64,000 nt of DNA, taken from contig JBAQNM010000006.1 in the NCBI GenBank assembly GCA_049303795.1, forward strand, positions 717 through 64,716, in the 5' to 3' direction. Positions within the stretch are counted from its first letter, which is position 1, and each line of letters begins with the position of its first letter. The position numbers and the translations under genes are program-made. The stretch is from Candidatus Moraniibacteriota bacterium. Lineage in GTDB: Bacteria > Patescibacteriota > Minisyncoccia > Moranbacterales > UBA2206. Below, piece by piece: positions 1-64,000 of the stretch. The notes below the pieces were generated by a model. The model was not told where the DNA came from. It was given only the letters and a program-made list of their open reading frames with translations, and searched no databases.

Positions 1-44
1 GCATAATAAAAACTTTGCCGTTTATGGCAAAGTTTTCAATGGAT

Positions 45-860
45 TTATTTTATAGGTGGCGGTGGCATATTTATCGCTTCTGGCGGTGGCAGTGGAAATC
101 CCCCAGGAAATTGCCCTCCTGGGCTTGGAAGTATCGGCGGAATAGCAGGAAATTGTCCGTTCCAATCATCAGGGAATTGCCTTATTGCAAAGGCATGCAT
201 TAAAAAATCACCGGTTTTTTCACCCATAACTCCAACCTTTTCACCAGCAACAATCTGGACGTCATCGAACATTTCGGTTTTTTGATCATAATATATTTTC
301 CAATTTTGATCATCAAAGCTTTTTAAATCGAAATTGTTTTGGTCAATGTTGATAATTTCTCCTCCGATTAGCCCGTCTCCCGGTCGCTGCCACCGCAATC
401 CTCCCGGTCCAGTTAATCTATTAAATCCAGGGGCATTTCTGTGAAAAAATCCGCCCATCCGATTGTCTATTCTAAGAACATGACTGAGCACTCCGAAAAT
501 TGAAATGACAAGCACCACCAAACTGGTTATAAAAAGAGTGCTACGGCGGTAACCCCTAACTGTTTTGCGAAAAGCCAGGATGCCAAAGATAAGTGCTGAT
601 AATGATAACGCCATCCAAAGATATGGCGCTGTAATAAAAAGAATAAAGATAAATTTTTGCAAGCCCAGATACCTTAAAAGATCAGGATTTATGTCTATAA
701 GATTAAAAAACGCCATTGACAATGATAAAGCCCCAAAAATAATCAAACAAATCATGATGACCCAAAAAAGATAGCTTTTCCACAGCAATTTAAACTTTGA
801 TTCAGGAATAATATGAGCCGTTTTGATTTTTTCTGTTATCAATTTTGAAAAGTCTTTCAT
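45..860 (-). CDS. Putative membrane-anchored anti-sigma factor. Short cytoplasmic N-terminus, about four TM helices, and a Pro/Gly-rich C-terminal tail. Start set at the internal ATG (MKDFSKL...).
   Basis: Sits immediately downstream of the ECF sigma gene (7-nt gap). Hydrophobic helices are seen in the ORF translation. Pro/Gly-rich tail is GGQFPGGFPLPPPEAINMPPPP. Function is inferred from context only. Confidence 0.35.
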   Translation of the reverse strand: MKDFSKLITEKIKTAHIIPESKFKLLWKSYLFWVIMICLIIFGALSLSMAFFNLIDINPDLLRYLGLQKFIFILFITAPYLWMALSLSALIFGILAFRKTVRGYRRSTLFITSLVVLVISIFGVLSHVLRIDNRMGGFFHRNAPGFNRLTGPGGLRWQRPGDGLIGGEIINIDQNNFDLKSFDDQNWKIYYDQKTEMFDDVQIVAGEKVGVMGEKTGDFLMHAFAIRQFPDDWNGQFPAIPPILPSPGGQFPGGFPLPPPEAINMPPPPIK

Positions 861-867
861 AAAAATA

Positions 868-1449
868 TTATTGTATATTAAATTTACTTTTAGCCTCATT
901 AAAAAGTATTTTTCGGCCGCGATTGATAAGCGCCGCAACTGTTCCTTTTGGTTTTTGAACGATATCCATTATTTCTTCATAATTTTTCTCCTCCAAAAAA
1001 CGCAGAATCATCACTTCCCGATATTTAAGCGGCAATGTCTTGATGATATCTTGCATCTTATTTAGCCTATCTTTCGTTTCTATACTGATCTGCATATCAT
1101 AATCAGATCGCAAAAACTTAATCAGATCGTCTTGCTCGAAGCATACTGTCGACGGACGGGTTTGTTTTTTTCGTATAGCATCAATGGTGGTATTTCTGGC
1201 AATCTGGTAAAGCCAGGTTGAAAATTTCAAATCTGTTTCAAATATATTCAAACTTTTATAGGTTTTGATAAAAGTCTCCTGAACAATATCTTCAATATCT
1301 TCAAGACAGAAAAATGAGATTCTCCTAACAAAACGAGTGAGTTTATCTTGATACCGAAGAACCAGCTCACCGAAAGCATCCGGATTACTTTTGGAATCCT
1401 CGACTAGCTCATTATCCGTCATTTTCTTGAATGATCCAGATGCATTCAT
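868..1449 (-). CDS. RNA polymerase sigma-70 factor, ECF subfamily
   Basis: 193 aa. Region-2-like segment (DIVQETFIKTYKSL...TWLYQIARNTTIDAIRKK) and region-4 HTH (ALINRGRKIL) typical of sigma-70/ECF factors. Confidence 0.85.
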   Translation of the reverse strand: MNASGSFKKMTDNELVEDSKSNPDAFGELVLRYQDKLTRFVRRISFFCLEDIEDIVQETFIKTYKSLNIFETDLKFSTWLYQIARNTTIDAIRKKQTRPSTVCFEQDDLIKFLRSDYDMQISIETKDRLNKMQDIIKTLPLKYREVMILRFLEEKNYEEIMDIVQKPKGTVAALINRGRKILFNEAKSKFNIQ

Positions 1450-1740
1450 TTACTTATACGAGAAAAAATTAATTTGTTTGTAGATCAGATTATTAATCGC
1501 AATTTATTGAATATTTTAATATTACCACACTTAAAAAATATGTGTAATTAAACATAAACAAAGACTTTCTTATTCAGCATTTGAATTCTGGACATTTTAA
1601 GAGTTTCATAGCCTAATATGTTTTTATGCCTTCGCCAGTTTGAATCTCTTTCTCTAGTACCTGATTTTGAGAAAAACTGGATTAAAAAAATGGCTTTAAT
1701 AAGAGAGAATTAGTCTTACTCAAACCATTTTACTTGATGC

Positions 1741-1863
1741 GGAGAGAGAGGGATTTGGTCACGCATAAGTTTTCTTGCGAAAATTTGCTCGACCCCAACT
1801 CGCGCCGTCGCGCTCCGTCTTTCAAATCCCTCCGCAAGCCAAATCGTTGGCTTGCTTCTCTCC
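1741..1863 (-). tRNA. Atypical 123-nt tRNA-like element (possible disrupted, intron-containing or pseudo long-arm tRNA). Shares the 5' GGAGAG and 3' CAAATCCCTCTCTCTCCG ends with the adjacent tRNA-Ser.
   Basis: Reverse complement begins GGAGAGAAGCAAGCC... and ends ...GACCAAATCCCTCTCTCTCC. A 7-bp acceptor stem can be drawn. The internal GC hairpin CGCG-ACGG-CGCG resembles a variable arm. No canonical T-loop (no TTCRANT) and no clean anticodon stem were found by eye. Confidence 0.3.
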
Positions 1864-1880
1864 TTATTCACTTTGTTCAC

Positions 1881-1969
1881 GGCGGAGAGAGAGGGATTTG
1901 AACCCTCGAAGCCGGTTAAAGCTTGCCACCTTTCCAAGGTGGTGCACTAGACCACTATGCGACCTCTCC
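1881..1969 (-). tRNA. tRNA-Ser (anticodon GGA), long variable arm
   Basis: RC reads GGAGAGGTCGCATAGTGGTCTAGTGCACCACCTTGGAAAGGTGGCAAGCTTTAACCGGCTTCGAGGGTTCAAATCCCTCTCTCTCCGCC. Anticodon stem CCACC/GGTGG with loop TTGGAAA. T-arm GAGGG-TTCAAAT-CCCTC. 7-bp acceptor stem. Confidence 0.8.
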
Positions 1970-2008
1970 AAATTGTGAAACGTGATATTAACGTTTCACA
2001 ATAACATA

Positions 2009-3421
2009 CTATATATTTCTTATTCCGACAAGTCTCATTTTTTCACCTCCAGGAAACCTGCCTAAGATAACAACTACACTATCCCCTTCACTTAATTCTT
2101 TTCTCTCTTTTAATTCATCAACCATTGAATCGATTAATTCTTCCAATTTATCTTCCCTAGGAAATAAAAATGAATTTACACCCCAAACCATCGCCAATTG
2201 ATTATATGTTTTTTCGCTATTCGTAGCCACAAAAATAGTTTTTTCAGAACGTCCATGAGCTAATTTTCTAGCCGTAAAACCAGACTGACTAATAACTAAA
2301 ATTGCCTTAGTATCAGAATTTTTAGCCAAATCATGCGCACTACAAATAATTGCCATATATTCCTCCATTGGATTTCCATAACCACAATGTGGGCAACGAT
2401 TATCAAAAGGTGAATCTTCTGTGTCTATAATTATTTTTGCCATTGTTTCAACTGAAGCTACTGGGTATTCACCATTGGCAGATTCTCCTGAAAGCATTAC
2501 GGCGTCAGCATGATCAATTACAGCGTTTGAAACGTCGGAAACCTCTGCTCGTGTTGGAATAGGATTCTTGATCATTGAATCGAGCATCTGTGTTGCCACA
2601 ATCACAGGACGTGTTGCTGTTAGACATTTAGCAATAATTTGTTTTTGATAAAGCACCACTTTTGTTTCATCAAGTTCAATACCTAAATCTCCTCTAGCTA
2701 TCATAATCACATCGGAAGCTGAAATTATTTCATCAATATTTTTAAGCGCCTCTTTTCTTTCCACTTTTGCAACAATTTGGGGTAATTCAATTTCGCGTCC
2801 CAAGATGCTCTTTATTTTTTCTCTTGTTTCCTCAATTTCTTTTCCATTAGAAACAAAAGATAAAGCAATAAAATCCACTTCTTGAGAAAGAGCATATTCC
2901 AAATCTGCCTCATCTTTTTCTGTCACAGCGCCAAATTGCAACTCTGTATCAGGCATATTAACCCCTTTTCTCGGTTTAATTTTTCCTCCGCTGATCACCT
3001 CCGCCTTAATAATATCAGCTATTTTCTCGATTATTTTTACTTCCATTAATCCATCCTCAATCAATATTCTTTCTCCCACTTTCAAAGAATTACAAACTCC
3101 ATCAGAATCAATAACTAATTCTTTCTCATCTTCCTGCATTTTTTTATCACTAACAAAAATAATTTCACCTTTTTCAACAGAAAATTCTTCTTCATTTCCA
3201 ACACGAATTCGTGGTCCCTGCAAGTCAACCATGATGCCCAGACTAATATTCAATTCTGAACGCAACTCCTTTAAATTATTTATCAATTCTCCATTCGAGG
3301 AGTAATCTCCATGAGAAAAATTAATACGAGCAACATTCAATCCAGCTTGAATCATTTTTCGTAAAATATCTTTTGATTTAGAGGCGGGACCAATAGTTGC
3401 AACGATTTTTGTTTTTTTCAT
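2009..3421 (-). CDS. pyk: Pyruvate kinase
   Basis: 470 aa. N-terminus MKKTKIVATIGPASKSKDILRKMIQAGLNVARINFSHGDY and later MVARGDLGIE are canonical pyruvate kinase motifs. Confidence 0.95.
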   Translation of the reverse strand: MKKTKIVATIGPASKSKDILRKMIQAGLNVARINFSHGDYSSNGELINNLKELRSELNISLGIMVDLQGPRIRVGNEEEFSVEKGEIIFVSDKKMQEDEKELVIDSDGVCNSLKVGERILIEDGLMEVKIIEKIADIIKAEVISGGKIKPRKGVNMPDTELQFGAVTEKDEADLEYALSQEVDFIALSFVSNGKEIEETREKIKSILGREIELPQIVAKVERKEALKNIDEIISASDVIMIARGDLGIELDETKVVLYQKQIIAKCLTATRPVIVATQMLDSMIKNPIPTRAEVSDVSNAVIDHADAVMLSGESANGEYPVASVETMAKIIIDTEDSPFDNRCPHCGYGNPMEEYMAIICSAHDLAKNSDTKAILVISQSGFTARKLAHGRSEKTIFVATNSEKTYNQLAMVWGVNSFLFPREDKLEELIDSMVDELKERKELSEGDSVVVILGRFPGGEKMRLVGIRNI

Positions 3422-3533
3422 AAATTTTAATTTTCCTTTTAATTATAACTTAATCTATATTCCCATAATACAATAAAATAAGCAATCCTTTCAAGGACTG
3501 CTCATTTTTATCTATTTTCAAATTTAAAAGGTA

Positions 3534-4058
3534 TTAATTTTTATACATATCTTTCATTTGAAATAGAACATACCAACCAATAATTGCCCCAATAATACCA
3601 CCAATAATGCCGTGAATAGAAATGATACTTCCAATCAGGCTAACAATACTAACATAAAAAAGCAATCGCCAAGCACTTTTAGTTCGCTTAAACAAACCGG
3701 GTACAGCCATTAATTCCATTACAATAGTAATGACCGCAATGATTAGTGAAATAATAGCCCCGAATCCCCAACCGAATCCATATCCAAGCCCATATCCGCC
3801 CATCATTGCAAATGGCGTAAGAATTGCAGTGAGACCCATGGCTGCCAAAATAATCGGAAGGAGCATGATAGCAGAAAGAATAATCAGGTATGGTGAGACA
3901 GCAGCGATAAATTCCTTAGCTCCCAATGGCAAAGCAAACGGGGCTTTTTTAACCATATATTCTTCCAGAAATGATTCGAATTTATTCAATTCACCTTTAA
4001 AATCTGCCGCATTAGATTTTCCCTTATTTACTTGATCTTCATTTTTTTGTTCGTTCAT
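3534..4058 (-). CDS. Hypothetical small membrane protein with a glycine-zipper (GYGLGYGFGWGFG) segment
   Basis: 174 aa. Several hydrophobic helices and a Gly-repeat TM motif. No family recognised. Confidence 0.45.
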   Translation of the reverse strand: MNEQKNEDQVNKGKSNAADFKGELNKFESFLEEYMVKKAPFALPLGAKEFIAAVSPYLIILSAIMLLPIILAAMGLTAILTPFAMMGGYGLGYGFGWGFGAIISLIIAVITIVMELMAVPGLFKRTKSAWRLLFYVSIVSLIGSIISIHGIIGGIIGAIIGWYVLFQMKDMYKN

Positions 4059-4157
4059 ATTACACCTCCAATCTATTTTTATATTCTTAAGAGATTCCTT
4101 TTCCTCTTAATCCTATCTTAGCATGATTTATAAATTCCACAACTAACGATATAGCTA

Positions 4158-4892
4158 CTATTTTTTTGCGATTTTCCAAAGCAATTTAAAATAGCTCAGA
4201 TAAGCATCATGAATATCTTGACTGTCCATTTGAATAGCAAATATTTCCTTGCCGAAAGAAATTAATGTGACGCAATTATGCCAAATTTGAATTGAAATTG
4301 GAGTTGTGTGCTCTTGTCTCAAAAATCTGCATTCTCTATTTATTCTCTTAAGATTTATAGCTTCTTTTCTATATGCTTCACTAAATAATAATTTTGATTT
4401 TATATTTTTGTCTTGTCGCAGCTTATTGCTTTTCTCGAGAATTCCTCCAACTTCCAACATCTTAGTATGCTCCTCTGCTAAACAAGCCAAGATATATATT
4501 TCACTATTGGCTGGCATTTTTTCGTCATTTCGCAAAATAAGTTCGCGATAAGCCTGCGCCCCTTCATAAATTTTTATCTCCTGTCTGTTTGTCTGCCCTC
4601 CGAGTTTTTGATTAATTTCTTTTATAAGATTTTTAGCAATTTGTTCTTTAGTTTTTATATTATCAAAAATATTATCCGGATTAGAAATTTTATAATGATT
4701 GCGTCGTCCTTTTACCACGCCAATTACCATATTTTTTTCTATAAGACCCTTTAAGGCATCATAAATGACCTGACGATGTATTTTCAGTCTTTCAATTATC
4801 GGTCCAACTGTAACCTCCCCAACTTCAAGAAGGGTTTTATAAACTTTTATTTCATTATTAGTCAAACCAAGTTGTTTTAGTTCATTTTCCAT
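4158..4892 (-). CDS. TrmB-like winged-helix transcriptional regulator, paralog 1 of 9
   Basis: N-terminal LGLTNNEIKVYKTLLEVGEVTVGPIIERLKIHRQVIYDALKGL matches the TrmB-type wHTH. About 245 aa. C-terminus ends ...YFKLLWKIAKK, as in the other paralogs. Confidence 0.6.
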   Translation of the reverse strand: MENELKQLGLTNNEIKVYKTLLEVGEVTVGPIIERLKIHRQVIYDALKGLIEKNMVIGVVKGRRNHYKISNPDNIFDNIKTKEQIAKNLIKEINQKLGGQTNRQEIKIYEGAQAYRELILRNDEKMPANSEIYILACLAEEHTKMLEVGGILEKSNKLRQDKNIKSKLLFSEAYRKEAINLKRINRECRFLRQEHTTPISIQIWHNCVTLISFGKEIFAIQMDSQDIHDAYLSYFKLLWKIAKK

Positions 4893-5089
4893 TTTTTCTT
4901 GATGTCAGTTTAAAAATGACACCTAATTATTTTTTGGTTAATTATAGACCTATACTAGCGCAGTTTTTAACTGATGTCAAGTTTTGTCATCGGTTTTTTG
5001 TTGACAATATTTTTAAGATATGCTACTTTTCGCTGTTATTTACAACGCTAGATAGCTTACTTTAACAATCTAATAAAGGAAAATTAATC

Positions 5090-5431
5090 ATGACAACATC
5101 AGCTATGTTAAAAATCCATTTCCCTTACGTAAAAATTAACACCTTAAACAATTTAAATGAATTCTTAAAAAGTGAGGAAAATAAAATCCCTAATAATTTA
5201 TGTAGAGGTGGAGGAGGAGATCGCTATTATTTTTGTATTATTGAAAAAATCTCCTTATCTATGGTGTGTGATGAGTCTAAAGATATAGCCTTAGCAATAA
5301 CTTTGACACTAGTCGATGGCTATCACAGTAATATTTTTAAGGATGGCTTTTATCAATATGTGTCTGTTCGTGATAATTTTTTTAAAAAAATATCCGAAAT
5401 TATTGGTGACGACCATCCACTACGGGACTAA
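5090..5431 (+). CDS. Hypothetical protein (113 aa), divergent from TrmB-like paralog 1
   Basis: ORF with upstream AAAGGA-type RBS, followed by a strong terminator. No recognisable domain. Confidence 0.4.
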   Translation: MTTSAMLKIHFPYVKINTLNNLNEFLKSEENKIPNNLCRGGGGDRYYFCIIEKISLSMVCDESKDIALAITLTLVDGYHSNIFKDGFYQYVSVRDNFFKKISEIIGDDHPLRD

Positions 5432-5461
5432 TTAATAAAACTACAACATTAACTTACACAA

Positions 5462-5495
5462 AAGGACGAGAATTATCTCGTCCTTATTTTTTTAT
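5462..5495. terminator. Bidirectional rho-independent terminator (AAGGACGAGA-atta-TCTCGTCCTT followed by a T-run)
   Basis: Perfect 10-bp stem plus TTATTTTTTT. Lies between convergent genes 5090..5431(+) and htpX(-). Confidence 0.7.
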
Positions 5496-5511
5496 CTAAA
5501 GATTAGAGTTA

Positions 5512-6408
5512 TTACACATCCATCCCTCTTAACGCCTTTATTCTCTCTTCAATTGGTGGGTGGGTCATAAACATCTTCATCATTTTTTTTCCCTTGAAAG
5601 GATTGGCGATAAAGAGATGGGCGGTGGCGCGGTTAGCGGCTTCGAGTGGCTCCGTATCTTGAGAAATTTTTTCCAAAGCTTTTGCCAACCCTTCTGGATA
5701 GCGAGTGAGAAGTGCGCCTGAAGCATCCGCCAAAAATTCACGTTTACGAGAAATTGCCAATTGCATTAGCATGGCCGCAATAGGCGCTAAAATAGAAAGA
5801 ATGATTGCTACAATTATGAGAATCATTCGCAATTGTCCACCTTCACTGTTATTGTCTCTCGAGCGTCCTCCAAAAAAAGCCCAGTGACGAAACCAATCTG
5901 CCAAAAGTGTCACGAATCCCACCAGAATCACGATCACGGTTGAAAGTAAAATGTCGCGATTGCCAATATGTGATAACTCATGCGCAATCACGCCCTCAAT
6001 TTCCGTTTTTTCTAATCGTGAAATTATCCCAGTAGTGAGACAAATTACTCCATGCTGTGGATCACGGCCTGTGGCAAAAGCATTCATCGCTGAATCTTGG
6101 ATTATATATATTTTTGGCACTGGTAGTCCCGCCGTAATGCAAAGATTTTCCACAAGATGATAAATTTCCGGATTTTCAGAATGCTTTACCTCCTTGGCAG
6201 AACTCATCGCTAAAACTATTTTGTCACTCCACCAATATGAACCAAGACTCATAAGTGTTGAAAAAATAACTGCTCCATATAAAATTGCACTATTCCCCAT
6301 CGCCTGAGCAAAAACATAGCCCACACCAATAACAAAAATTAAAAAACCAGAAATATAAATCCAGGTAAGTCGAGTATTTCTATCTGATTGATCATATAAA
6401 GTCGCCAT
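5512..6408 (-). CDS. htpX: Zinc metalloprotease HtpX (peptidase M48)
   Basis: HELSHIGNRD (HExxH) motif and TM helices. The C-terminal FMTHPPIEERIKAL motif is typical of HtpX. Confidence 0.9.
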   Translation of the reverse strand: MATLYDQSDRNTRLTWIYISGFLIFVIGVGYVFAQAMGNSAILYGAVIFSTLMSLGSYWWSDKIVLAMSSAKEVKHSENPEIYHLVENLCITAGLPVPKIYIIQDSAMNAFATGRDPQHGVICLTTGIISRLEKTEIEGVIAHELSHIGNRDILLSTVIVILVGFVTLLADWFRHWAFFGGRSRDNNSEGGQLRMILIIVAIILSILAPIAAMLMQLAISRKREFLADASGALLTRYPEGLAKALEKISQDTEPLEAANRATAHLFIANPFKGKKMMKMFMTHPPIEERIKALRGMDV

Positions 6409-6423
6409 AAGAATATAATACCA

Positions 6424-7482
6424 CTAATTATTTAAAATTGTAAACTTTCCACCCATAATCGCCTTTTTTTCCTCGTTTTCAGGAATAAAATGCTGGGACA
6501 ATCGCTCAAAAATCAAATTCCTCTTCTGTTCATCAGCTAGAATTAATTGACCTTGTGAATTAAGATGAAGCACTTCTAGATAAAAATCAATTTTTTCCTT
6601 GGAAAGCGAGACTCCAACAGCCAACCTATTTTTAACATCCTCAGAAAAATATTGATCAAACACAAAATTCCCCAAAGAATAAAAAATAGCCTTATTTTTA
6701 TAAATTTCTATTGGTTGAATCACATGTGGATGCGATCCAATAATCAAATCCGCCCCACTATCAACAAAAAGATGGGCTAAATTCCTTTGTTTTTCATTTT
6801 CCACTGTCTCATATTCTTCTCCCCAATGTGTGTAGACAATCACAAAAGAAACTTGTTTTTTTATTTCTTTTATTTTCTGAATTACTTTATCAGATGTTAT
6901 TTTGGAAAATTGATTATAATTAACAAACCCAATTTTAATTCCGTTTATTTCTTTGATTAAAAAGTTATTCTCATCCATAGGACTACCGAAATAATCCACT
7001 CCAAAACTTTTTAAATTAGTTTCTGTCTCCAAGAGCCCTTCTTCCTTAAAATTAAGTGTATGATTATTACCAAGACTAACTAAATTAATTCGATTTCCCC
7101 CCAAGAATGCTTTTGTTGTCTTTGGGTCAAAAGTGAAAATAAAATGATTTTTTTCTGTTTGTAAAGCGTTAGAAGAAACAGAATTTTGAGAAGTAACTGG
7201 TCCTTCAAGATTAGTTACGATCACATCCTTTTTCAAAAAAATTTGTCGGACATTCTCAGTCAAAAAATCAACCCCCTTTCTTTGGACAATATTTCTAATA
7301 TAACGATCCAACATACTATCTCCTAAAAAAAGTATTTCAACAGTTTCTTCATTTATACTATTAAAAGAAACAACCCCTAACGAGGTTGTTTCTTTTTGAG
7401 AATAGGCAACTAAGCCGGTTCTTATTATTAAAATAAGTATAAATACAATAAACAGACCAGGAATAATAAATTGCTTTTTCAT
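6424..7482 (-). CDS. CapA/PgsA-family metallophosphoesterase (poly-gamma-glutamate synthesis-like)
   Basis: N-terminal TM anchor. FLGDSMLDR, GNNH and DLIIGSHPHVIQPIE motifs are typical of the CapA family. Confidence 0.7.
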   Translation of the reverse strand: MKKQFIIPGLFIVFILILIIRTGLVAYSQKETTSLGVVSFNSINEETVEILFLGDSMLDRYIRNIVQRKGVDFLTENVRQIFLKKDVIVTNLEGPVTSQNSVSSNALQTEKNHFIFTFDPKTTKAFLGGNRINLVSLGNNHTLNFKEEGLLETETNLKSFGVDYFGSPMDENNFLIKEINGIKIGFVNYNQFSKITSDKVIQKIKEIKKQVSFVIVYTHWGEEYETVENEKQRNLAHLFVDSGADLIIGSHPHVIQPIEIYKNKAIFYSLGNFVFDQYFSEDVKNRLAVGVSLSKEKIDFYLEVLHLNSQGQLILADEQKRNLIFERLSQHFIPENEEKKAIMGGKFTILNN

Positions 7483-7490
7483 TATTCTAC

Positions 7491-8042
7491 TTAGAATTCC
7501 ACCTTTACCACTTCCTTTTCTTTTTCATCTGCCTCAAAGAATTCTCTTTTAACAAAATTCAACATTCCAGCAATCATATTGGTTGGGAAAACCTCAATTT
7601 TTGTATTAAAGTCACGAACGTTGCCATTGTAAAATCTTCTGGAAGCCATGATCTTATCTTCAGTATCAGTTAATTCTCTTTGCAATTCTAGAAAGTTTTG
7701 ATTAGCCTTGAGTTCTGGATAGTTTTCTGAAACAGCAAATAACGACTTCAGTGTTCCACTAAGCATATTTTCTGCATCTGCTTTTTCTTGAGTTGAACCA
7801 GCATTCATTGCTCGCGTTCGTGCCTCCGTTACCTTTTCAAACACTTCTTTCTCGTGTGCTGCATAACCTTTAACGGTATTTATCAAATTAGGAATCAAAT
7901 CATAGCGTCTTTTAAGTTGAACATCGATATCGCTCCAAGCTTCATCTACTCTATTTTTTAGAGTAATTAACCCATTATACATTGCAATTATCCAGACTGC
8001 GATAACCACAATAATTCCGAGTAAAACTAATCCTACTACCAT
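7491..8042 (-). CDS. lemA: LemA family protein
   Basis: N-terminal TM followed by the LemA signature (NGLITLKNRVDEAWSDIDVQLKRRYDLIPNLINTVKGYAAHEKEV...). Confidence 0.85.
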   Translation of the reverse strand: MVVGLVLLGIIVVIAVWIIAMYNGLITLKNRVDEAWSDIDVQLKRRYDLIPNLINTVKGYAAHEKEVFEKVTEARTRAMNAGSTQEKADAENMLSGTLKSLFAVSENYPELKANQNFLELQRELTDTEDKIMASRRFYNGNVRDFNTKIEVFPTNMIAGMLNFVKREFFEADEKEKEVVKVEF

Positions 8043-8190
8043 ATATTTTTAAATTAATTAATTATACCCAAATCATAGCAGATTTTATTTATCATGTAAA
8101 ATACAAGAATTACCATCAAAATTTAAATAAATTTATACAAACAAAAAAACTATGCTATAATTTTGTAGTAAGAAAATAATAATAATTTAT

Positions 8191-8631
8191 ATGGATATTT
8201 TAAGGCCCTACTACATCTTTCTGATTCCAATGCTCGTTGGCGGTATCGTGCAAACAATCAAATTCATCGTGTATTCATTAAAACATGGTTGGAACATCCA
8301 ATACGCCATGACACACGGCCATATGCCAAGTGCTCATACTGGCTTTATCGTTTCACTTGTCACTTCAATTGGATATTATGATGGCGTGAACACTGGCGCT
8401 TTTGCCGTTGCAGTCGCACTCGCAATTATCGTAATCGACGACGCCGCCCGCCTTCGTATGTATATGGGTGATCAAGGCCGTTATCTCAATATGCTTATCC
8501 GTCAACTTAATATCAATGAGGAACAATTCCCAAGACTACAAGAAAGAGTTGGACACCGCATCAGTGAAGTGATTGTTGGGGGAATTTTAGGGTTTATTTT
8601 AACTTTGCTTATCGCAAGAATTCTTGGATAA
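8191..8631 (+). CDS. Divergent PAP2-family membrane protein (DUF212/YuiD-like)
   Basis: 146 aa. The GMPSAHTGFIVSL...DDAARLR pattern is typical of acid-phosphatase-related DUF212. Confidence 0.55.
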   Translation: MDILRPYYIFLIPMLVGGIVQTIKFIVYSLKHGWNIQYAMTHGHMPSAHTGFIVSLVTSIGYYDGVNTGAFAVAVALAIIVIDDAARLRMYMGDQGRYLNMLIRQLNINEEQFPRLQERVGHRISEVIVGGILGFILTLLIARILG

Positions 8632-8727
8632 AATTTGTTTTCTTTTTTATGAAAAAAACGGGCACTCTTTTGAGTAAATCCCGTTTTTTATTTTCAGGTT
8701 TTATTAAATTGTTAAAAATATTTTTCT

Positions 8728-9003
8728 CTAAATTTTTTTTCTGATCGCATAAAATTTTAGCGTCACCCTTCTTAGCAATGGCATCTTGAAAACATGGGCA
8801 TTAAAGCGAGGATTGATTTTATTTATTTGATCGCAGCACATTCTCGCAAATTTTTTTTTATTAAAATTTGCGATTCTGGTCCCGCCTACTATTTCGCCGC
8901 TTTCTTCATCAAAAAGATCAGCAAAAACCGCATAACGAAAGACTTTACCCCATTTAACTGCACCCTTAAATTCCAATCCTATTTCTGATTTAAATTTTTT
9001 CAT
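8728..9003 (-). CDS. Hypothetical protein (91 aa)
   Basis: ORF overlaps the upstream gene by ATGA (9000-9003), forming a two-gene operon divergent from TrmB-like paralog 2. Confidence 0.35.
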   Translation of the reverse strand: MKKFKSEIGLEFKGAVKWGKVFRYAVFADLFDEESGEIVGGTRIANFNKKKFARMCCDQINKINPRFNAHVFKMPLLRRVTLKFYAIRKKI

Positions 9004-9359
9004 TCTTCCGCCCCCTCGGGAATTTTCACCGCCAAAACATCAATACACCTAGTAGCTTCTCTGTCAGACAACTTATTCCTCAAAAAAATCATATTATTGC
9101 GATTATGCGAAAGAATTTCAACTGAATCGATGATCATTTCATCATAGATTATCTCTTCTTTTAGCCTATCAAAATATGAAATAAAAACAGTTTGCCCGAG
9201 ACGGCCCTGGAAAATATTTGTTATTTTTTTCGCCAAATCTTCAATTTGTTCATCGTACATCTCAAACACCAGTCTTGATGATCCACCACCTTTTATTTGC
9301 TCTAGCCTCCACCACATAATCTTGCACAATTCTGCAAAAAAATTATAAGTTTTCATCAC
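9000..9359 (-). CDS. Hypothetical protein (119 aa)
   Basis: ORF only; translationally coupled to 8728..9003. Confidence 0.35.
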   Translation of the reverse strand: MMKTYNFFAELCKIMWWRLEQIKGGGSSRLVFEMYDEQIEDLAKKITNIFQGRLGQTVFISYFDRLKEEIIYDEMIIDSVEILSHNRNNMIFLRNKLSDREATRCIDVLAVKIPEGAEE

Positions 9360-9417
9360 TCTCTCCTATCACCTTTTATTAAATTGTTTAAAGAACTTAC
9401 CATTATCCATCCACATA

Positions 9418-9446
9418 TTGACATTAGTAATATTTTGTAATATTGT
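9418..9446 (+). promoter_or_regulatory. Putative sigma-70 promoter for paralog 2 (TTGACA - 17 nt - TATTGT)
   Basis: Perfect -35 hexamer at 9418-9423. 17-nt spacer. AT-rich -10. Confidence 0.4.
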
Positions 9447-9475
9447 AAATACTGTCGTAACATTTCCACAACATT

Positions 9476-10243
9476 ATGAAACTAGACAATATTTTGAATC
9501 TATTTAATATTAGAGAAACAGAGAAAGAAATTTTTAAGATTTGCTTTGAATCTGATGGGATTGGGGCTAGCGAAATTGCCAAAAAAATAGGAATTAACCG
9601 CACTTCGACTTATGATTTTTTGGATAATTTGGTTAAAGCCGGTCTAATCATTGAATCACAAAAACAAGGAGTAAAAAAATTTTACGTCCAAAAACCGGAA
9701 AAAATCGAAGAGCTAATTAAAGAAAAAGAAGGAAAAGTTTCAGTTGCTAAAAAATCGATAGAGGATCTTAAAAATAATTTTTACCAAAATAAAAAAAGAA
9801 TTGCCCCAAAAATGCAGTTCTACGAAGGAAAAGAAGAATTACGACAGATGATGAAAGATTTGCTATTATATCAAAACATAACAATCTATTCATTCTGGCC
9901 AATTGAGAATATTATTCAAGCTCTTGGAAAAGATTTTTACAGAGAATTTCATGTAAAAAGAGTCGCTAGTAACATTAAAATTAAAGTTATTTGGCCACAA
10001 AAACATACTAAGCAAAAAGAGAAGCACTCTTTTCTTGAAGGATCTGAAAATTTCAAAAGAGAAATCAGAATCTTACCTGAAGATATAGACTTTAATCTCG
10101 GCTACACTATTTATAGTAATAATGTTAGATTTATGTCCTCTCAAAAAGAAGGCTACGGATTTATAATTGAGAGCCAAGAAATGGCAGATACAATGAAAAA
10201 ACAATTTGAGATTATTTGGAAAATATCTAAACCCTTATCTTAA
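9476..10243 (+). CDS. TrmB-like winged-helix transcriptional regulator, paralog 2 of 9
   Basis: N-terminal wHTH (EKEIFKICFESDGIGASEIAKKIGINRTSTYDFLDNLVKAGLI). C-terminal GYTIYSNNVRFMSSQKEGYGFIIESQEMADTMKKQFEIIWKISKP is shared with the other paralogs. Confidence 0.6.
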   Translation: MKLDNILNLFNIRETEKEIFKICFESDGIGASEIAKKIGINRTSTYDFLDNLVKAGLIIESQKQGVKKFYVQKPEKIEELIKEKEGKVSVAKKSIEDLKNNFYQNKKRIAPKMQFYEGKEELRQMMKDLLLYQNITIYSFWPIENIIQALGKDFYREFHVKRVASNIKIKVIWPQKHTKQKEKHSFLEGSENFKREIRILPEDIDFNLGYTIYSNNVRFMSSQKEGYGFIIESQEMADTMKKQFEIIWKISKPLS

Positions 10244-11544
10244 TTTAACTTTCCCAACTCTTCCAAAATAACTTTCTTCTCATTCCAAGGAATTCTTCGC
10301 TTGCCAATCGCCATCACCTCTTCCGCGCCTTTGCCGGTGATGACAAAAATATCTCCCGGCTTTGCAAGTTGCAAAGCCTTTTTGATTGCCTCGCGGCGAT
10401 CCATAATTCGAAATAAATTTTCACCAAGTTTTTTATTTTTTATCCCACCTAAAACTTCGTCAACAATCTGATTCGGATTTTCGTTATATGGATCTTCATT
10501 GGTGATAATTATATAATCCGCGTAGCGTGAAACTATCTCCCCCATTATTGGTCGTTTTCCACGATCCCTCTCCCCACAAGATCCAAAAACTGAAATAATT
10601 TTCGAATCAGCTTTTTTTATTTTAGAAATTAATTCATATAATTTTTCTAGACTATCTGGAGTCAGAGCATAATCAATAATAATTTCAATGCCTCTACTGT
10701 TAGGCACTTTCTCCATTCTCCCCGGTACTCCTTGAATTTTTTCTAGAGCTTTTTTTATAACATCTTCCGAGATTCCATAAGCCATTCCCACACAAGTTGC
10801 CGCCAAAGCATTTTCCACATTAAATAGTCCTGGCAAATTTATTTGATATGAAATTCCAGCTACTTCATATTTAGAATTATCAATTCCCAGTTCAATTTTT
10901 TCTGCTTTCACTATTTTTATTTTCTGTTCTTCTTTAATCAACTCTTGATTTTTAGCTGTATATCCAAAAATCGTCTCCGCTTTTGAATTTAGAAATTCTT
11001 CCGATTTTTCCATATCCAAATTCACCACAACTCTCTTAACGCCATTAAAAAGTTTTAACTTAGCTCGACGATAGCCTTCCATCGTCTTATGATAATCCAA
11101 ATGTTCACGTGTAATATTGGTGATTACTGCTGTATCATATTTAATTCCCCATGTTCGAAATTGATCAAGAGAATGCGATGATGTTTCAAGAACGAAATAT
11201 TCACAACCCAATTTAACTGCCTTAGTAATAAATTTTTGCACTTGAATACTGGAAAGAGTTGTGAATTTTGTTGCATTTACCCATTCTTCTTTATCAAGCT
11301 TAAAATTGATAGTCGAAGCCATTGCTACCTTCGCCCCAGATTCTTCCAAAATTTTTGTGATCATCTGAACAGTGGTAGTTTTTCCATTCGTTCCCGTCAC
11401 GCCAATTATCTTAATCTTACGAGCAGGCCTGCCCGCAATGCTACGCATAGCGTTGCAGGCGGGAAAACCATAAAAAATATTTGCAACAATTGCTTGCATT
11501 AAGTGATAATAATTTTTTAATTTTTGAGGAATATATTTTTTCAT
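10240..11544 (-). CDS. Mur ligase family protein (MurE-like: IIGVTGTNGKTTT)
   Basis: P-loop of the Mur ligase central domain, and a C-terminal Mur ligase domain. Lacks a long N-terminal domain. Overlaps the FemAB gene by 4 nt. Confidence 0.7.
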   Translation of the reverse strand: MKKYIPQKLKNYYHLMQAIVANIFYGFPACNAMRSIAGRPARKIKIIGVTGTNGKTTTVQMITKILEESGAKVAMASTINFKLDKEEWVNATKFTTLSSIQVQKFITKAVKLGCEYFVLETSSHSLDQFRTWGIKYDTAVITNITREHLDYHKTMEGYRRAKLKLFNGVKRVVVNLDMEKSEEFLNSKAETIFGYTAKNQELIKEEQKIKIVKAEKIELGIDNSKYEVAGISYQINLPGLFNVENALAATCVGMAYGISEDVIKKALEKIQGVPGRMEKVPNSRGIEIIIDYALTPDSLEKLYELISKIKKADSKIISVFGSCGERDRGKRPIMGEIVSRYADYIIITNEDPYNENPNQIVDEVLGGIKNKKLGENLFRIMDRREAIKKALQLAKPGDIFVITGKGAEEVMAIGKRRIPWNEKKVILEELGKLN

Positions 11545-12494
11545 TTAATTAAACTTTTTAGTTTTTGAATTATTCTATATAGCCAATATTTTATAGGATC
11601 AATAATAATATCATAACTTCCTGGAAATTCAACTGGTTTAGTTTTAGGTGAAAAACCCAATTTGAATCTAGTAACACCCTCCCACGATCTTCCTTTCTTT
11701 TCATTGATTTTTACTCCGCAAAAGTCATACTTAGTACAATTAGCCTTGCGCGCATCTTGAATTTGTTTCCATTGCAAAAGATAGGGTGCCATTAAATTTT
11801 TGTATTTATCATCAGAAGCTCCATGTAAATAATAGGCAGTGTCTTCGTAAAAAACAACGATATTGGCCGCAATAATTTTCTCGTCATATTCTGCTACATA
11901 TAATTTTATGATATCATTCGGAATAATTTCAAACATCTTTCGATAATATTTTTCCTTGTGTGTAGTAATCCCCTGTCTTTCAGCCATTATTTTTGTCAGT
12001 TTCAAAAATTCTTCAATGTTTTTTTTATCAGAAATTGCAATCTTAACTCCTTTTTTTTCTGCCAATTTAATATTATACCTCGTCTTACTTTTCATCCCCG
12101 CCAAAATTTCTTCTTCGCTTTTTGAAATATCCATTATCAAAGTTTCCTTCGGTTGCATATCATGCGGAGCCTTAATAATTTTATTTTTTATAGTCTTTTT
12201 AATCAACTTTAAAATATCATTATTTTCCGGATCAATTCGAATCCATCCCGCTTCGTTTTTTATCGCTAAATCTAGTAACTTTTTGAACTGTTCTTTGTTT
12301 ATTGATTCTTGCTCGCTAATTATTGGTCCATGTGGGATATATAAATACTTTCCAACTATTGGCAAGCTATGTTCGACTATGCTGGCTGAAAAATCACCAT
12401 CGCAAACACTAAAGATTTTCCGCTCTACTGCTTCTTGAAATTTCTGCCATTCGTTTGATTGAAGAAAATCTCTATTTTCAAATTTATTATGCAT
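11541..12494 (-). CDS. FemAB-family aminoacyltransferase (peptidoglycan interpeptide bridge formation)
   Basis: SNEWQKFQ, TRYNIKLAEKKGV, MAPYLLQWKQIQDARKANCTKYDFCG and FKLGF motifs match the FemAB family. Confidence 0.75.
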   Translation of the reverse strand: MHNKFENRDFLQSNEWQKFQEAVERKIFSVCDGDFSASIVEHSLPIVGKYLYIPHGPIISEQESINKEQFKKLLDLAIKNEAGWIRIDPENNDILKLIKKTIKNKIIKAPHDMQPKETLIMDISKSEEEILAGMKSKTRYNIKLAEKKGVKIAISDKKNIEEFLKLTKIMAERQGITTHKEKYYRKMFEIIPNDIIKLYVAEYDEKIIAANIVVFYEDTAYYLHGASDDKYKNLMAPYLLQWKQIQDARKANCTKYDFCGVKINEKKGRSWEGVTRFKLGFSPKTKPVEFPGSYDIIIDPIKYWLYRIIQKLKSLIK

Positions 12495-12496
12495 AA

Positions 12497-13738
12497 CTAG
12501 CTTATTTTAATATTAATATGTTTAGGAGAAATCTTTAAAAGAACAATCGCCACAATCGCTCCAAATATTCCCAATAGTCCGAAGGTATTATGATAACCGA
12601 AAGCATCAGCCATAATTCCAGCTAACATAGGACCGAAAATATATCCTAGGTTTGTAAAAAAATCTTCTGCCGCTTCAATTTCGCTTTCAAATTGAGGATT
12701 TTCTGAAATATAATCAGCATAAGCACTATTTATAGCCGGCAAAGATACTCCCAAAAAACAAGCCGCAATAAATGTCATCACAATAGCTGGCACTGTATTA
12801 TTCCCAATATAAATAAAAAATGTCATCATTAGAGACCCGATAAGAAAAGCAACGTAAGCTGTTTTCTTTTTGCCTAATTTATTAGTTATTCCACCTACAT
12901 ACCAGCCAAGTAAAACAGCTGGAATAAAGTATGCCATAACAAATAACCCATTAAACTGTCCCAGATTTAATTCTTCCGCATAAATAGGTCCTATTGTCCA
13001 AAAAAAAGCTTCAAATATATATACCATCATTGTCATGATTAGAGCGGGGAAAATTATTTTTGAAATTTTAACCATAATCATAATTTTCTTCGAAGAATCA
13101 ATAATCAAGCAGCTCTCTTCTTTATATAATGAGTTTTGATTTCTTGTTTTGATAAAAAGGACAATAAATGAAAAAACCGCTACTGCTAAAAAAACCCAGG
13201 AAAAAGTTATTGATCCAAAAGTAACTACCGCCATAGCAATTGTGAGCCCCGCAACCAAAGGCCCAATGATTGATCCAAGAGATCTAAACGCTTGAGTAAC
13301 TCCAAAACTTGAGGAATGATCCTCTTTTTTAGTATATCTACCGACAAAATCAAAAACTCCATAATTATACAGGTCATAATAAACTCCCCACAATGCCATA
13401 GCAATAATAAACATCCAAACCGTTTTAGCCTCCCATAAAATCAAAGGGTAAAAAAAACAAATAATAAACATCACAAAAAAAATTCTTCGGAAAGTGCTGT
13501 TTTTAACAAATCTGCAGAAAATAAAATCAAAAAATGCTCCAAAAATTGAAGAACTTCCAATTATTATACCCATTGCAGTATTGGAGAAACCTCTTTCAAT
13601 AAGAAGTAGCGGTGTGATATATGAAACAATACTATCAAAAACGGTAAAGAAGAAAATGATAAAACCCAAAAGATACAAGGACTGATGACTTGAACCGTAT
13701 TTTTTTATATGACTAAATAAATGATTTAGGTTGGGCAT
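12497..13738 (-). CDS. MFS-type transporter (12 predicted TM helices)
   Basis: 413 aa of repeated hydrophobic helices. The GR[FY]xD-like loop (FVGRYTKKED) between TM helices is MFS-like. Confidence 0.6.
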   Translation of the reverse strand: MPNLNHLFSHIKKYGSSHQSLYLLGFIIFFFTVFDSIVSYITPLLLIERGFSNTAMGIIIGSSSIFGAFFDFIFCRFVKNSTFRRIFFVMFIICFFYPLILWEAKTVWMFIIAMALWGVYYDLYNYGVFDFVGRYTKKEDHSSSFGVTQAFRSLGSIIGPLVAGLTIAMAVVTFGSITFSWVFLAVAVFSFIVLFIKTRNQNSLYKEESCLIIDSSKKIMIMVKISKIIFPALIMTMMVYIFEAFFWTIGPIYAEELNLGQFNGLFVMAYFIPAVLLGWYVGGITNKLGKKKTAYVAFLIGSLMMTFFIYIGNNTVPAIVMTFIAACFLGVSLPAINSAYADYISENPQFESEIEAAEDFFTNLGYIFGPMLAGIMADAFGYHNTFGLLGIFGAIVAIVLLKISPKHINIKIS

Positions 13739-13782
13739 TTTATTTTTTGAAAAAACTTTAAAAATTACACTTAGACCTATTA

Positions 13783-14355
13783 CTATTTCCTCCCTAAATT
13801 TCGAAGTGCCATCTTCACTCTTTGTCCCACATCTTTCACATCCAATGGAACAACTTTCAAGGCGTCACGCGCTTCGGTGACGCTGTAGCCCATCGTGATA
13901 AGCGCCTCAATAGCATCTGAATCGATTGTGGCTTCTTCTTTTTCGCCAGTCGTCATATCAGCTACTTTGTTTCGCAATTCCAAAATAACCCGTTCGGCGG
14001 TTTTTTTGCCGATGCCGGAAACCTTCGTAAGAATGGATGGGTCTTCATTAAGAATAGCTGTTCGAATAGTTTTCGGTGTGGCAATAGAAAGAATGCCCAT
14101 GCCGGCTTTTGGACCAATACCGGAAATAGAAATCAAAAGCTCAAACATTTCTTGTTCATCTGAAGTTAGAAAGCCATGCAGCGCCAAAGCATCTTCTCTA
14201 ACGTGAGTATAGATAAATAAATTAACATCTTCTTTTCCTGCTATCTTGCCGAAAGTATAAGCAGATAAATTCACTTTATAACCGACTCCGTTCACATCTA
14301 ATATCACGTAATTATTTTTAAGATATTCTATTTTACCTTTAAGATATGCAATCAT
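13783..14355 (-). CDS. ruvA: Holliday junction DNA helicase RuvA
   Basis: MIAYLKGKIEYL...VNGVGYKVNLS OB-fold start and a central HhH pair (ISGIGPKAGMGIL...VSGIGKKTAERVILEL). Confidence 0.9.
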   Translation of the reverse strand: MIAYLKGKIEYLKNNYVILDVNGVGYKVNLSAYTFGKIAGKEDVNLFIYTHVREDALALHGFLTSDEQEMFELLISISGIGPKAGMGILSIATPKTIRTAILNEDPSILTKVSGIGKKTAERVILELRNKVADMTTGEKEEATIDSDAIEALITMGYSVTEARDALKVVPLDVKDVGQRVKMALRNLGRK

Positions 14356-14527
14356 AAATTTATACTCTTTTTATCAATTATTCTATAAACATTTTAGCAC
14401 ACAGTAAAGACAGAAGCCAATTAACAATCCTCTTTCTAAAATACATCAAAAGAGCAGTCTTGATAGTATTTTTTACTATTTATTGCTATAATTAATTCAC
14501 AATCAATTATTACAATTTCAAAATTAT

Positions 14528-17251
14528 ATGTCAGAAAAGCCTAAAAAACTTATTCTCATTGATGGCAATGCGATCATTCATCGCTCCTATCATGCACTTC
14601 CACCCTTCACCACCAAAAAGGGCGAGTTAGTAAATGCGGTCTATGGTTTCGCTTCAACTGTTATTTCTATCATTGCAAAATTTCAGCCGGAATATATTAT
14701 TGCCACTTTTGATTTGGCCGGACCGACTTTTCGCCATCTGGATTATGCGGAATATAAAGCAACGAGAGTAAAGGCAGACGAAGCGCTTTACGCCCAAATC
14801 CCCCGCGTCAAAGAAGTTGTGCGAGCTTTTGGTATTCCAATTTGCGAAGCGTCTGGTTTTGAAGCGGACGATGTGATTGGAACGCTAACTAAAAAAGCGG
14901 AAGAGAGCACTGAAAATTTGGAAATCATTATTGTCACTGGTGACATGGACACTTTGCAACTAGTTAGTGATAAAACAAAAGTCTACACAATGCGCCGGGG
15001 TCTGACTGACGCAGTGCTCTATGGCAAGCCGGAAATTTTTGACCGCTATTCTCTTTTGCCAGAGCAGTTGATTGATTATAAAGGTCTGCGTGGCGATCCA
15101 TCAGATAATATTCCAGGAGTGAAAGGAATTGGAGAGAAAACCGCCATTGAGCTTTTAAAAACTTACGGTACATTAGAAGGTGTTTATGAGCACTTGGGTG
15201 AAATTAAAAAAAACCTCCAAGAAAAACTGGAGCATGATCGTATGATGGCAATCAAAAGCAAAGAGCTGGCCACTATTTCCAAAGGAGCGCCGGTCGAACT
15301 GGAATTAGAAAAATCCGTTACGCGCGAATATGACAAACCAACCCTGCTCGCCCTTTTTGATGAATTAAATTTTCATAGTCTCAAAAAAAGATTAGGAGGA
15401 GTAGAAAAAAATGCCGGAGAGACTGCTACTGAAAATAAAACTAAAAAAGAAACTGGTGTGAAAGATTTTAAATTTGAACTCGTTTCAGAAAAAAATGCTG
15501 ATGAATTATTAAAAAACATTTCTGAGCAAAGTGAAATCGCCTTAAAATTAAAAATAGTTGGTGAAACCACTCTTAATGCCAAACTACTTGGCATCTCTGT
15601 GGGCTATAAAGCCGGTCGTGTCGCCTATTTTGACTGTGAAGACAAGGCGATTTTTTCAAAGATAAAAACAATCATAGAAAATCCGGAGATTGAAAAAATT
15701 GGATATGATCTAAAAAATGATTTCAAGGTTCTGTATAAAGCGGGTGTAAGTTTGGCCGGCGAGTATTTTGATATTCTCATCAGTAGCTATCTTCTCAATC
15801 CTGGCCGAAAAGTAAACTTGGGTGAGTTAGTTTCTGAATATCTGCACGAGGAAATGGAAATGGAAAATAAAAAAGGCCAACTCGGATTAGAAATCGAATC
15901 GCCAGAAGAAGTGCTGAGAAAAATTTGCAGCGTTTCTGATTATATTTTCAAACTAAAAAAAATTCACGAAGAAGAAATAAAAAAAATCAGCGAAGAACAA
16001 GTCAAAAACAATAATCAAGCAAAAAATATTTTAACCGAAGTTTTTTCCAAAATCGAAATGCCACTGATTGAAGTTTTGGGACAAATGGAGTTGTGGGGTA
16101 TTAAATTAAACACGCTAATTTTCAAAGGCATCTCCGAAACAATCACAGAACGTCTAGCGAAACTCGAACAGTCCATCTATAAATTAAGCGGGGAAACTTT
16201 CAATATTGCTTCGCCTAAACAACTCTCTGAGGTATTATTTGAAAAAATGAAAATTTCGACAGAGGGCTTAAAGAAGGGAAAAACAGGTGTCATTTCTACT
16301 GCCTCGGCAGAGTTGGAAAAATTAAAAGGCGAACATAAAATCGTGGAAAAAATTGAAGAATTCCGCGAAATTTCTAAATTGAAAAATACCTATCTCGATA
16401 CACTTCCTTTGATGGTTGATGAAAATTCTCACTTGCACACCACTTTCAATCAAGCTGTCACGGCCACCGGACGATTATCTTCTTCTGAGCCTAATTTACA
16501 AAATATTCCTATTCGCACCGAACTCGGTCAACTTCTGCGCGTTGCTTTTGTCGCTGAAGATGGTTGGAAATTAATCAGCGCCGATTATTCTCAGATAGAT
16601 TTGCGCGTTGTTGCTCATGTCAGTTCTGATAAAAAAATGATTGAACTTTTTCATGCCGGCGAAGATATTCATCGCGCCACCGCAGCGGAGATAAATAAGA
16701 TTCCCCTTTCCCAAGTTTCCGATAAAATCAGACGAACCGCCAAAGAACTGAATTTTGGCGTGATCTATGGTATGGGTACTTTTGGCTTTGCTTCTCGCAC
16801 CGGAATTTCCAGAGAAGATGCTAAAAAATTCATCGACGCTTATTTTGAAAAATTCCAAGGCGTCGCCACTTATATGCGCGAAATAAAAGAATTTGCTAAA
16901 ACCAATGGTTATGTGGAAACAGAAATTGGACGACGCAGATATCTCCCGGAAATTAACTCCCCTAATTTTCAAGTCCAAAGTGGAGCAGAAAGAATGGCGA
17001 TCAATATGCCGATTCAAGGACTCGCTTCAGATATTATGAAAATTGCGATGCTCAAAGTTCACGAAGAATACAAAAATAATCCGGACGTGAAAATGCTTTT
17101 GCAAATTCATGATGAAATTATTTTGGAAGTGAAAGAAAATGTTGCCAAGGAAATTTCAGAAAAAATAAAAACCATTCTGGAAAACGCCTACACGCTTCGT
17201 GTTCCACTAGTGGCGAATGTGGAAATTGGAGATAATTGGGGGGAGATTTAA
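14528..17251 (+). CDS. polA: DNA polymerase I (5'-3' exonuclease plus polymerase domains)
   Basis: 907 aa. N-terminal 5' nuclease motifs (LILIDGNAIIHRSYHA, GDPSDNIPGVKGIGEKTA). Pol A motifs RRxxKxxNFGxxYG (RRTAKELNFGVIYG) and QIHDEIILE. Confidence 0.95.
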   Translation: MSEKPKKLILIDGNAIIHRSYHALPPFTTKKGELVNAVYGFASTVISIIAKFQPEYIIATFDLAGPTFRHLDYAEYKATRVKADEALYAQIPRVKEVVRAFGIPICEASGFEADDVIGTLTKKAEESTENLEIIIVTGDMDTLQLVSDKTKVYTMRRGLTDAVLYGKPEIFDRYSLLPEQLIDYKGLRGDPSDNIPGVKGIGEKTAIELLKTYGTLEGVYEHLGEIKKNLQEKLEHDRMMAIKSKELATISKGAPVELELEKSVTREYDKPTLLALFDELNFHSLKKRLGGVEKNAGETATENKTKKETGVKDFKFELVSEKNADELLKNISEQSEIALKLKIVGETTLNAKLLGISVGYKAGRVAYFDCEDKAIFSKIKTIIENPEIEKIGYDLKNDFKVLYKAGVSLAGEYFDILISSYLLNPGRKVNLGELVSEYLHEEMEMENKKGQLGLEIESPEEVLRKICSVSDYIFKLKKIHEEEIKKISEEQVKNNNQAKNILTEVFSKIEMPLIEVLGQMELWGIKLNTLIFKGISETITERLAKLEQSIYKLSGETFNIASPKQLSEVLFEKMKISTEGLKKGKTGVISTASAELEKLKGEHKIVEKIEEFREISKLKNTYLDTLPLMVDENSHLHTTFNQAVTATGRLSSSEPNLQNIPIRTELGQLLRVAFVAEDGWKLISADYSQIDLRVVAHVSSDKKMIELFHAGEDIHRATAAEINKIPLSQVSDKIRRTAKELNFGVIYGMGTFGFASRTGISREDAKKFIDAYFEKFQGVATYMREIKEFAKTNGYVETEIGRRRYLPEINSPNFQVQSGAERMAINMPIQGLASDIMKIAMLKVHEEYKNNPDVKMLLQIHDEIILEVKENVAKEISEKIKTILENAYTLRVPLVANVEIGDNWGEI

Positions 17252-17342
17252 AAAATATTATTGACTTTTTTGAAAATAAAAACGCTCGCCGGACCTTGCC
17301 ATTGAGCGTTTAAGCTTGTATTAATCTTTTTTAAACCAGTTT

Positions 17343-17903
17343 TTACTTCAAAACAAATATCAGTTCAACTCCGGATACTTTCAAGACTCTGACATTTTTC
17401 CGTTCGTGCGCAGGCATTTCTACCGGCTGTCCATCTGCACATTGGGACACTTCTTTCTCAACGAATTGTCCTCCGCAGGTCTCACAGATATCCCCGGATT
17501 TTTTCCATTGATTGATCTCTGAGTGGGGGCAGGGTGCTACGCTGATTTCTGCCTTAATAGTGGGGCTTACTTTTTTAATAAAAACCCCCTTGCTGTTGGG
17601 CACCATCGGATTGCCACTGCTCTCATCAAGAAGTTGTGCGGAACCGGAAATTTCGATGCTATGGAAATCCAGGTAGTGCTTTATTGACCATGCGAGATCC
17701 TTATCTTGCCTGACAATACTTTTCTCCGCTTTTTCTTCAAGAGCGTTCAGGCTATTTTCAAACTCCTCAATTTTTGCTTCGAATGCCTCGAATTCATCAT
17801 TCGCAGTAATTTCACCTTCCACCTCAACGCTTTTTTTGAGAACCTTCAATTGATCTTTCATCCCGTTGATTTTTTTCCGCAGAACATCCGCTTCTTCTTT
17901 CAT
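17343..17903 (-). CDS. Hypothetical coiled-coil protein with a C-terminal Cys-rich zinc-ribbon-like segment (CPHS...CETCGG...C)
   Basis: N-terminal heptad-rich acidic/lysine region. C-terminal Cys cluster. The 3' half of the gene is visibly GC-richer than the 5' half. Confidence 0.4.
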   Translation of the reverse strand: MKEEADVLRKKINGMKDQLKVLKKSVEVEGEITANDEFEAFEAKIEEFENSLNALEEKAEKSIVRQDKDLAWSIKHYLDFHSIEISGSAQLLDESSGNPMVPNSKGVFIKKVSPTIKAEISVAPCPHSEINQWKKSGDICETCGGQFVEKEVSQCADGQPVEMPAHERKNVRVLKVSGVELIFVLK

Positions 17904-17931
17904 AACCCTCTCCCTTTTTAAAATTAATAGT

Positions 17932-18510
17932 TTAAATCGAAAATCTCAATCCATGTGCTTCCAAGACATCCCCCAGCTCAGCTAAACCTTTTCGGCCGAA
18001 GTTTTTCATTTTCAACAGTTCACTCTCGGTTTTTTTGGTCAAATCTGCAATTGTAATTATATTGCAATTTCTCAAGATATTTACAACTCTCACTGACAAT
18101 TCATAATTGTCTTCAATCACAACCAGCTGTGAATTATCAAAAGATTCAGATTCCAACTCCCTTGATTTTATCGCAATATTTTCCAATTTTTTCAGCCTAA
18201 GAGGGTTTCTTAATCGCCGGACTGATCCCGCTATATGCACCCTAACAGCTGAAGGCGTTACGCTGTATATCATGGCTATTTCTCTTAAATTATGAGCTTT
18301 ACAATCCAAGCCAAATCTCAATTCTACGACCTCCCTTCGCGAAATCTTATTTGTCCTCTTTTTATTGTTATCGCCAACAAACCCCAGGGAATCAAGAATT
18401 CTTTTAACAATATCCTTATCGCTTTCACTAAGCGCTTTGATATTTTCTCTTGGAATTCCTGTGATTTCTGCCAAAAAAAATGCATATCCTCCTAAAAGCA
18501 TTTTTTTCAT
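17932..18510 (-). CDS. DNA-binding protein with a sigma-70 region-4-like HTH fused to an RNA polymerase alpha-subunit C-terminal-domain-like HhH module
   Basis: RREVVELRFGL...REIAMIYSVTPSAVRVHIAGSVRRLR resembles sigma region 4.2. LSVRVVNILRNCNIITIADLTKKTESELLKMKNFGRKGLAELGDVLEAHGL closely resembles the RpoA alpha-CTD (LTVRSANCLK...ELLKTPNLGKKSL.EIKDVL). Confidence 0.5.
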   Translation of the reverse strand: MKKMLLGGYAFFLAEITGIPRENIKALSESDKDIVKRILDSLGFVGDNNKKRTNKISRREVVELRFGLDCKAHNLREIAMIYSVTPSAVRVHIAGSVRRLRNPLRLKKLENIAIKSRELESESFDNSQLVVIEDNYELSVRVVNILRNCNIITIADLTKKTESELLKMKNFGRKGLAELGDVLEAHGLRFSI

Positions 18511-18619
18511 AATAATCCTCTTTTTATGGTTAAGCTACGGGTTTCTTGCCTATATAAATTGTCAATGAACGGACCCTTAATGTAAGCAAATATCCTTAAG
18601 TTTGTCAATTTTTTAAAGG

Positions 18620-19363
18620 CTATCTATGATTCACATACTGCTTCGACCTTTTCCAGATTATTTCAAACATTGCCGTTAAGGCATTCTTTACTTTAATATT
18701 TTCAATGACAATACACAGACTGTCTTCCGGAATCATAACAACAGTTTTATTTGAAAATAGATAAAGCATAATTTTAAAATCATCAAACATGGCGCTAGTT
18801 CGAATTTGAATTTTGTGATTTTGAATAACAAACTCATCTTTTTCACTGGAAGGAATAATGGTACGGGATTTTATTCCTAGCTTTTTCTTCTCTGTCAATA
18901 AGTCTTTCCAAAAATCATAGCCTAACTTGAAAGCAGAACGAATATCCCCTTCTATTGTTAATAGCTCGTCTTTTTCTGGATTTAAAACGATAATCTCTTT
19001 TAATGTTTCTTTCAGACCCGTGTTTGTATCATAAAATCTTATTTTATTTCCAGCCGATTTTTGCTCAAATGCATTTTCCAATTGAGGCATTAGAGCATCC
19101 AAAAGATAATACTGATCCTTGATTCGTGAGAGCAGTATCTTTGGATTTTTTATATAATACCTCTTTCTTTTTTTGATTATCTCCATGGCAATCAAATCTT
19201 TCTCTGCCATTTGATCAATCACTAAATATAGGGATGTTCTTTTGATTCCTGTATTTTTTGATATTTCCTGAAGAAATTGCGGTCCTTTTTGAAGAAGGGA
19301 AAGATAAATTTTTCCTTGACTGTCAGGCAAGCCAATTTTTTCTAGTTGTTCTTTTGTTATCAT
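18620..19363 (-). CDS. TrmB-like winged-helix transcriptional regulator, paralog 3 of 9
   Basis: N-terminal wHTH (GKIYLSLLQKGPQFLQEISKNTGIKRTSLYLVIDQMAEKDLI). C-terminus ...LTAMFEIIWKRSK. Confidence 0.6.
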   Translation of the reverse strand: MITKEQLEKIGLPDSQGKIYLSLLQKGPQFLQEISKNTGIKRTSLYLVIDQMAEKDLIAMEIIKKRKRYYIKNPKILLSRIKDQYYLLDALMPQLENAFEQKSAGNKIRFYDTNTGLKETLKEIIVLNPEKDELLTIEGDIRSAFKLGYDFWKDLLTEKKKLGIKSRTIIPSSEKDEFVIQNHKIQIRTSAMFDDFKIMLYLFSNKTVVMIPEDSLCIVIENIKVKNALTAMFEIIWKRSKQYVNHR

Positions 19364-19541
19364 AATAATGACGTCAATAATGACGATAAATTTATAATAT
19401 TATTCAATATAACCTTTAAATATAGTATGATATATTATTTAGTTTGTCAAATAAATTGACTAAATATAGAAATAACATACAATCAGACTATCTTTCAATT
19501 GGAAAGATGCACATTAACAATTTATAAAAAGGGAGAATACT

Positions 19542-20660
19542 ATGAAAATAGGAGACTTAGAAAGATTTCAGGCAACAAAAAGATTACCCAAAAGACTTAT
19601 TGAGGATATTCCTGATTTAGTAGCGGCAGTTATTAATCGGGAGTGCAATTTAAGTTGCAAACACTGTGGTTGGGCACCAAAAAATAGTGTTTGCGAAAAA
19701 TATCTCAATAGGGATGGCTGGGATAAGTTCATTGAAAGCTTTTGTCTAGTTGGGAATAAAAAAGAAGAAAAAACAATCGTGATTTCTGGGCGAGAGCCAT
19801 TATATGATCTGGATTCAAGAAAAAAACTCATATCTATTCTATTGAGCTCTCGAAAGCAAGGGATTTATTCCGGATTTATCACAAATGGAATTAATCTGCC
19901 TTTTTTGTTCGAAGAGTATCCTTATTTTATTCCGGATTTTATGGATATCAGCCTTGAGGGGCCAAAAGAAATTAATGATAAAATTCGAGGAGCAGGATCT
20001 TTTGAAAAAACTTTGGCTGGTCTAAAGATAGCTCTTAAAAAAGTGGAAAAATTGTTTATTTCCACCACTGTAACAGCTATTAACATTCAGACTATTCCGA
20101 ATTTTGTTCAGTATTTGGCTCGGTTGGGAGCTAAGCGGTTAGTTTTTCATTCTCTAATACCAGGAGAATTTGTTGCGCCAGGAATTCAGACTGAAGATGA
20201 CGACTTTCTTGAAATGATAAAGAAAATAAATCAATTAGCGATTAAGCTAGAATTAGAACAAGTCATTTTTGATTTATATCCACCGTCTTTTAAAAATTTC
20301 CCCATGGTAATTGAGAAAATAAAGCCGGAAAATCTATTTATTGATAATTATATCGTGATGCCACTAGCTTCAAATGTATTTATCCGATTTGTTAATCTCA
20401 TGGAGTCATACGCTATTTCTTTTCTGGTTTCTCCGGAAGGCTATACTATTACCCCGCTGGAAATGAGAATGATAAATTATCTCAAGAACAAGGAAAATTG
20501 CCATCATGTTCAAAATATTTTGGCTTGGGATGGAAACCCTTATGCTAATGAAATAGTAAAATTGGCAAAAAACATTCCTGATATTTGTTTTGAGCAAAAA
20601 TGTTTCAAATTTTGTCTGGGGCAAAACTCATTTTGCCCATTATCTAAAAACAAAAAATAA
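19542..20660 (+). CDS. Radical SAM enzyme with a C-terminal Cys-rich auxiliary-cluster (SPASM/twitch-like) region. Candidate peptide-modifying maturase.
   Basis: CNLSCKHC (CX3CX2C) at residues about 36-43. GGE-like ISGREPL. C-terminal Cys cluster NCHH...DIC-FEQKC-FKFC-LGQNSFC. Confidence 0.7.
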   Translation: MKIGDLERFQATKRLPKRLIEDIPDLVAAVINRECNLSCKHCGWAPKNSVCEKYLNRDGWDKFIESFCLVGNKKEEKTIVISGREPLYDLDSRKKLISILLSSRKQGIYSGFITNGINLPFLFEEYPYFIPDFMDISLEGPKEINDKIRGAGSFEKTLAGLKIALKKVEKLFISTTVTAINIQTIPNFVQYLARLGAKRLVFHSLIPGEFVAPGIQTEDDDFLEMIKKINQLAIKLELEQVIFDLYPPSFKNFPMVIEKIKPENLFIDNYIVMPLASNVFIRFVNLMESYAISFLVSPEGYTITPLEMRMINYLKNKENCHHVQNILAWDGNPYANEIVKLAKNIPDICFEQKCFKFCLGQNSFCPLSKNKK

Positions 20661-20674
20661 AGGAGGATTGTAAC

Positions 20675-20791
20675 ATGGAAAAAAATAGTACTAAAAAAAT
20701 TGAAGCTGGATCAATGGCTGGCAGTAAAGGTGGAGTCAAGAAACCGCAACAGCCGGAACCGAAGGAGAATGAAGAAAAACGCAAAGAATAA
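20675..20791 (+). CDS. Small ORF (38 aa, MEKNSTKKIEAGSMAGSKGGVKKPQQPEPKENEEKRKE) immediately downstream of the radical SAM gene. Candidate substrate peptide or small protein.
   Basis: Strong RBS AAAGGAGGA 5 nt upstream of the ATG. Followed about 30 nt downstream by a rho-independent terminator. Too short for the supplied ORF track. Confidence 0.4.
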   Translation: MEKNSTKKIEAGSMAGSKGGVKKPQQPEPKENEEKRKE

Positions 20792-20820
20792 AAAATAAAC
20801 CCTAAATATAAACAACCAGA

Positions 20821-20855
20821 AAAGGCTGCGAGTGAAACACTCAAAGCCTTTTTAA
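20821..20855 (+). terminator. Rho-independent terminator (AAAGGCT-GC-GAGTG-AAA-CACTC-A-AAGCCTTTTT), copy 1 of a repeated 3' module
   Basis: Nested stem-loop followed by a T-run. Near-identical copy at 22117..22150. Confidence 0.65.
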
Positions 20856-20942
20856 ATTTGTGTTATCGCCAATATTTCCTAAATCCGAGCTTTAGGATAT
20901 AAAATTATTTATTATTTATATATCGCTTCGACCTTTTCCAGA

Positions 20943-21692
20943 TTATTTTGTTAAGCTCCAAATCAAATCAAATTTGCTTTTCTCGCTTTTAGCTATTTCT
21001 TCACTTTCGATTTTAACGGCAATTAGCTCTTTTTTGGAGGTGAAAATTGCTACTGTATTTTGATATATTAAAACAAAAGATGGGTGATAAAAATCTGCTG
21101 GTAGAAATTTTATTTCTCGTAAATCGCTAGCATTTTTTTCACTCGAAAAAAAATCTTTAGGAAAAAATTCTGCCACTTCTTTCTCAAAATATAAAGCTTT
21201 TATCTTGGAATTATTTTTTATTCTTTCGGGAATATAGTATTTTTGATCATATTCTTGCCCAACTATTTCATAAATTTTTTTGAGAGATCCAATAGCTCGG
21301 ATAGTTTCGTTCATTTTTAATGATTCATTGGCAATTGAAATGTAACCTTCTTTTCCCTCATACATAGTCACTCTCGGCTTGTAATAAGAGTTTTTTTGAA
21401 TAGCATTAAGTTCAGGGATTATTTCATTGACCTCGCTCAATCTTTTTTTTAATTGATCAGAAAGCAAAGTTGGTGACGAAGCAACAAAACGCAAACCATT
21501 GGGTAATTTAAAATTTCCCATCAAACCTTTTTCTTCAAGATTTTTTGCAATCAAATATGCTGAACTTCTTTTAATCCCAGCTATTTTAGCGATTCTGGCT
21601 AGAGGTGCTTCGCCTAATTTCAAACCAGCCAGATATAGTCGTGTTTCTTCATTGCTTAGTCCATAATTTTTCAAAACTTGTTCAATATTCAT
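20943..21692 (-). CDS. TrmB-like winged-helix transcriptional regulator, paralog 4 of 9
   Basis: N-terminal wHTH (ETRLYLAGLKLGEAPLARIAKIAGIKRSSAYLIAKNLEEKGLM). C-terminus ...SKFDLIWSLTK. Confidence 0.6.
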   Translation of the reverse strand: MNIEQVLKNYGLSNEETRLYLAGLKLGEAPLARIAKIAGIKRSSAYLIAKNLEEKGLMGNFKLPNGLRFVASSPTLLSDQLKKRLSEVNEIIPELNAIQKNSYYKPRVTMYEGKEGYISIANESLKMNETIRAIGSLKKIYEIVGQEYDQKYYIPERIKNNSKIKALYFEKEVAEFFPKDFFSSEKNASDLREIKFLPADFYHPSFVLIYQNTVAIFTSKKELIAVKIESEEIAKSEKSKFDLIWSLTK

Positions 21693-21897
21693 ATTGTTGT
21701 TATTTATGACAACAGTATATCATGCTTATATTTAATAGTCAATAGTGGCTTAATTTAAGCAATAATATTACTTTAAATTTAATAAAAATAGTCATATTTC
21801 AGGACATAACTTTGACTAATAGCTACATTTCTGCTAGTATTAACAGTTAATAAAAAAGGATAGTTATTTAAAAATTTAATTGAAAAGGAGAAATAAG

Positions 21898-22098
21898 GTG
21901 AATGGAGACCTACTATTAATAAAACTACTAGCTTCTTTTGGAGTATCCATTATTATGGGAGTTATAATGACACTATTGGATCAAATGTTTGCGGTAAAAA
22001 GCGATATATTATATAAGGTAGCCCTCATGGGGTGCGGAGCGTGTTTATATAAAATTTTTTCCTTTATTTTTCTGTCAGAGGATAAAGATGAGAAGTAG
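21898..22098 (+). CDS. Small hydrophobic Cys-containing ORF (66 aa from GTG, ...KVALMGCGACLYKIFSFIFLSEDKDEK). Candidate precursor peptide or small membrane protein.
   Basis: RBS AAAAGGAG 6 nt upstream of the GTG (the ORF track starts earlier at TTG 21880). Its C-terminal acidic/lysine tail and 3' UTR/terminator are shared with the 38-aa ORF at 20675. Confidence 0.4.
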   Translation: MNGDLLLIKLLASFGVSIIMGVIMTLLDQMFAVKSDILYKVALMGCGACLYKIFSFIFLSEDKDEK

Positions 22099-22116
22099 AA
22101 AATAACATAAACACAA

Positions 22117-22150
22117 AAAAGGCTGAGAGTGAAACACTCAAGGCCTTTTT
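22117..22150 (+). terminator. Rho-independent terminator, copy 2 of the repeated 3' module (AAAAGGCTGAGAGTGAAACACTCAAGGCCTTTTT)
   Basis: Differs from the copy at 20821 by 2-3 substitutions. Flanks are also similar. Confidence 0.65.
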
Positions 22151-22448
22151 AAATTTGTGCGTATCATTGGGCTTAATCCACTTTGCATTTTGTTTTTATA
22201 TATGATTTGCGATTAGAGGTTATCGCATCGCTTCAAAGCCAAAAAGGCTTTCAATCGAAAAACAAGAAAGCAAGAAAAAGCGAGAAGTAAATTTTGATAA
22301 TAAAAAAACGGGCGATTCGCAATGAAATCGCCCGGGTCGTTTAAGTTATAAATTTTTTTAGAAAAATTAACCATATAAATGGATGATTGACCAGCTTTTC
22401 AATCAATTCAATTTTGTACAGACCTTCAAGTTAATCCGCCAGTAATTA

Positions 22449-22697
22449 TTAGATTTCTTTGAACTTTTTAGATTTGCTTTTCACTTTTTTTCTCCTATAT
22501 TTCAAAATGGTGTCTTTTTTATTCTGAAAAATATCCAGAGAGAACGCTATGAAAATAGCTATTAGCATTGTTGAATAAAAAGCTGAGAAAAAACGTATAT
22601 AGGGGTCTTCTGATAAAAAACTAATTGACCCCAAGGTAATTACGCAAACCATGATTATCTCTATACGAATTTTTATTGATTTACTGATTTTTTTCAT
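22449..22697 (-). CDS. Hypothetical small membrane protein (82 aa)
   Basis: Two hydrophobic helices with a lysine-rich tail. Terminator hairpin on the minus strand at about 22300-22340. Confidence 0.35.
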   Translation of the reverse strand: MKKISKSIKIRIEIIMVCVITLGSISFLSEDPYIRFFSAFYSTMLIAIFIAFSLDIFQNKKDTILKYRRKKVKSKSKKFKEI

Positions 22698-22699
22698 TT

Positions 22700-23359
22700 T
22701 TATCTCCTTGGCTTTTCCTCAATAGTTGCCATCAGGTCATCAATTATTTGATTTCCTGATTTTTCCAATAATTCCAACACTCCTTTTGCACCGTAATCCA
22801 ATAATGTTAGCTTGCCTTTATGATAGGAAAAATTTTCGGGGTTAGAAAAAGTGTGTCCGACTGCACCTATTTCTTCTCGGTATTCTTTTTTTGCAACTAT
22901 TTCCCAAAGTTTTCCAAAAGTAAATCTTTTTTTGACATTTCCTCTTTGATAATCGAATTTTATTTTGCCAGCGCCTTCTTCAAAGCGGTAGAAATTTATA
23001 AATCCGAGCGAAAAATACAACTTTGTCAGTAAAGGATGTTTTGTTTTGTGCCAGCATACGGCCTCTCTGTAGTTTTCCATTAAACCTAACGTCAACCATT
23101 CCCATATTATTTCGAGGCTTGAAATAATAGTTGATCTTTTTTCTCCTTTTAAAATATCCTTACAAAGACGACGGAGTTCTTGATATAAAAACAAAAGTCT
23201 TATCCTGGGTATTTTCATGACTATATTTCTTTTTGTCACTTTATTACTAAAATTACCATATTTTTCTTTTCGTATCTCTTTCACAGTTTTACTTTCAAGG
23301 ATAATTATTAGTCGGGTTGTACCTTCACTGCTAAACGTTATTTTCAGTTCATTTATCAT
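22700..23359 (-). CDS. Hypothetical protein (219 aa), divergent from TrmB-like paralog 5
   Basis: ORF only; no recognisable domain. Confidence 0.35.
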   Translation of the reverse strand: MINELKITFSSEGTTRLIIILESKTVKEIRKEKYGNFSNKVTKRNIVMKIPRIRLLFLYQELRRLCKDILKGEKRSTIISSLEIIWEWLTLGLMENYREAVCWHKTKHPLLTKLYFSLGFINFYRFEEGAGKIKFDYQRGNVKKRFTFGKLWEIVAKKEYREEIGAVGHTFSNPENFSYHKGKLTLLDYGAKGVLELLEKSGNQIIDDLMATIEEKPRR

Positions 23360-23426
23360 TTTTTATCTCCTATTTCTAAATAGATTGTTCGTTATGTTTT
23401 TAAATAACTTTGCCAAACGCCAATCG

Positions 23427-23455
23427 TTGACAATCAAGGGAATATACTATAATAT
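23427..23455 (+). promoter_or_regulatory. Putative sigma-70 promoter for paralog 5 (TTGACA - 17 nt - TAATAT), followed by palindrome CGTCA-tcc-GACG at 23477..23488
   Basis: Consensus -35 and an AT-rich -10. An inverted repeat lies between the promoter and the ATG at 23503. Confidence 0.45.
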
Positions 23456-23502
23456 CCAATGTATGTAAATATGTTGTCGTCATCCGACGAACAAGCAAAA
23501 AT

Positions 23503-24288
23503 ATGGATATAATAAAAATCTTAGAAAAAATCAATTGCACGGATTTTGAAGCCAGAACTTTCCTGGCGCTCTTGGAGGAATCAAAAGGCGCGAGCGTTTT
23601 GGGTTTGAGTAAAAAGTTAAATCTGCCTCGTCCTACAATTTATGGTCATATAGAATCTTTGATTGAAAAAGGGTTGGCAAAAAAAGGCGTGGGAGAAACC
23701 GGGGCAGTTTTTTATGCTGAAGATAAGGAAAATATTCTAAGCATTTATAATGAAAAAATTGAAGAAATGAAAAAGGCCCGGGAAAATTTTTCTGAGGCAT
23801 TTAAAAATAAAGATTATGGAGCCACTTATCAGCCAAAATTAATCCACTATTCCACTAAAGATGCTGCCAAATCAATTTTGCGCGATATTTTGAGATCAAG
23901 AGAAAAGGAAACTTATTGGTTCTGGCCTCTCAAAGAAATGCTGAAAGTAATTCCGGAAGAGGTTCTGCAAAATTTTAATGAAGAAAGGGTAAGAAGAAAA
24001 ATTTGGACAAATATACTTTGGCCACCAAAAAGAAAAATTGATATAAAAAAATATCCCTTGCTTGGGCCTTGGAACGAGAAAGAATCTTTGCGCAGGATAA
24101 AAATTTTACCGGAAAATATCGATCAGACTTTAGGTTATGCGATTTATGGCGACAAAGTAGCCTTCATTTCTTCCGATAGGGAAAATTACGGCATGATTAT
24201 TGACAGCCGAGAACTTGCCCAAACTCTGAAAGCTCAATTTGATTATTTTTGGAAAATATCAAGACTTATAAAACAAGAATCAGTCTAA
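23503..24288 (+). CDS. TrmB-like winged-helix transcriptional regulator, paralog 5 of 9
   Basis: N-terminal wHTH (FEARTFLALLEESKGASVLGLSKKLNLPRPTIYGHIESLIEKGL). C-terminal GYAIYGDKVAFISSDRENYGMIIDSRELAQTLKAQFDYFWKISR. Confidence 0.6.
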   Translation: MDIIKILEKINCTDFEARTFLALLEESKGASVLGLSKKLNLPRPTIYGHIESLIEKGLAKKGVGETGAVFYAEDKENILSIYNEKIEEMKKARENFSEAFKNKDYGATYQPKLIHYSTKDAAKSILRDILRSREKETYWFWPLKEMLKVIPEEVLQNFNEERVRRKIWTNILWPPKRKIDIKKYPLLGPWNEKESLRRIKILPENIDQTLGYAIYGDKVAFISSDRENYGMIIDSRELAQTLKAQFDYFWKISRLIKQESV

Positions 24289-24519
24289 CTTATTAAATCA
24301 AATTCTAGATCAATTTATACTATCATACTATTATTAGACTTAATTCATTTCAAACAAGCCTGGAATTAAAAAATTTAACCGAAGAGGAAATGAGTCTTTC
24401 TGTCGAAGAGTTTAGAAAAATCTTTTAATACCAATACTTTTTTACAAAATAAAAACGCACCCAAGGATTTTTTCCTGAGTGCGAATTTTTTTCGAATATT
24501 TTTTTTGGGAGCAGCGTTG

Positions 24520-25050
24520 CTATTTAAACAAGCTCTCGATTTCTGTCAGCGGTTCGAAAATATTTCGCTGGCCTCTGTTGAGCGAAAGATGGACGATTAT
24601 ACATACAAGAAATCTGTCTTTCGCGGAGTCATTTTTGGTGACAAGAAACTCTGAAACATACGTGGTCGTACCCTTGTCAGCCTCTTTTGAAACAACTGAA
24701 TAATCAGAGAAGACGAAATAGATCTCGCCTTTACCGCTTACCCATATTTTTTTTGGAGCCTCCTTGATGCCAGTACCCCTGAATTCATAGAACCAATCAT
24801 CTTTAAGAATCAAATTTCTTCCTTTCGGCGACTGCATGGGAACGTAGACCAAGAATCCAGCAAATTCCCATTCTGCATCCAGGAAAAATTGACCTTTGGG
24901 AGCTCGCATGACGACGTAGTAATCGCAGGTCGTATCAGGTCCTACAAATTTTGCGGCCAGGATATACTGATGAGTTTCCTCACAAAAAGCCGGGGTCACT
25001 ACCAACAAAACGATTGCCAATACTGCCATAACTAAAGTCGTTTTTTTCAT
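24520..25050 (-). CDS. Hypothetical secreted protein (signal peptide MKKTTLVMAVLAIVLLVVTPAFC)
   Basis: N-terminal signal-peptide-like segment. Bidirectional terminator hairpin at about 24456-24495. Confidence 0.45.
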   Translation of the reverse strand: MKKTTLVMAVLAIVLLVVTPAFCEETHQYILAAKFVGPDTTCDYYVVMRAPKGQFFLDAEWEFAGFLVYVPMQSPKGRNLILKDDWFYEFRGTGIKEAPKKIWVSGKGEIYFVFSDYSVVSKEADKGTTTYVSEFLVTKNDSAKDRFLVCIIVHLSLNRGQRNIFEPLTEIESLFK

Positions 25051-25340
25051 GAATCTTTCTCCCTGTTTTAGTTTTTAAAATAATAAAGTTAATTTTCATT
25101 TACCCCTTAAATCAAGGATTATTCCCGAAAATAAGGGGTAAATGGAAAAAGGAGAGATAAATTCGGTTGTCAATGAACGACGTGTAAATATAGAGTATTT
25201 AAAAGATTTTGTCAAACAAAAAATTTGGATCAAAACTGACATAAACATCTAACTATGCTAGAATTTTATCACTAATAAAGGACGGGCTATGTGATCATTC
25301 GCAATAATATCCCAAAAAATAATCCCCCTAAAATAATATT

Positions 25341-26195
25341 ATGCCGGAACTACCCGAAGTTGAAACAATCATTTCTGATTTGAATAAAAAAATTAAAGGT
25401 GCCGTAATCACTGATTTTTGGTCTGATTTTTCCAAAGCTATTAAAGGCTCCACGCTAGAAAAATTTAAACGTGAAATGCGCGGAAAAAAAATTCTCAAAG
25501 CAGAAAGAGTTGGTAAAAACATCCTTATCAATCTTTCTGACAATAAAACTTTACATATTCATTTGCGCATGACTGGACATCTCCTAGTTAAAGATAAATC
25601 AAAAAAACTTAACCAAAAAAACTTTGCTGATAAAGTCAATCAATATATTCATCATATTTGGAAATTAGATAAAGATAAAACTTTGGAATTTTCTGATTTG
25701 CGTAAATTCGCCACTATCACATTATTTGACACTAATGAAATTTCAAATTATCTCGCAGACAAAAAAATTGGCATTGATGCTTTGGATAAAAAATTTACAT
25801 TCGTAATATTTAATCAACTCTTGAACGCAAAACCTAAAATGCCAATCGGGATTTTTCTTCTTGATCAAAGCATTATTTCTGGTATTGGCAATATCTATCG
25901 CAGTGAAATTCTTTTTGCTTCCGGGGTTTTGCCAGAACGAAAAAATGAAAGCTTAAATAAAATTGAACGTAAAAAAATCTTCGTAAACACTGAGAAAATA
26001 TTAAAACTGGCCATAAAAATGCGAGGAACGTCTGACAGTGACTATCGTGATTCTTCTGGAGCGCCGGGACATTTTCAAAAAATGCTTAAAGTTTATCGCA
26101 AAGACAAAACGCCTTGCTCAAAATGTGGAAATATTCTTCTACGCAAAAAAATGGCGCAACGCAGTGTTTTTTATTGCGCAAATTGTCAGAAATAA
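25341..26195 (+). CDS. fpg: Formamidopyrimidine-DNA glycosylase (Fpg/Nei family)
   Basis: MPELPEVETI N-terminus with catalytic Pro2/Glu. H2TH region. C-terminal zinc finger CSKCGN...CANCQ. Confidence 0.85.
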   Translation: MPELPEVETIISDLNKKIKGAVITDFWSDFSKAIKGSTLEKFKREMRGKKILKAERVGKNILINLSDNKTLHIHLRMTGHLLVKDKSKKLNQKNFADKVNQYIHHIWKLDKDKTLEFSDLRKFATITLFDTNEISNYLADKKIGIDALDKKFTFVIFNQLLNAKPKMPIGIFLLDQSIISGIGNIYRSEILFASGVLPERKNESLNKIERKKIFVNTEKILKLAIKMRGTSDSDYRDSSGAPGHFQKMLKVYRKDKTPCSKCGNILLRKKMAQRSVFYCANCQK

Positions 26196-26313
26196 AAAAC
26201 TTTATTATTTCTTTTTTCTTTATTCTCTAACTTGAAGCCATTTTATGACTATTTTTGTCAAACCGTCTATTTGATGTATAATTAAAATATAATTCATTAA
26301 CCCTAAATAAAAA

Positions 26314-27474
26314 ATGGGCAAAAAACAAAAAGTCATTATTGTTATTATTGCAATTCTGATTGTCGGAGCAGGCAGCTACTTTTTTTCAAAGAGAAGCGCT
26401 AAAACAATAATTAGCAAACAGATTAATCTAAATCAAGATGAACAAATTCCTGAATTAATCAATACTGGTCCGGTTAGTCCAATCTCTGGTTTAAGTTGTG
26501 AAAATTGGAATCGCAGACCAATTGCAGTTATGCAGCCATCTGACATACAAGCCCGTCCAGCAGCCGGTTTTTCCGAGGCTGATATGGTAATTGAAATGCC
26601 AGCCTACACTTCATCAGTCACTAGGCTTATGGGAGTGTATATTTGTAATATTCCTAAAGAAATCGGAGCTATTCGCAGTTCTCGCCATGATTATATTGCT
26701 CTTGCAAGCGGACTTAACGCGTTTTTCATTCATTGGGGAGGATCACACTTTGCACTCGATCTTTTAAGTAAAAATGTAATCGACCATATTGACTGCATGA
26801 ACACTAGCTATTGCGAACGCTGGCCGGTTTCTGGAAATATGAGAATGGAAGATACTGGACACATCAAAGGAGAAAAAGCCTTATCAGCTATGAATAATTT
26901 AAAATTAGATATGACAAATAAATTTTCTGGCTATCGTCATCAAGCCGAAACCCCTATTGATCAGAGACCAAATGGTGGACATCTTCGAGTAGCTTTCGCT
27001 AAGCCATATGACGCAGAGTATGACTATGATAAAAATTCTAATTCATATCTTCGAACTTGGGGAGAAGCAGCTGACACAGACAGAAATAATAATCAGAGAA
27101 TTGCTCCAAAAAACATCGTGGTAATGTTCGCTAAATCTGAGCAAATAGTTAATACAAAAGACTATAAAGCACTGGGGTTACAAAATCCTTGGGAAAATGT
27201 TGAAGCAGTTAAAAATACCGGTGTAGAAAGTATTAGCGGAAGATATAATAATGTCCAGATTGGTGATCCTTGGTATGACGAATCTGACTCTGGAGAAGCG
27301 CATTATTATCTAAACGGAAAAGAATATACCGGAACATGGAAAAAAGACCGTTCGAAAATAGATAGCAAGCTTTTTTTCTATGATGCAAGTGGACAGGAAA
27401 TGAAATTTGTTCCAGGCCAAATTTGGGTAGAAATTCTAGAGCCAGGGCAAGCATTAAGATGGGAAATAAGTTAG
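26314..27474 (+). CDS. Secreted or membrane-anchored DUF3048-like protein
   Basis: N-terminal TM anchor. RPIAVMQPSDIQARPAAGFSEADMVIEMPAYTSSVTRLMGVY resembles the DUF3048 N-terminal domain (YerB-like). Confidence 0.45.
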   Translation: MGKKQKVIIVIIAILIVGAGSYFFSKRSAKTIISKQINLNQDEQIPELINTGPVSPISGLSCENWNRRPIAVMQPSDIQARPAAGFSEADMVIEMPAYTSSVTRLMGVYICNIPKEIGAIRSSRHDYIALASGLNAFFIHWGGSHFALDLLSKNVIDHIDCMNTSYCERWPVSGNMRMEDTGHIKGEKALSAMNNLKLDMTNKFSGYRHQAETPIDQRPNGGHLRVAFAKPYDAEYDYDKNSNSYLRTWGEAADTDRNNNQRIAPKNIVVMFAKSEQIVNTKDYKALGLQNPWENVEAVKNTGVESISGRYNNVQIGDPWYDESDSGEAHYYLNGKEYTGTWKKDRSKIDSKLFFYDASGQEMKFVPGQIWVEILEPGQALRWEIS

Positions 27475-27490
27475 TTTTAAAAAACATACT

Positions 27491-28462
27491 ATGCTTTTCT
27501 TTCTTTATGGAGAAGATTCTTTTCGCTCTTATGAAAAAGTCTTAGAAATAAAAAATAAGTTTCAAATGAATGACAAATCCGGAGCGGGTTTGTCTTCTTT
27601 TGATGCACAAGAAGAAAAAAAAATTCTAGAAAAAATTGAAGATAATATGCGCAATACTGGATTATTTTCTTCTAAAAAATTACTAATTCTCAAAAGAGTT
27701 ATTTCTCACTCTATAAGCGAAGAGCAAAAAAAAATTCTAGACTTCTTGAAAAAAAATATTGACACGTTGAAAAGCAACACCGATTGTGTGGTTATTTTTT
27801 GGGAGGAACAAATTCCGAGAAAAAATAATGCCCTCTTTAAGTTCCTACTTTTAAACGCCAAAAAGCAGAATTTTGAAAAATTAATTGGACCAAAAATTAA
27901 TCAATGGGTATTGGAAAAAATTAAAAAGTCGAATTCAAATACAGAAATTTCGAGAACAGCCCTGGATAAATTAGTCGTCTATACAAATGGAAACACAGCT
28001 ATCCTAAGCCAAGAAATTGAAAAATTAATCAGCTTTTCATATGGAAAAACGATTGATGATATAGCAATAGATTCACTAACAAAAGCTGATTTGGATAATG
28101 ATATTTTCAAAACGATTGAAGCTTTGGCTGGCAAAAATAAAAAGCTAGCACTAAAATTACTTCGTCAACATCTTGAACGTGGCGACGATCCATTCTATCT
28201 TTTCTCTATGTTTGTTTATCAATTTCGAAATCTTTTGCGCATTTCAGCATTGCAAGAAAATAAAATATTTAATGAATTTGAAATTGCTAAAATTACAAAG
28301 CTCCATCCCTATGTAGTGAAAAAAAGTTTTTCTCAGGCAAGAAATTTCGGCCTTCATAATTTAAAAGTAATCTACAAAAACTTAGGCGAAATTGACACTA
28401 ACATAAAAACGGGGAAACTGGATGCAAAACTAGCCTTGGATAAGTTTATAGTTGAACTTTAA
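27491..28462 (+). CDS. holA: DNA polymerase III delta subunit
   Basis: MLFFLYGEDSFRSYEKV start typical of HolA. Length 323 aa. Helical C-terminal domain. Confidence 0.65.
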   Translation: MLFFLYGEDSFRSYEKVLEIKNKFQMNDKSGAGLSSFDAQEEKKILEKIEDNMRNTGLFSSKKLLILKRVISHSISEEQKKILDFLKKNIDTLKSNTDCVVIFWEEQIPRKNNALFKFLLLNAKKQNFEKLIGPKINQWVLEKIKKSNSNTEISRTALDKLVVYTNGNTAILSQEIEKLISFSYGKTIDDIAIDSLTKADLDNDIFKTIEALAGKNKKLALKLLRQHLERGDDPFYLFSMFVYQFRNLLRISALQENKIFNEFEIAKITKLHPYVVKKSFSQARNFGLHNLKVIYKNLGEIDTNIKTGKLDAKLALDKFIVEL

Positions 28463-28463
28463 A

Positions 28464-29210
28464 TCAGATTAAATTTTTAGAATATACTTTTGCTCCACTC
28501 CATGATAACTCATAAACTTGACGCATAGCATCTGCAATAACTCTACTTTCAATAATTATTGACATATTTTCCGTATAATTCATAAAAGCGACTTTGTTTT
28601 TGTATATATTTACTTCAATTTGAGGATTGAAAATTTCTTCAGAAACAATAATTGTTTCTGATAACTCTTTTTTATCTAAGAATTTATGCTTTGTATCCCA
28701 CAAAGATCCTTGTCCAGCAATACGACGCGCCTTAATGTTTAAGTTAGTACGTTTTTCAATGTAATTATAATCCCTAGGAAAACGTTCAAAAAAAGCATTA
28801 GTATTCCATTCTAAAATTTCTCCTGGCTTTTCCCTGAGGGTATCTTCGTAAATATTGTGAATCGCATTTTCTCCTTCAAAAAAAAGAATCTTAGGTTTAG
28901 TTTCATTTTTATTATAGATCGCTTCTAGCTGAGGTAGGTTTTTTTTAATTTCAGCTTGAACTTCTCCAGCTATGCTTAAAAGTTTCTCCGGAGGTTCAGC
29001 TACAAATTTAGTTTTATTTTTTATTATAGTTTTTCCTACAACTCCACGATTTACAAGGTAACCCAAAACAGAATAGGCAGTGGTTCGTTTTAGATTAGCT
29101 TTTTTAGCAATGTCTTGCGCAGAGGATGTGCCTAATTCTAAAGAAGCCAAATAAATTTTTGCTTCATTATGGGAAAAACCAAATTTTTCTAAAATGTGTT
29201 CTATTTTCAT
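28464..29210 (-). CDS. TrmB-like winged-helix transcriptional regulator, paralog 6 of 9
   Basis: N-terminal wHTH (EAKIYLASLELGTSSAQDIAKKANLKRTTAYSVLGYLVNRGVV). C-terminus ...MRQVYELSWSGAK. Confidence 0.6.
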   Translation of the reverse strand: MKIEHILEKFGFSHNEAKIYLASLELGTSSAQDIAKKANLKRTTAYSVLGYLVNRGVVGKTIIKNKTKFVAEPPEKLLSIAGEVQAEIKKNLPQLEAIYNKNETKPKILFFEGENAIHNIYEDTLREKPGEILEWNTNAFFERFPRDYNYIEKRTNLNIKARRIAGQGSLWDTKHKFLDKKELSETIIVSEEIFNPQIEVNIYKNKVAFMNYTENMSIIIESRVIADAMRQVYELSWSGAKVYSKNLI

Positions 29211-29223
29211 AATGCTAAATTAA

Positions 29224-29317
29224 ATGACGAATTATTTGTCGTCATTATATAAAAATAAAACTCAATTGTCAAGGATATCTCCATAGAAAGGATAATGTAT
29301 GCTCGTCATTATTGACG
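29224..29317. promoter_or_regulatory. Two palindromic candidate operators upstream of paralog 6: ATGACGA-attatttg-TCGTCAT (29224..29246) and CGTCA-ttat-TGACG (29304..29317)
   Basis: Inverted repeats read directly from the sequence. The second 14-mer is identical to one upstream of paralog 3 (19372..19385, opposite strand). Confidence 0.45.
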
Positions 29318-29431
29318 AAAAAAATTGACATTTTATATCTATTTTCCTATAATAGGCTATCAAATTAAAAATAATTTGAAGTATGTTGATATGTAAACTT
29401 GCTTGTAATTTTAAAAAGGAGGAATGGAGCT

Positions 29432-29716
29432 ATGATGAGCATCGAGATTCATGGGTTTACTTGGCTAGAGGCAAGAAAAGTAAGGGAAGGAGTTATTGAA
29501 ATTATTGGAAAAAGAGATATCTTCAAAAGAGACGTGTCTGTTTCTATAATGCCAAAAACAATATGGTGCAGTAGACCAATATTGAGACTGAGAGCGCCTT
29601 TCTTTAGAATATTTGTTCCACCTGAAATTATAGATGAGGGCAATGAAGTCTCATTGTTGCTTAAGACTGTATTCGCCAGGGATATACAGCTTATGATTTT
29701 AAGTCAGATTATATAA
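29432..29716 (+). CDS. Hypothetical protein (94 aa from the ATG after RBS AAAAAGGAGG), divergent from paralog 6
   Basis: Strong RBS. The ORF track begins at an upstream TTG (29399). Confidence 0.35.
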   Translation: MMSIEIHGFTWLEARKVREGVIEIIGKRDIFKRDVSVSIMPKTIWCSRPILRLRAPFFRIFVPPEIIDEGNEVSLLLKTVFARDIQLMILSQII

Positions 29717-29731
29717 AATAAAATCAAATAA

Positions 29732-29770
29732 AAATCCGCAGGAGAACATTTCCCTGCGGATTTATTTTTT
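29732..29770. terminator. Bidirectional terminator (AAATCCGCAGG-agaacatttc-CCTGCGGATTT flanked by A/T runs)
   Basis: 11-bp perfect stem between convergent genes 29432..29716(+) and rpsT(-). Confidence 0.7.
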
Positions 29771-29779
29771 TCATGAAGA

Positions 29780-30052
29780 CTATTTTTTCAACGCCAAGGC
29801 TTTTACTTGCTTATTCAAACGGGATTTTCTTCTGGCAATTGTATTTTTATGTAAAACTTTTTTTTGTCCAGCTTTATCCAAAGCCTTGATTGACTTCTTG
29901 AGAGATTCTTGAGCTTTAGCGATATCAACTTTAGCAATTGCTTCTTTAGTTGATTTTATTGCGCTTTTGAAAGCTCCCTTAATTTTGCGGTTTTTTTCGG
30001 TTTTTCGCTCCGTTACCCGCATATACTTTTTAGCTGCTTTTTTAATTGGCAT
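29780..30052 (-). CDS. rpsT: 30S ribosomal protein S20
   Basis: MPIKKAAKKYMRVTERKTEKNRKIKGAFKSAIK... is a typical S20 sequence (90 aa, basic). Confidence 0.9.
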   Translation of the reverse strand: MPIKKAAKKYMRVTERKTEKNRKIKGAFKSAIKSTKEAIAKVDIAKAQESLKKSIKALDKAGQKKVLHKNTIARRKSRLNKQVKALALKK

Positions 30053-30232
30053 AGTTTTTTAGAATTATTTATAACCTACTTGTCTATTCTTTTTAGCATA
30101 GCTTTATGATTTTGGCAAGTTGCTTGTTTTTAAACGCGTCGATTTTAAAAAGCTATCGGGCGAAGGATATAAAAAACGGCAGGAATTTAAATAAACTCCT
30201 ACCGCAATCATTCTGTTGAAATTCACTTCTTT

Positions 30233-30727
30233 TTATAGCCAGCCTACGAGCTTCCAATTTTCCCCCGATGTTTGTGTTGGAGCCTTTTTTTGCCCCACTT
30301 GCATGGAAGCCTTTATCGCAGTCACGAATTCATCGTGACTAGCATTAACCCCAATCCAAGCGGTTACGCCTATCCGCTGATACGTACCAGAGTAGCATTG
30401 ATGATCTATGATAATAATTGGCACATTTTGGTACGCCTTTAAGGTGCGTATCATTTCAACGGTATCTTCCGTATTGATCCGCATATTATCACTTGAGCCT
30501 CTATATCCGGACATAATTATAAGATCAAAGGTATTTCTGTGGCTCAAGCTTGCTAAGCATTGCATCGCAATGTCAACGCCTGACATAGCCTGAACATAGT
30601 CATACATCTTCAAACTGCTCTCGTTATCCAACAAAAAGACATCATTCAAGACCCTGAACATATTGGACTCTACCACGCTTAAAGGCTCGCCAATAAGTAT
30701 GCGCGGTCTCCTTTCAAATTCTTTCAT
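30233..30727 (-). CDS. Hypothetical protein (possibly receiver-domain-like fold), in a GC-rich patch
   Basis: 164 aa. The alternating hydrophobic beta-strand pattern (RILIGEP...DLIIMSG...VPIIII) is reminiscent of CheY-like folds. Local GC is much higher than the flanks. Confidence 0.3.
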   Translation of the reverse strand: MKEFERRPRILIGEPLSVVESNMFRVLNDVFLLDNESSLKMYDYVQAMSGVDIAMQCLASLSHRNTFDLIIMSGYRGSSDNMRINTEDTVEMIRTLKAYQNVPIIIIDHQCYSGTYQRIGVTAWIGVNASHDEFVTAIKASMQVGQKKAPTQTSGENWKLVGWL

Positions 30728-30996
30728 TTGATCTTCCTCCTTTTATTCGTGACAATCTTTTTTGAATTCAGTCGATCAAGTGCAGTAAATATTTTTGCCG
30801 ACTCTTTGGTAACAATAGTTGTAATTCTTTTTATCAATGCCTTCTTGGATTTTTTAACTGAAGAAAATCTTCCAAGGGCTTCATATATCATTCTGCCTCC
30901 ATAGTGATTAGTAAAAATCACTGCTTCTAATCGTTCAACATTCACGACCAACTCATACTGACCGACTTGCGCCCTATAATATTCCGGGTCTCTCAT
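30724..30996 (-). CDS. Hypothetical protein (90 aa), translationally coupled (ATGA overlap) to 30233..30727
   Basis: ORF only. Confidence 0.3.
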   Translation of the reverse strand: MRDPEYYRAQVGQYELVVNVERLEAVIFTNHYGGRMIYEALGRFSSVKKSKKALIKRITTIVTKESAKIFTALDRLNSKKIVTNKRRKIK

Positions 30997-31174
30997 GATA
31001 TGATCCCAGCCATCTTTATCACTGAATACCTGTATAATCCTTCTCCTTTGCTGTTATTATAGATATTAAAAAATAAATTGTTAAACAACCCGCCATTGAC
31101 TCGTTAAGTCTGACCATGTATTCAAGCACATTTAATCGAAAAAGTCAATTTAATGTATGAGTTCCAAAATTTTT

Positions 31175-31618
31175 TTATTCACCTAGAGCAATCTTTCTCT
31201 CCTTTTCATTTAACCATTCAAAATTAATCCAAATTGCTCGAGCGGGAATTACTTTTTTTATCTTATCAGCCCATTCTATAATAGATATGTTTTTCTTATC
31301 AATCATTATTTCTTCCCAGCCAAGATTTAGAAAATCAATTTCTTCAACGCGATAAGCATCAAAATGATATACTTTTTCAATCCTAGCCTTCTTCGCATTA
31401 AATCTTTTTAGTATATATTCTTTCATCACAATGAAAGTTGGGCTTGTGTAGGGCTTTTCAGCACCCAATTCTTCCAATAGTCCTTGCGTGAAAGTTGTCT
31501 TGCCAGCACCAAGTTCACCAGAAAGGCAAATAATCTCTCCTCCATCCAATTCCCTAGCTAAAAGTTTGCCCAAATTTTGCGTTTCTCTTGATTTTTTAGT
31601 AATGAATATTTTTTGCAT
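31175..31618 (-). CDS. tsaE: tRNA threonylcarbamoyladenosine biosynthesis protein TsaE (YjeE)
   Basis: P-loop LSGELGAGKTTFTQG and about 147 aa are typical of TsaE. Confidence 0.75.
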   Translation of the reverse strand: MQKIFITKKSRETQNLGKLLARELDGGEIICLSGELGAGKTTFTQGLLEELGAEKPYTSPTFIVMKEYILKRFNAKKARIEKVYHFDAYRVEEIDFLNLGWEEIMIDKKNISIIEWADKIKKVIPARAIWINFEWLNEKERKIALGE

Positions 31619-31704
31619 ATTTCTATTTTAACCTAATTTGACATAAATTCCAATACTTGCTATTTTATACTATCAATCTAAAAAAACCAACTATTTGTTA
31701 TTCT

Positions 31705-32835
31705 ATGAGCCTATTGCCACAAGAACAACTGCATAAATTCATTGATAGCTCAAAAGAGATTATTATTTTTATTCCTGAAAATCCCAGCTTCGATGCTATC
31801 GGAAGTGCGTGGGCGCTGTCTATTTTTTTGAGCAAAAAAAATATTAAAACAACCATTGTTTCTCCGGATCAAGATGAAAATAAAGTTGCCTTTCTTCCTA
31901 GGCCAGAAAATGTCATTTCCACTATTTCTGGAGCAAGAGAGTTTGTTCTATCTTTTAATACTACTAGAAATAAAATTACCGGCTTGCGCCAAGAAACAGT
32001 TGGCGATTTTTTTAATGTCTATCTTACTCCTGAAAAGGGTTCGATTGATCCACGTGATTTTTCATTTATTCTCGCCAAATTTAAATATGACCTAATTATT
32101 GTTCTTGATAGTCCGGACTTGGAAAATTTAGGAAAGGTATATATTAATAATTCTGATCTTTTTTTTGAAGTACCAATTGTCAACATTGATCACCGTAGTA
32201 ATAATGAAAATTTTGGTCAAATAAATTTAGTTGATTCAAAGGCATCATCCTGCGCTGAAATTCTAAAAACTGCTTTGGAAAATATAGACAGCAATATTCT
32301 TGATGAGGGCATTGCCACTTGCCTTTTGACCGGAATTATAGGAGCGACTAATAATTTTCAAAGAAAAAACACCACTCCAAAAGCTCTTCTAAATGCAGCT
32401 GAATTGATGGATAAAGGAGCTGATCAACAAGGCATTATTCGTTTTATGTATAAAACACAACCATTAAATATTCTCAAATTACTTGGTCGCGTCATGAGCA
32501 AATTAAATTGGGAGGAAAAACATAAACTAGCCTGGACAACACTGTCGATTGAAGATTTTGTTCAAAGTCGCTCCACTTCAGAGAATTTACCCATAATTTT
32601 AGAAAAACTTCAAGAAAACTATACTGACGGACAAATTTTTATGATCATCTATAATGATAAGCCGGAAAGTTCTGTAGCAATTATCAAAACGACCAGTCTT
32701 GAGATTTCACAAAAAATAGCTTTGAATTTTGGCGCCTTACACAAGCAAGATTTATTAGAAATCAAATGCGCTCAAGGTGATTTAAATCTTGCCACAAGAC
32801 TTATTCTTGAAAAATTAGACAACATCCTACTCTAA
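31705..32835 (+). CDS. DHH/DHHA1-family phosphoesterase (NrnA-like) with partly degenerate catalytic motifs
   Basis: NPSFDAIGSAWAL corresponds to the NrnA motif NPDGDAIGS. NIDHRSNNENFGQINLVD corresponds to DHHxxxxFGD with DHH replaced by DHR. C-terminal DHHA1-like region. Confidence 0.5.
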   Translation: MSLLPQEQLHKFIDSSKEIIIFIPENPSFDAIGSAWALSIFLSKKNIKTTIVSPDQDENKVAFLPRPENVISTISGAREFVLSFNTTRNKITGLRQETVGDFFNVYLTPEKGSIDPRDFSFILAKFKYDLIIVLDSPDLENLGKVYINNSDLFFEVPIVNIDHRSNNENFGQINLVDSKASSCAEILKTALENIDSNILDEGIATCLLTGIIGATNNFQRKNTTPKALLNAAELMDKGADQQGIIRFMYKTQPLNILKLLGRVMSKLNWEEKHKLAWTTLSIEDFVQSRSTSENLPIILEKLQENYTDGQIFMIIYNDKPESSVAIIKTTSLEISQKIALNFGALHKQDLLEIKCAQGDLNLATRLILEKLDNILL

Positions 32836-32865
32836 TTCTCTTACATATTTAATATTCTTTTTTAA

Positions 32866-32892
32866 AAACCCTTAAAAATAGGGTTTTTATTT
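32866..32892 (+). terminator. Terminator hairpin AAAAACCCTtaaaaatAGGGTTTTTATTTTTT downstream of the NrnA-like gene
   Basis: Stem ACCCT/AGGGT followed by a T-run. Confidence 0.55.
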
Positions 32893-32917
32893 TTTAGTTT
32901 TCGTTTTTCATGCTAGA

Positions 32918-35900
32918 ATGAATTTAAGTAAACTATTTATTGAAAACAAAATTATGATAAAAATTACAAAAAAAGCTACTGGGGATAATGCTTCGAAAAA
33001 AGCTGTTTCTGAAAAACTCGTTTCGACCATGCGCCACAAGTCCGAGGAAGAAGAAGCGTCACGTTTTGCTGCCACACTTAATCTCCCCTATATTGATACC
33101 AATATCGTCCCGGTTTCTTTGGATAATTTAAAACTCATCGAGGAAGAAGATGCAAGAAGATTAAGCGTCGCTATTATTCAAAAAATAGGACGCATTATTA
33201 CCATAGTCTCAACGGATCCATCCAAAACAGAAACTAAAGAATTTATAAACAAATTTTGTAAAGAATTTGGGCTTGAAGCTAAGATTTTCGTTGTTTCACA
33301 TTATAATTTTGAAAAAATTCTAGAAAAATATAAAAAAATTGTTTTTACAGAAATTCTTGATCAACTCAGCCTAAATATCAACGACCGTTATGCCTCCAAT
33401 TTTGAAAAATCCCTTAGAGATTTAGTTATGTTAAAAGAAAGAATCAAAGAACTTCCTGTTACTCAAGTTCTTGGTATTATTATGGCCGGAGCAACTGAAC
33501 TCGGCGCATCTGATGTCCATTTTGAACCAGAAGAAAATGACTTTCGCTTACGTTATCGTGTGGATGGAGTTTTGCAAGATGTAGCTTTTTTTCCTATTAA
33601 TGTCTACAGGAGCATCATATCAAGAATAAAAATGATGGCTGGTATGAAATTAAACTTAAATGATATTGCTCAAGATGGAACTTTTGCTATAAATATTGGC
33701 GATAAAAAAATTGATACTCGCGTATCTTCTATTCCCGGGAATTATGGAGAATCACTTGTGATTAGAATGCTTGACCCTGCTGCTGCGCATGTTGATATTG
33801 AAGTTTTGGGTCTCCAAGGATTGGCATATGAAACAATTCAAAAACAAATCCAAGCCCCTAACGGAATGATTCTCACAACTGGACCAACCGGTAGTGGAAA
33901 AACGACCACTCTTTATTCCATCATCAACAAACTCAATACGCCAGACAAAAAAATTATCACCATTGAAGATCCAATCGAATATCAATTAAAGGGAATATCT
34001 CAAACTCAAATTGAAAAAGATCGCGGCTACACTTTTGCTAATGGACTTCGTGCTATTGTTCGTCAAGATCCTAACATAATTCTTGTTGGTGAAATTCGTG
34101 ATGATGAAACAGCTGATATTGCAATCAATTCAGCACTTACCGGCCATCTTGTATTATCCACTTTTCACACTAACAGCGCCATTGCTTCCGTTCCTCGTTT
34201 AATTGAAATGGGAGTAAAGCCTTCTTTTATTGCCCCTGCCGTTAACGCTATTATTGCTCAACGTCTAGTGAGAAAATTATGTTCCTGCAAAGAAGAATAC
34301 TTTCCTGCCAAAGAAACAATTGACTCACTTAAAAAAATTCTTTCCATTATTTCGCCTCGCGCTAAAGTGGAAATTCCCAAAGATATCACCAAGCTTTATC
34401 GACCAAAGGGCTGTCTTAAATGTAATAATACTGGATACAAAGGTCGTATTGGTATTTTTGAAGTGTTCACAATCAGTCCCGAAACAGAAAAACTGATTAT
34501 GGACTTGGCCGGAGAAACTGAAATCACCATGTCAGTTTTAGAAGAAGGTATGGTCACAATGCTTCAAGATGGCATTCTAAAAGCAATTAGTGGAATAACT
34601 TCTATTGATGAAGTGAAAAAAGAAACTGGACAAGGAGAATTTTTGGAAAATATATATGAAAAATTAATGTCACAATTACTTGGAAGCACACTAACTATCA
34701 AAAAAGACTTCTATGAAAAAGCGCTGGAAAATATTGATGACTTTTCTAAACTGCAAACATTATTTTCTGAAACCAAGATTATTGATATTATAAAAATTAT
34801 TTTTTCTGCTGCTCAAATTTTGGGTGTTGGCGATGTCCATATTGAACCAGAAAAAAATGATGTCAAAATTCGCTTCCGAGTTGATGGAATCTTACAAACA
34901 ATCGCTGTCATCCCCCTCACTGAATACACTACTTTCATAGGACAAATTAAACTCTTAAGTGGAGTGAAGACTGAGGTGCGCCAAGGCGTAATTGATGGTC
35001 GTTTCAGTGTTGTTTTCGATGATGAAATAGAAAGTTTAAAAGAAAAAACAGTTGATATTCGCGTCTCTATTATTCTTGGTGGATATGGAGAAACGATTGT
35101 AATGCGTTTGCTTAGTAAATCAACCGTTGAATTAAATCTGGATAAACTAGGAATCAGAAAGCAAAATCTGGATAGAATAAAACATGAAATTTCTAAGCCA
35201 AATGGGGTTGTGCTTAATACTGGACCAACTGGTAGTGGAAAAACGACAACGCTTTATGCTATTTTAAATTATGTCAACAACCCAAAGATAAAAATCATTA
35301 CTGTTGAAGATCCGATTGAATATCAAATGGAAGGCATCTTGCAAACACCAATCAATGAAAAAGAAGGCTACACCTTTTCTACAGCTCTACGATCACTACT
35401 CAGACAAAATCCTGACATTATGATGATCGGTGAAATTCGTGATGATGAAACCGCCCAAGTTGCAGTGCAAGCTGCGCTGACCGGCCATCTCGTGCTTTCC
35501 ACTATTCACACCAATGACGCCGCCGGAACAGTTACTCGTATAATTAATATGGGAGTTAACCCTCAAGATGTAACATCCGCTGTCAATGCCTTTATTGCTC
35601 AGCGTTTAGTTCGCAAACTCTGCACCTGCAAAACTAAAATCACCCCAACTGAAGAAGAAAAACAAAAAATTGAAGGTGTCCTAAAAACAATCAGTTCAAA
35701 CGCTAAAGTAGAAATTCCTAAAACTGATGAAATATACAAACCAAATGGCTGTGAAAAATGTAACCATCTTGGTTATAAAGGTCGCACAACTATCAGCGAG
35801 GTTTTTGTCTTGTCGCGAGAAATTCAAGCAGAAATTATGCGCGGAGCAATTACATCAGAATTAAAAGACAAAGCCATTGAAGAAGGTATGATTTCAATGA

Positions 35901-35974
35901 CTCAAGATGGAGTTTTGAAAGTTTTGGAAGGTGAGACGACTTTAGAAGAGGTGGAGAGGGTTACGGATCTTTAG
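32918..35974 (+). CDS. Tandem (duplicated) GspE/PilB-family type II secretion / type IV pilus assembly ATPase in one 1018-aa polypeptide
   Basis: N-terminal GspE-N-like domain. Two complete ATPase cores, each with Walker A GPTGSGKTTTLY (about residues 325 and 770), Asp box IITIEDPIEYQ / IITVEDPIEYQ, Walker B ILVGEIRD / MMIGEIRD, His box LVLSTFHTN / LVLSTIHTN and a tetracysteine CxC...CxxC motif. Confidence 0.85.
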   Translation: MNLSKLFIENKIMIKITKKATGDNASKKAVSEKLVSTMRHKSEEEEASRFAATLNLPYIDTNIVPVSLDNLKLIEEEDARRLSVAIIQKIGRIITIVSTDPSKTETKEFINKFCKEFGLEAKIFVVSHYNFEKILEKYKKIVFTEILDQLSLNINDRYASNFEKSLRDLVMLKERIKELPVTQVLGIIMAGATELGASDVHFEPEENDFRLRYRVDGVLQDVAFFPINVYRSIISRIKMMAGMKLNLNDIAQDGTFAINIGDKKIDTRVSSIPGNYGESLVIRMLDPAAAHVDIEVLGLQGLAYETIQKQIQAPNGMILTTGPTGSGKTTTLYSIINKLNTPDKKIITIEDPIEYQLKGISQTQIEKDRGYTFANGLRAIVRQDPNIILVGEIRDDETADIAINSALTGHLVLSTFHTNSAIASVPRLIEMGVKPSFIAPAVNAIIAQRLVRKLCSCKEEYFPAKETIDSLKKILSIISPRAKVEIPKDITKLYRPKGCLKCNNTGYKGRIGIFEVFTISPETEKLIMDLAGETEITMSVLEEGMVTMLQDGILKAISGITSIDEVKKETGQGEFLENIYEKLMSQLLGSTLTIKKDFYEKALENIDDFSKLQTLFSETKIIDIIKIIFSAAQILGVGDVHIEPEKNDVKIRFRVDGILQTIAVIPLTEYTTFIGQIKLLSGVKTEVRQGVIDGRFSVVFDDEIESLKEKTVDIRVSIILGGYGETIVMRLLSKSTVELNLDKLGIRKQNLDRIKHEISKPNGVVLNTGPTGSGKTTTLYAILNYVNNPKIKIITVEDPIEYQMEGILQTPINEKEGYTFSTALRSLLRQNPDIMMIGEIRDDETAQVAVQAALTGHLVLSTIHTNDAAGTVTRIINMGVNPQDVTSAVNAFIAQRLVRKLCTCKTKITPTEEEKQKIEGVLKTISSNAKVEIPKTDEIYKPNGCEKCNHLGYKGRTTISEVFVLSREIQAEIMRGAITSELKDKAIEEGMISMTQDGVLKVLEGETTLEEVERVTDL

Positions 35975-36024
35975 TCTGAACCACTGATTCGCACTGATTA
36001 ACACATGAACACACTTGAATTTTT

Positions 36025-36411
36025 ATGAACGACTATATTAACAATAAATATTATAAACCAGACGTCACTGCTAAAATTATCGGTTGCGCACATAAAGTCC
36101 ATCGTTTTTTAGGTAACGGATTTCAAGAAGTAATTTACCAAAGAGCTCTGGAAATTGAATTTGGAAAAGAAGACTTGAAATTCGAAAGAGAAAAAGAAAT
36201 GGATACATACTATGAAGATAATCTTATTAGAAATAGAAGGGTAGACTTTTTAGTTGATCAAGATATTATGGTTGAATTGAAAGCTATTACAAAATTAGAA
36301 GATGTTAATATTGCTCAACTTATAAATTATATCGAGGCTTATAAAGTAAGAATTGGACTTCTTATAAATTTTGGAGCAAAAAGTTTAGAAGTGAAAAGAT
36401 ATATAAAGTAA
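36025..36411 (+). CDS. GxxExxY-family protein (PD-(D/E)xK nuclease-like)
   Basis: IIGCAHKVHRFLGNGFQEVIYQRALEIEF...VDFLVDQDIMVELKAITKLEDVNIAQLINYIEAYKVRIGLLINFG matches the GxxExxY family signature. Confidence 0.7.
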   Translation: MNDYINNKYYKPDVTAKIIGCAHKVHRFLGNGFQEVIYQRALEIEFGKEDLKFEREKEMDTYYEDNLIRNRRVDFLVDQDIMVELKAITKLEDVNIAQLINYIEAYKVRIGLLINFGAKSLEVKRYIK

Positions 36412-36420
36412 TTAAAATTT

Positions 36421-36466
36421 CAGTGTAATCAGGATAATCATGTGCTAATCATATGGTTCAGACAAT
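36421..36466. repeat. Left copy of imperfect direct repeats (CAGTG..GATAATCAtGTG..GGTTCAGACA) flanking a high-GC islet
   Basis: Matches 37846..37871 (CAGTGATAATCACGTGGTTCAGACA). The left copy carries extra short internal duplications (taatca). Confidence 0.5.
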
Positions 36467-36500
36467 TAAAAAAGGCTTTCCCATTCGGGTTAGCCCTTTT
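36467..36500. terminator. Bidirectional terminator hairpin AAAAAGGCTTTCCCATTCGGGTTAGCCCTTTTTT. A near-identical copy lies at 59605..59640.
   Basis: Stem GGGCT/AGCCC with an internal CCC/GGG and T-runs on both sides. Confidence 0.6.
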
Positions 36501-36527
36501 TTGTCAGGTCCTCAATCCTGATCTTAT

Positions 36528-36902
36528 TTATTTTTTAAGGATTCTATATTGCCGACCGCCTATGTTAATATCGTAATCAGCGTCATCGGGAATTTGGATT
36601 TCCATTCCTGTAGTGGTCCATTTTATTTCCTTCAGCACCCAGCTACTCAGGAAACCCTCGTAACAATTCCTGCCCGATAAATTCCGTAAACCTTTTATGA
36701 ATATTATCTGTTTTTCATAATCCATAGAGGCCTCGTCACATACGACAACCAAGACAGGGTCATCAAGAAACATTACTGAACGAGAGATGGTAACAATTAT
36801 TCCCACATCTATTTCATCTATCGTTATCCGCGAGCCATTATCACAGCCCGCAAAACCCAGACCAAGAACAACAATCATCAGCATCAGCGTTATTTTTTTC
36901 AT
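36528..36902 (-). CDS. Putative lipoprotein (lipobox LGLGFAGC), first listed gene of the high-GC islet operon
   Basis: Start placed at the internal MKKITLMLMIVVLGLGFAGCDNG. The ORF track extends further 5'. Local GC is well above that of the surroundings. Confidence 0.4.
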   Translation of the reverse strand: MKKITLMLMIVVLGLGFAGCDNGSRITIDEIDVGIIVTISRSVMFLDDPVLVVVCDEASMDYEKQIIFIKGLRNLSGRNCYEGFLSSWVLKEIKWTTTGMEIQIPDDADYDINIGGRQYRILKK

Positions 36903-37234
36903 TTCCATCCCCTTTCTTTGTTTTCCCTGGCCTTCATCACGGCCAGCGAGATTAGGGCTCCCACAAGAAAAATCGTAGGGCCAATATAGACGACGTCTTT
37001 TGCCGATTGAATTATATCGTTTTTTTGCAACGCAATCCATATCGGCGCGTTGCCGATTCCTAATCCAATGGCAACAATAGAAAGTATCAGTACTGCTTTT
37101 TCTGTGGGCTCACTCCGTAATGTAAACGGAAAAAACACTCCCACAAAAAAGAACAATGGCCAGGAAAAATATGAGAAAAAACTCCCAATTGCCCCAACCA
37201 GCATCATTCCCAGAAAATAACCAGCGATACGCAT
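36899..37234 (-). CDS. Hypothetical membrane protein (111 aa) in the high-GC islet
   Basis: Three hydrophobic helices. ATGA overlap with the downstream lipoprotein gene. Confidence 0.4.
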   Translation of the reverse strand: MRIAGYFLGMMLVGAIGSFFSYFSWPLFFFVGVFFPFTLRSEPTEKAVLILSIVAIGLGIGNAPIWIALQKNDIIQSAKDVVYIGPTIFLVGALISLAVMKARENKERGWK

Positions 37235-37252
37235 TGCTTCCTCCTCCGCTCT

Positions 37253-37438
37253 TCAAAAATTTATTTTACATGCGACGAACCCCGTCACAATCAAAATCAA
37301 TTCGTGGGAAAGCTTTCCTGCTGTTGAAACATTCTCGATGGCCGTCTGAAATCCTGATGCATAATCGATCAGATAAACGATCATGCAACCAAACACCACA
37401 ATTCCCATCTTAACTGCTATCCTCGGATAGTCTATCAT
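37253..37438 (-). CDS. Hypothetical small membrane protein (61 aa) in the high-GC islet
   Basis: Two hydrophobic helices. Operon context. Confidence 0.3.
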   Translation of the reverse strand: MIDYPRIAVKMGIVVFGCMIVYLIDYASGFQTAIENVSTAGKLSHELILIVTGFVACKINF

Positions 37439-37475
37439 AGCATCCTCCCCCTTTTATCAGAAAAATTGTTTTTCA

Positions 37476-37787
37476 TTACTCAGCCGGAACAGTCGTTCCC
37501 GGAATCAACTCCACGGAAACAACATCACCATCCTCATCAAGAATGATGCAGCCTTTGAACTCGAATTTTGAGATTGACAATCGATGCTCGTGGCTGATTC
37601 CTTTGGAGAATTTTTCCATGTTGTTGTGGTGTCCCATTTCCATTATGCTCCACAGAGCAATAACGAAACCAATTATTAATGTTATTAAGATTATTTTTTT
37701 ACTGGTCTCAGATATAGAGGGCAAGACTAAAAACAAACAACAACCATAAACCATTAAACTTCCAATCACGGTGGCTATCGCATACAT
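37476..37787 (-). CDS. Hypothetical membrane protein (103 aa) with a His-rich loop (MEMGHHNNMEKF...HEH) in the high-GC islet
   Basis: Two TM helices plus a His-rich segment. Operon context. Confidence 0.35.
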   Translation of the reverse strand: MYAIATVIGSLMVYGCCLFLVLPSISETSKKIILITLIIGFVIALWSIMEMGHHNNMEKFSKGISHEHRLSISKFEFKGCIILDEDGDVVSVELIPGTTVPAE

Positions 37788-37845
37788 ATCTATCTCCTTC
37801 TTTTGTCAAAAAACTTGTTAATATTTCACGTGAAATCAATGACTT

Positions 37846-37871
37846 CAGTGATAATCACGTGGTTCAGACAC
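37846..37871. repeat. Right copy of the direct repeats flanking the high-GC islet. It lies between two CACGTG palindromes.
   Basis: CAGTGATAATCACGTGGTTCAGACA. Compare 36421..36466. Confidence 0.5.
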
Positions 37872-38107
37872 TAATCTGCAGGCAAAAATCTCAAACTAGG
37901 AGCCTGAGAAAAGGAACAAAATCGAGGTATAACGCAGCCAGTTCACTAAGAGCGAAAAAACCACCTTACCCATGTCTTGAAAAAAGTTCCCAATATTGAT
38001 GACAAAAGATAGAAGTCACCAATTGCCTGCAATTTACTGCTAGCCACTGCTTTTAGGAAAAAATCACAAAAAGCAATGACTAGCCAATTTAGCATAGTTT
38101 TTGCTTT

Positions 38108-38136
38108 TTGTCAAATGCGGTTATTTAGTGTATACT
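38108..38136 (+). promoter_or_regulatory. Putative sigma-70 promoter of ruvB (TTGTCA - 17 nt - TATACT)
   Basis: Near-consensus hexamers with a 17-nt spacer, about 40 nt upstream of the ruvB ATG. Confidence 0.5.
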
Positions 38137-38175
38137 TTACTTATAAGAACTAGCTAATATTCCCTAAATTACCCT

Positions 38176-39180
38176 ATGATCACTAATTCACATGAACAAT
38201 CTGAGGATATAACCCTGGATAACACGCTACGACCACAAAGCTTCAAGGAATATGTCGGACAAGAGAAAGTTAAAAAAAATCTTGATATTCTAATTCAATC
38301 AGCCAAAAAACGTCAAGAACAAATTGAACACGTTTTGCTTTATGGACCAGCGGGACTCGGAAAAACTACCCTTGCCAACATCATTGCTAAAGAATTAGGC
38401 GTAAATATCAAAACCACTTCTGGCCCAGCGATCGAGCGCGTGGGAGATTTTGGCTCGATTCTAACTAACTTGCAAGATGGTGACATTCTTTTTATTGACG
38501 AAATTCACAGACTTAATAAATCTATTGAAGAAATTCTTTATCCGGCTATGGAAGATTATAAGTTAGATATTATTATTGGCAAAGGACCATCAGCTCGAAC
38601 AATTCAACTGGACTTACCAAAATTCACTCTCATTGGCGCAACAACCAAACTAGGCTCACTTTCAAATCCTTTGCGCAACCGCTTTGGTGCCATTCATCGC
38701 CTGGAGTTCTATGAACAAGATGAGATCAAACGTATCCTAGAACGCTCGGGACGCATTTTGGAAATTCCCATGGAAGATTCCGGTATTTCTGAAATCGCCA
38801 AATGTTCACGTGCCACACCTCGTGTTGCCAATCGACTTTTGAAACGCGTGCGTGATTTTTCTCAAATCAAAAACTATCCTTCGATTGATAGTGCTCATGC
38901 CCGTGAAGCATTAGAAATGATTGATGTTGATCATATTGGCCTCGAACCATCTGACAGACACATCTTACGCACCATTATTGAAAAATTTTCTGGTGGTCCT
39001 GTTGGACTTTCCACAATTGCCGCAGCAACATCTGAAGAAGTTAAAACAATTGAAGATGTTTACGAGCCATACCTTTTACAAATCGGTTTTCTCGCAAGAA
39101 CTCCTCGCGGAAGAACCGCTACTGAATCAGCCTATAAACATCTTGGCATAGAATTTCCCAATAATAGCCTCCACTTTTAA
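38176..39180 (+). CDS. ruvB: Holliday junction DNA helicase RuvB
   Basis: Walker [22 protein letters not shown] sensor region. 334 aa with a typical RuvB N-terminus ([16 protein letters not shown]). Confidence 0.95.
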
Positions 39181-39202
39181 GTTAATTTTTTTTATTTAAT
39201 AT

Positions 39203-39442
39203 ATGTTCGCTATTGTCTATTCATTTTATGCCTTGCTTGTTTTAATGAATCTCGTCTTTTATATTTTTATTGTTTATCATTTAATTAACTACTCCGTAAA
39301 CACGCAATTTAGTCGTATTATGGTTTACATTTTCACCATCGGCTCTGTTATTTTAATTATTTCAAATATCACCTTATTTTCCATAGTTGATTGGAAAATA
39401 GCTTTGGAAAATGCATTTCCTAATAAAATTAACTTTCTTTAA
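39203..39442 (+). CDS. Hypothetical small membrane protein (79 aa)
   Basis: Two hydrophobic helices. Confidence 0.3.
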   Translation: MFAIVYSFYALLVLMNLVFYIFIVYHLINYSVNTQFSRIMVYIFTIGSVILIISNITLFSIVDWKIALENAFPNKINFL

Positions 39443-39444
39443 TT

Positions 39445-40032
39445 ATGGAACATTTTAATCGATATCATTTCAAAGGGCAAAAATTAAATGAGAAGATACT
39501 CATGGTTATTCATCGTCACTGGTTTGATATCTTAAGTCAATTTTTGGTTATTTTTGCTATGCTTCTTTTTTTGCTTGGTAGCTTCTTTTTGGGTCCTCAA
39601 TTTTTCCCCAATCTAGATAATCTCGTTAGCTCTGGTCTACTTTCTTTTTTGCAAAACTTTTTTCTACTCATTACTTGGATGCTCGCTTTTATCCTTTGGA
39701 TTGATTATTACTTTGATGTTTGGATTGTCACCAATGAAAGAATTGTTAATGTCGAACAAAAAGGTTTATTTTTCCGCAGTATTAGTGAATTAAAGCTGGA
39801 GAACATTCAAGATGTAACCGTAGAAGTGTCTGGAATCATTCCAACGTTTCTGAATTATGGAGACCTCTTTATTCAAACCGCTGCTGAAAAGGAACGCTTT
39901 GTTTTTAAACACGTCCCCAACCCATATGCCATTAAAGATTTAATTATGAATCTCCAGAAAAACTATGAGAAGAAAGAAGCTCGAGATCTAGGCGCAGCAA
40001 TTAGAAGAGAAATTCACGATGAATTAAGTTAA
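39445..40032 (+). CDS. Membrane protein with a bacterial PH-like (YdbS/YdbT-type) domain
   Basis: Two N-terminal TM helices followed by a domain of about 100 aa. The pattern is reminiscent of bPH_2 proteins. Weak call. Confidence 0.3.
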   Translation: MEHFNRYHFKGQKLNEKILMVIHRHWFDILSQFLVIFAMLLFLLGSFFLGPQFFPNLDNLVSSGLLSFLQNFFLLITWMLAFILWIDYYFDVWIVTNERIVNVEQKGLFFRSISELKLENIQDVTVEVSGIIPTFLNYGDLFIQTAAEKERFVFKHVPNPYAIKDLIMNLQKNYEKKEARDLGAAIRREIHDELS

Positions 40033-40047
40033 CTTAGAAAGTTTTTA

Positions 40048-41898
40048 ATGTCTTTTTTGAAAAACAAAAATAAATCTATCTTTGTTTTGGTTATTTTTTT
40101 CTGGCTAGTTTCAATAGCTAGCTTTTTTATTTGGGGGAAAATTTGCAAAGCCGAACCAATTTTAAAAATAACAAACGTTCAATTTAGTGGCGGAGCTGGT
40201 AAGACTGATGAAGATTTTATTGAAATCACTAATACAACAGAAAATGAGCTCAATCTTAATGAATACAAACTTGTCAAAAAAACATCTTCCGGAACACGAA
40301 CTAGCATAGTATCTTTTAGTAATGAAGATTCTATCCCTCCTGAAAAAACTTATCTCTGGGCTAGTAGTGAAAATGATGACTTTCCTAAAAAAATAGGCGC
40401 CGACATTTGGAGAGAAGAAACTATTTCTGAAAATAATGGCATTGCAATAATATTAGGCAACAAGGATACTGGAGTTATTATCGACAGCTTGAATTGGAAA
40501 AAAGAAGATGAACCAGAAGATGAAGATGTTCCACCAGAAGAAACCGCAGATTATTCAAAAATCAGAATCAATGAAATTTATCCGGCGCCTAACACTAAAG
40601 AAGACGAAGAAGAATTTGTAGAGATAATAAATGAAAGTGAAAAAACTCCTGATTTTTCCGATTGGACTATTAAGGATTCCAAGGGAGCCAAGGGAAAAAT
40701 TTCTCGGCACGAAAAAGACGGCGCTTTTATTGTTTTCTATGGTTCATTTTCACTCAATAATGATTCTAAGGGTGACACGGTTTTTCTTTATGACAAAAAA
40801 GACGCTTTGATTGCCAGTCAAAAATATGCCACCGGAAAAACTGCCTACTCCTATTCTTTTGACGGCTCCGCTTGGCGATGGACTCCACATATTACACCGG
40901 GCGCAGACAATGAATTTGCGGAAATTCTCTCTGGAAAAATCAAAAAGGATAAAACTATTTACGCCGGAGTTTATGCTAATTTTGAAGTCTCTAATAGCAA
41001 AAAAGCTAAAAAATTCACTTGGAACTTTGGCGATGGACATAAAAGCTATCTCAAAAAAACTCGTCATAAATATGAAAAAACTGGAAAATATACTGCCAGC
41101 CTAAAAATTACTGGTGACGGCGAAGATAATCTAATTGAATTTGAAATTAAAGTAGAAAAATATAATGCACCAAAAGTTCGCATAATAAGTTTATCAGCCA
41201 ATCCGAAGGGAAGTGATACGAAAAATGAATGGATTGAAATTGAAAATAAATCTAAGAAAAAAGTAAATCTTAAAGGTTGGTCAATTGCCACTGGCTGGAA
41301 AAAATTCATCAATCATCCCATAAGAGAAGATTTCGAAATCAAACCTGGAAAATCAAAAAAATTATTGCGCGATATCTGCGCTTTCTCCTTAACTAATACT
41401 AAAAATAAACTTGAACTCAGAAGTCCTGATGGAAAAACAATTCAAGATATGAAATACAATCATAAAGATGCTTCAATTTCTGATGATGAAATTTATCAGA
41501 AAAATAAAAGTGGCTGGGCTTGGGTAAAAGCGCCAATACTAATGGAAGATAGTGCCACAGAAAAATCCACCGTGAACAATCTAAGCGCCCCACAGCAGCT
41601 TGAAATAGAAGAAAACATTCAACCCCAAATTGATATTGATTTATCCTCCATAGGAAAATCTTCCAAAAATCCAAGATGGGAAAGGAAAAAAGATACTCAA
41701 ATTACTTTACTTTTTTCCAAATCAAAAATCGATTCAGCCAAGTTTTTAGATAAAACTCAGGGACAGGTCCTGGGCATTTCAACTATAAAACATCTTTCAA
41801 ATAGTCAGATAAAAACTGAGTCTGAAAAATCGAAACTATTCAACCAACTTTGGAAAAAAATCAATTCAAAATTGAACAAGTTAATACTAAATTTCTAA
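40048..41898 (+). CDS. Surface protein with an N-terminal TM anchor, three lamin-tail-domain (LTD) repeats and a PKD-like domain
   Basis: LTD signatures are read at three places: KITNVQFSGG..DEDFIEITNTTENELNLNEYKL, IRINEIYPAPN..EEEFVEIINESEKTPDFSDWTI and VRIISLSANPKGSDTKNEWIEIENKSKKKVNLKGWSI. PKD-like motif FTWNFGDGH. Confidence 0.6.
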   Translation: MSFLKNKNKSIFVLVIFFWLVSIASFFIWGKICKAEPILKITNVQFSGGAGKTDEDFIEITNTTENELNLNEYKLVKKTSSGTRTSIVSFSNEDSIPPEKTYLWASSENDDFPKKIGADIWREETISENNGIAIILGNKDTGVIIDSLNWKKEDEPEDEDVPPEETADYSKIRINEIYPAPNTKEDEEEFVEIINESEKTPDFSDWTIKDSKGAKGKISRHEKDGAFIVFYGSFSLNNDSKGDTVFLYDKKDALIASQKYATGKTAYSYSFDGSAWRWTPHITPGADNEFAEILSGKIKKDKTIYAGVYANFEVSNSKKAKKFTWNFGDGHKSYLKKTRHKYEKTGKYTASLKITGDGEDNLIEFEIKVEKYNAPKVRIISLSANPKGSDTKNEWIEIENKSKKKVNLKGWSIATGWKKFINHPIREDFEIKPGKSKKLLRDICAFSLTNTKNKLELRSPDGKTIQDMKYNHKDASISDDEIYQKNKSGWAWVKAPILMEDSATEKSTVNNLSAPQQLEIEENIQPQIDIDLSSIGKSSKNPRWERKKDTQITLLFSKSKIDSAKFLDKTQGQVLGISTIKHLSNSQIKTESEKSKLFNQLWKKINSKLNKLILNF

Positions 41899-41899
41899 A

Positions 41900-42421
41900 C
41901 TAAAGAAGGTTTTTGATTTTATTTTTTATCAATTCAAAATCATCATACTTATGATTATTACCTAAAATTTCTATCACTTTAATATTTTTCTTGTCTAATC
42001 TTTGAATCATTTCTTGAACTTCTTCAAAAGGAGTATAGGGATCATTTGAGTTTTGAATGATAACTGTTAGTATGTCATATTTTTCCAGCCAAATTTCCAA
42101 GGGAAAGTTATTTTCCTTTGCCCAGCTAATTGGCAACCCAACAAAGATACATCTCTTTGGTTTTACATCTCCATCAAAAACTCCATAAATAGAAAGCAGC
42201 GATCCAGCGGATTTGGCAAAAACAATATATTCTTTTTCATTTCCAATATTCTCTTTCAATTTTTTCAGTTCAATATCTAAATTGATTATTTCTTCGCCAG
42301 TATCCCAATGGGAATAATATTGTTCATATTGATCTTCAAAAATATCTAAAAAAGCTTGGCCGGCATCATCCGCCCATTCTTTATTTGCTTGGCCATTTCC
42401 TGGTAAAATAATTAGTTTCAT
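41900..42421 (-). CDS. Alpha/beta-hydrolase-fold serine hydrolase (YdeN/RBBP9-like)
   Basis: Nucleophile elbow FAKSAGS (GxSxG-like) and 173 aa. Confidence 0.45.
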   Translation of the reverse strand: MKLIILPGNGQANKEWADDAGQAFLDIFEDQYEQYYSHWDTGEEIINLDIELKKLKENIGNEKEYIVFAKSAGSLLSIYGVFDGDVKPKRCIFVGLPISWAKENNFPLEIWLEKYDILTVIIQNSNDPYTPFEEVQEMIQRLDKKNIKVIEILGNNHKYDDFELIKNKIKNLL

Positions 42422-42520
42422 GAATACATTATAGCACGGTAATAATATCCTTCCCTTGAATATTACATTTTCAAATGCTAAACTTAATTTATATTAATTA
42501 CCATTAACTTATTTACTACT

Positions 42521-43234
42521 ATGTCAGGACACTCACATTGGGCTGGAATAAAGCATCGCAAAGGGATAAATGATGCCAAACGTGCCAAGATTTTTACTAA
42601 ACTCGCCAAACCAATTGTTATTGCGGCACGTGAAAGCGGTGGTAACCCGGATACAAATTTCAAACTCAGAATGGCCATAAAAAAAGCCCAGGAATTTAAT
42701 ATGCCCAAAGACAATATTGACAAAGCGGTTAAAAAAGGAACGGGCGAATTAGGTGACGTAGAAATTTCAGAAATCATTTATGAGGCCATGGGTCCAGGCA
42801 ACATCATGATGCTCATCAAAACTTCCACTGACAATAAAAACCGCACAGTCAGCGAAGTCAAAAGCATTATCACTAAAGCTGGTGGAAAATTTGGTGAAGC
42901 TGGCAGTGCTATGTGGAATTTTGAACAAGTTGGTGGCATCATAATTGATTTGACTGGCAAAGATGCAGACGAGCTCGAAATGCTCGCCATTGAAGCCGGG
43001 GCCAAAGATACTAAAATTGAAGAAGATTTACTTTTCATCTACACAGAACCTCAGGACCTGCAAAAAGTTCAAGAAAAATTAATCGAAAAAAATATTGAAA
43101 TTTCTGAATCCAATCTAACCTTCTTGCCAAAAACTACTGTCGAAATTAATGAAAGCACTCAGGAAAGCTACGACAAACTTCTTGAAACTCTTGATGAACA
43201 AGAGGATGTGGAGGAAATTTTTGATAATTTATAA
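42521..43234 (+). CDS. YebC/PmpR-family transcriptional regulatory protein
   Basis: The N-terminus MSGHSHWAGIKHRKG...AKRAKIFTKL is diagnostic for the YebC family. Confidence 0.9.
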   Translation: MSGHSHWAGIKHRKGINDAKRAKIFTKLAKPIVIAARESGGNPDTNFKLRMAIKKAQEFNMPKDNIDKAVKKGTGELGDVEISEIIYEAMGPGNIMMLIKTSTDNKNRTVSEVKSIITKAGGKFGEAGSAMWNFEQVGGIIIDLTGKDADELEMLAIEAGAKDTKIEEDLLFIYTEPQDLQKVQEKLIEKNIEISESNLTFLPKTTVEINESTQESYDKLLETLDEQEDVEEIFDNL

Positions 43235-43242
43235 AATAATCC

Positions 43243-43806
43243 GTGAACATTTTTGAATCAATCCACGCAACACCCATAGAATTAATTGCCGGATTTGGAT
43301 ATTTAATCGGCCATTTTTTACTTTCAAATAAGCGTACTTCTGGATGGATTATTAAAATGATTGGTGCAATAGCTTGGACTACCTTTCTATTTCAAAATCA
43401 AAATTATATATTTATGTCAGTTTCTATTATTATAGTTTTAATGATGCTCTACGGTTTTTATAAATGGAAAATTGGCCAATATAACAAACAAACTAACATA
43501 GACAGATTTTTTGAGATTATTGCCGCAGTTGTGGCAATATCCATGATCTTAAGATTCGCCTTTTCTGGCATTTATCATTTAGGCCCACTTTTTGAAAGCC
43601 TAATCGTTACCGCAGAAATACTTGGAACAATCTTATTAGCAAACAAAAAAATAGCTGGGTGGTACTTTTATATCATCATGAGTATATTAGTAGGTATTTT
43701 AGTAATTTTTGTTAATCCAAAACCAGCAATAATTCTCGGCATCCTAGAAATGGCTTCGATTTATTTTTATTACAATGGGATTAAAAATTTTTCTAAAAAA
43801 ATATAA
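43243..43806 (+). CDS. Hypothetical polytopic membrane protein (possibly PnuC-like)
   Basis: 6-7 hydrophobic helices with Trp-containing segments. Weak resemblance to nicotinamide riboside transporters. Confidence 0.3.
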   Translation: MNIFESIHATPIELIAGFGYLIGHFLLSNKRTSGWIIKMIGAIAWTTFLFQNQNYIFMSVSIIIVLMMLYGFYKWKIGQYNKQTNIDRFFEIIAAVVAISMILRFAFSGIYHLGPLFESLIVTAEILGTILLANKKIAGWYFYIIMSILVGILVIFVNPKPAIILGILEMASIYFYYNGIKNFSKKI

Positions 43807-43815
43807 TATAAAAAA

Positions 43816-43852
43816 TCTAACTACGTACTAATGTAGTTTAGTTTTTTTTCTT
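43816..43852 (+). terminator. Terminator hairpin CTAACTACgtactaatGTAGTTTAG followed by a T-run
   Basis: 8-9-bp stem followed by TTTTTTTT. Confidence 0.55.
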
Positions 43853-43975
43853 AGAAAGTACTAAAAAATATTTGAAACACCTTCCCGCACAAGCCAAATT
43901 TTTTTGTAATAAATACAGATTTAATGCTACAATAAAGCTACGGTTTAGCTTAAGAAATCACAACTCAATCTCATT

Positions 43976-44530
43976 ATGAAAAACAATGCCCTAAAAATAC
44001 TCTTTATCTATAATGGTATTTTTGTTTTTGCTTCGGGACTACTCGGACCTCTTTATGCTATTTTTGTTGGAACAATTGATAAAAATATAATCTCCATAAG
44101 CATATCCTGGTCAGTCTTCTTGCTATCAACTACATTATCAATGTTATTCCTTAGAAATTACGGAGATAAAGTAAGGGAAAAAGAATACTTCCTTTTAGCA
44201 GGATTTTTGATTAGGGCCCTTGTGTGGTTCACATTCCCTTTTATTTCCACAATCTTTTTTTTAATTATATTGCAAGCATTACTTGGTATTGGAGAAGCCC
44301 TTGGTTCTCCTACGTTTGATACTATTTTTGCTGAACATCTCGATGATGGCAGACATATCAGGGAATATACTGATTGGAAGTTAATCTCCAACATTGCTAG
44401 CGCATTTGCAATTATTCTAGGTGGAATAATAATCAAACGATTTGGCTTTTCAATACTATTTTACATAATGGGAGTCTTGTCTTTAATTTCCTTTTTTGGT
44501 ATTTTATTTAAACCGAGAAAGTTATTATAA
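43976..44530 (+). CDS. Hypothetical membrane protein, MFS-half-like (6 TM)
   Basis: 184 aa. LLGIGEALGSPTF resembles an MFS motif. Confidence 0.3.
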   Translation: MKNNALKILFIYNGIFVFASGLLGPLYAIFVGTIDKNIISISISWSVFLLSTTLSMLFLRNYGDKVREKEYFLLAGFLIRALVWFTFPFISTIFFLIILQALLGIGEALGSPTFDTIFAEHLDDGRHIREYTDWKLISNIASAFAIILGGIIIKRFGFSILFYIMGVLSLISFFGILFKPRKLL

Positions 44531-44549
44531 AAAACTAACCAATCTCCTT

Positions 44550-44903
44550 ATGTTTAAAATAATAAAAATTTCTCACACATTAGTCTGGATTGTTATGGTT
44601 TCGGCCTGTTTTTATATTCTATACGCTGGCCTCACCAATACATTTGATTTAATTTTAGTTATTTCTATAATCTTACTCACTATAGAATCATTGGTGCTCA
44701 TATTCAATAACTGGACTTGCCCTTTCACTCCACTAGCAGAAAAATACACCACTGAAAAAAGTCATAATTTTGATATTTATATTCCAAGTTGGCTAGCTAA
44801 ATATAATAAACTTATCTTTGGGATAATCTTTGTAATGGGGATGATGCTGGTTATTTTTAATTGGATAACAAAATTCAAAACAATATGCACAATATCTTTT
44901 TAA
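44550..44903 (+). CDS. Hypothetical small membrane protein
   Basis: Start moved to the internal ATG (MFKIIKISHTLVWIVMV) to avoid overlap. Three helices. Confidence 0.3.
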   Translation: MFKIIKISHTLVWIVMVSACFYILYAGLTNTFDLILVISIILLTIESLVLIFNNWTCPFTPLAEKYTTEKSHNFDIYIPSWLAKYNKLIFGIIFVMGMMLVIFNWITKFKTICTISF

Positions 44904-45565
44904 TTCCTGGCTATGGGATACCTAAAAATATCCTAGAAGACGAAAATTATAATTTTTATTTAAAGCTGGCCTTTAATAAGATTTATAATTTTGTAGCGGA
45001 AAGCACCCCGGCAGAAACTCTAATTATTTGTTGTGGTGGAAAAACAGATATGATTAAGCCCTACAAACGAACCGAGGCTGATGAAATGAATAAGTTTTTT
45101 GCAGAATTAATTAAACAAAAACCATTTTTAGCTCCAATAACCAAAAACTGGGTTTTTATTTCTGAGAAAGAGTCACTATCAACCTTAGAGAATCTAATCA
45201 ACAGTAAGAAAATAATTGAAAAACAAAAAATTAAAAATGCTCGTATTTTTATTTTTTGCGAACAAACACGCGAAAAGCGTATTAAAACTTTAGCTAAAAA
45301 AATATTCAGCAGTGCTCACAACATTAAAATCATAGCGATTGATTTTGATCTATCCTCAAATAGATATTTATCACCAGAGTTTCTCGCTAAAAAAGAAAAG
45401 GCTAATCTAAAACATCTCTTATGGGCAATGCAAAGTCCGGAAAATCTAAAGAAGCATCGCGAGCTCCTTATTGAAAAAATAAACTACTTGCGCAAAGCAG
45501 GACCAAAAGCACATACCGACGCTGTAAAAAAATGGTGGGAACAAAAACTCAAGGAGTTAGACTAA
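44861..45565 (+). CDS. YdcF/ElyC/SanA-like (DUF218) protein
   Basis: IICCGGKTD...EADEM...ESLSTLENL pattern resembles the DUF218 core. Confidence 0.4.
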   Translation: MDNKIQNNMHNIFLIPGYGIPKNILEDENYNFYLKLAFNKIYNFVAESTPAETLIICCGGKTDMIKPYKRTEADEMNKFFAELIKQKPFLAPITKNWVFISEKESLSTLENLINSKKIIEKQKIKNARIFIFCEQTREKRIKTLAKKIFSSAHNIKIIAIDFDLSSNRYLSPEFLAKKEKANLKHLLWAMQSPENLKKHRELLIEKINYLRKAGPKAHTDAVKKWWEQKLKELD

Positions 45566-45614
45566 AACCCTAAAAGATTCATGCATAAATAAAAGAGTTG
45601 TATTTATATTTTAT

Positions 45615-46307
45615 ATGAAAGAAAATTTTAAAAAAATACCCAGACTTCCGCTATCAGCTTTGATTTTTTATTTGAGCATTCTTATTCTCTGGAAGTTTGG
45701 CTTCATTCCAAGCCCAAGCAATATCCTTGTTTTTTTAGAAAATTTATATACATCTTATGGATTAACTGGACTTTTCATCGCTTCCTTTCTTGAAGGAATT
45801 GTTTATCTTGGTTTATATTTTCCTGGCTCTTTTATCGTTGCCCTAGCAGTCATTTTATCAGATGGAAGCTTTACTTCCCTCCTCTTAATCAGTTTGATTG
45901 TTGCTTCTGCGCTAACAATAACTGCCTTAATAAATTATTCCTTTGGAAAAAAGATAGGAATTAATAAACAAAAAAATCAACTGCCACCTAAAGAAAATAG
46001 GGTTTTATCGAATGGATTGCTCATATCGATGTTACACCCAAATTCTTTAGCTTTCTATTTTTTTAATTCCGGCATAAAAAAACAAAATTTTCTAAAAATT
46101 TTATTCGTCCCTCTCGTTATGATTCCTTATGGACTTGCAGTTGGATATTTGCTTTATTCCATAAAAGGAGCTGTAAAGAAAGCCGTTGAAAGCCCTTATC
46201 TTATGATAACAATAATTTTAATTTGGATATTATTAGCTTTTGTAATAGAAATTAGAAAAACTTATCAAAATAATAACCATACAAAAGAATATGGGAAAGA
46301 TTTTTGA
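45615..46307 (+). CDS. Hypothetical membrane protein (DedA/SNARE-associated-like)
   Basis: FLEGIVYLGLYFPGSFIVALA motif and 5-6 TM helices. Confidence 0.35.
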   Translation: MKENFKKIPRLPLSALIFYLSILILWKFGFIPSPSNILVFLENLYTSYGLTGLFIASFLEGIVYLGLYFPGSFIVALAVILSDGSFTSLLLISLIVASALTITALINYSFGKKIGINKQKNQLPPKENRVLSNGLLISMLHPNSLAFYFFNSGIKKQNFLKILFVPLVMIPYGLAVGYLLYSIKGAVKKAVESPYLMITIILIWILLAFVIEIRKTYQNNNHTKEYGKDF

Positions 46308-46372
46308 TAACTTGGAATTTTAAAAGCCAAGTTCATGGAATAGCGAACCTGGCTTTTTAAATACTTCTTATG

Positions 46373-46546
46373 CTATGAGTAACCTAAGAATTTTTCATGC
46401 GGACTCGCTTCTTTCTTTCCACACTTAATACATGCTTTTTTTACCGCAAGCCAGTGCTCCCTTCGGCCGCAACCATTAGGTTGCGACCATTTCCATTTTT
46501 CTATTTGTACAAAAAAATGCTCACATTCCCCTTTCTTTTTTAGCAT
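46373..46546 (-). CDS. Unannotated small Cys/His-rich ORF (57 aa, zinc-ribbon-like, C-x-H...C...C-x2-C)
   Basis: Strong RBS AAAGGGGGT 5 nt upstream of the ATG. The ORF is GC-richer than its surroundings. Not in the supplied ORF track. Confidence 0.3.
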   Translation of the reverse strand: MLKKKGECEHFFVQIEKWKWSQPNGCGRREHWLAVKKACIKCGKKEASPHEKFLGYS

Positions 46547-46714
46547 GATACCCCCTTTTTTTAAAATAAACTACAATAAGAACTGTCCTTATAATAGTCA
46601 TTAAATTTTATAATTACAAAGTTTTTATTAATTACTTGACTAAAATAGCCATTATGTGCTATTTTTTTAATATTAAATAAGACGATATTGTCGTCACTTT
46701 AATATTAATCACCT

Positions 46715-47473
46715 ATGAACAGAATAGAAAAAATATCCAAGGCACTCAATCTTTCAATTTACGAAGCAAAGATATATATTGCGCTCCAACAAAATGGCCC
46801 TCTCCTGATAAAAACACTTTCTAGACATGCAGAAATTCCAAGAACAACTATCTATACTCCGTTGCAAAAACTCCTCAAAAGGGGATTCGCTTCAAAAACT
46901 GTTTTTGGAAAACGTACATATTATTCCGCAATTCAACCAGAATATCTTCTTGGATTTATTGATGAACAAAAAAATCTTCTTCAGCAAACGATTTTAGAAT
47001 TAAATGGATTGGGAAAAATTCAGTCAGAAAAAAATAATTTTGAAACTACCTTTCATAGTGGAATAAACGGAATTAAAACTGCCGGATTATTTTTTTTACA
47101 TAATACCAAAGAAAAAACATGGTACTCTTTTGAAAACCTAGACTTAATAACAGAAAAGGTTAGTTTTGAGTTTGAAACATTTTATATAAAAGAGCGTGTC
47201 GCAAGAAAAATTAAATCAAAAATGATTCTTTCTTTCTCGGAAAAATCTTTTATATCTAATAATTTTTTAAAAAATGACATAAAAGACCTAAGGGAAACCG
47301 TATTGCTTTCTCAAAATCAATACCCCTTCCAAACAACAGTAGTTGCTACAAAAGGATTGGCACTTCTAATAAATCCCAATGAAAATCCTTTTGCTTTGTT
47401 AATTCGCAATAAACATTTAGCCGATACGTTTATCACTATCCATAAATGTTTATGGGGAAAATATAAAGCATAG
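46715..47473 (+). CDS. TrmB-like winged-helix transcriptional regulator, paralog 7 of 9
   Basis: N-terminal wHTH (EAKIYIALQQNGPLLIKTLSRHAEIPRTTIYTPLQKLLKRGF). Palindrome GACGA-tattg-TCGTC at 46681..46695 immediately upstream. Confidence 0.55.
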   Translation: MNRIEKISKALNLSIYEAKIYIALQQNGPLLIKTLSRHAEIPRTTIYTPLQKLLKRGFASKTVFGKRTYYSAIQPEYLLGFIDEQKNLLQQTILELNGLGKIQSEKNNFETTFHSGINGIKTAGLFFLHNTKEKTWYSFENLDLITEKVSFEFETFYIKERVARKIKSKMILSFSEKSFISNNFLKNDIKDLRETVLLSQNQYPFQTTVVATKGLALLINPNENPFALLIRNKHLADTFITIHKCLWGKYKA

Positions 47474-47545
47474 ATAAAAAGTTCCGTTAATCTAATAAAA
47501 TCCTTTCCGAAACTTTATTTTGAGGTTATAATATAAACATAAATT

Positions 47546-47636
47546 ATGAATAATTTGCGAATTTTAGGCATCGATCCAGGCACCACGACAACCGGTTGGG
47601 CGATTATTGAAAAAAATGGCGATAAACTACTATGAT
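47546..47636 (+). pseudogene. Truncated duplicate of the ruvC 5' end (MNNLRILGIDPGTTTTGWAIIEKNGDKLL*)
   Basis: 35 nt (gggcgattattgaaaaaaatggcgataaactacta) are identical to ruvC at 49102, and the upstream ataatataaacata is shared. The reading frame ends after 30 codons. Confidence 0.7.
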
Positions 47637-47697
47637 AAATACAATAAAAGGGCTTGCATTTGCAAACCCTTTTTTTATTAAGCTCAACCTTCATATT

Positions 47698-48090
47698 TTA
47701 TTCAATGCTCTCTATTTCAGCACAAATATGCACTTCGATTTTAATACCAAGCTTTCCCAATAATCCAATAGCTCGTAACACCTCAGATACTTGACTTGCT
47801 GAGATAATTTTTGGCAAGACGTCTTCCATAATCAAATTTATTTTATATTTTCCAACATCCCTCACATCATAACTATCACCCTTAAACCTAATGGCTGGAA
47901 AGATTAATCGCAGTCCATCCTTATTACATCCCATTACTGTTTGAAGAGGGCTTATCCATTTTTCAGGCGCAACCCTCTTTCCTGAAATAATCTGACTCAA
48001 AAATGATCTAACGCCACTGAGATTTTTTCCTCCAATAAGGGGCATTAATTTTTCTGCAACTTCCTTTTGGCTAATTTTTAACATCATCAA
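47698..48090 (-). CDS. Hypothetical protein (130 aa), divergent from paralog 8
   Basis: ORF only. Terminator-like hairpin AAGGGCTTGCATTTGCAAACCCTTTTTT at about 47650-47680. Confidence 0.35.
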   Translation of the reverse strand: MMMLKISQKEVAEKLMPLIGGKNLSGVRSFLSQIISGKRVAPEKWISPLQTVMGCNKDGLRLIFPAIRFKGDSYDVRDVGKYKINLIMEDVLPKIISASQVSEVLRAIGLLGKLGIKIEVHICAEIESIE

Positions 48091-48302
48091 CTCCTCCTTT
48101 ATTTTATATTATTAAACAACTTTCCAAAAAAATACCTTTCTGGAAAATACTATACACCAATTCGAATAAAATATTGCCAGTAGCGTTATCTTTTAAAAAA
48201 CCTTAATAAGATAAGTTGCTATTATTAGCTTTAATATTGACTTTTTAAGCTATTTTAATTATAATAAAAATAACGACGAAAGTAGCGTTATTATAAAAAA
48301 TT

Positions 48303-49046
48303 ATGCTTTTAGAAAAATTACAAATTGCTGGGTTATCAGAAAAAGAGGCTAAGGTATATGTAGCTGTTTTGGAATTGGGAGAGGCAACAATCGCCGAAAT
48401 TACAAAAAAATCCAAGATTAAAAGATCCACTATTTATGACATACTTAATACTTTAAAGGAAAAAGGCATAATAAGTCAGACTCGCCTCAACAAAAGACCT
48501 ATCTTTTTAGCAGAAAATCCAAAAAAAATGCTTGAAAAATTGGAGGAGAAAAAAAGAGGACTCGAAGAAGCTGTACCAGAGTTGCTTTCGATTATGAATC
48601 TTTTGGATAAGAAACCGAAAATTCGCTACTTTGAAGGAATAGAGGGAGTAAGAGAGGTTTTTGAAGATACACTTCGATATCCCAATCAAGAACTTCTAAC
48701 CTGGTTTTCTCATCCTAATATTAATCTTGGTGAAGATTTTTTTTGGAAATATTACAATCCAGAGCGCTTAAAAAGAAAAATTTGGGGCAGGGCAATCGCC
48801 ACTGATACTCCGCAAAACAGAGCTCTGAACGAAACTTTTGGAAATAAATGGCTAGCAAAAATGAAAATTTCCTCCAATAAATCTCTTCTTAAACTTGATA
48901 TCGAAATAAAGATTTATGGGAAAAATAAGGTTGGAATTGTTTCATACAAAGAAGATCTGGGAATTGTCATTGAAAGTAAAAAAATATATGACGGACTAAA
49001 AGCAATCTTTGAAGTAATGTGGGATTTATTGCCGGAAATAAAATAA
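48303..49046 (+). CDS. TrmB-like winged-helix transcriptional regulator, paralog 8 of 9
   Basis: N-terminal wHTH (EAKVYVAVLELGEATIAEITKKSKIKRSTIYDILNTLKEKGII). C-terminus ...LKAIFEVMWDLLPEIK. Confidence 0.6.
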   Translation: MLLEKLQIAGLSEKEAKVYVAVLELGEATIAEITKKSKIKRSTIYDILNTLKEKGIISQTRLNKRPIFLAENPKKMLEKLEEKKRGLEEAVPELLSIMNLLDKKPKIRYFEGIEGVREVFEDTLRYPNQELLTWFSHPNINLGEDFFWKYYNPERLKRKIWGRAIATDTPQNRALNETFGNKWLAKMKISSNKSLLKLDIEIKIYGKNKVGIVSYKEDLGIVIESKKIYDGLKAIFEVMWDLLPEIK

Positions 49047-49101
49047 AAAGCGCTTTAAAGAAACTTGTTTTAGGACTATAATATAAACATACTCATAAGC
49101 T

Positions 49102-49629
49102 ATGAAAAAAAAATCTGAAACTTTAAACTCAACCTTGCGAATTCTTGGCGTTGATCCCGGAACAGCCACGACTGGCTGGGCGATTATTGAAAAAAATGGC
49201 GATAAACTACTACCTTTAGCCTATGGCCACATCAGTACTTCGAAAGACAACACTGACGACGAAAGAATTTTTGAGGTTTCCAATGATCTTGCAAAAATAA
49301 TTCAAAAACACAAACCGACTGAAGCCGCTATTGAAAGTCTTTTCTTTTTTAAGAATCAAAAAACCGTCATCCAAGTTGCCCAGTCAAGAGGCGCAATTCT
49401 CTTGACTTTATGCCAAAATAGTGTTACAGTGTCCAGTTATACTCCGCTCCAAGTCAAGCAGGCCTTGACCGGATATGGACGAGCGGAAAAAAAACAAATG
49501 CAGTTGATGACTAAAAATATTCTGCATCTAAGCTCACTACCCAAGCCAGATGACGTGGCAGATGCATTGGCAATTGCGGTTTGTCATGTTAATAGCAGAT
49601 TTCTAATCAATTTAAAAAAACACTCATGA
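49102..49629 (+). CDS. ruvC: Crossover junction endodeoxyribonuclease RuvC
   Basis: ILGVDPGTATTGWAII start, catalytic Asp/Glu pattern, and 175 aa. Confidence 0.9.
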   Translation: MKKKSETLNSTLRILGVDPGTATTGWAIIEKNGDKLLPLAYGHISTSKDNTDDERIFEVSNDLAKIIQKHKPTEAAIESLFFFKNQKTVIQVAQSRGAILLTLCQNSVTVSSYTPLQVKQALTGYGRAEKKQMQLMTKNILHLSSLPKPDDVADALAIAVCHVNSRFLINLKKHS

Positions 49630-50291
49630 ACGAAATTAATTTCAGCCTCAGTCCAATCTTGACTTTCTTTTTGGATAAAGGCGTCCCTTTTGAAACAATA
49701 AAATTGATTTTAATGCTTCCGATTATCGCCACTTTTATCGCATTCCTCCGTCAAGTGGTTGGAATCAAAGCTTTTGGAATTTATACTCCCCTTCTTGTCA
49801 CTTTTGCTTTCCTAGCAACAAATGGGTTACGCTATGGTATTGCAATTTTTATCACAGTCATTCTCGTTGGAATGTTTATGCGAACCGCTTTGAAATCTTT
49901 TCGCTTGCTCTATCTTCCTCGCGTTGCAATTATGATCACAGTGGTAGCACTCTCTATTTTAATCATGCTTGCAATTGGCGGTGGCTTTAAAAGAACTGGC
50001 CTTGCTTCTGTTTCAATCTTCCCCATTTTGATTATGATCACTCTAGTTGAAAAATTTATCGCTGTTCAAATTGAAAAAGGCGACCGCGCCGCAATCATTT
50101 TGGCGATTGAAACGCTGATCATCTCTATTGTTGGTTTTTATATTGCCAGCTGGCAAGCTCTTATTCATTTTATTGCTTATTACCCTTGGGTTATTCTTTT
50201 AACAATCCCTGTTAATATTGCTTTTGGTAAATGGACAGGGCTACGCCTTACCGAATATCTGCGTTTTGGACAAATCATAAAAAGAACTTAG
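49626..50291 (+). CDS. Polytopic (about 7 TM) membrane protein. Candidate 7TM partner of the RimK-like ATP-grasp / retropepsin system.
   Basis: 221 aa, almost entirely hydrophobic helices. Start overlaps the ruvC stop (ATGA). Immediately precedes the ATP-grasp/protease fusion. Confidence 0.45.
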   Translation: MNEINFSLSPILTFFLDKGVPFETIKLILMLPIIATFIAFLRQVVGIKAFGIYTPLLVTFAFLATNGLRYGIAIFITVILVGMFMRTALKSFRLLYLPRVAIMITVVALSILIMLAIGGGFKRTGLASVSIFPILIMITLVEKFIAVQIEKGDRAAIILAIETLIISIVGFYIASWQALIHFIAYYPWVILLTIPVNIAFGKWTGLRLTEYLRFGQIIKRT

Positions 50292-50300
50292 GTTTATTAT

Positions 50301-51731
50301 ATGTTTGAACTTATCAAAAAAAGCTTCATCTGTTATAAAGCAGGTCGCAATGTATTAGGAATGAATTCCAGAAATTTGGAATATATTCGACCATTTAATC
50401 GCATTAATGCTAAAAAAATTGCTGATGATAAGCTTCTAAGCAAAAGGGTTCTTAAAAAAGCCGAGATTGCTGTTCCAAAACTTATTGGAAAAATATCAGA
50501 TCTTGCTAGTTTAGATAATTTTGATTGGCAAACCCTGCCAGATAGTTTTGTTTTAAAACCCAATAAAGGTTTTGGCGGAGAAGGTATTGTCGTTGTTTAT
50601 GGTAAGAAAAAAAATAGATCTGATGCTTGGATAAAAGCCGATGGAACTCTTATTACCATTGAAGATTTAAAAAGCCATGTTCGCAATATTATTGATGGAT
50701 CATTTTCTTTATCTGGCGTTCCTGATATTGCTTTTTTTGAAGAACGCTTAAAACTGTTAAAGCTTTTCAAGCCCTACGCCTTCAAAGGAATTCCTGATAT
50801 TCGTATTATTGTTTTCAATAAAATGCCTATCATGGCCATGCTTCGCTTGCCCACTAGAGAGTCCAATGGAAAAGCCAATTTGGCCCAAGGAGCAATTGGT
50901 GTCGGAATCGACCTTGCCTCTGGGACAACTACAACAGCAGTAATGGGAAAGAAAAAAATTATTGAATATCTTCCCGGCACAAGACTGCTACTTTCCGGAA
51001 TTAAAATTCCCTATTGGATGGATATTCTAAACCTCGCTGTTCGCTCACAAGAAATTTCCGGACTTGGTTTTCTCGGCGCCGACATTGCGATTGATAAAGA
51101 ACTAGGGCCAGTAATTTTGGAATTAAACGCTCGTCCTGGTCTTGCAATTCAAGTTGCCAATCTTGACGGTTTAAAGGGTCGCCTAAAAAAAGCAGCTGGA
51201 ATAAAAATCAAGACAATTAAAAAAGGTATCAGAGTTGGCATGGATCTTTTTGGAGGAGAAATCGAAGAAGAGCTGGAAGAAATTTCTGGAAAAAAAGTAA
51301 TAGGTGCAATAGAAAAAGTGAAGCTAATTGGAAAAGATGAAAAAGAAATTGAAGTGGAAGCTAAAATAGACACTGGTGCTTATTCATCTTCGATTGATGA
51401 AGAATTAGCTAAGGAATTGGGGTTTTCCGAATTAATTGAAAAATTTGCAACAATCGATCTATCAAAATACACTATTACAGCCGAGAATGAAACCCTAATA
51501 AAAGAAGATGTTTTAAAAAATTATAAAAATCAAATGCCTTTACTTGAAGATGTGGCTGTGATTTTCTCAGCTAGTGGCTCATCAATCCGTCCAATGGTGA
51601 AAATTTCTTTTATTTTAGATGCAATAAACATTGAAACTAAGGTTAATATAACAGATCGAAAAACACTAGCCTACCCAATGCTTATTGGAAGAAGAAATTT
51701 GGGTAAGTTTTTAATTAATATAAATAAGTAA
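50301..51731 (+). CDS. Alpha-L-glutamate-ligase-related (RimK-like) ATP-grasp protein fused to a C-terminal retropepsin-like (putative Zn-protease family, DTGA) domain
   Basis: ATP-grasp motifs (FVLKPNKGFGGEGI, ILELNARPGLAIQVAN). C-terminal VIGAIEKVKLIGKDEKEIEVEAKIDTGAYSSSID resembles retropepsin-like aspartyl protease domains found next to RimK-like ligases. Confidence 0.55.
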   Translation: MFELIKKSFICYKAGRNVLGMNSRNLEYIRPFNRINAKKIADDKLLSKRVLKKAEIAVPKLIGKISDLASLDNFDWQTLPDSFVLKPNKGFGGEGIVVVYGKKKNRSDAWIKADGTLITIEDLKSHVRNIIDGSFSLSGVPDIAFFEERLKLLKLFKPYAFKGIPDIRIIVFNKMPIMAMLRLPTRESNGKANLAQGAIGVGIDLASGTTTTAVMGKKKIIEYLPGTRLLLSGIKIPYWMDILNLAVRSQEISGLGFLGADIAIDKELGPVILELNARPGLAIQVANLDGLKGRLKKAAGIKIKTIKKGIRVGMDLFGGEIEEELEEISGKKVIGAIEKVKLIGKDEKEIEVEAKIDTGAYSSSIDEELAKELGFSELIEKFATIDLSKYTITAENETLIKEDVLKNYKNQMPLLEDVAVIFSASGSSIRPMVKISFILDAINIETKVNITDRKTLAYPMLIGRRNLGKFLININK

Positions 51732-51735
51732 CCTC

Positions 51736-52692
51736 GTGAAAAAAGTTCTCATTCTTTTCGGAAAATCCGATTGGGAAAATAATACCCTTTTTTTAAATAA
51801 AGATTTTCAAGCATCCTATGAGTGTCTATATTCTTTGGCTAAAGAAAATGGCATTCAAATGTATCGCGCCTCCTATGAATGGTATGATTATGAAAGTCAT
51901 GTTTTTAAATATGCTTGGACATATGAAGACGCCTCTGGATGGAAAAGAGTTTATAATATTTCGCCTGATTTAATTTATGACAAAACAAGGGCTAGTATGG
52001 AAACTTATTTTAAAAAAGAACTCATTGCCAAGCGCTATCGTTTTGTTAATAGTTTGAGATTTACTTACATGCTAGATGACAAACTGACAACTAGCATGAT
52101 TTTTCACAAATGGAGCAAAAAAAGCTGGATTGTTAATAATCCAGAAAAGTTAAAAAAAATTCTTCCCAAAATAAACTCGCGTAGATTTGTGATCAAGCCA
52201 ATTTCTGAAAGTGGTGGGAAAAACGTTCAAATTCTTGAAAGAGAAGAGGCTTTAGAAAAAGTAACATTTAGTAACGACTATATTATTCAAGAATTTATTG
52301 ATTCTTCTTCTGGCATTCCTGGTATAAGCGAAAGCATGCATGATTTAAGACTTGTTTTTGTAAATAATAAAATCAGTTATGCCTACATGCGAGAACCAGC
52401 AGAAGGAAATTATCTAGCTAATCTTTCTCAAGGAGGATCACTTTCTATCGTTCCAACAAACGACATTCCAAAATCATTACACCCAATCATTCGTTGCGTT
52501 AATAGAGTTTTTGAAACATTTAACCCGCGAATTTTCTCAATCGATTTTATGTTTGATGAAAAAAAAAGACCTTGGATAGTTGAACTCAATTCTATGCCTG
52601 GACTTTATTTTACTCCACAAGAAAAACCTTATATGCTAGAATTATACCAAGAAATTATTGAAGTATTTTTGAAAAAATTAGAACTAAAATAA
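51736..52692 (+). CDS. ATP-grasp family ligase
   Basis: FVIKPISESGGKNV and WIVELNSMPGL motifs. Confidence 0.55.
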   Translation: MKKVLILFGKSDWENNTLFLNKDFQASYECLYSLAKENGIQMYRASYEWYDYESHVFKYAWTYEDASGWKRVYNISPDLIYDKTRASMETYFKKELIAKRYRFVNSLRFTYMLDDKLTTSMIFHKWSKKSWIVNNPEKLKKILPKINSRRFVIKPISESGGKNVQILEREEALEKVTFSNDYIIQEFIDSSSGIPGISESMHDLRLVFVNNKISYAYMREPAEGNYLANLSQGGSLSIVPTNDIPKSLHPIIRCVNRVFETFNPRIFSIDFMFDEKKRPWIVELNSMPGLYFTPQEKPYMLELYQEIIEVFLKKLELK

Positions 52693-52720
52693 ATTTTAAT
52701 TAAAGTTTATCTCAAAATTT

Positions 52721-53674
52721 ATGATTTCCTTAAAAGGCAAAAAAATAGCTATCTCAACACCAGTTATCGGAGGAATAGGAGGGGCAGAAAGAAACATTTT
52801 CAGTGTTATAAAAGCTTGTCATGATTGCAAAATTGATATTTATACAAACAATGTTATCGACAGTGAGTACATACCAAAAGTAAAAAATTTAACTATTTTT
52901 ATAAATAAAATTCAGAATTGGAAAACAAAAAAAAGAAAGCGGTACGATCTATATTTACACTATAACTTTCTTGATTCTACTTACTTAGGCGATAAAATAA
53001 ACTGCACGTTAAAAATATTAAATCCTTGCGGAAAAGAAGTTTTCGACAAAGAAGATCTTTTTGATTTTATAATTAGCCAATCACCCGATGGCATGAAATT
53101 ATTTAAAAATAAAAAGAAAAATATTTTACTTAGCCAGCCAATATGCATTGTTTCTGATAAAATAGAGCGTCCAGAGGGACTACCTGAAAAATATTTTTTA
53201 ACCGTTTTTAATCCCTACGGGGGAGAAAATAATCCAGTTAAGGGACAAGATATACTTTATGAGATATCCCAGAAGCTACCTTTCAAAATCGTTTGGTGCT
53301 ATAGTTTAAAAACTAAAAAATGGAAAGGGTTAAAAAAGACCTCTAAAAATATTATATATTTAGAATCAATACCTCAATCGCAATTAGCTTATCTTTATAA
53401 AAACACACTGGCGTATATTTCTTTTTCTAGAAAGGAGGGCTTTGGCTGGTCAATCGCAGACGCTCTGTTATATCAAAAATCCATAATTTCTAAGAAGGTT
53501 GGCGTGCTATCCTATTATAAAAAACCTCCTGAAGGAGTGTTTTTCTATAAAAATAAAGAAGAGCTAATAAGCCTTACAAAAAAAACTGATTTTTCCAAAA
53601 TAAAACCTCTCTATGATTTAGATTTTATCAAAGTTGAAAAATTCAGAGAAGAAATAGCTTCGCTTTTAAAATAA
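52721..53674 (+). CDS. Glycosyltransferase, GT-B fold (family 4-like)
   Basis: C-terminal SRKEGFGWSIADALLYQKSIIS matches the GT1/GT4 EX7E region. Confidence 0.55.
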   Translation: MISLKGKKIAISTPVIGGIGGAERNIFSVIKACHDCKIDIYTNNVIDSEYIPKVKNLTIFINKIQNWKTKKRKRYDLYLHYNFLDSTYLGDKINCTLKILNPCGKEVFDKEDLFDFIISQSPDGMKLFKNKKKNILLSQPICIVSDKIERPEGLPEKYFLTVFNPYGGENNPVKGQDILYEISQKLPFKIVWCYSLKTKKWKGLKKTSKNIIYLESIPQSQLAYLYKNTLAYISFSRKEGFGWSIADALLYQKSIISKKVGVLSYYKKPPEGVFFYKNKEELISLTKKTDFSKIKPLYDLDFIKVEKFREEIASLLK

Positions 53675-53698
53675 ACTTAATCAATTTAACTTTAAAAA

Positions 53699-54634
53699 AT
53701 GAGTGCATCTAAAAATCCACAAGTTTCAATTATTACTCCCGTTTTCAATCGAGAAGAATTAATCATTGAATGCATAGAAAGTATTCAAAACCAAGATTAT
53801 AAAAATTATGAACATATTATTGTCGATGATTGCAGTACTGACAATACCGCTGAAGTCGTCAAAGCTTATGCCAAAAAAGATCCAAGGATAGTTTTTGTAA
53901 AAAGTCCCAAAAATAGTGGTGGGAATATTGGAAAGGTAAGAAATATTGGAATAAAAATAGCTAAAGGAGAACTGATTGCTTTTTTAGATTCTGATGACAT
54001 GTGGGAAAAAGAAAAACTAAGTCTACAAATAACTCACTTACAGGAAAACAAACTCGATTTTTCCTATCACCCATTATCACGATTTATGAAAAACACTGAC
54101 GACACTCCAATGAGTTTTTGGGGAAGAGATTGCTTTCAAAAAGATTATTTTCGAGGATTATTTTTAAGTAATTTTATCTCAACTTGCTCAGTTTTAACAA
54201 AAAAGAAGGTACTTGAAGAAGTTGGTCTTTTTGACGAATCTCTTAAATATTCTGAGGATTATTGCTTATGGCTTCTAATCGCTTTGAAAAATTATAAAAT
54301 TGGTTTTCTGAACAATGTACTTGGCCGTTTCCGAAGAAGCGATCATGGAAATGTAAATGCTGTTTTAAATAAAAAGGAAAAACATGAATGCAGTATTAGA
54401 CTAAGAGAAAAAATTCTTTTTGAGCATTCACCTGAATCACTTCCCAGACTAATGAAAAGCGACCTAATCCATAATTATATTTATTATTATTATGAATTAA
54501 TAAAAACTGAGGATTCTCCTGAAAGAAAAAAAGAACTTTTTGTAAAAATTATTGACAGATTATTTGAGTTAAAGATATCACATCTATTTATTGAGGAATT
54601 GGAGTTTTTGACAAAATTAAGAAAAAATAATTAA
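53699..54634 (+). CDS. Glycosyltransferase family 2
   Basis: VSIITPVFNRE...IIVDDCSTDNT...FLDSDDMW (DxD) GT-A signature. Confidence 0.8.
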   Translation: MSASKNPQVSIITPVFNREELIIECIESIQNQDYKNYEHIIVDDCSTDNTAEVVKAYAKKDPRIVFVKSPKNSGGNIGKVRNIGIKIAKGELIAFLDSDDMWEKEKLSLQITHLQENKLDFSYHPLSRFMKNTDDTPMSFWGRDCFQKDYFRGLFLSNFISTCSVLTKKKVLEEVGLFDESLKYSEDYCLWLLIALKNYKIGFLNNVLGRFRRSDHGNVNAVLNKKEKHECSIRLREKILFEHSPESLPRLMKSDLIHNYIYYYYELIKTEDSPERKKELFVKIIDRLFELKISHLFIEELEFLTKLRKNN

Positions 54635-54635
54635 C

Positions 54636-55424
54636 ATGGAAAAAACTTTTTTATTGCCCAATAAAATAATCTGGCGAAGAGAAACAAGCAAAAATACTTC
54701 CGCTTGTTTTTATCCTTCTTTTTATAAAGACCTCGTGAAAAGAACGCCTTTTTTTCAAGAAAATTTTGATGTGCAATTTGTTGATGCTGATGAAAAAAAT
54801 ATGCGAGAATATTTTTTACCTCTTTATACTGAAGAAATAATGGCTCGCGAAGATTTCAAATTAGATCGAAATAAAATAACTGCTGATTTAATAAAAAAAG
54901 TTTCGGAAAATAAAAATTACAAATTCATGTTTATTTTCTATGAAAAAGAATTAGTCTCAGCTACGCTTTTTTCCATAAAAGATTCTGGTTTATTTGTTGG
55001 TTATCGAGCAATGAAAAAAAATTTCGATAGAAAATTAAGTCACAAGGCAACCGTGAGTCATTGGAACGAACAAATGATTTTTGATTTCGGCAAAAAAAAT
55101 AATGTCAGCTTTTTCTCTTACGGCAAAGATACACATCCTTTTCTAGCTAAAACCAATATTGGACGTCCGCTTTATAAAATTAAAACTGGCATGAAACCAA
55201 GATGCCCCATAGACAAAACTTCATTCGCAATGGAAGAAATTAGAGAGGAAGATTTAATTAAAAAAACAGAGCCCACACTTTTTTTCACTAATCCTGATAA
55301 AAATGGTTTGTATAAGTGTTGTTATTTATATTACCCAAAAGATTTTTTGGATGACTCCTATATTCATGAATTTAATAAAATTATGTCTTGGTCTGGTTTA
55401 GTTTTTAATCCTATAGCCTACTAA
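54636..55424 (+). CDS. Hypothetical protein (possibly acyl/aminoacyl-transferase fold) within the ATP-grasp/GT cluster
   Basis: ORF only. 1-nt spacing from the upstream GT2 gene implies an operon. Confidence 0.3.
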   Translation: MEKTFLLPNKIIWRRETSKNTSACFYPSFYKDLVKRTPFFQENFDVQFVDADEKNMREYFLPLYTEEIMAREDFKLDRNKITADLIKKVSENKNYKFMFIFYEKELVSATLFSIKDSGLFVGYRAMKKNFDRKLSHKATVSHWNEQMIFDFGKKNNVSFFSYGKDTHPFLAKTNIGRPLYKIKTGMKPRCPIDKTSFAMEEIREEDLIKKTEPTLFFTNPDKNGLYKCCYLYYPKDFLDDSYIHEFNKIMSWSGLVFNPIAY

Positions 55425-55431
55425 CAATAAA

Positions 55432-56892
55432 ATGAAAAAATATATTATCAACGATTTAGCGTCGTTAGAAAAATACGCTAAAACTATAAAAAATCCGATC
55501 ATTGCCGTAGGCGCTCGTCCATTCAATTTAACTATCGGCGTATATGATTTATTCAATCATTTTGAAGTTTTGGCCTGTAGGCGGTCAACAAAAGAAGCGT
55601 CTCTCTTGGAAGAAAAAATTAAAATTACCTATCTAAATGCTAAAAAAGAATTTAAGAATACAAAAAATTTCAAAACATACATCCCCCATATGCCGAAAGA
55701 TATCTTTAAAAACAAGGAGATAATGGATTACCTAGAAGCATATCGAGAAAAACCAGCCCTTCTTTTTTTCAGAATGTCGGAAGAACTGGAAAATATTTTA
55801 AAAAATAAAAAAGTTATTCCAGTCGGCACTGATTTTCGCATGTATGATAAATATGAAAACAAACTTAACTTTCAAAAACTACTTGAGCAATTGAAAATTT
55901 CCACTCCAAAATTTATAAAAGAAAAAGCTGCCAACTTAAATTACGCAAAACTAAAAAAAGAATTGGGTGATAAGTTTGTTGTTCAACTTCCAGTCACAGC
56001 ATTAGGCGCAGGAACTTTTTTTATTTTCGAAAAAACTGATTTTGAGAAAATGCTAAAAAAGGAAAATATCAAAAAAGCTATTGCTAAAAATGTTGATACA
56101 AAAATAGCCCGCTATATCGAGATGAGTTGCTCTCCTAGCATGACCGTTTGTGTCACAAAATTTGGAATCCTGCACACTAATCTTCAAAATCAAATAATCG
56201 ATGCCAAAGAAGTTCTTGAAAAAGGGAGAAGGTCTGGAGTTTTTTGCGGACACGACTGGAATAAAATTTTTAAAAAAGAAATTGAAGACCAGGCAATAAA
56301 AATTGCTGAAAAAATTGGCACATATCTCAAAGAAAAAGAAAACTTTGAAGGAATTTTTGGACTTGATTTTGTTCTAGAAAAAGAAACAAACAAGCTCTAT
56401 CCTATTGAAGCTAATGTCCGACTACTTGGATCATTTCCAATTTTACCAATGGTGCAAAAAAATGCTAACCAACCTTCCATTCAAGGATTACAAATTATTG
56501 AAAGTCTTAATAAAAAAGATTACGTATTGGACATCCAAGCACTTAATACTTTAATGCACCAACCAAAATCAGGCGCACACCTAAATATTCACGCCAGAAA
56601 CAAGCAACCAGTCTATGTTTCAGGAAGTATCAAACCAGGAATTTATAACATTGACGTAAAAAATAACAAAGTCTCTTATGCAAGAAAAGGTATATTTTTT
56701 AACGATCTAAAAAAACCAAACGAAATTCTACTTGTAAATGTGCCTTATAAAAATCGTGTTTTTGAACAACACAATGCATTATGCAAAATTATCACCAAAA
56801 GCACTTTTTTGAATGATAATGATAAGCTGAACAAATTAGCTAAATCAATGGTTAATTATGCCTATAAAAAGCTAGCCTTAAAGGCTATTTAA
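55432..56892 (+). CDS. ATP-grasp-like domain protein (486 aa)
   Basis: FVVQLPVTALGAGTFF and GIFGLDFVLEKETNKLYPIEANVRL resemble ATP-grasp B/C-domain motifs. Confidence 0.45.
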   Translation: MKKYIINDLASLEKYAKTIKNPIIAVGARPFNLTIGVYDLFNHFEVLACRRSTKEASLLEEKIKITYLNAKKEFKNTKNFKTYIPHMPKDIFKNKEIMDYLEAYREKPALLFFRMSEELENILKNKKVIPVGTDFRMYDKYENKLNFQKLLEQLKISTPKFIKEKAANLNYAKLKKELGDKFVVQLPVTALGAGTFFIFEKTDFEKMLKKENIKKAIAKNVDTKIARYIEMSCSPSMTVCVTKFGILHTNLQNQIIDAKEVLEKGRRSGVFCGHDWNKIFKKEIEDQAIKIAEKIGTYLKEKENFEGIFGLDFVLEKETNKLYPIEANVRLLGSFPILPMVQKNANQPSIQGLQIIESLNKKDYVLDIQALNTLMHQPKSGAHLNIHARNKQPVYVSGSIKPGIYNIDVKNNKVSYARKGIFFNDLKKPNEILLVNVPYKNRVFEQHNALCKIITKSTFLNDNDKLNKLAKSMVNYAYKKLALKAI

Positions 56893-56986
56893 ATAAATAC
56901 ACCAAAGCATAAAATTCCCTTGATAAATTCGCTAAAAAAAGCTAAACTATATATTGATTAAATCAATATTAATTTATTCAAATTTT

Positions 56987-59578
56987 ATGCGAAATATTTT
57001 TTCTCCTCAACTTTTTAACCCTTCCAAAAAAAGCTGGTTCAAAAGAAAATGGAATTGGAAGGCTATCTTTAAATTTATTGGGATTGGCCTTGGGATTGGC
57101 TTTATTGCAACTGTTTTATTGATAATCAGTGTTTTCGCTTATTTTTATAAAGACCTACCCAATCCAAACAACCTCAATACTCGTTTCATTGCTGAATCAA
57201 CTAAAATCTACGACCGCACTGGTGATCATCTGCTCTATGATGTTCATGGTGAAGAAAAACGTACTCAAATACCTTTTTCTGATATGCCTGATGTGCTCAA
57301 ATTTGCCACAATCGCATTGGAAGATCAAAACTTCTATACTCACCATGGAATACGCTTTAGCTCTATATTAAGAGCTGTTTTAAAAAATGTCCTAAATCGT
57401 GGAGTTGCTCAAGGTGGTTCAACTATTACTCAACAATTAATCAAACAGTCTATTCTCACATCTGAGAGAACTTTTTCACGAAAAATTAAAGAGGTCATTC
57501 TTTCTTTGGAATTAGAAAGAAAATTTTCCAAAGATGAAATATTAGCCATGTATCTAAATCAAATCCCTTATGGCTCAAATGCTTATGGTTCAGAAGCTGC
57601 TGCTCAAACTTTTTTTGGTAAAAACACTAAAGAATTAACTTTAGATGAATCGGCTCTTCTTGCCTCTCTTCCTCAAGCTCCTTCCTACTATTCACCCTAT
57701 GGAAGTCACACTGATGCCTTAAGAGGACGTCAACTATACGCTTTAACCCAAATGGCTAAATTAGGCTACATCACTGAAGAGCAGTCAGTAGAAGCTAAAC
57801 AGATTGACACGCTTTCTAAAATAAAAGTTGCTTCAGATAAGAATATTTTTGCTCCTCATTTTGTAATGTATATTAAAGAATATTTGAGTAATAAATACGG
57901 AGAGCAAGCGCTAGAGCAAGGTGGTTTAAAAGTCTACACAACGCTTGATTGGGATAAACAAAAGGCAGCTGAAAAAGCTGTTGCTGAAGGTGCAGAAAAT
58001 AATGCTAAACTATATAACGCTGGAAATGCAGCTCTTGTTGCTATGGATCCAAAAACAGGACAAATACTAGCCATGGTTGGAAGTAAGGATTATTTTAGAG
58101 AAAGTGAACCAAAAGGTTGTATATCGGGAAAGAATTGCGTTTTCGAAGCAAATGTCAATATTGCCACTTCACTTCTTCAACCAGGCTCTTCTTTTAAACC
58201 TTACGTTTATTTAACCGCTTTTGAAAAAGGCTACACACCAGAAACAAACCTTTGGGATGTTGACACTAATTTTTCCACTGATGATGGGAAGGAATATAAT
58301 CCTAAAAATTATGACGGAAAAAATAGTGGCCTATTACAAATGAAAGACGCGCTTGCTAGATCTCTCAATGTTCCTGCTGTCAAAACCCTCTATCTTGCTG
58401 GCGTAAATAATTCAGTTGATAATGCTCGAAAGATGGGAATAACTACTCTCACCCAACCTGATCGATATGGGTTATCCTTAGTGCTTGGAGGAGGTGAAGT
58501 AAGACTATTAGATCATGTTAATGCTTTTTCTACTTTTGCTACTGGCGGAATTCATCATGATAAAACAGCTATTTTGCGTATTGAAAATAGCAAGGGCGAC
58601 ATATTGGAAAAATATAACCAAAATGAAGGCAACCGTGCAATTGAAGAAAAATATATTGCCATGATTGATTATATTCTTTCTACAAATAGCTTAAGAGCAC
58701 CTGTTTTTGGTGAAAAAAATCCATTAAGCTTTACCGATCGTCCTGTTGCCGCCAAAACTGGAACCACTAATGAATGGCGTGATGGTTGGACAATTGGTTA
58801 CACTCCATCAATTGCAGTTGGTGTTTGGGCGGGAAATAATGATCACTCTATAATGAAACCAGGTGCTGATGGTGTTTTTGTGGCGGCTCCAATTTGGCGC
58901 AGTTTCATGGATCAAGTTTTATTAAATTATACCGTCGAACAATTTCCTAAATATGAACCTGAAGAAACAGGAAAAGACGTGCTAGATGGAAAACTTGAAA
59001 TGAAAAAAGAATTAAAGGTTTGTAAAATACCAGGTACTAAAAATGATTATTGCCTGGCAAGTTCAGCTTGTCCCGATGATGAGGTAGAAAAAAAGAAATT
59101 TTCTGATTCACATAGTATTTTGTATTATGTAAATAAAGATGACCCGCGCGGTGAAGATCCAAAAAATCCCGAAAAAGATCCCCAATTTAAAAATTGGGAA
59201 AAGGCGATAGAGAAATGGCTAGATAATGAAAAAGGTTATTCCACTAACTCGGCGCCAACAAAAGAGTGTGAGGATGATGACTTTTCTGATTATGAACTTG
59301 AGATAGAATCAATTTCTCCTTCCGACGGAGAAACCATAACCTCATCTTCTTTTAATATTTCAGTAAAAATCTCCGCTCCCTATGGGGTAAAAAAAGCTGA
59401 AATAAGCATAGATGGAGATAATATTGCCTCTAGTGATGACGAATCTTTTAGTGCTTCCTATTCTGTGCCAGATAATAAAAAGAATTCCAGTTTAAAAATA
59501 TCTGTTTATGCCGTAGATGAAAAGGGTAATTCGGATTCAAAAGAAATCACGGTTAAGACAGAAATTCCTACACCATAA
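56987..59578 (+). CDS. Class A penicillin-binding protein (transglycosylase plus transpeptidase) with a C-terminal Ig-like extension
   Basis: GT51 motifs (ALEDQNFYTHHGI, GGSTITQQL). Transpeptidase SGSSFKP (SxxK) and KTGT. Start placed at the ATG (MRNIF); the track begins at an upstream TTG. Confidence 0.85.
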   Translation: MRNIFSPQLFNPSKKSWFKRKWNWKAIFKFIGIGLGIGFIATVLLIISVFAYFYKDLPNPNNLNTRFIAESTKIYDRTGDHLLYDVHGEEKRTQIPFSDMPDVLKFATIALEDQNFYTHHGIRFSSILRAVLKNVLNRGVAQGGSTITQQLIKQSILTSERTFSRKIKEVILSLELERKFSKDEILAMYLNQIPYGSNAYGSEAAAQTFFGKNTKELTLDESALLASLPQAPSYYSPYGSHTDALRGRQLYALTQMAKLGYITEEQSVEAKQIDTLSKIKVASDKNIFAPHFVMYIKEYLSNKYGEQALEQGGLKVYTTLDWDKQKAAEKAVAEGAENNAKLYNAGNAALVAMDPKTGQILAMVGSKDYFRESEPKGCISGKNCVFEANVNIATSLLQPGSSFKPYVYLTAFEKGYTPETNLWDVDTNFSTDDGKEYNPKNYDGKNSGLLQMKDALARSLNVPAVKTLYLAGVNNSVDNARKMGITTLTQPDRYGLSLVLGGGEVRLLDHVNAFSTFATGGIHHDKTAILRIENSKGDILEKYNQNEGNRAIEEKYIAMIDYILSTNSLRAPVFGEKNPLSFTDRPVAAKTGTTNEWRDGWTIGYTPSIAVGVWAGNNDHSIMKPGADGVFVAAPIWRSFMDQVLLNYTVEQFPKYEPEETGKDVLDGKLEMKKELKVCKIPGTKNDYCLASSACPDDEVEKKKFSDSHSILYYVNKDDPRGEDPKNPEKDPQFKNWEKAIEKWLDNEKGYSTNSAPTKECEDDDFSDYELEIESISPSDGETITSSSFNISVKISAPYGVKKAEISIDGDNIASSDDESFSASYSVPDNKKNSSLKISVYAVDEKGNSDSKEITVKTEIPTP

Positions 59579-59604
59579 TAAACTTTTTCTATTCTACTAT
59601 AAAA

Positions 59605-59640
59605 TACTAAAAGGCTTTCCCGTTCGGGTTAGCCTTTTTA
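59605..59640. terminator. Bidirectional terminator hairpin AAAAGGCTTTCCCGTTCGGGTTAGCCTTTTTACTTTTT, repeat of the element at 36467
   Basis: 24/26-nt identity with 36470..36496. Confidence 0.6.
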
Positions 59641-59644
59641 CTTT

Positions 59645-60175
59645 TTAACAATAAACTACACCTATGATTGTTCCCAACCCTGCTGTAAATGCAAGCAGTG
59701 CAATAATAATGATAAAAAACTGCTCGATTAAACTCCACTCTTCTTCAAACTCTTTTTCTTTTAATCGAACAAGCGATAAAAATCTTATAATTTTTGCAAC
59801 AATAAATACCAAAAAACAAAAAGGCACAAAATGCAACAAAGAATGCAACCAGAAAAATATTTCCGCTCTAACTGTCGCACTCATTATCCACGCCTCTATC
59901 CATAGTCGAATGAACTGTCGGAATTTCCCAAAATCATCAAATCCAAAATAATACACAAGCAGTTTCTCTAATAATATAGGGTAAACTGAAACAAGAAGTG
60001 TTGCTACAGTTATTGCAAGTATTGCTTGAAATAGATTTGTTTTTTCTGCTACTTTTTTCGCAAAAATACATATAGTCAGTATAAAAAAGCAATAAGTAAT
60101 AATGACCACAACTGCAAGAAAAGAACACATAATTTTTGCAAAGTCCGCTACAAAAAACATCGCTATCATTTTCAT
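59645..60175 (-). CDS. Hypothetical polytopic membrane protein (176 aa), divergent from paralog 9
   Basis: 5-6 hydrophobic helices. Confidence 0.4.
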   Translation of the reverse strand: MKMIAMFFVADFAKIMCSFLAVVVIITYCFFILTICIFAKKVAEKTNLFQAILAITVATLLVSVYPILLEKLLVYYFGFDDFGKFRQFIRLWIEAWIMSATVRAEIFFWLHSLLHFVPFCFLVFIVAKIIRFLSLVRLKEKEFEEEWSLIEQFFIIIIALLAFTAGLGTIIGVVYC

Positions 60176-60330
60176 TTTTCCTCTCCTTTTTTTATATTTT
60201 TAAGAAACACTCGGCTTTCCCATAACAAACAAACTTACCATACCCGAATTACATCGTCAATATTTTAGACCTATTTTTGCAATAAATTTATATAAATCAA
60301 ATAAATACCTTGTTTGTGCTATTTTATAGC

Positions 60331-60375
60331 TTGACAAGTCTATTTTATTTGTCTATAATGTAGACTAATAGACTA
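60331..60375 (+). promoter_or_regulatory. Consensus sigma-70 promoter for paralog 9 (TTGACA - 17 nt - TATAAT). Inverted/direct repeats GTCTAT...TAGAC-taa-TAGAC overlap it as a candidate operator.
   Basis: Perfect -35 and -10 hexamers with a 17-nt spacer. Repeats GTCTATtttatttGTCTATaatgTAGACtaaTAGAC read directly. Confidence 0.55.
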
Positions 60376-60381
60376 AGCTAT

Positions 60382-61110
60382 ATGAAAAAAGAACTACAAA
60401 AGGCACTCTCATCTCTGGGAATAAACGAAAAACAAACCAGTCTATATTTGGCTTGTTTGGAATTGGGCTCAGCCAGTATTCAAGAATTAGCACAAAAATC
60501 CGGCATCAAAAGAACCAGCATTTATAATTTTCTTAAAGACCAGAAATTTAAAGAATTATTTTCTGAAATTGAAGAATCAGGCAAGGTTTTGTTAGTCCCC
60601 CAAAATCCTAAGATGCTCGTAGAAAAAGCCAGAAAAAATTTAGAAGAAATTAAATTTGCCTTGCCGGAACTTATGAGTATTTTTAATTTGCCTTCCGAGA
60701 AGCCACGCGTCCGATTTTATCAAGGTGAGGAAGGAATTAAAACGGCCTACCAAGATCTTCTTTTGGAAGGAAAAACCGTTTATGGTTTTTCCGATTATGA
60801 AAAAATGTTTGAGAGTATGCAACATTTTGATATGTGGAGAATTCCCAAGGAAAGAGTTAAAAGAAATATTAAGTTTTTTTGCATTGCAAAAAATGGCCCA
60901 ATGGGCCAAGAGGTGAAAAGAAAAGATAAGGAAGAATTACGCGAAACAAAACTCGTAGAAAATATTCAATTTGAAACAGAGATAAATATTTATGGCAATA
61001 AAGTGAGTCTCATAAGTTTTCGTGAACCTTTCGCCTGCGTGATCATAGAAGATCCCGCTATCTCTCAAACTCTAAAAAGCGTCTGGCAAAGTTGGTGGAA
61101 TTTGCTTTAA
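60382..61110 (+). CDS. TrmB-like winged-helix transcriptional regulator, paralog 9 of 9
   Basis: N-terminal wHTH (QTSLYLACLELGSASIQELAQKSGIKRTSIYNFLKDQ). C-terminus ...LKSVWQSWWNLL. Confidence 0.6.
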   Translation: MKKELQKALSSLGINEKQTSLYLACLELGSASIQELAQKSGIKRTSIYNFLKDQKFKELFSEIEESGKVLLVPQNPKMLVEKARKNLEEIKFALPELMSIFNLPSEKPRVRFYQGEEGIKTAYQDLLLEGKTVYGFSDYEKMFESMQHFDMWRIPKERVKRNIKFFCIAKNGPMGQEVKRKDKEELRETKLVENIQFETEINIYGNKVSLISFREPFACVIIEDPAISQTLKSVWQSWWNLL

Positions 61111-61185
61111 ATTTTTATTCTCAATTTATTTTTTTCCCACAAAAGTAATTTTTTAAAGCCAACTTTTGTTTCCCACTTTTTTATT

Positions 61186-62544
61186 TCAATCTTTTTTCCT
61201 TAAAACATAATACAAATTTTCATCATCTTTTCCAGTTTCCAGCTTCTCTTTTCTCACTTCTTCAATTTCAAAACCAGAAATTTGCGCTAGTTGCGATATG
61301 TCTTCCGAAGAATAAGCATAACGCGTGGCAAAATTTGTTCCATCTGGCGAGTCATAAATTGCGCCATAGCGAAAATTTTTAATTCCGTATTTTTTCATTT
61401 CGTACACATATTCTTCAACCAGCTCCTTGTATCCTCCTCTTTCTCGATTAGGAATGTCAAAAATAAATTTCCCCCCTCTTTTTAAAATTCTCGCCGCTTC
61501 CCTAAAAAATTGAGCTTGAGAAATAATGGAATAATCATGCAAAATATTTCTCCCCAAAGAATAAATCGCATCAAAGCTTTCATCTGCCAGCGCATTGTCA
61601 TACCAATCACCTTGAAAAACTTTTGCCTCAATTTTATTTTCTGCTAATTTTTCTTTCGTAATTTGCGCGTGACGCTCAGTATAATCATAACCACTAACAT
61701 CATACCCGGACTTCGCCAGCTCAATAATCAACCTTCCAGTCCCGCAACCCATTTCCAAAACTTTTTTATTTTTATCAATCACCTCTTGCAATAAAATCAC
61801 TTCCTTTTCATTCATCCTTTCATTAATTTTATAATCTTCAAATTTGATTTTAGTTTGATAGAATTCTTGAAGATTATAAATAGCTTCCTTATTATTATTA
61901 GGGGTGATAAAAGATCGTGCATATTCAAAATCGTCTACCTTTTTTTTATCACCATTTTGTTTATTCTCATAAATCAATTTATTCAATTTATTTCGCACTG
62001 TTTCCACTCCAACAAGATCAGTTGCCATTATGATAAGACCCGAGAATTGCCATTCATTAAAATTATTTTTATCCAAAATTGATAATATTCTCTCTAATGA
62101 ATATTCTGAATCATTCTTAAGAATCTGTATTATATCAAACATAAGAAGTGCTTCTCCGTCTGTTTGAATAAAAGATAAAACAAAATTAATTGCTTTTCGG
62201 AAACCAATTTTTGAAAGCATTTGAAATATATAATTAACATTTTCCTGATGATATTCTGCAATTGCATTTGGACCGGTGAAAACATCTTCTATAAAAGGTT
62301 GGTTTTTTTGAACGGCTTGTAAGAGATATCTTTCAGCTTTTTCACAAAAAATTTTATACGCCCTTTTTTCTATTTCATTTTTATCCAACTTATTATTCAC
62401 TAAAACACTTTGTATTAAATCTGCTTTCTTTTTATCATTGGCAGCCTCAAATTGTTCTAGAATATCTACTGCTGTTAATTTTTTTTCAATTTTTTGCTGA
62501 TCATTATCATACTTTAAATCTGTCAGTCTTAATTCTTGTCTCAT
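61186..62544 (-). CDS. Two-domain protein: unknown N-terminal helical domain plus a C-terminal class I SAM-dependent methyltransferase
   Basis: VLEMGCGTGRLIIELAKSGYDVSGYD (motif I), DAIYSL and GGKFIF motifs in the C-terminal half. Confidence 0.6.
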   Translation of the reverse strand: MRQELRLTDLKYDNDQQKIEKKLTAVDILEQFEAANDKKKADLIQSVLVNNKLDKNEIEKRAYKIFCEKAERYLLQAVQKNQPFIEDVFTGPNAIAEYHQENVNYIFQMLSKIGFRKAINFVLSFIQTDGEALLMFDIIQILKNDSEYSLERILSILDKNNFNEWQFSGLIIMATDLVGVETVRNKLNKLIYENKQNGDKKKVDDFEYARSFITPNNNKEAIYNLQEFYQTKIKFEDYKINERMNEKEVILLQEVIDKNKKVLEMGCGTGRLIIELAKSGYDVSGYDYTERHAQITKEKLAENKIEAKVFQGDWYDNALADESFDAIYSLGRNILHDYSIISQAQFFREAARILKRGGKFIFDIPNRERGGYKELVEEYVYEMKKYGIKNFRYGAIYDSPDGTNFATRYAYSSEDISQLAQISGFEIEEVRKEKLETGKDDENLYYVLRKKD

Positions 62545-62690
62545 AATTTTCTAATAGTTTATTAACCTTTCTAGTCACAATTATAATTATACTCTATTTG
62601 TGAAATATGGTAAAAAAAGCTTCTTGAAAAAAGAAAAAAGGCAGACCCGTAGATACAAGGTCTGCCTTAAATTATTTAAACTACTCCTTT

Positions 62691-64000
62691 TTATTTTACT
62701 GGAACAACAGCGTTCGTAATAAGAGGAAGGATTCCGCGAATTGTCTGAATTTCAATAACTTCCCATGCAATCAGCTGAAAACCAAATGCCTTAGAATCAA
62801 AACTTTGTTTGGCTTCATAGCTTCCTCGACGATACCATCCCCGACCTCGGCTTTCAAACACTCGATCAGGCAACCCAGCACAGATTGCCATACGTAAATC
62901 ATCTTCTTTCCCCAACTCATCATTAGGAGCAAAACCGAATCCACGCATACTAAGCATCAACTGACGAGCAACCATCCAAATATCTTTAACGGCTCGATAT
63001 GACACATAATTTTGTCGACACCAAGCCCCCAAAGACTCCCCACCTCTCTCCTCAGCAAGCCGGATAACTCGAACAGCTGTCCAGGCATCACATACTGAAG
63101 ATGTTTTAAATGCTTGATGTGCCATGTCTGCTCTGCGACCCTCTTCTCCTTTAGGTCGGTAAAGCAAACGCTTGCCTTGCTGATTAGCAATAGCAATTGC
63201 CATCTCGCGAAGACATCCGCGTTCTGCAGCCTTGAAAAGCATAGCTGCTTCACGAGGATCACATCCAAGTTCCACTGCCTTAAGGCCTAATTCGGTGATT
63301 TTTGCTTCGGGCGATTCGTCGACAAATCCAAGCATCTGAAGCTGAATCTTGGCTTCCTGCCAATTAGTCTTACCTGGATAATCAACGAGGCGAATGGGTT
63401 TGTTTTCCCTCGAAAGCTTCAGTGCTTTTAGGGTTAACACAACCTCACGAAGAGGCGTACGAAAAATTTCAGGTACTGTACGCTCAGACCTTTTTAAAAA
63501 GTTTTCTTCAGAGAATAATCCGACATACGTGCCAGATCTTACCCGTCCGCATCTGCCACGTCGCTGAATGATGCGATCTTGAGCAGTTTCTCGCACTTTA
63601 AGTGATGAAATATCAGAAACAGGATCATAACCCTTCTCGCGGGCAAGACCAGAATCAATCACCCAGCCAATATTTGGAAGTGTTGCTCCTGTTTCCACAA
63701 TATCAGTGGCCACAGTAATCGTAATTCCGCCTCGCTCTACAAATGGAGCATGGCGTTCATCGCCATTGAGTTCTCCGTGAAGCGGTAAAACTGTCACGCC
63801 TGAATTTTCCGGAAAAATTCGCTGAAGAGCTTCAACACTCATTGCGATTTCTCCTTTGCCAGGCATAAAAACCAAACCATTTCCCCTTTTCTCACCAACC
63901 AACCTTTGTGCTTCTCTACTAACAACTTTAAAAAAATCTTCATCACCGTCTTCCGAGATATATCGTTCTTCGATTGGAAAGTTAGTGACAAGATCGGATC
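62691..64000 (-). CDS. DEAH-box ATP-dependent helicase (HrpA/HrpB-like), C-terminal part. N-terminus lies beyond the window edge. Strongly GC-rich.
   Basis: LVFMPGKGEI, LPLHGEL, TVATDIVETGATLP, IQRRGRCGRVRSGT and the following HA2-like region. The reading frame stays open to position 64000 (no in-frame stop found upstream). GC content is far above the rest of the window. Confidence 0.7.
   Translation of the reverse strand, partial: SDLVTNFPIEERYISEDGDEDFFKVVSREAQRLVGEKRGNGLVFMPGKGEIAMSVEALQRIFPENSGVTVLPLHGELNGDERHAPFVERGGITITVATDIVETGATLPNIGWVIDSGLAREKGYDPVSDISSLKVRETAQDRIIQRRGRCGRVRSGTYVGLFSEENFLKRSERTVPEIFRTPLREVVLTLKALKLSRENKPIRLVDYPGKTNWQEAKIQLQMLGFVDESPEAKITELGLKAVELGCDPREAAMLFKAAERGCLREMAIAIANQQGKRLLYRPKGEEGRRADMAHQAFKTSSVCDAWTAVRVIRLAEERGGESLGAWCRQNYVSYRAVKDIWMVARQLMLSMRGFGFAPNDELGKEDDLRMAICAGLPDRVFESRGRGWYRRGSYEAKQSFDSKAFGFQLIAWEVIEIQTIRGILPLITNAVVPVK

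Follow-up and report, generated by a model that had tools for sequence, protein, structure and literature searches.

A locally paired, bidirectional-terminator-like hairpin beside a candidate peptide-modification operon of a Candidatus Moraniibacteriota bacterium

Described systems and how the locus compares

Bidirectional intrinsic terminators are composed of an A-tract, a GC-containing hairpin that is stable on both strands, and a T-tract, and they are found tens of nucleotides beyond stop codons in the gaps between convergent genes. We analyzed a 64-kb stretch of DNA (the window) in which a short element with these same features is present as two copies, A and B; unlike typical bidirectional terminators, it has a 2x2 internal loop in its stem, shows unusual sequence conservation, and occurs as a local pair. 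A second point of comparison is the REP/BIME class of palindromes, associated with RAYT (Y1) transposases, whose members are likewise short, extragenic, located at the 3' ends of genes, and capable of termination. A RAYT-like gene is indeed found beside the orthologous site in one related contig (L015), where it is flanked by inverted CCTAAATCCGAGCTTTAGG-like palindromes. However, A and B are two direct copies in 64 kb, the palindrome around the RAYT gene of L015 is a different one, and the window has no such gene. Thus, neither the many dispersed copies of a REP/REPIN population (in the 64 kb) nor a RAYT gene flanked by the A/B palindrome was recovered, and the flanks of A and B are free of the duplicated target sequence of a MITE.

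The gene cluster that precedes copy A invites comparison with two further systems. In multicopy RiPP precursor genes, such as those of the cyanobactins and prochlorosins, conserved flanks surround variable cores. The short peptides encoded next to copy A and in related loci, which are marked by an AGSKGG motif, parallel these in that motif copy number varies from one to four between relatives and in that one relative (L100) has two AGSKGG genes with identical ends and differing middles. Unlike in the multicopy RiPP precursors, the conserved part is the 3' end with its terminator rather than the leader, and the second small gene of the window (66 aa) is not a precursor. The accompanying enzyme resembles the SPASM/twitch radical-SAM proteins (anSME, CteB, SuiB, and PqqE) in its CxxxCxxC motif, in its C-terminal cysteines (four of them invariant), in its fold, and in being always paired with a short peptide gene. 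It differs from them in reaching no curated family cutoff and having no Pfam SPASM match, and its peptides, unlike theirs, lack Cys, Trp, and Tyr and carry the AGSKGG motif. The adjacent, co-occurring short peptide gene with a conserved core motif is nevertheless the arrangement expected of a radical-SAM maturase and its RiPP precursor.

The radical-SAM operon and its precursor-like peptide

The MAG from which the window derives belongs to Candidatus Moraniibacteriota, in the Patescibacteria/Parcubacteria group. On the plus strand, the window encodes the 372-aa radical-SAM enzyme (19542..20660; Pfam Radical_SAM, E = 1.3e-10), and divergent from it, on the minus strand, is a TrmB-family regulator (18620..19363; Pfam TrmB) that shares 55 to 77% identity with its counterparts preceding the radical-SAM genes of L013, L099, and L100. 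Operator/promoter motifs of the forms TGACG-N7-TGACG and TTTGTCAA-N5-TTGAC are located at 19369-19460. Both this regulator and the operator/promoter region upstream of the radical-SAM gene are conserved across lineages, and the conserved operator occurs once in the window. The best solved-structure matches to a model of the enzyme (pLDDT 71) were anSME, CteB, SuiB, and PqqE (TM 0.42 to 0.54), the modeled C terminus having a pLDDT below 50. Close homologs are few, only 7 among 5.8 billion proteins, and when species-representative genomes were scanned with the radical-SAM alignment, the only matches were generic radical-SAM genes that are distant in sequence (≤36% identity). The enzyme is likely to be a peptide-modifying maturase.

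The 38-aa gene (20675..20791, plus strand) starts 14 nt past the radical-SAM stop codon behind an AAGGAGG ribosome-binding site, has a codon score of 0.73 bits/codon, and specifies the motif S-x-A-G-S-K-G-G-V-K-K-P with an E/K-rich tail. Profile searches recovered 12 members of this AGSKGG family, one of them labeled Candidatus Parcubacteria, each with one to four motif copies and always adjoining a radical-SAM gene. At every recovered locus, one or two short ORFs combining S-x-A-G-S-K-G-G-[VI]-[KR]-K-P with an E/D/K-rich tail come after the radical-SAM gene (this holds for the window and for L011, L013, L014, L015, L097, L098, L099, L100, and L101). Across the aligned precursors, S-x-x-G-S-K-G-G is invariant (8/8), and in some of the peptides the motif is placed at the very N terminus, leaving no obvious leader; a literature search returned nothing usable on the motif. 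Because of the motif family, the radical-SAM pairing, and the conserved regulator/operator, the sequence comparisons indicate that the 38-aa ORF truly belongs to a very small, undescribed family of precursor-like peptides from Parcubacteria-group bacteria, for which the acidic/lysine tail is a family trait. We accordingly regard the radical-SAM enzyme, the AGSKGG peptide, and the TrmB regulator as a candidate new peptide-modification system.

The terminator-like modules and the 66-aa gene

The original prediction held that a near-identical module of ~60 nt, containing a 3' UTR and a terminator, follows two unrelated-looking small genes. We recovered this repeat as an ungapped direct match of 46 nt at 93% identity (20817-20862 and 22114-22159) in a repeat search of the window and as a gapped blastn alignment of 58 nt at 89.7% identity (20805-20862 versus 22104-22159; E = 6e-16). 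When up to 2 mismatches were allowed, the 43-nt core had two matches in the window compared with 0.00 in 100 shuffles. Each copy is preceded by the ORF that had been named, i.e., that of 38 aa at 20675-20791 and that of 66 aa at 21898-22098. Near identity is thus confined to 46 to 58 nt and does not extend back to the stop codon, the stop-to-hairpin spacers of A and B differing by indels of ~9 and ~2 nt. On the 3' side, homology ends ~4 nt past AAATTTGTG. The repeat search, the shuffles, and the blastn alignment together point to common ancestry of the two copies, in keeping with the proposal that a portable terminator has been copied.

Module A (20805..20866, plus strand) comprises an A-rich tract on its 5' side, a core hairpin at 20824-20848 (GGCU-GC-GAGUG-AAA-CACUC-AA-AGCC), a T-tract at 20849-20853, and then AAATTTGTG; module B (22104..22164, plus strand) has its core hairpin at 22121-22145 and its T-tract at 22146-22150. 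The layout common to both is AAAA-GGCU-(GC/GA)-GAGUG-AAA-CACUC-AA-(A/G)GCC-UUUUU-AAAUUUGUG, and the U-tract UUUUUAAAUUUGUG, with its run of five U's, abuts the 3' side of either hairpin. Over the 43-nt core, B differs from A by two substitutions, a C>A change in the internal loop and the replacement of a U-A pair by U-G, both of which are neutral for the hairpin structure. Folding of the two copies, a check suggested along with the original prediction, yielded stable core hairpins on the plus strand (-10.9 kcal/mol for A and -11.6 for B, with 93 to 94% of the ensemble in the fold) and on the minus strand (-11.7 and -8.7 kcal/mol). With the A/U tracts included, the modules reach -19.4 (A) and -20.6 (B) kcal/mol (z = -5.4 and -5.6), and on the reverse strands the corresponding energies are -18.2 and -19.5 kcal/mol, with U-rich runs coming next. 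The U-tract of the opposite strand would be provided by the upstream A-rich stretch, which belongs to the 58 nt common to both copies.

The hairpins are positioned 28 nt (A) and 18 nt (B) from the stop codons of the 38-aa and 66-aa ORFs, respectively, and both are situated in gaps between convergent genes. Copy A faces a gene for a second TrmB-family regulator (TrmB_20943, 249 aa; 20943..21692, minus strand; Pfam TrmB), 3' of which we saw no other terminator-like structure. Copy B faces a convergent operon of 82-aa and 219-aa genes, which has a strong terminator of its own (22309..22334, minus strand) that is separate from module B; placed behind it, module B is predicted to be a second stop for minus-strand transcripts. 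With a stable stem-loop, an adjacent U-tract, a location past the stop codon, and an A-tract that would allow bidirectionality, A and B match a bidirectional intrinsic (Rho-independent) terminator in both form and position, termination itself being predicted from these features. A simple terminator scan listed neither of them because the stem is interrupted, and Rfam gave no match at E ≤ 1 at either hairpin (18000-25000 searched). The flanks of A and B show neither a target-site duplication nor a common flanking tetranucleotide, and homology fades on both sides. A solo REP-like palindrome, CCTAAATCCGAGCTTTAGG (20878..20896), is located outside the duplicated unit and is present as a single copy in the window.

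We evaluated the abundance of the module at several scales. A covariance model built from copy A, copy B, and the L015 ortholog, run with filters off over the whole 64 kb, gave scores of 87.6 bits (A) and 82.7 bits (B) and found nothing else above 30 bits, the next-best matches being the reverse strands of A and B (25 to 27 bits) and generic terminators (≤24 bits). Gapped blastn found no third copy in the 64-kb window, and an all-versus-all comparison of its intergenic sequence (9.7 kb) gave no further member of the repeat. The exact pattern had 0 matches in 185,579 species-representative genomes, and in the JGI metagenomes the L015 contig was the sole match. The two copies are 1.3 kb apart in direct orientation (n = 2 in 64 kb); by our own arithmetic, the chance of two randomly placed copies lying within 1.3 kb of each other is ~0.04. 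Over the 64 kb and the public collections, the duplication is therefore local and not dispersed.

The 66-aa gene (21898..22098, plus strand) has a GTG start codon and an AAGGAG ribosome-binding site and encodes a predicted small membrane protein with a CGxC motif and the tail LSEDKDEK; a promoter-like site upstream of it (21812..21840, plus strand; TTGACT-17-TAGTAT with an extended TG) comes from a consensus scan only. The ORF is absent from the gene-caller output, and its codon score of 0.19 bits/codon is borderline (reference real genes, ≥0.215; 95th percentile of spurious ORFs, 0.18). A word-indexed search detected no homolog, and an exhaustive HMMER search recovered P0028 (64 aa; 51% over 43 aa), whose gene in L104 is divergent from an 83%-identical ortholog of TrmB_20943 and next to fpg, an arrangement as in the window. 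Because this homolog occupies the syntenic position, the 66-aa ORF probably encodes an authentic small membrane protein. When all six frames of the window were searched with a profile of the AGSKGG unit, only 20648-20788 matched, so the 66-aa ORF lacks the unit, and a decayed precursor gene upstream of B was rejected on the same result. Between the promoter regions of the radical-SAM and 66-aa units we found no similarity and no common operator.

TrmB_20943, convergent on A, is divergent from the 66-aa gene. Mostly downstream of its stop codon is a relic of a TrmB_18620-type 3' end (20906..20948, minus strand), 43 nt long, out of frame, and 86% identical to 18621-18663; at the position of the relic, L100 has a complete gene of this type. 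The window contains at least 10 TrmB paralogs, and the region around A and B is a patchwork of partial copies. A further candidate TrmB relic 3' of B (22188-22298 versus the reverse complement of 20966-21078; score, 30 versus 11.9 ± 2.1 in shuffles) was rejected, as it had no protein-level support and was lost in a whole-window search.

Origin of the second copy and copying of 3' ends

The history of the two copies can be read, within limits, from two relatives. In L015, the hairpin and T-tract are identical to those of copy A at 43/43 positions, the radical-SAM locus has an overall DNA identity of 80.5%, and the precursor gene, its tail, and the stop-to-hairpin spacer are only 42 to 65% identical to those of the window. 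This conservation of A extends to loop and internal-loop bases, which is more than a plain terminator strictly needs, and perfect runs of equal length also occur inside the radical-SAM coding sequence. All of the relatives examined have a terminator after the precursor gene or after an extra small ORF behind it; in the more distant ones, its sequence drifts and partly retains the same outer stem. Such drift is usual for terminators. Because of the 43/43 identity in L015, copy A appears to be the ancestral terminator of the radical-SAM/precursor operon. Judged by fpg identity, L104 (76% aa) is a nearer relative of the window than L015 (57%). The small gene of L104, P0028, has the tail PFPWPIKRK versus LSEDKDEK and a terminator unrelated to B, and L104 gave no match to the A/B covariance model above the generic level. 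Because the homologous gene of this closer relative differs in its tail and ends in an unrelated terminator, B probably arose secondarily, as a local copy of A. This direction is deduced from two relatives, and by event count a loss of B in L104 is equally parsimonious.

The reading we favor, at a probability of about 0.7, is that the repeat is an ordinary bidirectional Rho-independent terminator of ~58 nt that occurs as two nearby copies, B having been derived later and locally from A. Copy A would end the radical-SAM/precursor operon on the plus strand and be the sole terminator-like structure 3' of the convergent TrmB gene on the minus strand; copy B would end the independently promoted 66-aa gene and back up termination of the convergent 219/82-aa operon. 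We suggest that B arose through nonreciprocal recombination or partial duplication during rearrangement of the TrmB-rich region and that it displaced the original 3' end of the 66-aa gene. Taken alone, the A/B pair would be a routine terminator copied once, not to be read as linking two genes; more notable is the occurrence, in candidate-phyla bacteria, of an undescribed precursor-like peptide family together with an unclassified peptide-type radical-SAM enzyme and a TrmB regulator.

The copying of 3' ends is not confined to A and B. Self-comparison of the 9.7 kb of intergenic sequence gave only two noncoding pairs (31 to 43 nt), both of them terminator hairpins, the remaining two matches being exact words of 15 to 19 nt. 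The window's second terminator pair (36470-36500 versus 59609-59639) is 94% identical and 23 kb apart, and the genes that it follows, one of 128 aa and one PBP-like of 874 aa, are unrelated. Because this second pair follows unrelated large genes, a common terminator does not imply a common function in these genomes; with the promoters of the two small genes also dissimilar, we do not uphold the functional link that had been proposed between them. Terminator pairs are present in relatives as well (L014, 53 nt at 92%; L098, at 80%). L100 contains a second AGSKGG ORF (37 aa) that is 100% identical to the precursor gene over the last 7 codons, the terminator, and ~190 nt more, and each of these two units has a TrmB_18620-type regulator and the same operator layout. 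In L099, L101, and L102, the tail EDEKKNEN and a terminator are common to three ORFs, namely the precursor, one of 58 aa, and another small one, and their stop codons are embedded in a common hairpin with two compensatory base-pair changes; the last of the three ORFs has a conserved N terminus (MGNPFT) and homologs after the precursor genes of L011 and L097. These comparisons indicate that 3'-end copying onto neighboring small genes recurs in the radical-SAM gene neighborhood. Terminators and entire 3' ends are repeatedly reused among neighboring small genes of these reduced genomes, which offers a simple route by which new or relocated small genes gain working transcription ends; a literature search on mobile terminators returned nothing usable.

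How much was copied in the window is a separate matter. The original prediction also allowed for 3'-homologous cassettes, noting similar acidic/lysine tails on both ORFs, and such E/D/K-rich tails are indeed present, but at the DNA level they agree at 12/30 nt, as expected by chance, with 25 to 50% of other gene ends matching as well. The terminator was copied, with no detectable homology reaching into the coding tails by a test that has no power because even the true orthologous precursor tails (window versus L015) are only 42 to 65% identical. It is possible, though clearly the less probable course, that the copied segment included the last 6 to 8 precursor codons together with the tail, stop codon, spacer, and terminator, everything apart from the hairpin having since evolved fast. 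The tail is typical of the precursor family, P0028 lacks such a tail and its homology to the 66-aa protein gives out 8 codons short of the stop, the stop codons of the 38-aa and 66-aa ORFs fall in frame in the alignment with AAAATAA after both, and the orthologous tails and spacers have diverged while the hairpin stayed 100% identical; L100, with its shared last 7 codons and 190 nt, and L099, with its three mutually unrelated small ORFs that share tail, stop-codon hairpin, and terminator, offer precedents. The similarity of the A and B spacers, however, is no better than expected (p = 0.36), as is that of the tails, and the tails of small membrane proteins diverge readily without transplantation. 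Copy B may or may not include the last codons. We consider it quite unlikely that the hairpin is instead a functional RNA or DNA element, such as a protein or RNase site, a stability element, or a UTR-derived sRNA, that coordinates both small genes. The retention of A at 43/43 positions, unpaired bases included, although the fpg proteins are only 57% identical, the recurrence of 3'-module sharing specifically inside radical-SAM clusters (L099/L101 and L100), and the compensatory changes in the stop-codon hairpin of L099 are what such an element might produce. Yet the whole radical-SAM locus is unusually conserved (80 to 92%), with equally long perfect runs in its coding sequence, so that recent exchange could explain the identity; moreover, the module sequences are entirely different between lineages, Rfam has no match, the second terminator pair follows unrelated housekeeping genes, and folding of the 5' part of the B transcript is unremarkable (z = -0.32).

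Explanations that invoke dispersal fare worse. Spread of a small REP- or MITE-like mobile palindrome by a Y1/RAYT transposase is very improbable: there is a RAYT-like Y1 transposase 60 nt from the orthologous hairpin in L015, and near-identical pairs of terminator-like palindromes occur in the window genome and its relatives, but the L015 transposase is flanked by the other palindrome (CCTAAA...TTTAGG), the window has no Y1 gene, and the element has only two copies in 64 kb, adjacent and in the same orientation, without target-site duplications or a common flanking tetranucleotide and without further copies in the public collections searched. We assign an equally slight chance to a generic, abundant terminator repeat behind many unrelated genes, the outcome that would have undone the original prediction. 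Its outer stem, AAAAGGCT/AGCCTTTT, does recur in the 36470/59609 pair and in the orthologous terminators of L011 and L013, but neither the covariance model (no score above 30 bits in 64 kb except those of A and B) nor the all-versus-all intergenic comparison produced another member, and the counts in the window, the 185,579 genomes, and JGI are those of a rare element. Insertion of an integron attC or other site-specific cassette between A and B was rejected: the ancestral downstream flank, i.e., the REP-like palindrome common to the window and L015, lies beyond A rather than B, and a GTTRRRY-type core is absent from the hairpin.

A more far-reaching proposal, which we think unlikely, is that the 3' module has been grafted repeatedly onto neighbors as a functional tag and that the 66-aa protein is a recruited partner with a role in immunity or export or as a substrate. 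If it were so, the grafted unit would consist of the acidic/lysine tail codons, the surroundings of the stop codon, and the terminator; it might provide a C-terminal recognition tail for the maturase or coordinate mRNA stability and termination, and its sharing would mark the small proteins that belong to the peptide-modification system. In one lineage, the operon promoter/operator is also duplicated before a neighboring small gene: in L099, L101, and L102, the radical-SAM promoter region recurs as a 160-nt copy (96%) in front of the 58-aa ORF.

The TrmB, radical-SAM, and AGSKGG-peptide gene trio

The genes at 18620 to 20791 in the window constitute an undescribed trio, which recurs at loci L011, L013, L014, L015, and L097 to L101 of Parcubacteria-group genomes and combines short motif-bearing peptides with a TrmB regulator and a peptide-type radical-SAM enzyme that is unclassified. 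Each of these peptides carries one to four copies of S-x-A-G-S-K-G-G-[VI]-[KR]-K-P, and just 12 of them, with about seven of the radical-SAM enzymes, were detected among 5.8 billion proteins. The motif stands at the very start of some of the peptides, which therefore have no obvious leader. Upstream of the radical-SAM operon, two candidate operator motifs (19369 to 19385 and 19443 to 19460) are conserved in the aligned upstream regions of the window, L013, L099, and L100, namely, TGACG-N7-TGACG and TTTGTCAA-N5-TTGAC; the second motif overlaps the -35 region. The same motifs also precede the satellite small-gene units in L100 and L099.

TrmB paralogues, a probable relic, and a possible duplication

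At least 10 TrmB-family paralogues, often with small operons divergent from them, are present in the 64 kb (4158 to 4892, 9476 to 10243, 18620 to 19363, 20943 to 21692, 23503 to 24288, 28464 to 29210, 46715 to 47473, 48303 to 49046, 60382 to 61110, and one more upstream of 11541), and their mutual identity is mostly 21 to 32%. A 43-nt patch at 20906 to 20948 matches the 3′ coding end of the trio's own regulator gene (18621 to 18663; 86% identity), where it encodes the …IIWKRSK… stretch; at 20906 to 20948 it is out of frame and lies mostly 3′ of the stop of the unrelated TrmB gene at 20943 to 21692. This patch appears to be what remains of a regulator gene that has been replaced. The 3′ part of the latter TrmB gene (20966 to 21078) additionally shows an inverted similarity to the segment directly downstream of hairpin B (22188 to 22298), the probable terminator following the 66-aa ORF; this is weak but nonrandom (score of 30 versus 11.9 ± 2.1 in shuffles), and no protein-level support for it was found.

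Elsewhere in the window, a 78-nt direct repeat (47555 to 47632 and 49135 to 49212; 85% identity) covers the 5′ ends of two genes with the N termini LRILG[IV]DPGT…GWAIIEKNGDKLL. As each of these comes right after a TrmB paralogue, the arrangement suggests a tandemly duplicated TrmB-plus-gene unit.

Other terminator pairs and stop-codon hairpins

The window holds a second pair of near-identical terminator-like hairpins (36470 to 36500 and 59609 to 59639; 94% identity), with the sequence AAAAGGCTTTCCC[A/G]TTCGGGTTAGCC and the same outer stem as hairpin B and its counterpart A, which follows the 38-aa ORF. Lying 23 kb apart, both sit between convergent genes and are preceded by unrelated genes, one of 128 aa and the other a PBP-like gene of 874 aa. 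The same phenomenon as in A and B recurs in a further relative, L014, this time away from the radical-SAM operon: two adjacent genes of 175 and 103 aa are each followed by a 53-nt terminator (3741 to 3793 and 4258 to 4310; 92% identical).

Three small ORFs of L099 share a hairpin with the stop codon in its loop, GAGAACGAU-UAAAAAAU-AUCGUUCU (2565 to 2640, 5195 to 5270, and 5520 to 5600), which is also found in L101 and L102. In one copy, compensatory changes have turned two A-U pairs into G-C. The terminator after the middle copy has decayed, consistent with read-through into the next ORF.

REP-like palindromes and a tRNA-derived repeat

A REP-like palindrome, CCTAAA..TTTAGG, occurs 25 nt after hairpin A (20878 to 20896). 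In L015, the gap between the terminator of the AGSKGG-peptide precursor gene and fpg carries an inserted Y1 (RAYT-like) transposase, bracketed by two palindromes of this type in inverted orientation (2166 to 2184 and about 2873 to 2891); the palindrome loop in the window appears flipped relative to the L015 copy. Finally, a 19-nt stretch from the 3′ end of tRNA-Ser(GGA) recurs without mismatch 143 nt past the tRNA gene (1739 to 1757 versus 1882 to 1900), and this second copy could be an old integration-site scar.

Follow-up and report, generated by a model that had tools for sequence, protein, structure and literature searches.

A covalently duplicated PilB/GspE-type ATPase with two apparently catalytic units, conserved in uncultured Parcubacteria

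The locus and its reading frame

The window, a 64-kb stretch of DNA from a member of Candidatus Moraniibacteriota, harbors a gene for a PilB/GspE-type ATPase in which two ATPase units (U1 and U2) are joined in one reading frame. The locus comprises the following features (residues are numbered from the first codon of the open reading frame).

31657–32835, + strand: gene for a DHH-family phosphoesterase, the conserved, co-oriented upstream neighbor
32863–32889, + strand: terminator-like hairpin followed by a T-run, between the DHH and ATPase genes (sequence scan)
32918–35974, + strand: coding sequence of the double-unit PilB/GspE-type ATPase (longest open reading frame, uninterrupted, 1018 aa)
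33035–33340, + strand: predicted N1 domain, GSPII/MshEN-like and divergent, residues ~40–141 (sub-cut-off PF05157 match, TIGR02538 alignment, AlphaFold2 model)
33341–33448, + strand: N1–N2 linker of unit 1, residues 142–177 (low pLDDT at 142–160)
33449–33817, + strand: N2D of unit 1, residues 178–300, with arginine fingers R268 and R283; QDGR reads QDGT (sequence comparison)
33818–34627, + strand: CTD of unit 1, residues 301–570, with Walker A (322–330), Asp box (350–354), Walker B with E392, His box (408–419), and Cys 455/457/499/502 (Pfam, motifs, ortholog alignment)
34628–34777, + strand: inter-unit linker, residues 571–620 (conserved junction motif, AlphaFold2 model)
34778–35158, + strand: N2D of unit 2, residues 621–747, with arginine fingers R715 and R730; QDGR reads IDGR (sequence comparison)
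35159–35971, + strand: CTD of unit 2, residues 748–1018, with Walker A (769–777), Asp box (797–801), Walker B with E839, His box (855–866), and Cys 902/904/945/948 (Pfam, motifs, ortholog alignment)

The first-pass annotation had described a single open reading frame of 1018 residues. The frame is indeed uninterrupted from 32918 to 35974, but translation probably starts at the ATG at 32954 (M13), which would yield a protein of 1006 aa, because the homologs (1005–1011 aa) begin at a residue that aligns with M13. The domains are arranged in the order N1D-(N2D-CTD)unit1-linker-(N2D-CTD)unit2. Both units possess N2D, CTD, and all motifs, as expected of the two full ATPase units originally proposed, but unit 2 lacks a separate N1 domain and starts with the linker (571–620), which is related to the N1–N2 linker of unit 1. 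There is thus only one predicted N1 domain per two ATPase units, located N-terminal to unit 1. Its match to the MshEN/GSPII family (PF05157; residues 54–138, E = 6.8e-4) scores 20.0 bits and lies under the cut-off of 23.1; several orthologs have a precomputed PF05157 match, the alignment to the PilB model TIGR02538 begins at residue 7, and the AlphaFold2 model shows an alpha/beta fold (pLDDT 75–86).

The DHH gene lies immediately upstream of the ATPase gene in 75 of 83 related loci, which made it a candidate operon partner. Despite this strongly conserved adjacency, the two genes are separated here by the terminator-like hairpin and T-run, which argues against simple co-transcription in the window genome. 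A promoter scan revealed no enrichment relative to shuffled sequence.

Family assignment and catalytic motifs

Both units contain a T2SSE domain and all signature motifs of the PilT/VirB11-like superfamily. The T2SSE model PF00437 matches the protein with a total of 760 bits (cut-off 24.9) in two full-length stretches, one covering residues 178–567 (unit 1) and the other in the C-terminal half of the protein (unit 2). When aligned separately to the family profiles, as had been recommended, units 1 and 2 score 480.2 and 411.7 with the PilB model (TIGR02538; equivalog cut-off 675.65), 464.3 and 435.4 with the GspE model (TIGR02533; cut-off 630.25), and 175.7 and 163.8 with the PilT model (TIGR01420; cut-off 319.1), in each case below the respective cut-off. 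A canonical PilB of the Parcubacteria lineage (L082 locus) also remains under the PilB cut-off (577.6). The whole protein passes it (879) because the scores of the two units add up; annotation pipelines, whose equivalog cut-offs are passed by the summed units, label such proteins merely as "GspE/PulE family protein" or "PilB". The closest solved structures are those of PilB, GspE, and PilF. Moreover, each CTD contains a cluster of four cysteines, a zinc-binding feature that marks the PilB/GspE clade and that PilT/PilU enzymes lack (PMC5424180). By profile scores and cysteine cluster, both units are of the PilB/GspE type and not of the PilT type, which rules out that unit 2 is a PilT-like retraction module.

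The catalytic motifs postulated for each core are all in place. Walker A (GPTGSGKTT) starts at residues 322 and 769, the Asp box (EDPIE) at 350 and 797, Walker B (GEIRD) at 391 and 838, with E392 and E839 as the catalytic glutamates, and the His box at 408 and 855. Among 120 orthologs, Walker A, the Asp box, the Walker B glutamate, the His-box histidine, and the four cysteines are 97–100% conserved in both units, and the arginine fingers R268/R283 and R715/R730, equivalent to R271/R286 of PilB_Gm, are all invariant. The tetracysteine zinc motif is likewise present in both cores, with four cysteines each (455/457/499/502 and 902/904/945/948) that are 100% conserved per unit among orthologs and predicted to bind zinc, but the first pair is spaced CxC (CSC and CTC) instead of the canonical CxxC. 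Pairwise identity among the 120 orthologs is 0.81 for the CTD of unit 1 and 0.76 for that of unit 2, and the N2Ds are equally conserved (0.68 and 0.66). Purifying selection on the two units is similar. Judged by its sequence, each unit retains all residues required to bind and hydrolyze ATP and to sense neighboring subunits, and both look active. With these motifs in both halves and the fusion kept in relatives, the single polypeptide proposed beforehand, with two complete GspE/PilB units that both appear catalytic, has proved genuine.

Conservation and origin of the fusion

The gene is real and widely conserved in uncultured Parcubacteria (Moranbacteria). The same continuous frame is present in more than 250 full-length homologs from independent samples and assemblers. 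More than 120 clusters formed at 90% identity (NCBI, JGI, ENA, and Logan; 1004–1024 aa) are 66–99% identical to the window protein, and about 13 more clusters formed at 50% identity extend the range down to 39%. There are 130 relatives among the GTDB species representatives; the best 80 of these are all full length, at 50–85% identity, and share one junction. Around this junction, T570, G571, G573, L576, Y580, L583, M584, and L588 do not vary among 61 orthologs, and the motif G-x3-[FY]-[ILV]-E-x-[IL]-Y is common to the homologs.

The possibility that the frame joins two neighboring pilB-like genes through a sequencing frameshift, loss of a stop codon, or chimeric assembly is negligible, given the single frame in more than 250 proteins and 80 species-representative genomes and the invariant junction residues. 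The conserved fusion also defeats both objections raised beforehand, namely that two genes had been merged or that the homologs in relatives are always separate. The two halves are 45% identical at the protein level, and their DNA is at most 70% identical, over 417 bp, which excludes assembly collapse of a repeat and a recent tandem duplication; this divergence is too great for mis-joined repeats. The artifact explanation finds no support, and the sole oddities are two low-coverage fragments (P0161 and P0171) and a singleton triple-unit protein (P0004). Neither fragment is a split half: P0161 is truly a gene for one unit, which is not followed by a unit 2 on its 2.4-kb contig, and P0171 stems from a 1.9-kb contig with 1.4× coverage, and its N-terminal part looks chimeric.

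The gene order, TsaE followed by DHH→ATPase→RuvB, is kept in loci at 44–85% identity. Together with the common junction motif and the clustering of the U2 units in a single clade of the unit tree (bootstrap only 36%), the shared synteny shows, at the level of sequence, that the fusion arose once, in an ancestor of much of the Parcubacteria/Paceibacteria, and has remained at one chromosomal position since.

Tandem T2SSE fusions have at least three further origins, represented by the proteins P0128, P0133, and P0142 (bootstrap 100, 100, and 86). They are independent duplications, because the units within each protein are mutual closest relatives. Like the window protein, they have two T2SSE units per chain and a linker of 42–55 residues, but their junctions differ, and P0142 also carries two PilC-type cytoplasmic domains and lacks the Walker A lysine in unit 1. 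The triple-unit relative P0004, encoded at a syntenic locus on a single contig, comprises three intact units (types 1-2-2). It is the sole triple-unit protein among 5.8 billion clusters and, as a singleton, was set aside as backing for a "divisors of six" rule. Two further candidates for triple-unit genes (L081 and L085) were rejected because their long tblastn matches consist of a double gene and a separate canonical pilB.

Genomic context and coexistence with canonical PilB

As the first-pass annotation had noted, the window contains no adjacent pilC, pilM, or pilin genes: a Pfam scan of 53 of its open reading frames detected no PilC, PilM, PilD, or PilT, and a search of all frames across the 64 kb detected no pilin-type N-terminus. 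Also in 80 related genomes, there is no pilC, pilM, pilD, or pilin gene within ±10 kb, except for one pilin-like open reading frame (L069). In both settings, the gene is thus not associated with type IV pilus or T2SS genes.

Canonical PilB orthologs are widespread in Moraniibacteriota. One 196-kb contig encodes both a canonical PilB and a double ATPase, and in three loci (L081, L082, and L085), the canonical gene is located immediately downstream of the double gene; usually, the two genes are far apart and have unrelated neighbors. Since the same genomes also keep an ordinary single-unit PilB, the double ATPase represents an extra paralog and is not required to explain pilus assembly.

Comparison with known systems

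The double ATPase resembles PilB of Geobacter metallireducens (PDB 5TSG/5TSH) and Myxococcus xanthus (3JC8) in its N1D-N2D-CTD order, with a predicted N1D, and in the possession of Walker A, Asp box, atypical Walker B, His box, two N2D arginine fingers, and a four-cysteine cluster, and PilB is its top match in NCBIfam and PDB. By contrast, it has a second complete N2D-CTD unit fused in frame and one predicted N1D per two units, its single units do not reach the PilB equivalog cut-off (480 and 412 versus 675.65), QDGR is altered in both units, and the gene is not located beside pilC or pilM and coexists with a canonical PilB. The units score nearly as well (464 and 435 bits) with GspE, represented by Vibrio cholerae EpsE (1P9R/4KSR/4KSS) and Klebsiella PulE, and the PulE6:PulF3 pairing of two subunits per platform protomer provides a rationale for a two-unit chain (PMC10790770). 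Unlike GspE, the double ATPase has no T2SS genes nearby, and its units fall below the GspE cut-off of 630.25. A classical T2SS is also unlikely because, in the general view, Patescibacteria have no outer membrane. PilF of Thermus thermophilus (PDB 6F8L, 5IT5), another relative in PDB, is likewise a motor of the PilB family that has grown through internal duplication. In PilF, however, it is the N-terminal GSPII domains that occur in multiple copies, next to a single ATPase core, whereas in the double ATPase the core itself is duplicated.

Ring ATPases with duplicated P-loop modules are known from other ATPase families, such as F1/V1 alpha3beta3, KaiC, p97/ClpB, EccC of T7SS, and engineered, covalently linked ClpX; none of them is known to be a PilT/VirB11-type secretion ATPase. 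The modules occupy alternating positions in one ring in F1/V1 and linked ClpX and form stacked rings in KaiC, p97, and EccC. F1/V1 carries its modules on separate chains and has a non-catalytic subunit type beside the catalytic one. A description of tandem PilB/GspE ATPases was found neither in a recent review of PilB nor in the full-text literature searched, in which subscription journals are thinly covered.

Differences between the units and their arrangement in the ring

The suspicion that the two halves are sub-functionalised has gained support from the alignment. In eleven columns, U1 and U2 each have their own fixed residue; those near the active site include D384/N831 a short way upstream of Walker B, I349/V796 next to the Asp box, and N404/Q851 directly ahead of the His box. 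The QDGR motif, which is intact in all canonical PilBs where it was found (119 of 119), is reciprocally split: U1 retains QDG but not R, and U2 retains D and R but not Q (not-Q-D-x-R). The fixed differences and the split motif suggest that the units are sub-functionalised.

The AlphaFold2 model of the monomer has folded domains (pLDDT 75), but with a pTM of 0.42, it gives no prediction of how the two units lie relative to each other. The pseudo-hexamer of three covalent dimers proposed in the first-pass annotation is plausible. The reading we lean towards is that the protein is a genuine, vertically inherited, covalently duplicated assembly ATPase of type IV filaments, from the PilB/GspE branch, and that three chains form an alternating (U1U2)3 ring. 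In such an assembly, three chains would close into a single ring of six units with three N1 domains only, and each chain would be matched to one protomer of a trimeric platform of the PilC/GspF type, whose two homologous cytoplasmic domains would each touch one N2D. U1 and U2 may be starting to specialize for two non-equivalent positions, and ATP turnover around the ring would drive the assembly of a pilin filament, either a pilus or a pseudopilus for DNA uptake or secretion. The same-ring model fits that of PulE6:PulF3, in which each PulF protomer binds the N2Ds of two neighboring ATPase subunits via Cyto1 and Cyto2 (PMC10790770). Indirect support comes from the N2D of U2, which is as conserved as that of U1, and from the independent fusions, among which P0142 combines two ATPase units with a pair of PilC-type cytoplasmic domains. 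The C2 symmetry of PilB hexamers (CCOCCO; PMC6858323) makes a (U1U2)3 ring of specialized units awkward, because it would pair unlike units at opposite positions.

An unlikely alternative is a stacked double ring of six chains, with six U1 in one hexameric ring and six U2 in a ring beneath, as in the other tandem P-loop ATPases that are built as stacked rings (KaiC, p97/ClpB, and EccC). The inter-unit linker of about 50 residues, modeled with three short helices, suits either geometry, the AlphaFold2 model favors no arrangement, and a predicted N1 docking domain on U1 only would be expected if just one ring faced the membrane platform. Stacking is at odds, however, with the N2D of U2, the part that faces the membrane and platform in the PulE–PulF model, since its conservation matches that of U1 and both arginine fingers are kept; with P0142, whose two PilC domains and two ATPase units fit a side-by-side placement; and with the listed sequence relatives of solved structure, which include no stacked assembly. 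It is rather improbable that one unit is mainly regulatory or structural, comparable to the non-catalytic subunits of F1/V1 alpha3beta3, which would leave ATP turnover at three of the six sites. The fixed differences near the active site, the differently degenerate QDGR, the variant P-loop of U2 (GPTSAGKTT or GPTSSGKTT) in some distant members, the lost Cys motif of U2 in the distant member P0127, and the missing Walker A lysine in P0142 point in this direction, but in the window protein and its 120 orthologs, the Walker A lysine, the glutamates of the Asp box and Walker B, the His-box histidine, and the arginine fingers are 97–100% conserved in both units.

The coexistence of both proteins in the same genomes, their adjacency in one lineage, and the lack of dedicated platform or pilin genes next to the double gene would also be consistent with a double ATPase that forms no motor of its own and instead co-assembles with canonical PilB or regulates it, by mixed rings or competition for the platform. 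This is improbable, considering that two-unit chains cannot complete a six-unit ring with an odd number of single units and that the two genes are mostly distant and have unrelated neighbors. A more specific version of the alternating (U1U2)3 ring, possible yet well short of probable, is an alpha3beta3-like motor in which the trimeric PilC platform offers two non-equivalent cytoplasmic domains and each unit is adapted to grip one of them. If so, it would be direct evolutionary evidence for the disputed 6:3 stoichiometry of ATPase and platform, a motor thought to be C2-symmetric could run with a built-in three-fold chemical asymmetry, and P0142, with its two PilC cytoplasmic and two ATPase domains, would be a Rosetta-stone fusion of the same two-to-one module.

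Implications

It is still debated how PilB/GspE couple ATP turnover to filament assembly, whether the PilC/GspF platform is a dimer or a trimer, and whether the motor has C2 symmetry (CCOCCO) or another (PMC5424180, PMC6858323, PMC10790770). A natural covalent dimer that has persisted through deep divergence without losing either site dictates how the non-identical units follow one another in the ring, predicts a 3:3 stoichiometry of chains with the platform, and allows one class of sites to be mutated at a time. In homohexamers, the latter requires artificial linking, as in the case of ClpX. The fused variant could therefore help to test the working of pilus and secretion motors. Although their genomes are very small, Parcubacteria keep two distinct PilB-type motors, which points towards a second role for filaments, for example in DNA uptake, attachment, or secretion; such a function would matter for their presumed symbiotic lifestyle.

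Two ATPase units in one polypeptide

The window has a low GC content (about 0.30-0.40) and encodes the double ATPase in a single open reading frame.

32918..35974, plus strand, double-unit ATPase ORF, uninterrupted, 1018 aa

The uninterrupted frame and two full-length T2SSE stretches (PF00437; Pfam) bear out the first-pass annotation, which had described one polypeptide with two GspE/PilB ATPase units; the NCBIfam models of PilB and GspE also match the protein twice each. The claim that both units are complete holds for the ATPase cores but not for the N1 domain, which is absent from unit 2 (U2). The N-terminal MshEN/GSPII match (Pfam) is weak. A motif scan agreed that the Walker A motif, Asp box, Walker B glutamate, and His box are intact in each core; four cysteines are likewise present in each unit, but the first pair is CxC rather than the CxxC expected of a tetracysteine motif.

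Walker A (GPTGSGKTT): residues 322 (U1) and 769 (U2)
Asp box (EDPIE): residues 350 (U1) and 797 (U2)
Walker B (GEIRD), catalytic Glu: E392 (U1) and E839 (U2)
His box: residues 408 (U1) and 855 (U2)
Four Cys: residues 455/457/499/502 (U1) and 902/904/945/948 (U2)

The two units (residues 142-570 and 579-1016) align with 45% identity (E=1e-137), which ranges from 24% in the linker and 38% in N2D to 46% in the Cys-containing C-terminal part and 60% in the CTD core. The first residue of the homologues (1005-1011 aa) aligns with M13, suggesting that the true start is probably the ATG at 32954.

When each unit was scanned alone, U1 and U2 scored 480 and 412 bits with the PilB model (cut-off 675.65), 464 and 435 bits with the GspE model (cut-off 630.25), and 176 and 164 bits with the PilT/PilU model (cut-off 319.1). 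Both halves thus favour PilB/GspE in the profile comparison that had been proposed for them, albeit below the equivalog cut-offs, which the whole protein reaches only by summing the two units. These scores, together with the Cys cluster that members of the PilB/GspE clade have and those of the PilT clade lack (PMC5424180), identify both units as extension-type. The nearest solved structures (PilB, GspE, and PilF) are all single-unit, unlike the double ATPase, and no match to it in the PDB has a two-unit chain.

Conservation of the fusion

Collapse or concatenation of repeats by the assembler is ruled out, since the two halves share no more than 70% DNA identity over 417 bp. There are 130 relatives among the GTDB species representatives (one genome per species); the top 80 come from as many different species and are all full-length (50-85% identity), which decisively contradicts the possibility that relatives always carry two separate genes. 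Of 5.8 billion protein clusters searched, over 120 with lengths of 1004-1024 aa matched (66-99% identity, ~99% coverage); they stem from NCBI, JGI, ENA, and Logan assemblies and carry the names Moranbacteria, Moraniibacteriota, or Parcubacteria. An exhaustive HMMER search of 1.84 billion 50%-identity representatives added about 13 full-length double-unit clusters with identities down to 39%, contained in a GspE-like set of 15,275 clusters (E≤1e-30); their named members belong to the Parcubacteria group or Paceibacterota. At the junction, 61 orthologues show no variation at T570, G571, G573, L576, Y580, L583, M584, and L588.

By sequence, U1 and U2 both appear competent for catalysis. In each of them, conservation across 120 orthologues is 97-100% at the Walker A, Asp-box, and Walker B Glu positions, at the histidines of the His box, and at the cysteines (eight in all); mean pairwise identities are 0.81 (U1) vs 0.76 (U2) for the CTD and 0.68 vs 0.66 for N2D. 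The arginine fingers of Geobacter metallireducens PilB, R271 and R286 (PMC5424180), correspond to R268/R283 in U1 (aligned to 5TSG; chain index minus the 20-residue tag) and to the homologous R715/R730 in U2; all four are invariant.

There are also signs that the halves are sub-functionalised, as had been considered possible. In 11 columns of an alignment of 258 proteins, each unit type is fixed (≥85%), but U1 for one residue and U2 for another; several of these columns adjoin the Asp box, Walker B, or His box (for example, I349/V796, D384/N831, and N404/Q851). The QDGR motif of N2D, which each of the 119 canonical PilBs where it could be located carries intact, is reciprocally degenerate: U1 always keeps Q, D, and G but R in only 12%, and U2 always keeps R but has lost Q, and its G is S in 78%. 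Such a pattern would be expected if the positions of U1 and U2 were non-equivalent.

Independent origins of tandem ATPases

In a bootstrapped neighbour-joining tree of individual units, the U2 units of the main family of double ATPases form one clade (bootstrap only 36%) and the U1 units are placed among single-unit PilB-type proteins. Independently of the tree, a single origin of this family is supported by conserved synteny and by the junction motif G-x3-[FY]-[ILV]-E-x-[IL]-Y, which is common to both of its sub-clades. The motif is absent from the double-unit T2SSE proteins P0128 (994 aa) and P0133 (995 aa), whose junctions are unlike the Moranbacteria type. As the two units of each are one another's closest relatives (bootstrap 100% in each), these two proteins are independent tandem fusions. 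The units of P0142 also pair together (86%), and the fusion therefore arose at least four times, with one event fixed in a large part of Parcubacteria.

P0142 (1047 aa; L088 8001-11144, GCA_964384625.1 contig CAYLNH010000035.1) carries two PilC/GspF-type cytoplasmic domains (PF00482 ×2) before its two T2SSE units, the first of which has lost the Walker A lysine (GPTGSGTTT). It forms a single cluster from an unrelated organism of higher GC and follows genes for an ECF sigma factor and its anti-sigma factor, an unrelated context.

The triple-unit P0004 (1460 aa; L001 10001-14383, JGI 3300022698 Ga0248662_100121) lies at the same syntenic locus as the double ATPase, with motifs intact in all three units (types 1-2-2). 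Being the only such version in 5.8 billion clusters, it could be either a genuine rarity or an assembly error and was given no weight.

Genomic context

As the first-pass annotation had noted, pilus genes are missing around the double ATPase: no components were detected by Pfam among 53 ORFs scanned, and no pilin-like N-terminus occurs in the 64-kb window. In 80 related genomes, the ±10 kb around the double ATPase hold only two kinds of exception, a pilin-like ORF (L069) and canonical PilBs (L081/L082/L085). The former, the only one in 86 loci, adjoins the double ATPase on a contig labelled ‘Candidatus Bathyarchaeia archaeon’, a label that probably reflects mis-binning, given the Parcubacteria-like gene content and synteny.

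L069 13024-13521, pilin-like ORF, MHQIKLYSRGFTLVELLVVIAILG…
L082 12986-14770 (also L081, L085), canonical PilB, 594 aa, immediately downstream of the double ATPase
31657-32835, plus strand, DHH-family phosphoesterase gene, conserved upstream neighbour
36025-36411, PD-(D/E)XK_3 nuclease-family gene, in the insert before ruvB

Across deep divergence, the DHH-family gene lies directly upstream of the double ATPase and co-oriented with it (75 of 83 loci), TsaE is located divergently upstream (58/83), and RuvB (66/83), a bPH_2 protein (62/83), and an LTD/PKD protein (53/83) follow downstream; the 44%-identical P0124 shows the same synteny. In the window, the DHH gene and the ATPase are kept apart by a strong hairpin that resembles a terminator and has a T-run (32863-32889).

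The ruvB gene starts 0.3-1.5 kb past the ATPase in most of the 83 loci. The window has a variable insert (36025-37787) between the two genes, whose nuclease-family gene recurs in only one of the 83 loci (L031). Its minus-strand ORFs have no Pfam match, and one holds an internal lipoprotein-like signal (…MKKITLMLMIVVLGLGFAGC).

Elsewhere in the window (49626-52692), a gene for a 7TM_transglut membrane protein precedes those for two ATP-grasp proteins (RimK / sugar-transfer type), one fused to a Zn-protease-like domain; relatives (L002, L004) keep this cluster downstream of the ATPase-RuvB-YebC-RuvC block. Nine scattered paralogues of ~245-260 aa each begin with a TrmB-type winged-helix domain (PF01978) and continue into a C-terminal part that has no annotation. 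For 64 kb of a small genome, this is an unusual degree of local expansion in one regulator family.

4158-4892, 18620-19363, 20943-21692, 28464-29210, minus strand, TrmB-type paralogues
9476-10243, 23503-24288, 46715-47473, 48303-49046, 60382-61110, plus strand, TrmB-type paralogues

The canonical PilB of the L082 type has a strong MshEN domain (E=1.4e-16), and its lineage (L081/L082/L085) has NusA upstream in place of the lost TsaE-DHH neighbourhood. Many Moraniibacteriota, some of them with complete 1.1-Mb genomes, have an orthologue (61-79% identity), and one 196-kb contig bears both a double ATPase and a canonical PilB, ~70 kb apart. The double ATPase is thus an additional paralogue, not the only PilB of the lineage. 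In one Parcubacteria genome, genes for a histidine kinase and a response regulator stand directly before the canonical PilB (L090 8621-11779, contig Ga0376277_0000544); in the complete genome CP064974.1, an SLT_2 lytic transglycosylase precedes the gene. Neither of the two PilB-type genes belongs to a classical pil operon in these genomes.

Proposed arrangement of the units in the motor

Three chains would form one six-unit ring in which U1 and U2 alternate. In the PilB family, the ring consists of N2D(n)+CTD(n+1) packing units with flexible linkers between them (PMC6858323, PMC5424180), which is compatible with the linking of neighbours. According to the PulE6:PulF3 model (PMC10790770), every protomer of the trimeric platform uses its two homologous cytoplasmic domains to contact the N2Ds of a pair of adjacent ATPase subunits; one two-unit chain would match one such protomer. 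The combination of two PilC-type cytoplasmic domains with two ATPase units in P0142, an independent fusion, indirectly favours a single alternating ring. A stacked double ring is a real alternative, and several observations speak against the single ring: AlphaFold2 models the individual domains (pLDDT 75) but does not fix how they are placed relative to one another (pTM 0.42), opposite positions of a (U1U2)3 ring are always occupied by unlike units although PilB is C2-symmetric (CCOCCO) in all structures (PMC6858323), and such a ring would have only three N1 domains.

Sequences of the double ATPase have been public since the first CPR metagenomes (ACD_ entries) under generic labels; no description of a tandem PilB/GspE architecture was found in the full-text literature, including a 2024 PilB review, with subscription journals mostly outside the scope of the search. 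The double ATPase offers a natural tool for studying the symmetry of the motor and the stoichiometry of its platform, both still debated.

Follow-up and report, generated by a model that had tools for sequence, protein, structure and literature searches.

Replacement-type flexible genomic islets are strain-variable cassettes that are exchanged through conserved flanks, and they are found at surface-related loci in marine and other bacteria. Other described systems that come close to the locus reported here are integrase-borne islands at the 3' ends of tRNA and tmRNA genes, REPIN/RAYT systems and free-standing homing endonuclease genes. The locus also encodes a member of the GxxExxY (PF13366) protein family, for which a survey of 2012 gave the function as unknown.

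The window analyzed is a stretch of 64,000 nucleotides from a Candidatus Moraniibacteriota genome (GCA_049303795.1, contig JBAQNM010000006.1). A first-pass annotation, made from the sequence alone, had described a GC-rich islet of four small genes between direct repeats, and interpreted it as a horizontally acquired cassette. Our results support the view that the islet is a real, strain-specific and compositionally foreign cassette, inserted in a hypervariable slot of a conserved core context. The repeats belong to a widespread family that is tied to GxxExxY genes, and the reading of these sequences as att sites or duplications is thus not supported.

Core context, variable slot and islet operon

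We predict that the ancestral local order in this genome (Parcubacteria/CPR) was pilB forward, a small structured RNA gene in reverse and ruvB forward. The pilB–RNA gap houses two unrelated things, a GxxExxY module and a hypervariable gene slot, the latter extending from the terminator beside repeat copy B to the 3' end of the RNA gene. The features of the core context and of the slot are:

32918-35974, plus strand: fused double PilB/T2SSE ATPase gene (open reading frame; T2SSE domains identified on an identical public contig), the left-hand core neighbour
36467-36527, no strand: two hairpins flanked on either side by T/A runs, read from the sequence as a likely bidirectional terminator that serves both the GxxExxY gene (plus strand) and the islet operon (minus strand)
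36528-36902, minus strand: 124-aa predicted lipoprotein, last gene of the operon, with signal peptide and LGFAGC lipobox
36899-37234, minus strand: 111-aa polytopic membrane protein, interpreted as having 3-4 membrane spans from its three hydrophobic stretches
37253-37438, minus strand: 61-aa small membrane protein (open reading frame with GGAGG site), with one hydrophobic stretch and no family match
37476-37787, minus strand: 103-aa protein, first gene of the operon, combining a two-helix hairpin (N-terminal), a three-strand beta unit (C-terminal) and a small His cluster
37864-38044, minus strand: conserved structured non-coding RNA gene, with a closing stem and four further helices, the right-hand border of the slot
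38086-38114, minus strand: predicted RNA-gene promoter (TTGACA, 17 nt, TG-extended TAAATT), overlapping the ruvB promoter back to back
38108-38136, plus strand: ruvB promoter-like site (TTGTCA, 17 nt, TATACT)
38176-39180, plus strand: ruvB (open reading frame), the conserved right-hand core neighbour

Orthologues of pilB adjoin ruvB in many Parcubacteria, and this adjacency is the rule among the relatives that were examined in detail (12 of 12). The slot between them varies from relative to relative. Comparison with related genomes for an empty site, as the first-pass annotation had proposed, identified seven relatives (L012, L014, L016, L047, L052, L054 and L085) in which only about 15-130 nt without genes separate pilB from the RNA gene. 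The slot holds four genes in the window, two genes (106 and 83 aa) in L091, at exactly the same place as the islet, a single gene (89 aa) in L195, a single lipoprotein-like gene in L011 (ORF of 187 aa, or 173 aa from the second ATG) and a single 326-aa gene in L027, read as a membrane-anchored TPR-like protein. Thus, the slot is empty in many lineages, and in others it contains small minus-strand genes that are unrelated to each other and number one, two or four, several of them of envelope type.

The structured RNA gene has an additional 5' hairpin at 38039-38084. Its folding z-score is -6.07 on the minus strand vs -2.55 on the plus strand. Compensatory changes were identified at 25 of 48 base pairs among 7 sequences and at 37 of 48 among 14 sequences (94.7% of cells paired), and the covariance model recovered 14 loci, every one of them between pilB and ruvB. 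The TTGACA element of the promoter and the TGC before the -10 box are kept in the five relatives whose promoter was read. Rfam 15 contains no family that matches the RNA gene at the gathering score, the only hits being chance-level microRNA-type matches at E up to 10, and an Rfam search at the position of the RNA in five relatives found nothing. Identification as 6S RNA, SRP RNA, RNase P RNA or tmRNA was rejected, as neither inspection nor Rfam gave a match. A structured RNA that is conserved across Parcubacteria, shows strong covariation and has no Rfam family merits a description of its own.

The four islet genes form the tight minus-strand operon (36528-37787) that had been described, with products comprising the 103-, 61- and 111-aa membrane proteins and the 124-aa lipoprotein. 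Gaps between genes are 18-37 nt, one gene pair has an ATGA stop/start overlap, and a GGAGG-type ribosome-binding site lies upstream of all four starts. A hydropathy scan located the hydrophobic stretches in the 103-, 61- and 111-aa proteins. The N-terminus of the 124-aa protein, MKKITLMLMIVVLGLGFAGC, comprises a signal peptide and lipobox; by inspection only, the product has the features of a lipoprotein (MKKITLMLMIVVLGLGFAG directly before the C, hydrophobic segment at residues 1-22). The 103-aa protein had been called His-rich, and a small His cluster is indeed present, although it amounts to just 4 His in 17 residues. The predicted operon promoter is probably an extended -10 element inside repeat copy C, or transcription may read through from the RNA promoter. 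The operon would end at the bidirectional terminator (36467-36527), and a terminator-like site was located within this two-hairpin block, at 36503-36522. The block is the last one common to the window and L091, and in L195 and L135 the repeat is likewise followed by a comparable hairpin. The operon most likely has a dispensable, strain-specific function in the cell envelope.

Sliding-window GC and codon usage, which the first-pass annotation had suggested plotting, give a GC content of 0.404 for 36467-37845, against 0.338 on average in the window (sd 0.027 among segments of equal length), and only 1.6% of such segments reach this value. Third codon positions show the shift clearly, with GC3 of 0.41-0.45 in all four genes vs 0.29±0.06 in 58 other ORFs. 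The islet is therefore raised in GC, as had been claimed, but "much higher" than the genome overstates the bulk value. A few other genes in the window have GC3 of 0.40-0.48.

Homology searches, likewise recommended at the outset, were run against large databases with the 103-, 111- and 124-aa proteins, and returned self-matches only: for the 124-aa lipoprotein among 5.8 billion proteins, for the 111-aa protein among 1.84 billion representatives with full HMMER, and for the 103-aa protein at database scale. By this measure three of the four islet proteins are ORFans. Nothing significant was identified for the islet proteins in Pfam, PHROGs, NCBIfam or PADLOC, the islet DNA had zero matches in phage and plasmid collections, and no paralogues are encoded within the window. 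The proteins occur on 7 public contigs, with identical neighbours in all of them. The sole islet gene with a relative in L091 is that for the 103-aa protein (L091 protein of 106 aa, 46% identity over the C-terminal 46 aa). Single-sequence structure models yielded no functional clue; the AF2 model of the 124-aa lipoprotein is unusable (pLDDT 32), and that of the 103-aa protein (pLDDT 69.5) shows just the two-helix hairpin and the three-strand unit.

Origin of the islet

L091 is the closely related genome by which the islet breakpoints are defined, and it is the only one. Its flanks are about 95% identical to those of the window, with 99% amino acid identity for PilB and 98% for RuvB. Nucleotide identity is 91-98% up to about 36450 and 98.7% across the RNA gene, and the two sequences are unalignable from 36537 to about 37450. 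Collinearity breaks at 36536 and 37779, off the repeats and about 70 nt inward of each. The ruvB gene (87-93% nucleotide identity) is more diverged from L091 than pilB (91-98%), indicating that the history of the right flank is not simple.

The best explanation, which we consider reasonably probable, is that the islet is the slot allele of this strain, swapped in through the flanks, with the repeats unrelated to its arrival. The four genes, which together encode three small membrane proteins and a lipoprotein in one operon, would then have come from an unsampled relative of higher GC. We infer homologous replacement through the conserved flanks as the route, as we infer the operon promoter, and think that site-specific integration was not involved. 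The original view that the cassette was horizontally acquired agrees with the pilB-ruvB adjacency as the rule, the geneless gap in seven relatives, the different cassette of L091 and the three ORFans. No donor of the cassette was identified in any database searched, a result that counts against import.

The same lack of a donor would be expected if there had been no transfer, and the genes were native to the slot and vertically inherited, with very fast evolution, birth and loss, their GC3 reflecting local mutation or expression bias. We regard this history as rather unlikely. The diverged homologue of the 103-aa gene at the same position in L091 would make part of the operon native to the locus, but the two homologues differ in GC3 (0.45 in the window vs 0.31 in L091, as for the L091 cassette as a whole) despite flanks that are 95% identical, and the remaining islet genes are unalignable with L091. 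GC3 values of 0.40-0.48 are not exclusive to the islet, as noted above; the shift is nevertheless too sudden to have arisen in place, and all four genes share it.

The islet itself is of an ordinary kind, a small strain-specific cassette that occupies a variable slot. It is valuable because it illustrates cleanly how genes turn over in a CPR bacterium with a reduced genome.

The GxxExxY gene and its repeat family

The module to the left of the slot and the related repeat at its right-hand end comprise the following features:

35974-36022, plus strand: repeat copy A, left inverted repeat of the GxxExxY module (profile match E = 7e-10), beginning at the pilB stop codon
36025-36411, plus strand: GxxExxY/PDDEXK_3 gene, 128 aa, predicted PD-(D/E)XK nuclease (PF13366, TIGR04256)
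36416-36463, minus strand: repeat copy B, right inverted repeat of the module (profile match E = 1e-11), previously taken as the left repeat of the islet
37824-37869, minus strand: repeat copy C, solo, full-length and oriented as B (profile match E = 1e-9), previously taken as the right repeat of the islet

The GxxExxY protein matches PF13366 with 123.8 bits (cut-off 22) and TIGR04256 with 129.4 bits (cut-off 35). Read from the translation, the motif GFQEVIY is followed by the D...ExK signature, in the form VDFLV...VELK. Scoring covered at least 8000 relatives, the best 120 of which are 71-100% identical, and no solved structure is related to the protein in sequence. The gene has a GC3 of 0.19, which indicates a history separate from that of the islet. 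At the orthologous pilB site the window, L091 and L135 have the gene, and L195 lacks it. We predict that the module, a nuclease gene between inverted repeats A and B, has long been present at this site.

The similarity of the sequences on both sides of the islet is genuine: 36442-36464 and 37848-37870 are identical at 20 of 23 positions, and GGTTCAGACA has exact matches only at the two B/C sites. The right 25-mer is unique within the window and had zero occurrences in shuffles. The CACGTG palindromes reported at the right repeat were also found, at 37828 and 37854, both inside copy C. A copy extends over about 45 nt rather than about 25, and a third copy (A), which is inverted, had been overlooked. 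As A is inverted relative to B, the GxxExxY gene itself is bracketed by inverted copies.

We defined the family by a 45-nt profile, TC[TA]GAACCAC-TGATT..CAC(n)TGATT....TGATT.CAC(n)TGA, with 43 copies in the alignment, and copies A, B and C each match it. A repeat consists of four TGATT boxes spaced about one helical turn apart, with TGTC(T/A)GAACC at its outer end. All 10 distinct close GxxExxY genes have a profile match on both sides. Empty back-to-back doublets of 92-111 nt were identified in at least 12 contigs (L101, L118, L121, L128, L155-L158, L167, L186, L205 and L208), and solo copies also occur in intergenic regions. In L201, an ordinary rmlA-like gene lies between two copies in the same orientation. 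A metagenome scan with a 15-base pattern gave many chance matches and an unrelated high-GC repeat, from which the true copies were separated by the profile. Two repeat patterns had no match in IMG/VR viral contigs, so that a phage vector finds no support. The literature on GxxExxY, PF13366 and CPR MITEs, of which our coverage was incomplete, contained no description of the repeat module that we could find, and the module is apparently undescribed.

Copy A occupies the same position in L091, L011, L195 and L135, and its identity to the copies of L011 and L118 is 87%. Copy B is near-identical in L091 and in the same place in L195, and likewise in L135 (where the cassette is unknown). The RNA gene has copy C directly at its 3' end; this copy was not detected in L091 or L195. 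It is best explained as just another dispersed member of the GxxExxY-associated family.

It is decidedly unlikely that A (plus strand) and C (minus strand) are instead the outer ends of a composite that contains the GxxExxY gene, the four islet genes and, internally, copy B, and that is moved or captured by the GxxExxY nuclease or by an unknown partner acting on the repeats. This inverted pair surrounds everything that is extra relative to the empty relatives, nested or extra copies lie beside GxxExxY genes in L135 and L168 also, and the center of a doublet can take other inserts (e.g., in L195). However, public data place the four genes at this locus only (7 contigs, one context), the slot carries cargo without copy C in both L091 and L195, and a target duplication was seen around no module. 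To our knowledge, transposition activity has been shown for no PD-(D/E)XK protein of the GxxExxY family, and this too counts against a mobile composite.

Contig breaks in Logan at about 36411 and at 38021-38046 were considered as signs of excision and rejected. They lie at the GxxExxY gene/repeat and at the highly conserved RNA gene, sequences that are probably common to co-occurring relatives.

Most improbable, and already largely refuted, is the reading in which the islet is an integrative cassette, remnant or trans-mobilised, that inserted at the 3' end of a small RNA gene, with B and C as attL/attR-like sequences or target-site duplications and GTGnTAATCAnnTGGTTCAGACA as the sequence an integrase would act on: B and C enclose the operon and terminator in direct orientation, their outer parts are similar (the 20 of 23 positions above), relatives without the cassette exist and C sits at the exact 3' end of a conserved RNA gene (a classic integrated-island geometry that counts against our preferred explanation), but over the full 45-nt unit B and C are only 68% identical, below the family median pair of 74% and below their closest matches in unrelated metagenome contigs (89% for B, with the L191 copy; 81% for C, with the L092 copy), B stands beside other cassettes in L091 and L195, both of which lack C, the L091 breakpoints fall about 70 nt inward of the repeats, and ordinary genes elsewhere are flanked by the same repeat (L201). 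The absence of an integrase, noted from the start, extends to any recombinase, as ORFs in 35975-38175 have no such match in Pfam, PHROGs, NCBIfam or PADLOC; nor was a match to a transposase family identified in these four collections. No consistent target-site duplication was found in the 12-nt flanks of 21 repeat pairs. L012, L014 and L016 have an empty slot with no repeat-profile match, so that an empty site with one retained copy was not among them, and the islet was not found in multiple copies or contexts (7 public contigs, same context). The first-pass annotation had itself held that widespread occurrence of the repeats would speak against its interpretation, and the family brackets GxxExxY genes in 10 contexts.

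For the islet we retain replacement through the flanks, and the repeats matter more than the islet. They provide the first genomic context found here for PF13366/GxxExxY, a very large family, and a testable hypothesis, namely that the TGATT-box arrays on either side of the gene are the sites that the GxxExxY protein binds or cuts. As a tentative proposal, the repeats may mark an undescribed selfish CPR system, in which a GxxExxY nuclease gene occupies the exact center of a palindromic TGATT-box doublet of about 100 nt and gene-less doublets are dispersed. The nuclease could home into the center, or it could maintain and spread the doublets much as in REPIN/RAYT systems, though with another enzyme, and together with the RNA gene the repeats might form a recombination hot spot at which ORFan envelope genes are swapped.

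Comparison with known systems

The islet resembles integrase islands at tRNA and tmRNA 3' ends in lying directly 3' of a structured RNA gene with similar flanks in direct orientation. It differs from them in having no integrase and in its repeats, which neither duplicate the RNA 3' end nor are each other's closest relatives. Unlike the sites of such islands, the slot is filled in relatives that have no RNA-proximal copy.

The repeats, rather than the islet, are reminiscent of REPIN/RAYT systems. A gene is bracketed by inverted copies, solo copies occur in intergenic regions, and gene-less back-to-back doublets of about 100 nt far outnumber gene-bearing ones. However, the gene encodes a PD-(D/E)XK nuclease (PF13366) and not an IS200/IS605-type Y1 transposase, it is multi-copy, with about 80-90% identity between genera, whereas the RAYT gene is single-copy, and the repeat is an array of TGATT boxes, not a single hairpin.

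The GxxExxY module is also similar to free-standing homing endonuclease genes, in that a small gene for a predicted nuclease lies at the exact center of a palindromic site that also occurs unoccupied, and in that the gene varies in its presence at the orthologous pilB site. PF13366 differs in not being a recognised family of homing endonucleases, and the "site" is a dispersed repeat and not a conserved host gene.

Compared with replacement-type flexible genomic islets, the islet is very small (0.3-1.3 kb), includes three complete ORFans, and has as its borders a repeat-plus-terminator block and a small RNA gene. It shares with them a fixed position between core genes, unrelated alleles in close strains, several alleles that are membrane-anchored or lipoproteins, atypical composition, the lack of mobility genes, and a sharp drop in identity at the conserved flanks.

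The islet operon and its composition

The window has a low GC content (0.34) and matches public metagenome-assembled contigs of a Candidatus Moraniibacteriota (Parcubacteria/CPR) genome. The four small genes of the islet lie between a gene for a GxxExxY protein and ruvB, in the following arrangement:

32918-35974, plus strand: fused double PilB-type ATPase gene (pilB), from the ORF listing
35974-36022, plus strand: repeat copy A, directly after the pilB stop, inverted relative to copies B and C
36025-36411, plus strand: 128-aa GxxExxY/PDDEXK_3 gene (PF13366, 123.8 bits; TIGR04256, 129.4 bits)
36416-36463, minus strand: repeat copy B
36528-37787, minus strand: four small, tightly packed genes
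37788-38175, no strand assigned: non-coding DNA, about 390 nt
37824-37869, minus strand: repeat copy C
37864-38044, minus strand: structured RNA gene, with a 5' hairpin (38039-38084) and a promoter (38114-38086)
38176-39180, plus strand: ruvB

The islet products are, in order of transcription, 103, 61, 111 and 124 aa long. All four genes have a GGAGG-type ribosome-binding site at the start, intergenic gaps are 18-37 nt, and an ATGA overlap joins the last two. Hydrophobic stretches were found by hydropathy scan in the 103-, 61- and 111-aa proteins, and the 124-aa protein has an N-terminal signal peptide and a lipobox (LGFAGC). Three of the four are strict ORFans: among 5.8 billion proteins, the 103-aa protein and the lipoprotein match only themselves, and full HMMER against 1.84 billion representatives matched the 111-aa protein only to itself. 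The 61-aa protein was compared with four family libraries. No islet protein has a match in family libraries (Pfam, PHROGs, NCBIfam, PADLOC) or in phage or plasmid records. The four proteins probably have a dispensable, envelope-related role.

The first-pass annotation described the islet as having a much higher GC content than its surroundings. Bulk GC at 36467-37845 is indeed raised (0.404 vs 0.338 ± 0.027 in equally long windows), but this falls in the top 1.6%, and two other stretches of the window equal or exceed it. The third codon positions give the clearer signal, with GC3 of 0.41-0.45 in all four genes vs 0.29 ± 0.06 in 58 other ORFs; that of the neighbouring GxxExxY gene is 0.19. Islet-like GC3 (0.40-0.48) also occurs in genes at 8191-8631, 17343-17903, 24520-25050 and 30233-30727. 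The highest-GC stretch of the window (0.44) is at its right end, and 62601-63979 was noted alongside the high-GC3 genes.

A structured RNA gene and a variable slot

A RuvB scan of species-representative genomes returned 80 loci. Where a PilB gene adjoins ruvB in Parcubacteria relatives, a short spacer always follows the PilB gene, and a conserved minus-strand element was located inside this spacer in 14 loci. The window PilB-type ATPase (32918-35974, 1018 aa) combines two complete T2SSE ATPase units in one fused protein, as in relatives L011, L012, L091 and L195; the more distant L015 and L027 have a single-unit ATPase (569-592 aa) at the same position.

The non-coding DNA adjoining copy C is conserved in relatives, and its minus strand folds with z = -6.07 vs shuffles (plus strand, -2.55). 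RNAalifold predicts 48 pairs from seven sequences, 25 with compensatory changes. A model-guided alignment of 14 sequences, itself fitted to the model, has 94.7% of cells pairing and double changes in 37 of the 48 pairs; zero shuffles reach either value, and slid controls are 42-46% paired. Beyond its seed sequences, the covariance model picks up the RNA in seven further loci (L015, L027, L047, L052, L054, L085 and L195). The structure consists of a closing stem and four further helices, with an invariant CCUC(G/A) in an internal loop. In all 14 Parcubacteria loci the RNA is encoded antisense, on the minus strand, between pilB and ruvB (e.g., L011 5634-5795, L012 5694-5856, L015 4256-4437, L027 5555-5706, L195 8745-8927). 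Searches of Rfam 15 gave no matching family, either for the window copy or for those of five relatives. Its predicted promoter is near-consensus (TTGACA, 17 nt, TG-extended TAAATT; 38114-38086). This promoter (minus strand) and that of ruvB (plus strand) stand back to back at 38086-38136 with a common TTGACA/TGTCAA hexamer, in a block kept in relatives (TTAGCATAGC...TTTTTGTCAAG).

Between pilB and the RNA gene the content varies, with five different alleles of the slot, the gene space from the terminator beside copy B to the 3' end of the RNA gene.

Table. Gap between pilB and the RNA gene
L012, L014, L016, L047, L052, L054, L085: about 15-130 nt; geneless
L195: 625 nt; repeat pair followed by a single gene of 89 aa
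L011: 953 nt; a single lipoprotein-like gene, with an ORF of 187 aa (173 aa if started at the second ATG)
L027: 1154 nt; a single gene of 326 aa, its product read as TPR-like and membrane-anchored
L091: 1217 nt; two genes after a GxxExxY module
Window: 1889 nt; four genes after a GxxExxY module

The comparison with L091 is decisive. Its PilB and RuvB proteins are 99% and 98% identical to those of the window, and the two DNAs align collinearly at 95% identity over 32026-36536, a stretch that takes in A, the GxxExxY gene, B and the terminator hairpins. The alignment is collinear again from 37779. Between these breakpoints L091 carries two genes (106 and 83 aa) in 575 bp, and the window four in 1242 bp. 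The sole kinship among the slot genes is in the first gene (46% identity over the C-terminal 46 residues), for which GC3 is 0.45 in the window; the L091 slot genes are host-like (0.31).

The empty and variable slot, the contrast with L091 and the ORFans support the proposal that the islet is an acquired, dispensable cassette, as does the GC3 shift. The most economical route would be replacement of the slot allele by homologous recombination in the conserved flanks, with the B-plus-terminator block as the left flank and the RNA gene as the right. We infer that the donor would be an unsampled relative of higher GC with the same locus.

The mechanism proposed at first, in which B and C are att sites or target duplications, is excluded by four results. 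B and C are only 68% identical (family median 74%), and their best matches in unrelated contigs reach 89% and 81%. B occupies the same position in L091, L195 and L135, whatever adjoins its right side. C is absent from L091 and L195, although both hold slot cargo. Lastly, the L091 breakpoints fall about 70 nt inside each repeat. Lacking at the islet is any recombinase or transposase, and no consistent target duplication flanks the 21 repeat pairs checked, doublets included. The islet as first described is an ordinary kind of object that was given the wrong mechanism.

Public short-read assemblies have recurrent breaks at the GxxExxY gene/repeat B and within the RNA gene (contig L003 corresponds to window 36411-38046, and L007-L010 start at 38021). 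These breaks were rejected as evidence of excision; the sequences there are likely common to co-occurring relatives.

The first slot gene begins a short way downstream of the RNA, on the same strand, in each of the window, L091, L195, L011 and L027. The islet operon may be transcribed by read-through from the RNA promoter. An extended -10-like box in copy C (TGAAATATT) could equally be the operon's own promoter.

The repeat family and GxxExxY modules

The flanking repeat itself is real: 20 of 23 positions match between 36442-36464 and 37848-37870, and the right 25-mer is unique, with zero occurrences in shuffles. The inverted copy A had been overlooked. An alignment of 43 copies defines a 45-nt unit, TG-TC(T/A)GAACCAC-TGATTnnCAC(n)TGATTnnnnTGATTnCAC(n)TGA, with four boxes about one helical turn apart, to which C can be aligned end to end. 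Boxes 1 and 4 of the unit account for the CACGTG palindromes reported around the right copy.

The GxxExxY protein has a great many close homologues (at least 8000 scored; the best 120 at 71-100% identity). Repeat copies lie on both sides of the gene, a few to about 60 nt away, in 10 of 10 distinct contexts, mostly as an inverted pair (left plus, right minus). These modules, of 475-510 bp with 45-nt inverted TGATT-box arrays on either side, occur in at least 10 unrelated contexts, including:

Window, 35974-36463
L092, 3961-4471: gene adjoins a Fib_succ_major protein gene
L096, 3953-4459: within a glycosyltransferase cluster
L113, 1073-1559
L168, 3673-4215
L218, 1682-2159: flanked by RND adaptor and ABC transporter genes
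L222, 4702-5188: flanked by a glycosyltransferase gene and recG
L221: gene close to pilM

In different genera and contexts the module proteins are 78-95% identical to that of the window, a pattern that suggests they have spread and not descended vertically. Genes for 23S_rRNA_IVP/four-helix-bundle proteins (PF05635) adjoin modules in two unrelated contexts (L092 4432-4815, where the called start overlaps the right repeat, and L096 3182-3541), and could represent another class of small hitch-hiking gene.

When metagenomes were scanned and a profile search was then run, at least 12 contigs yielded inverted doublets of the unit, back to back, 92-111 nt long and without a gene (L101 1511-1606, L118 9565-9661, L155 4271-4367, L157 4558-4667, L205 1208-1315, L208 528-636 and others); solo copies were recovered too. 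One contig has an ordinary, rmlA-like gene between two copies in the same orientation. Over roughly 1 Mb of sequence from relatives, the only occurrences of the 12-mer core are beside GxxExxY genes, plus one solo copy (L011). The doublets are common in low-GC metagenome contigs and have TG...CA outer ends. They could be sites into whose centres GxxExxY genes home, or could have arisen by deletion. A second conserved intergenic repeat with the same core, GAACCACTGATTTTCACTGATGACCACTGATGCAAACAGAGTTGCGCGATGG, recurs many times in microbial-mat contigs of about 60% GC (L110, L111, L125, L137, L145, L146, L151, L152, L159, L163, L179 and others), with no GxxExxY gene nearby in these high-GC contigs; it may be a related family in another phylum.

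The window, L091, L011, L195 and L135 all retain copy A at the stop codon of pilB. The GxxExxY gene stands between A and B in three of these lineages, and L011 has A only. At the centre of the orthologous pair in L195 there is instead a 150-nt palindromic insert (8163-8312). With two hairpins and inverted ends of its own (CACCTCA...TGAGGTG), this insert has the look of another miniature element, nested inside the doublet. With A conserved and the centre differing, the repeat pair is old at the pilB site, and its centre is, judging from these loci, a place where things insert.

Tracing the islet repeats led to an apparently undescribed repeat-nuclease module, its nuclease predicted, and to an unclassified conserved RNA. 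No description of the module was found in the searchable literature, coverage of which is incomplete. The islet itself behaves like a small replacement-type flexible islet, and qualifies neither as an integrase island nor as a transposon. In its architecture the GxxExxY repeat system is reminiscent of REPIN/RAYT systems, and in its logic of homing endonuclease genes, but its gene is of the PD-(D/E)XK type.
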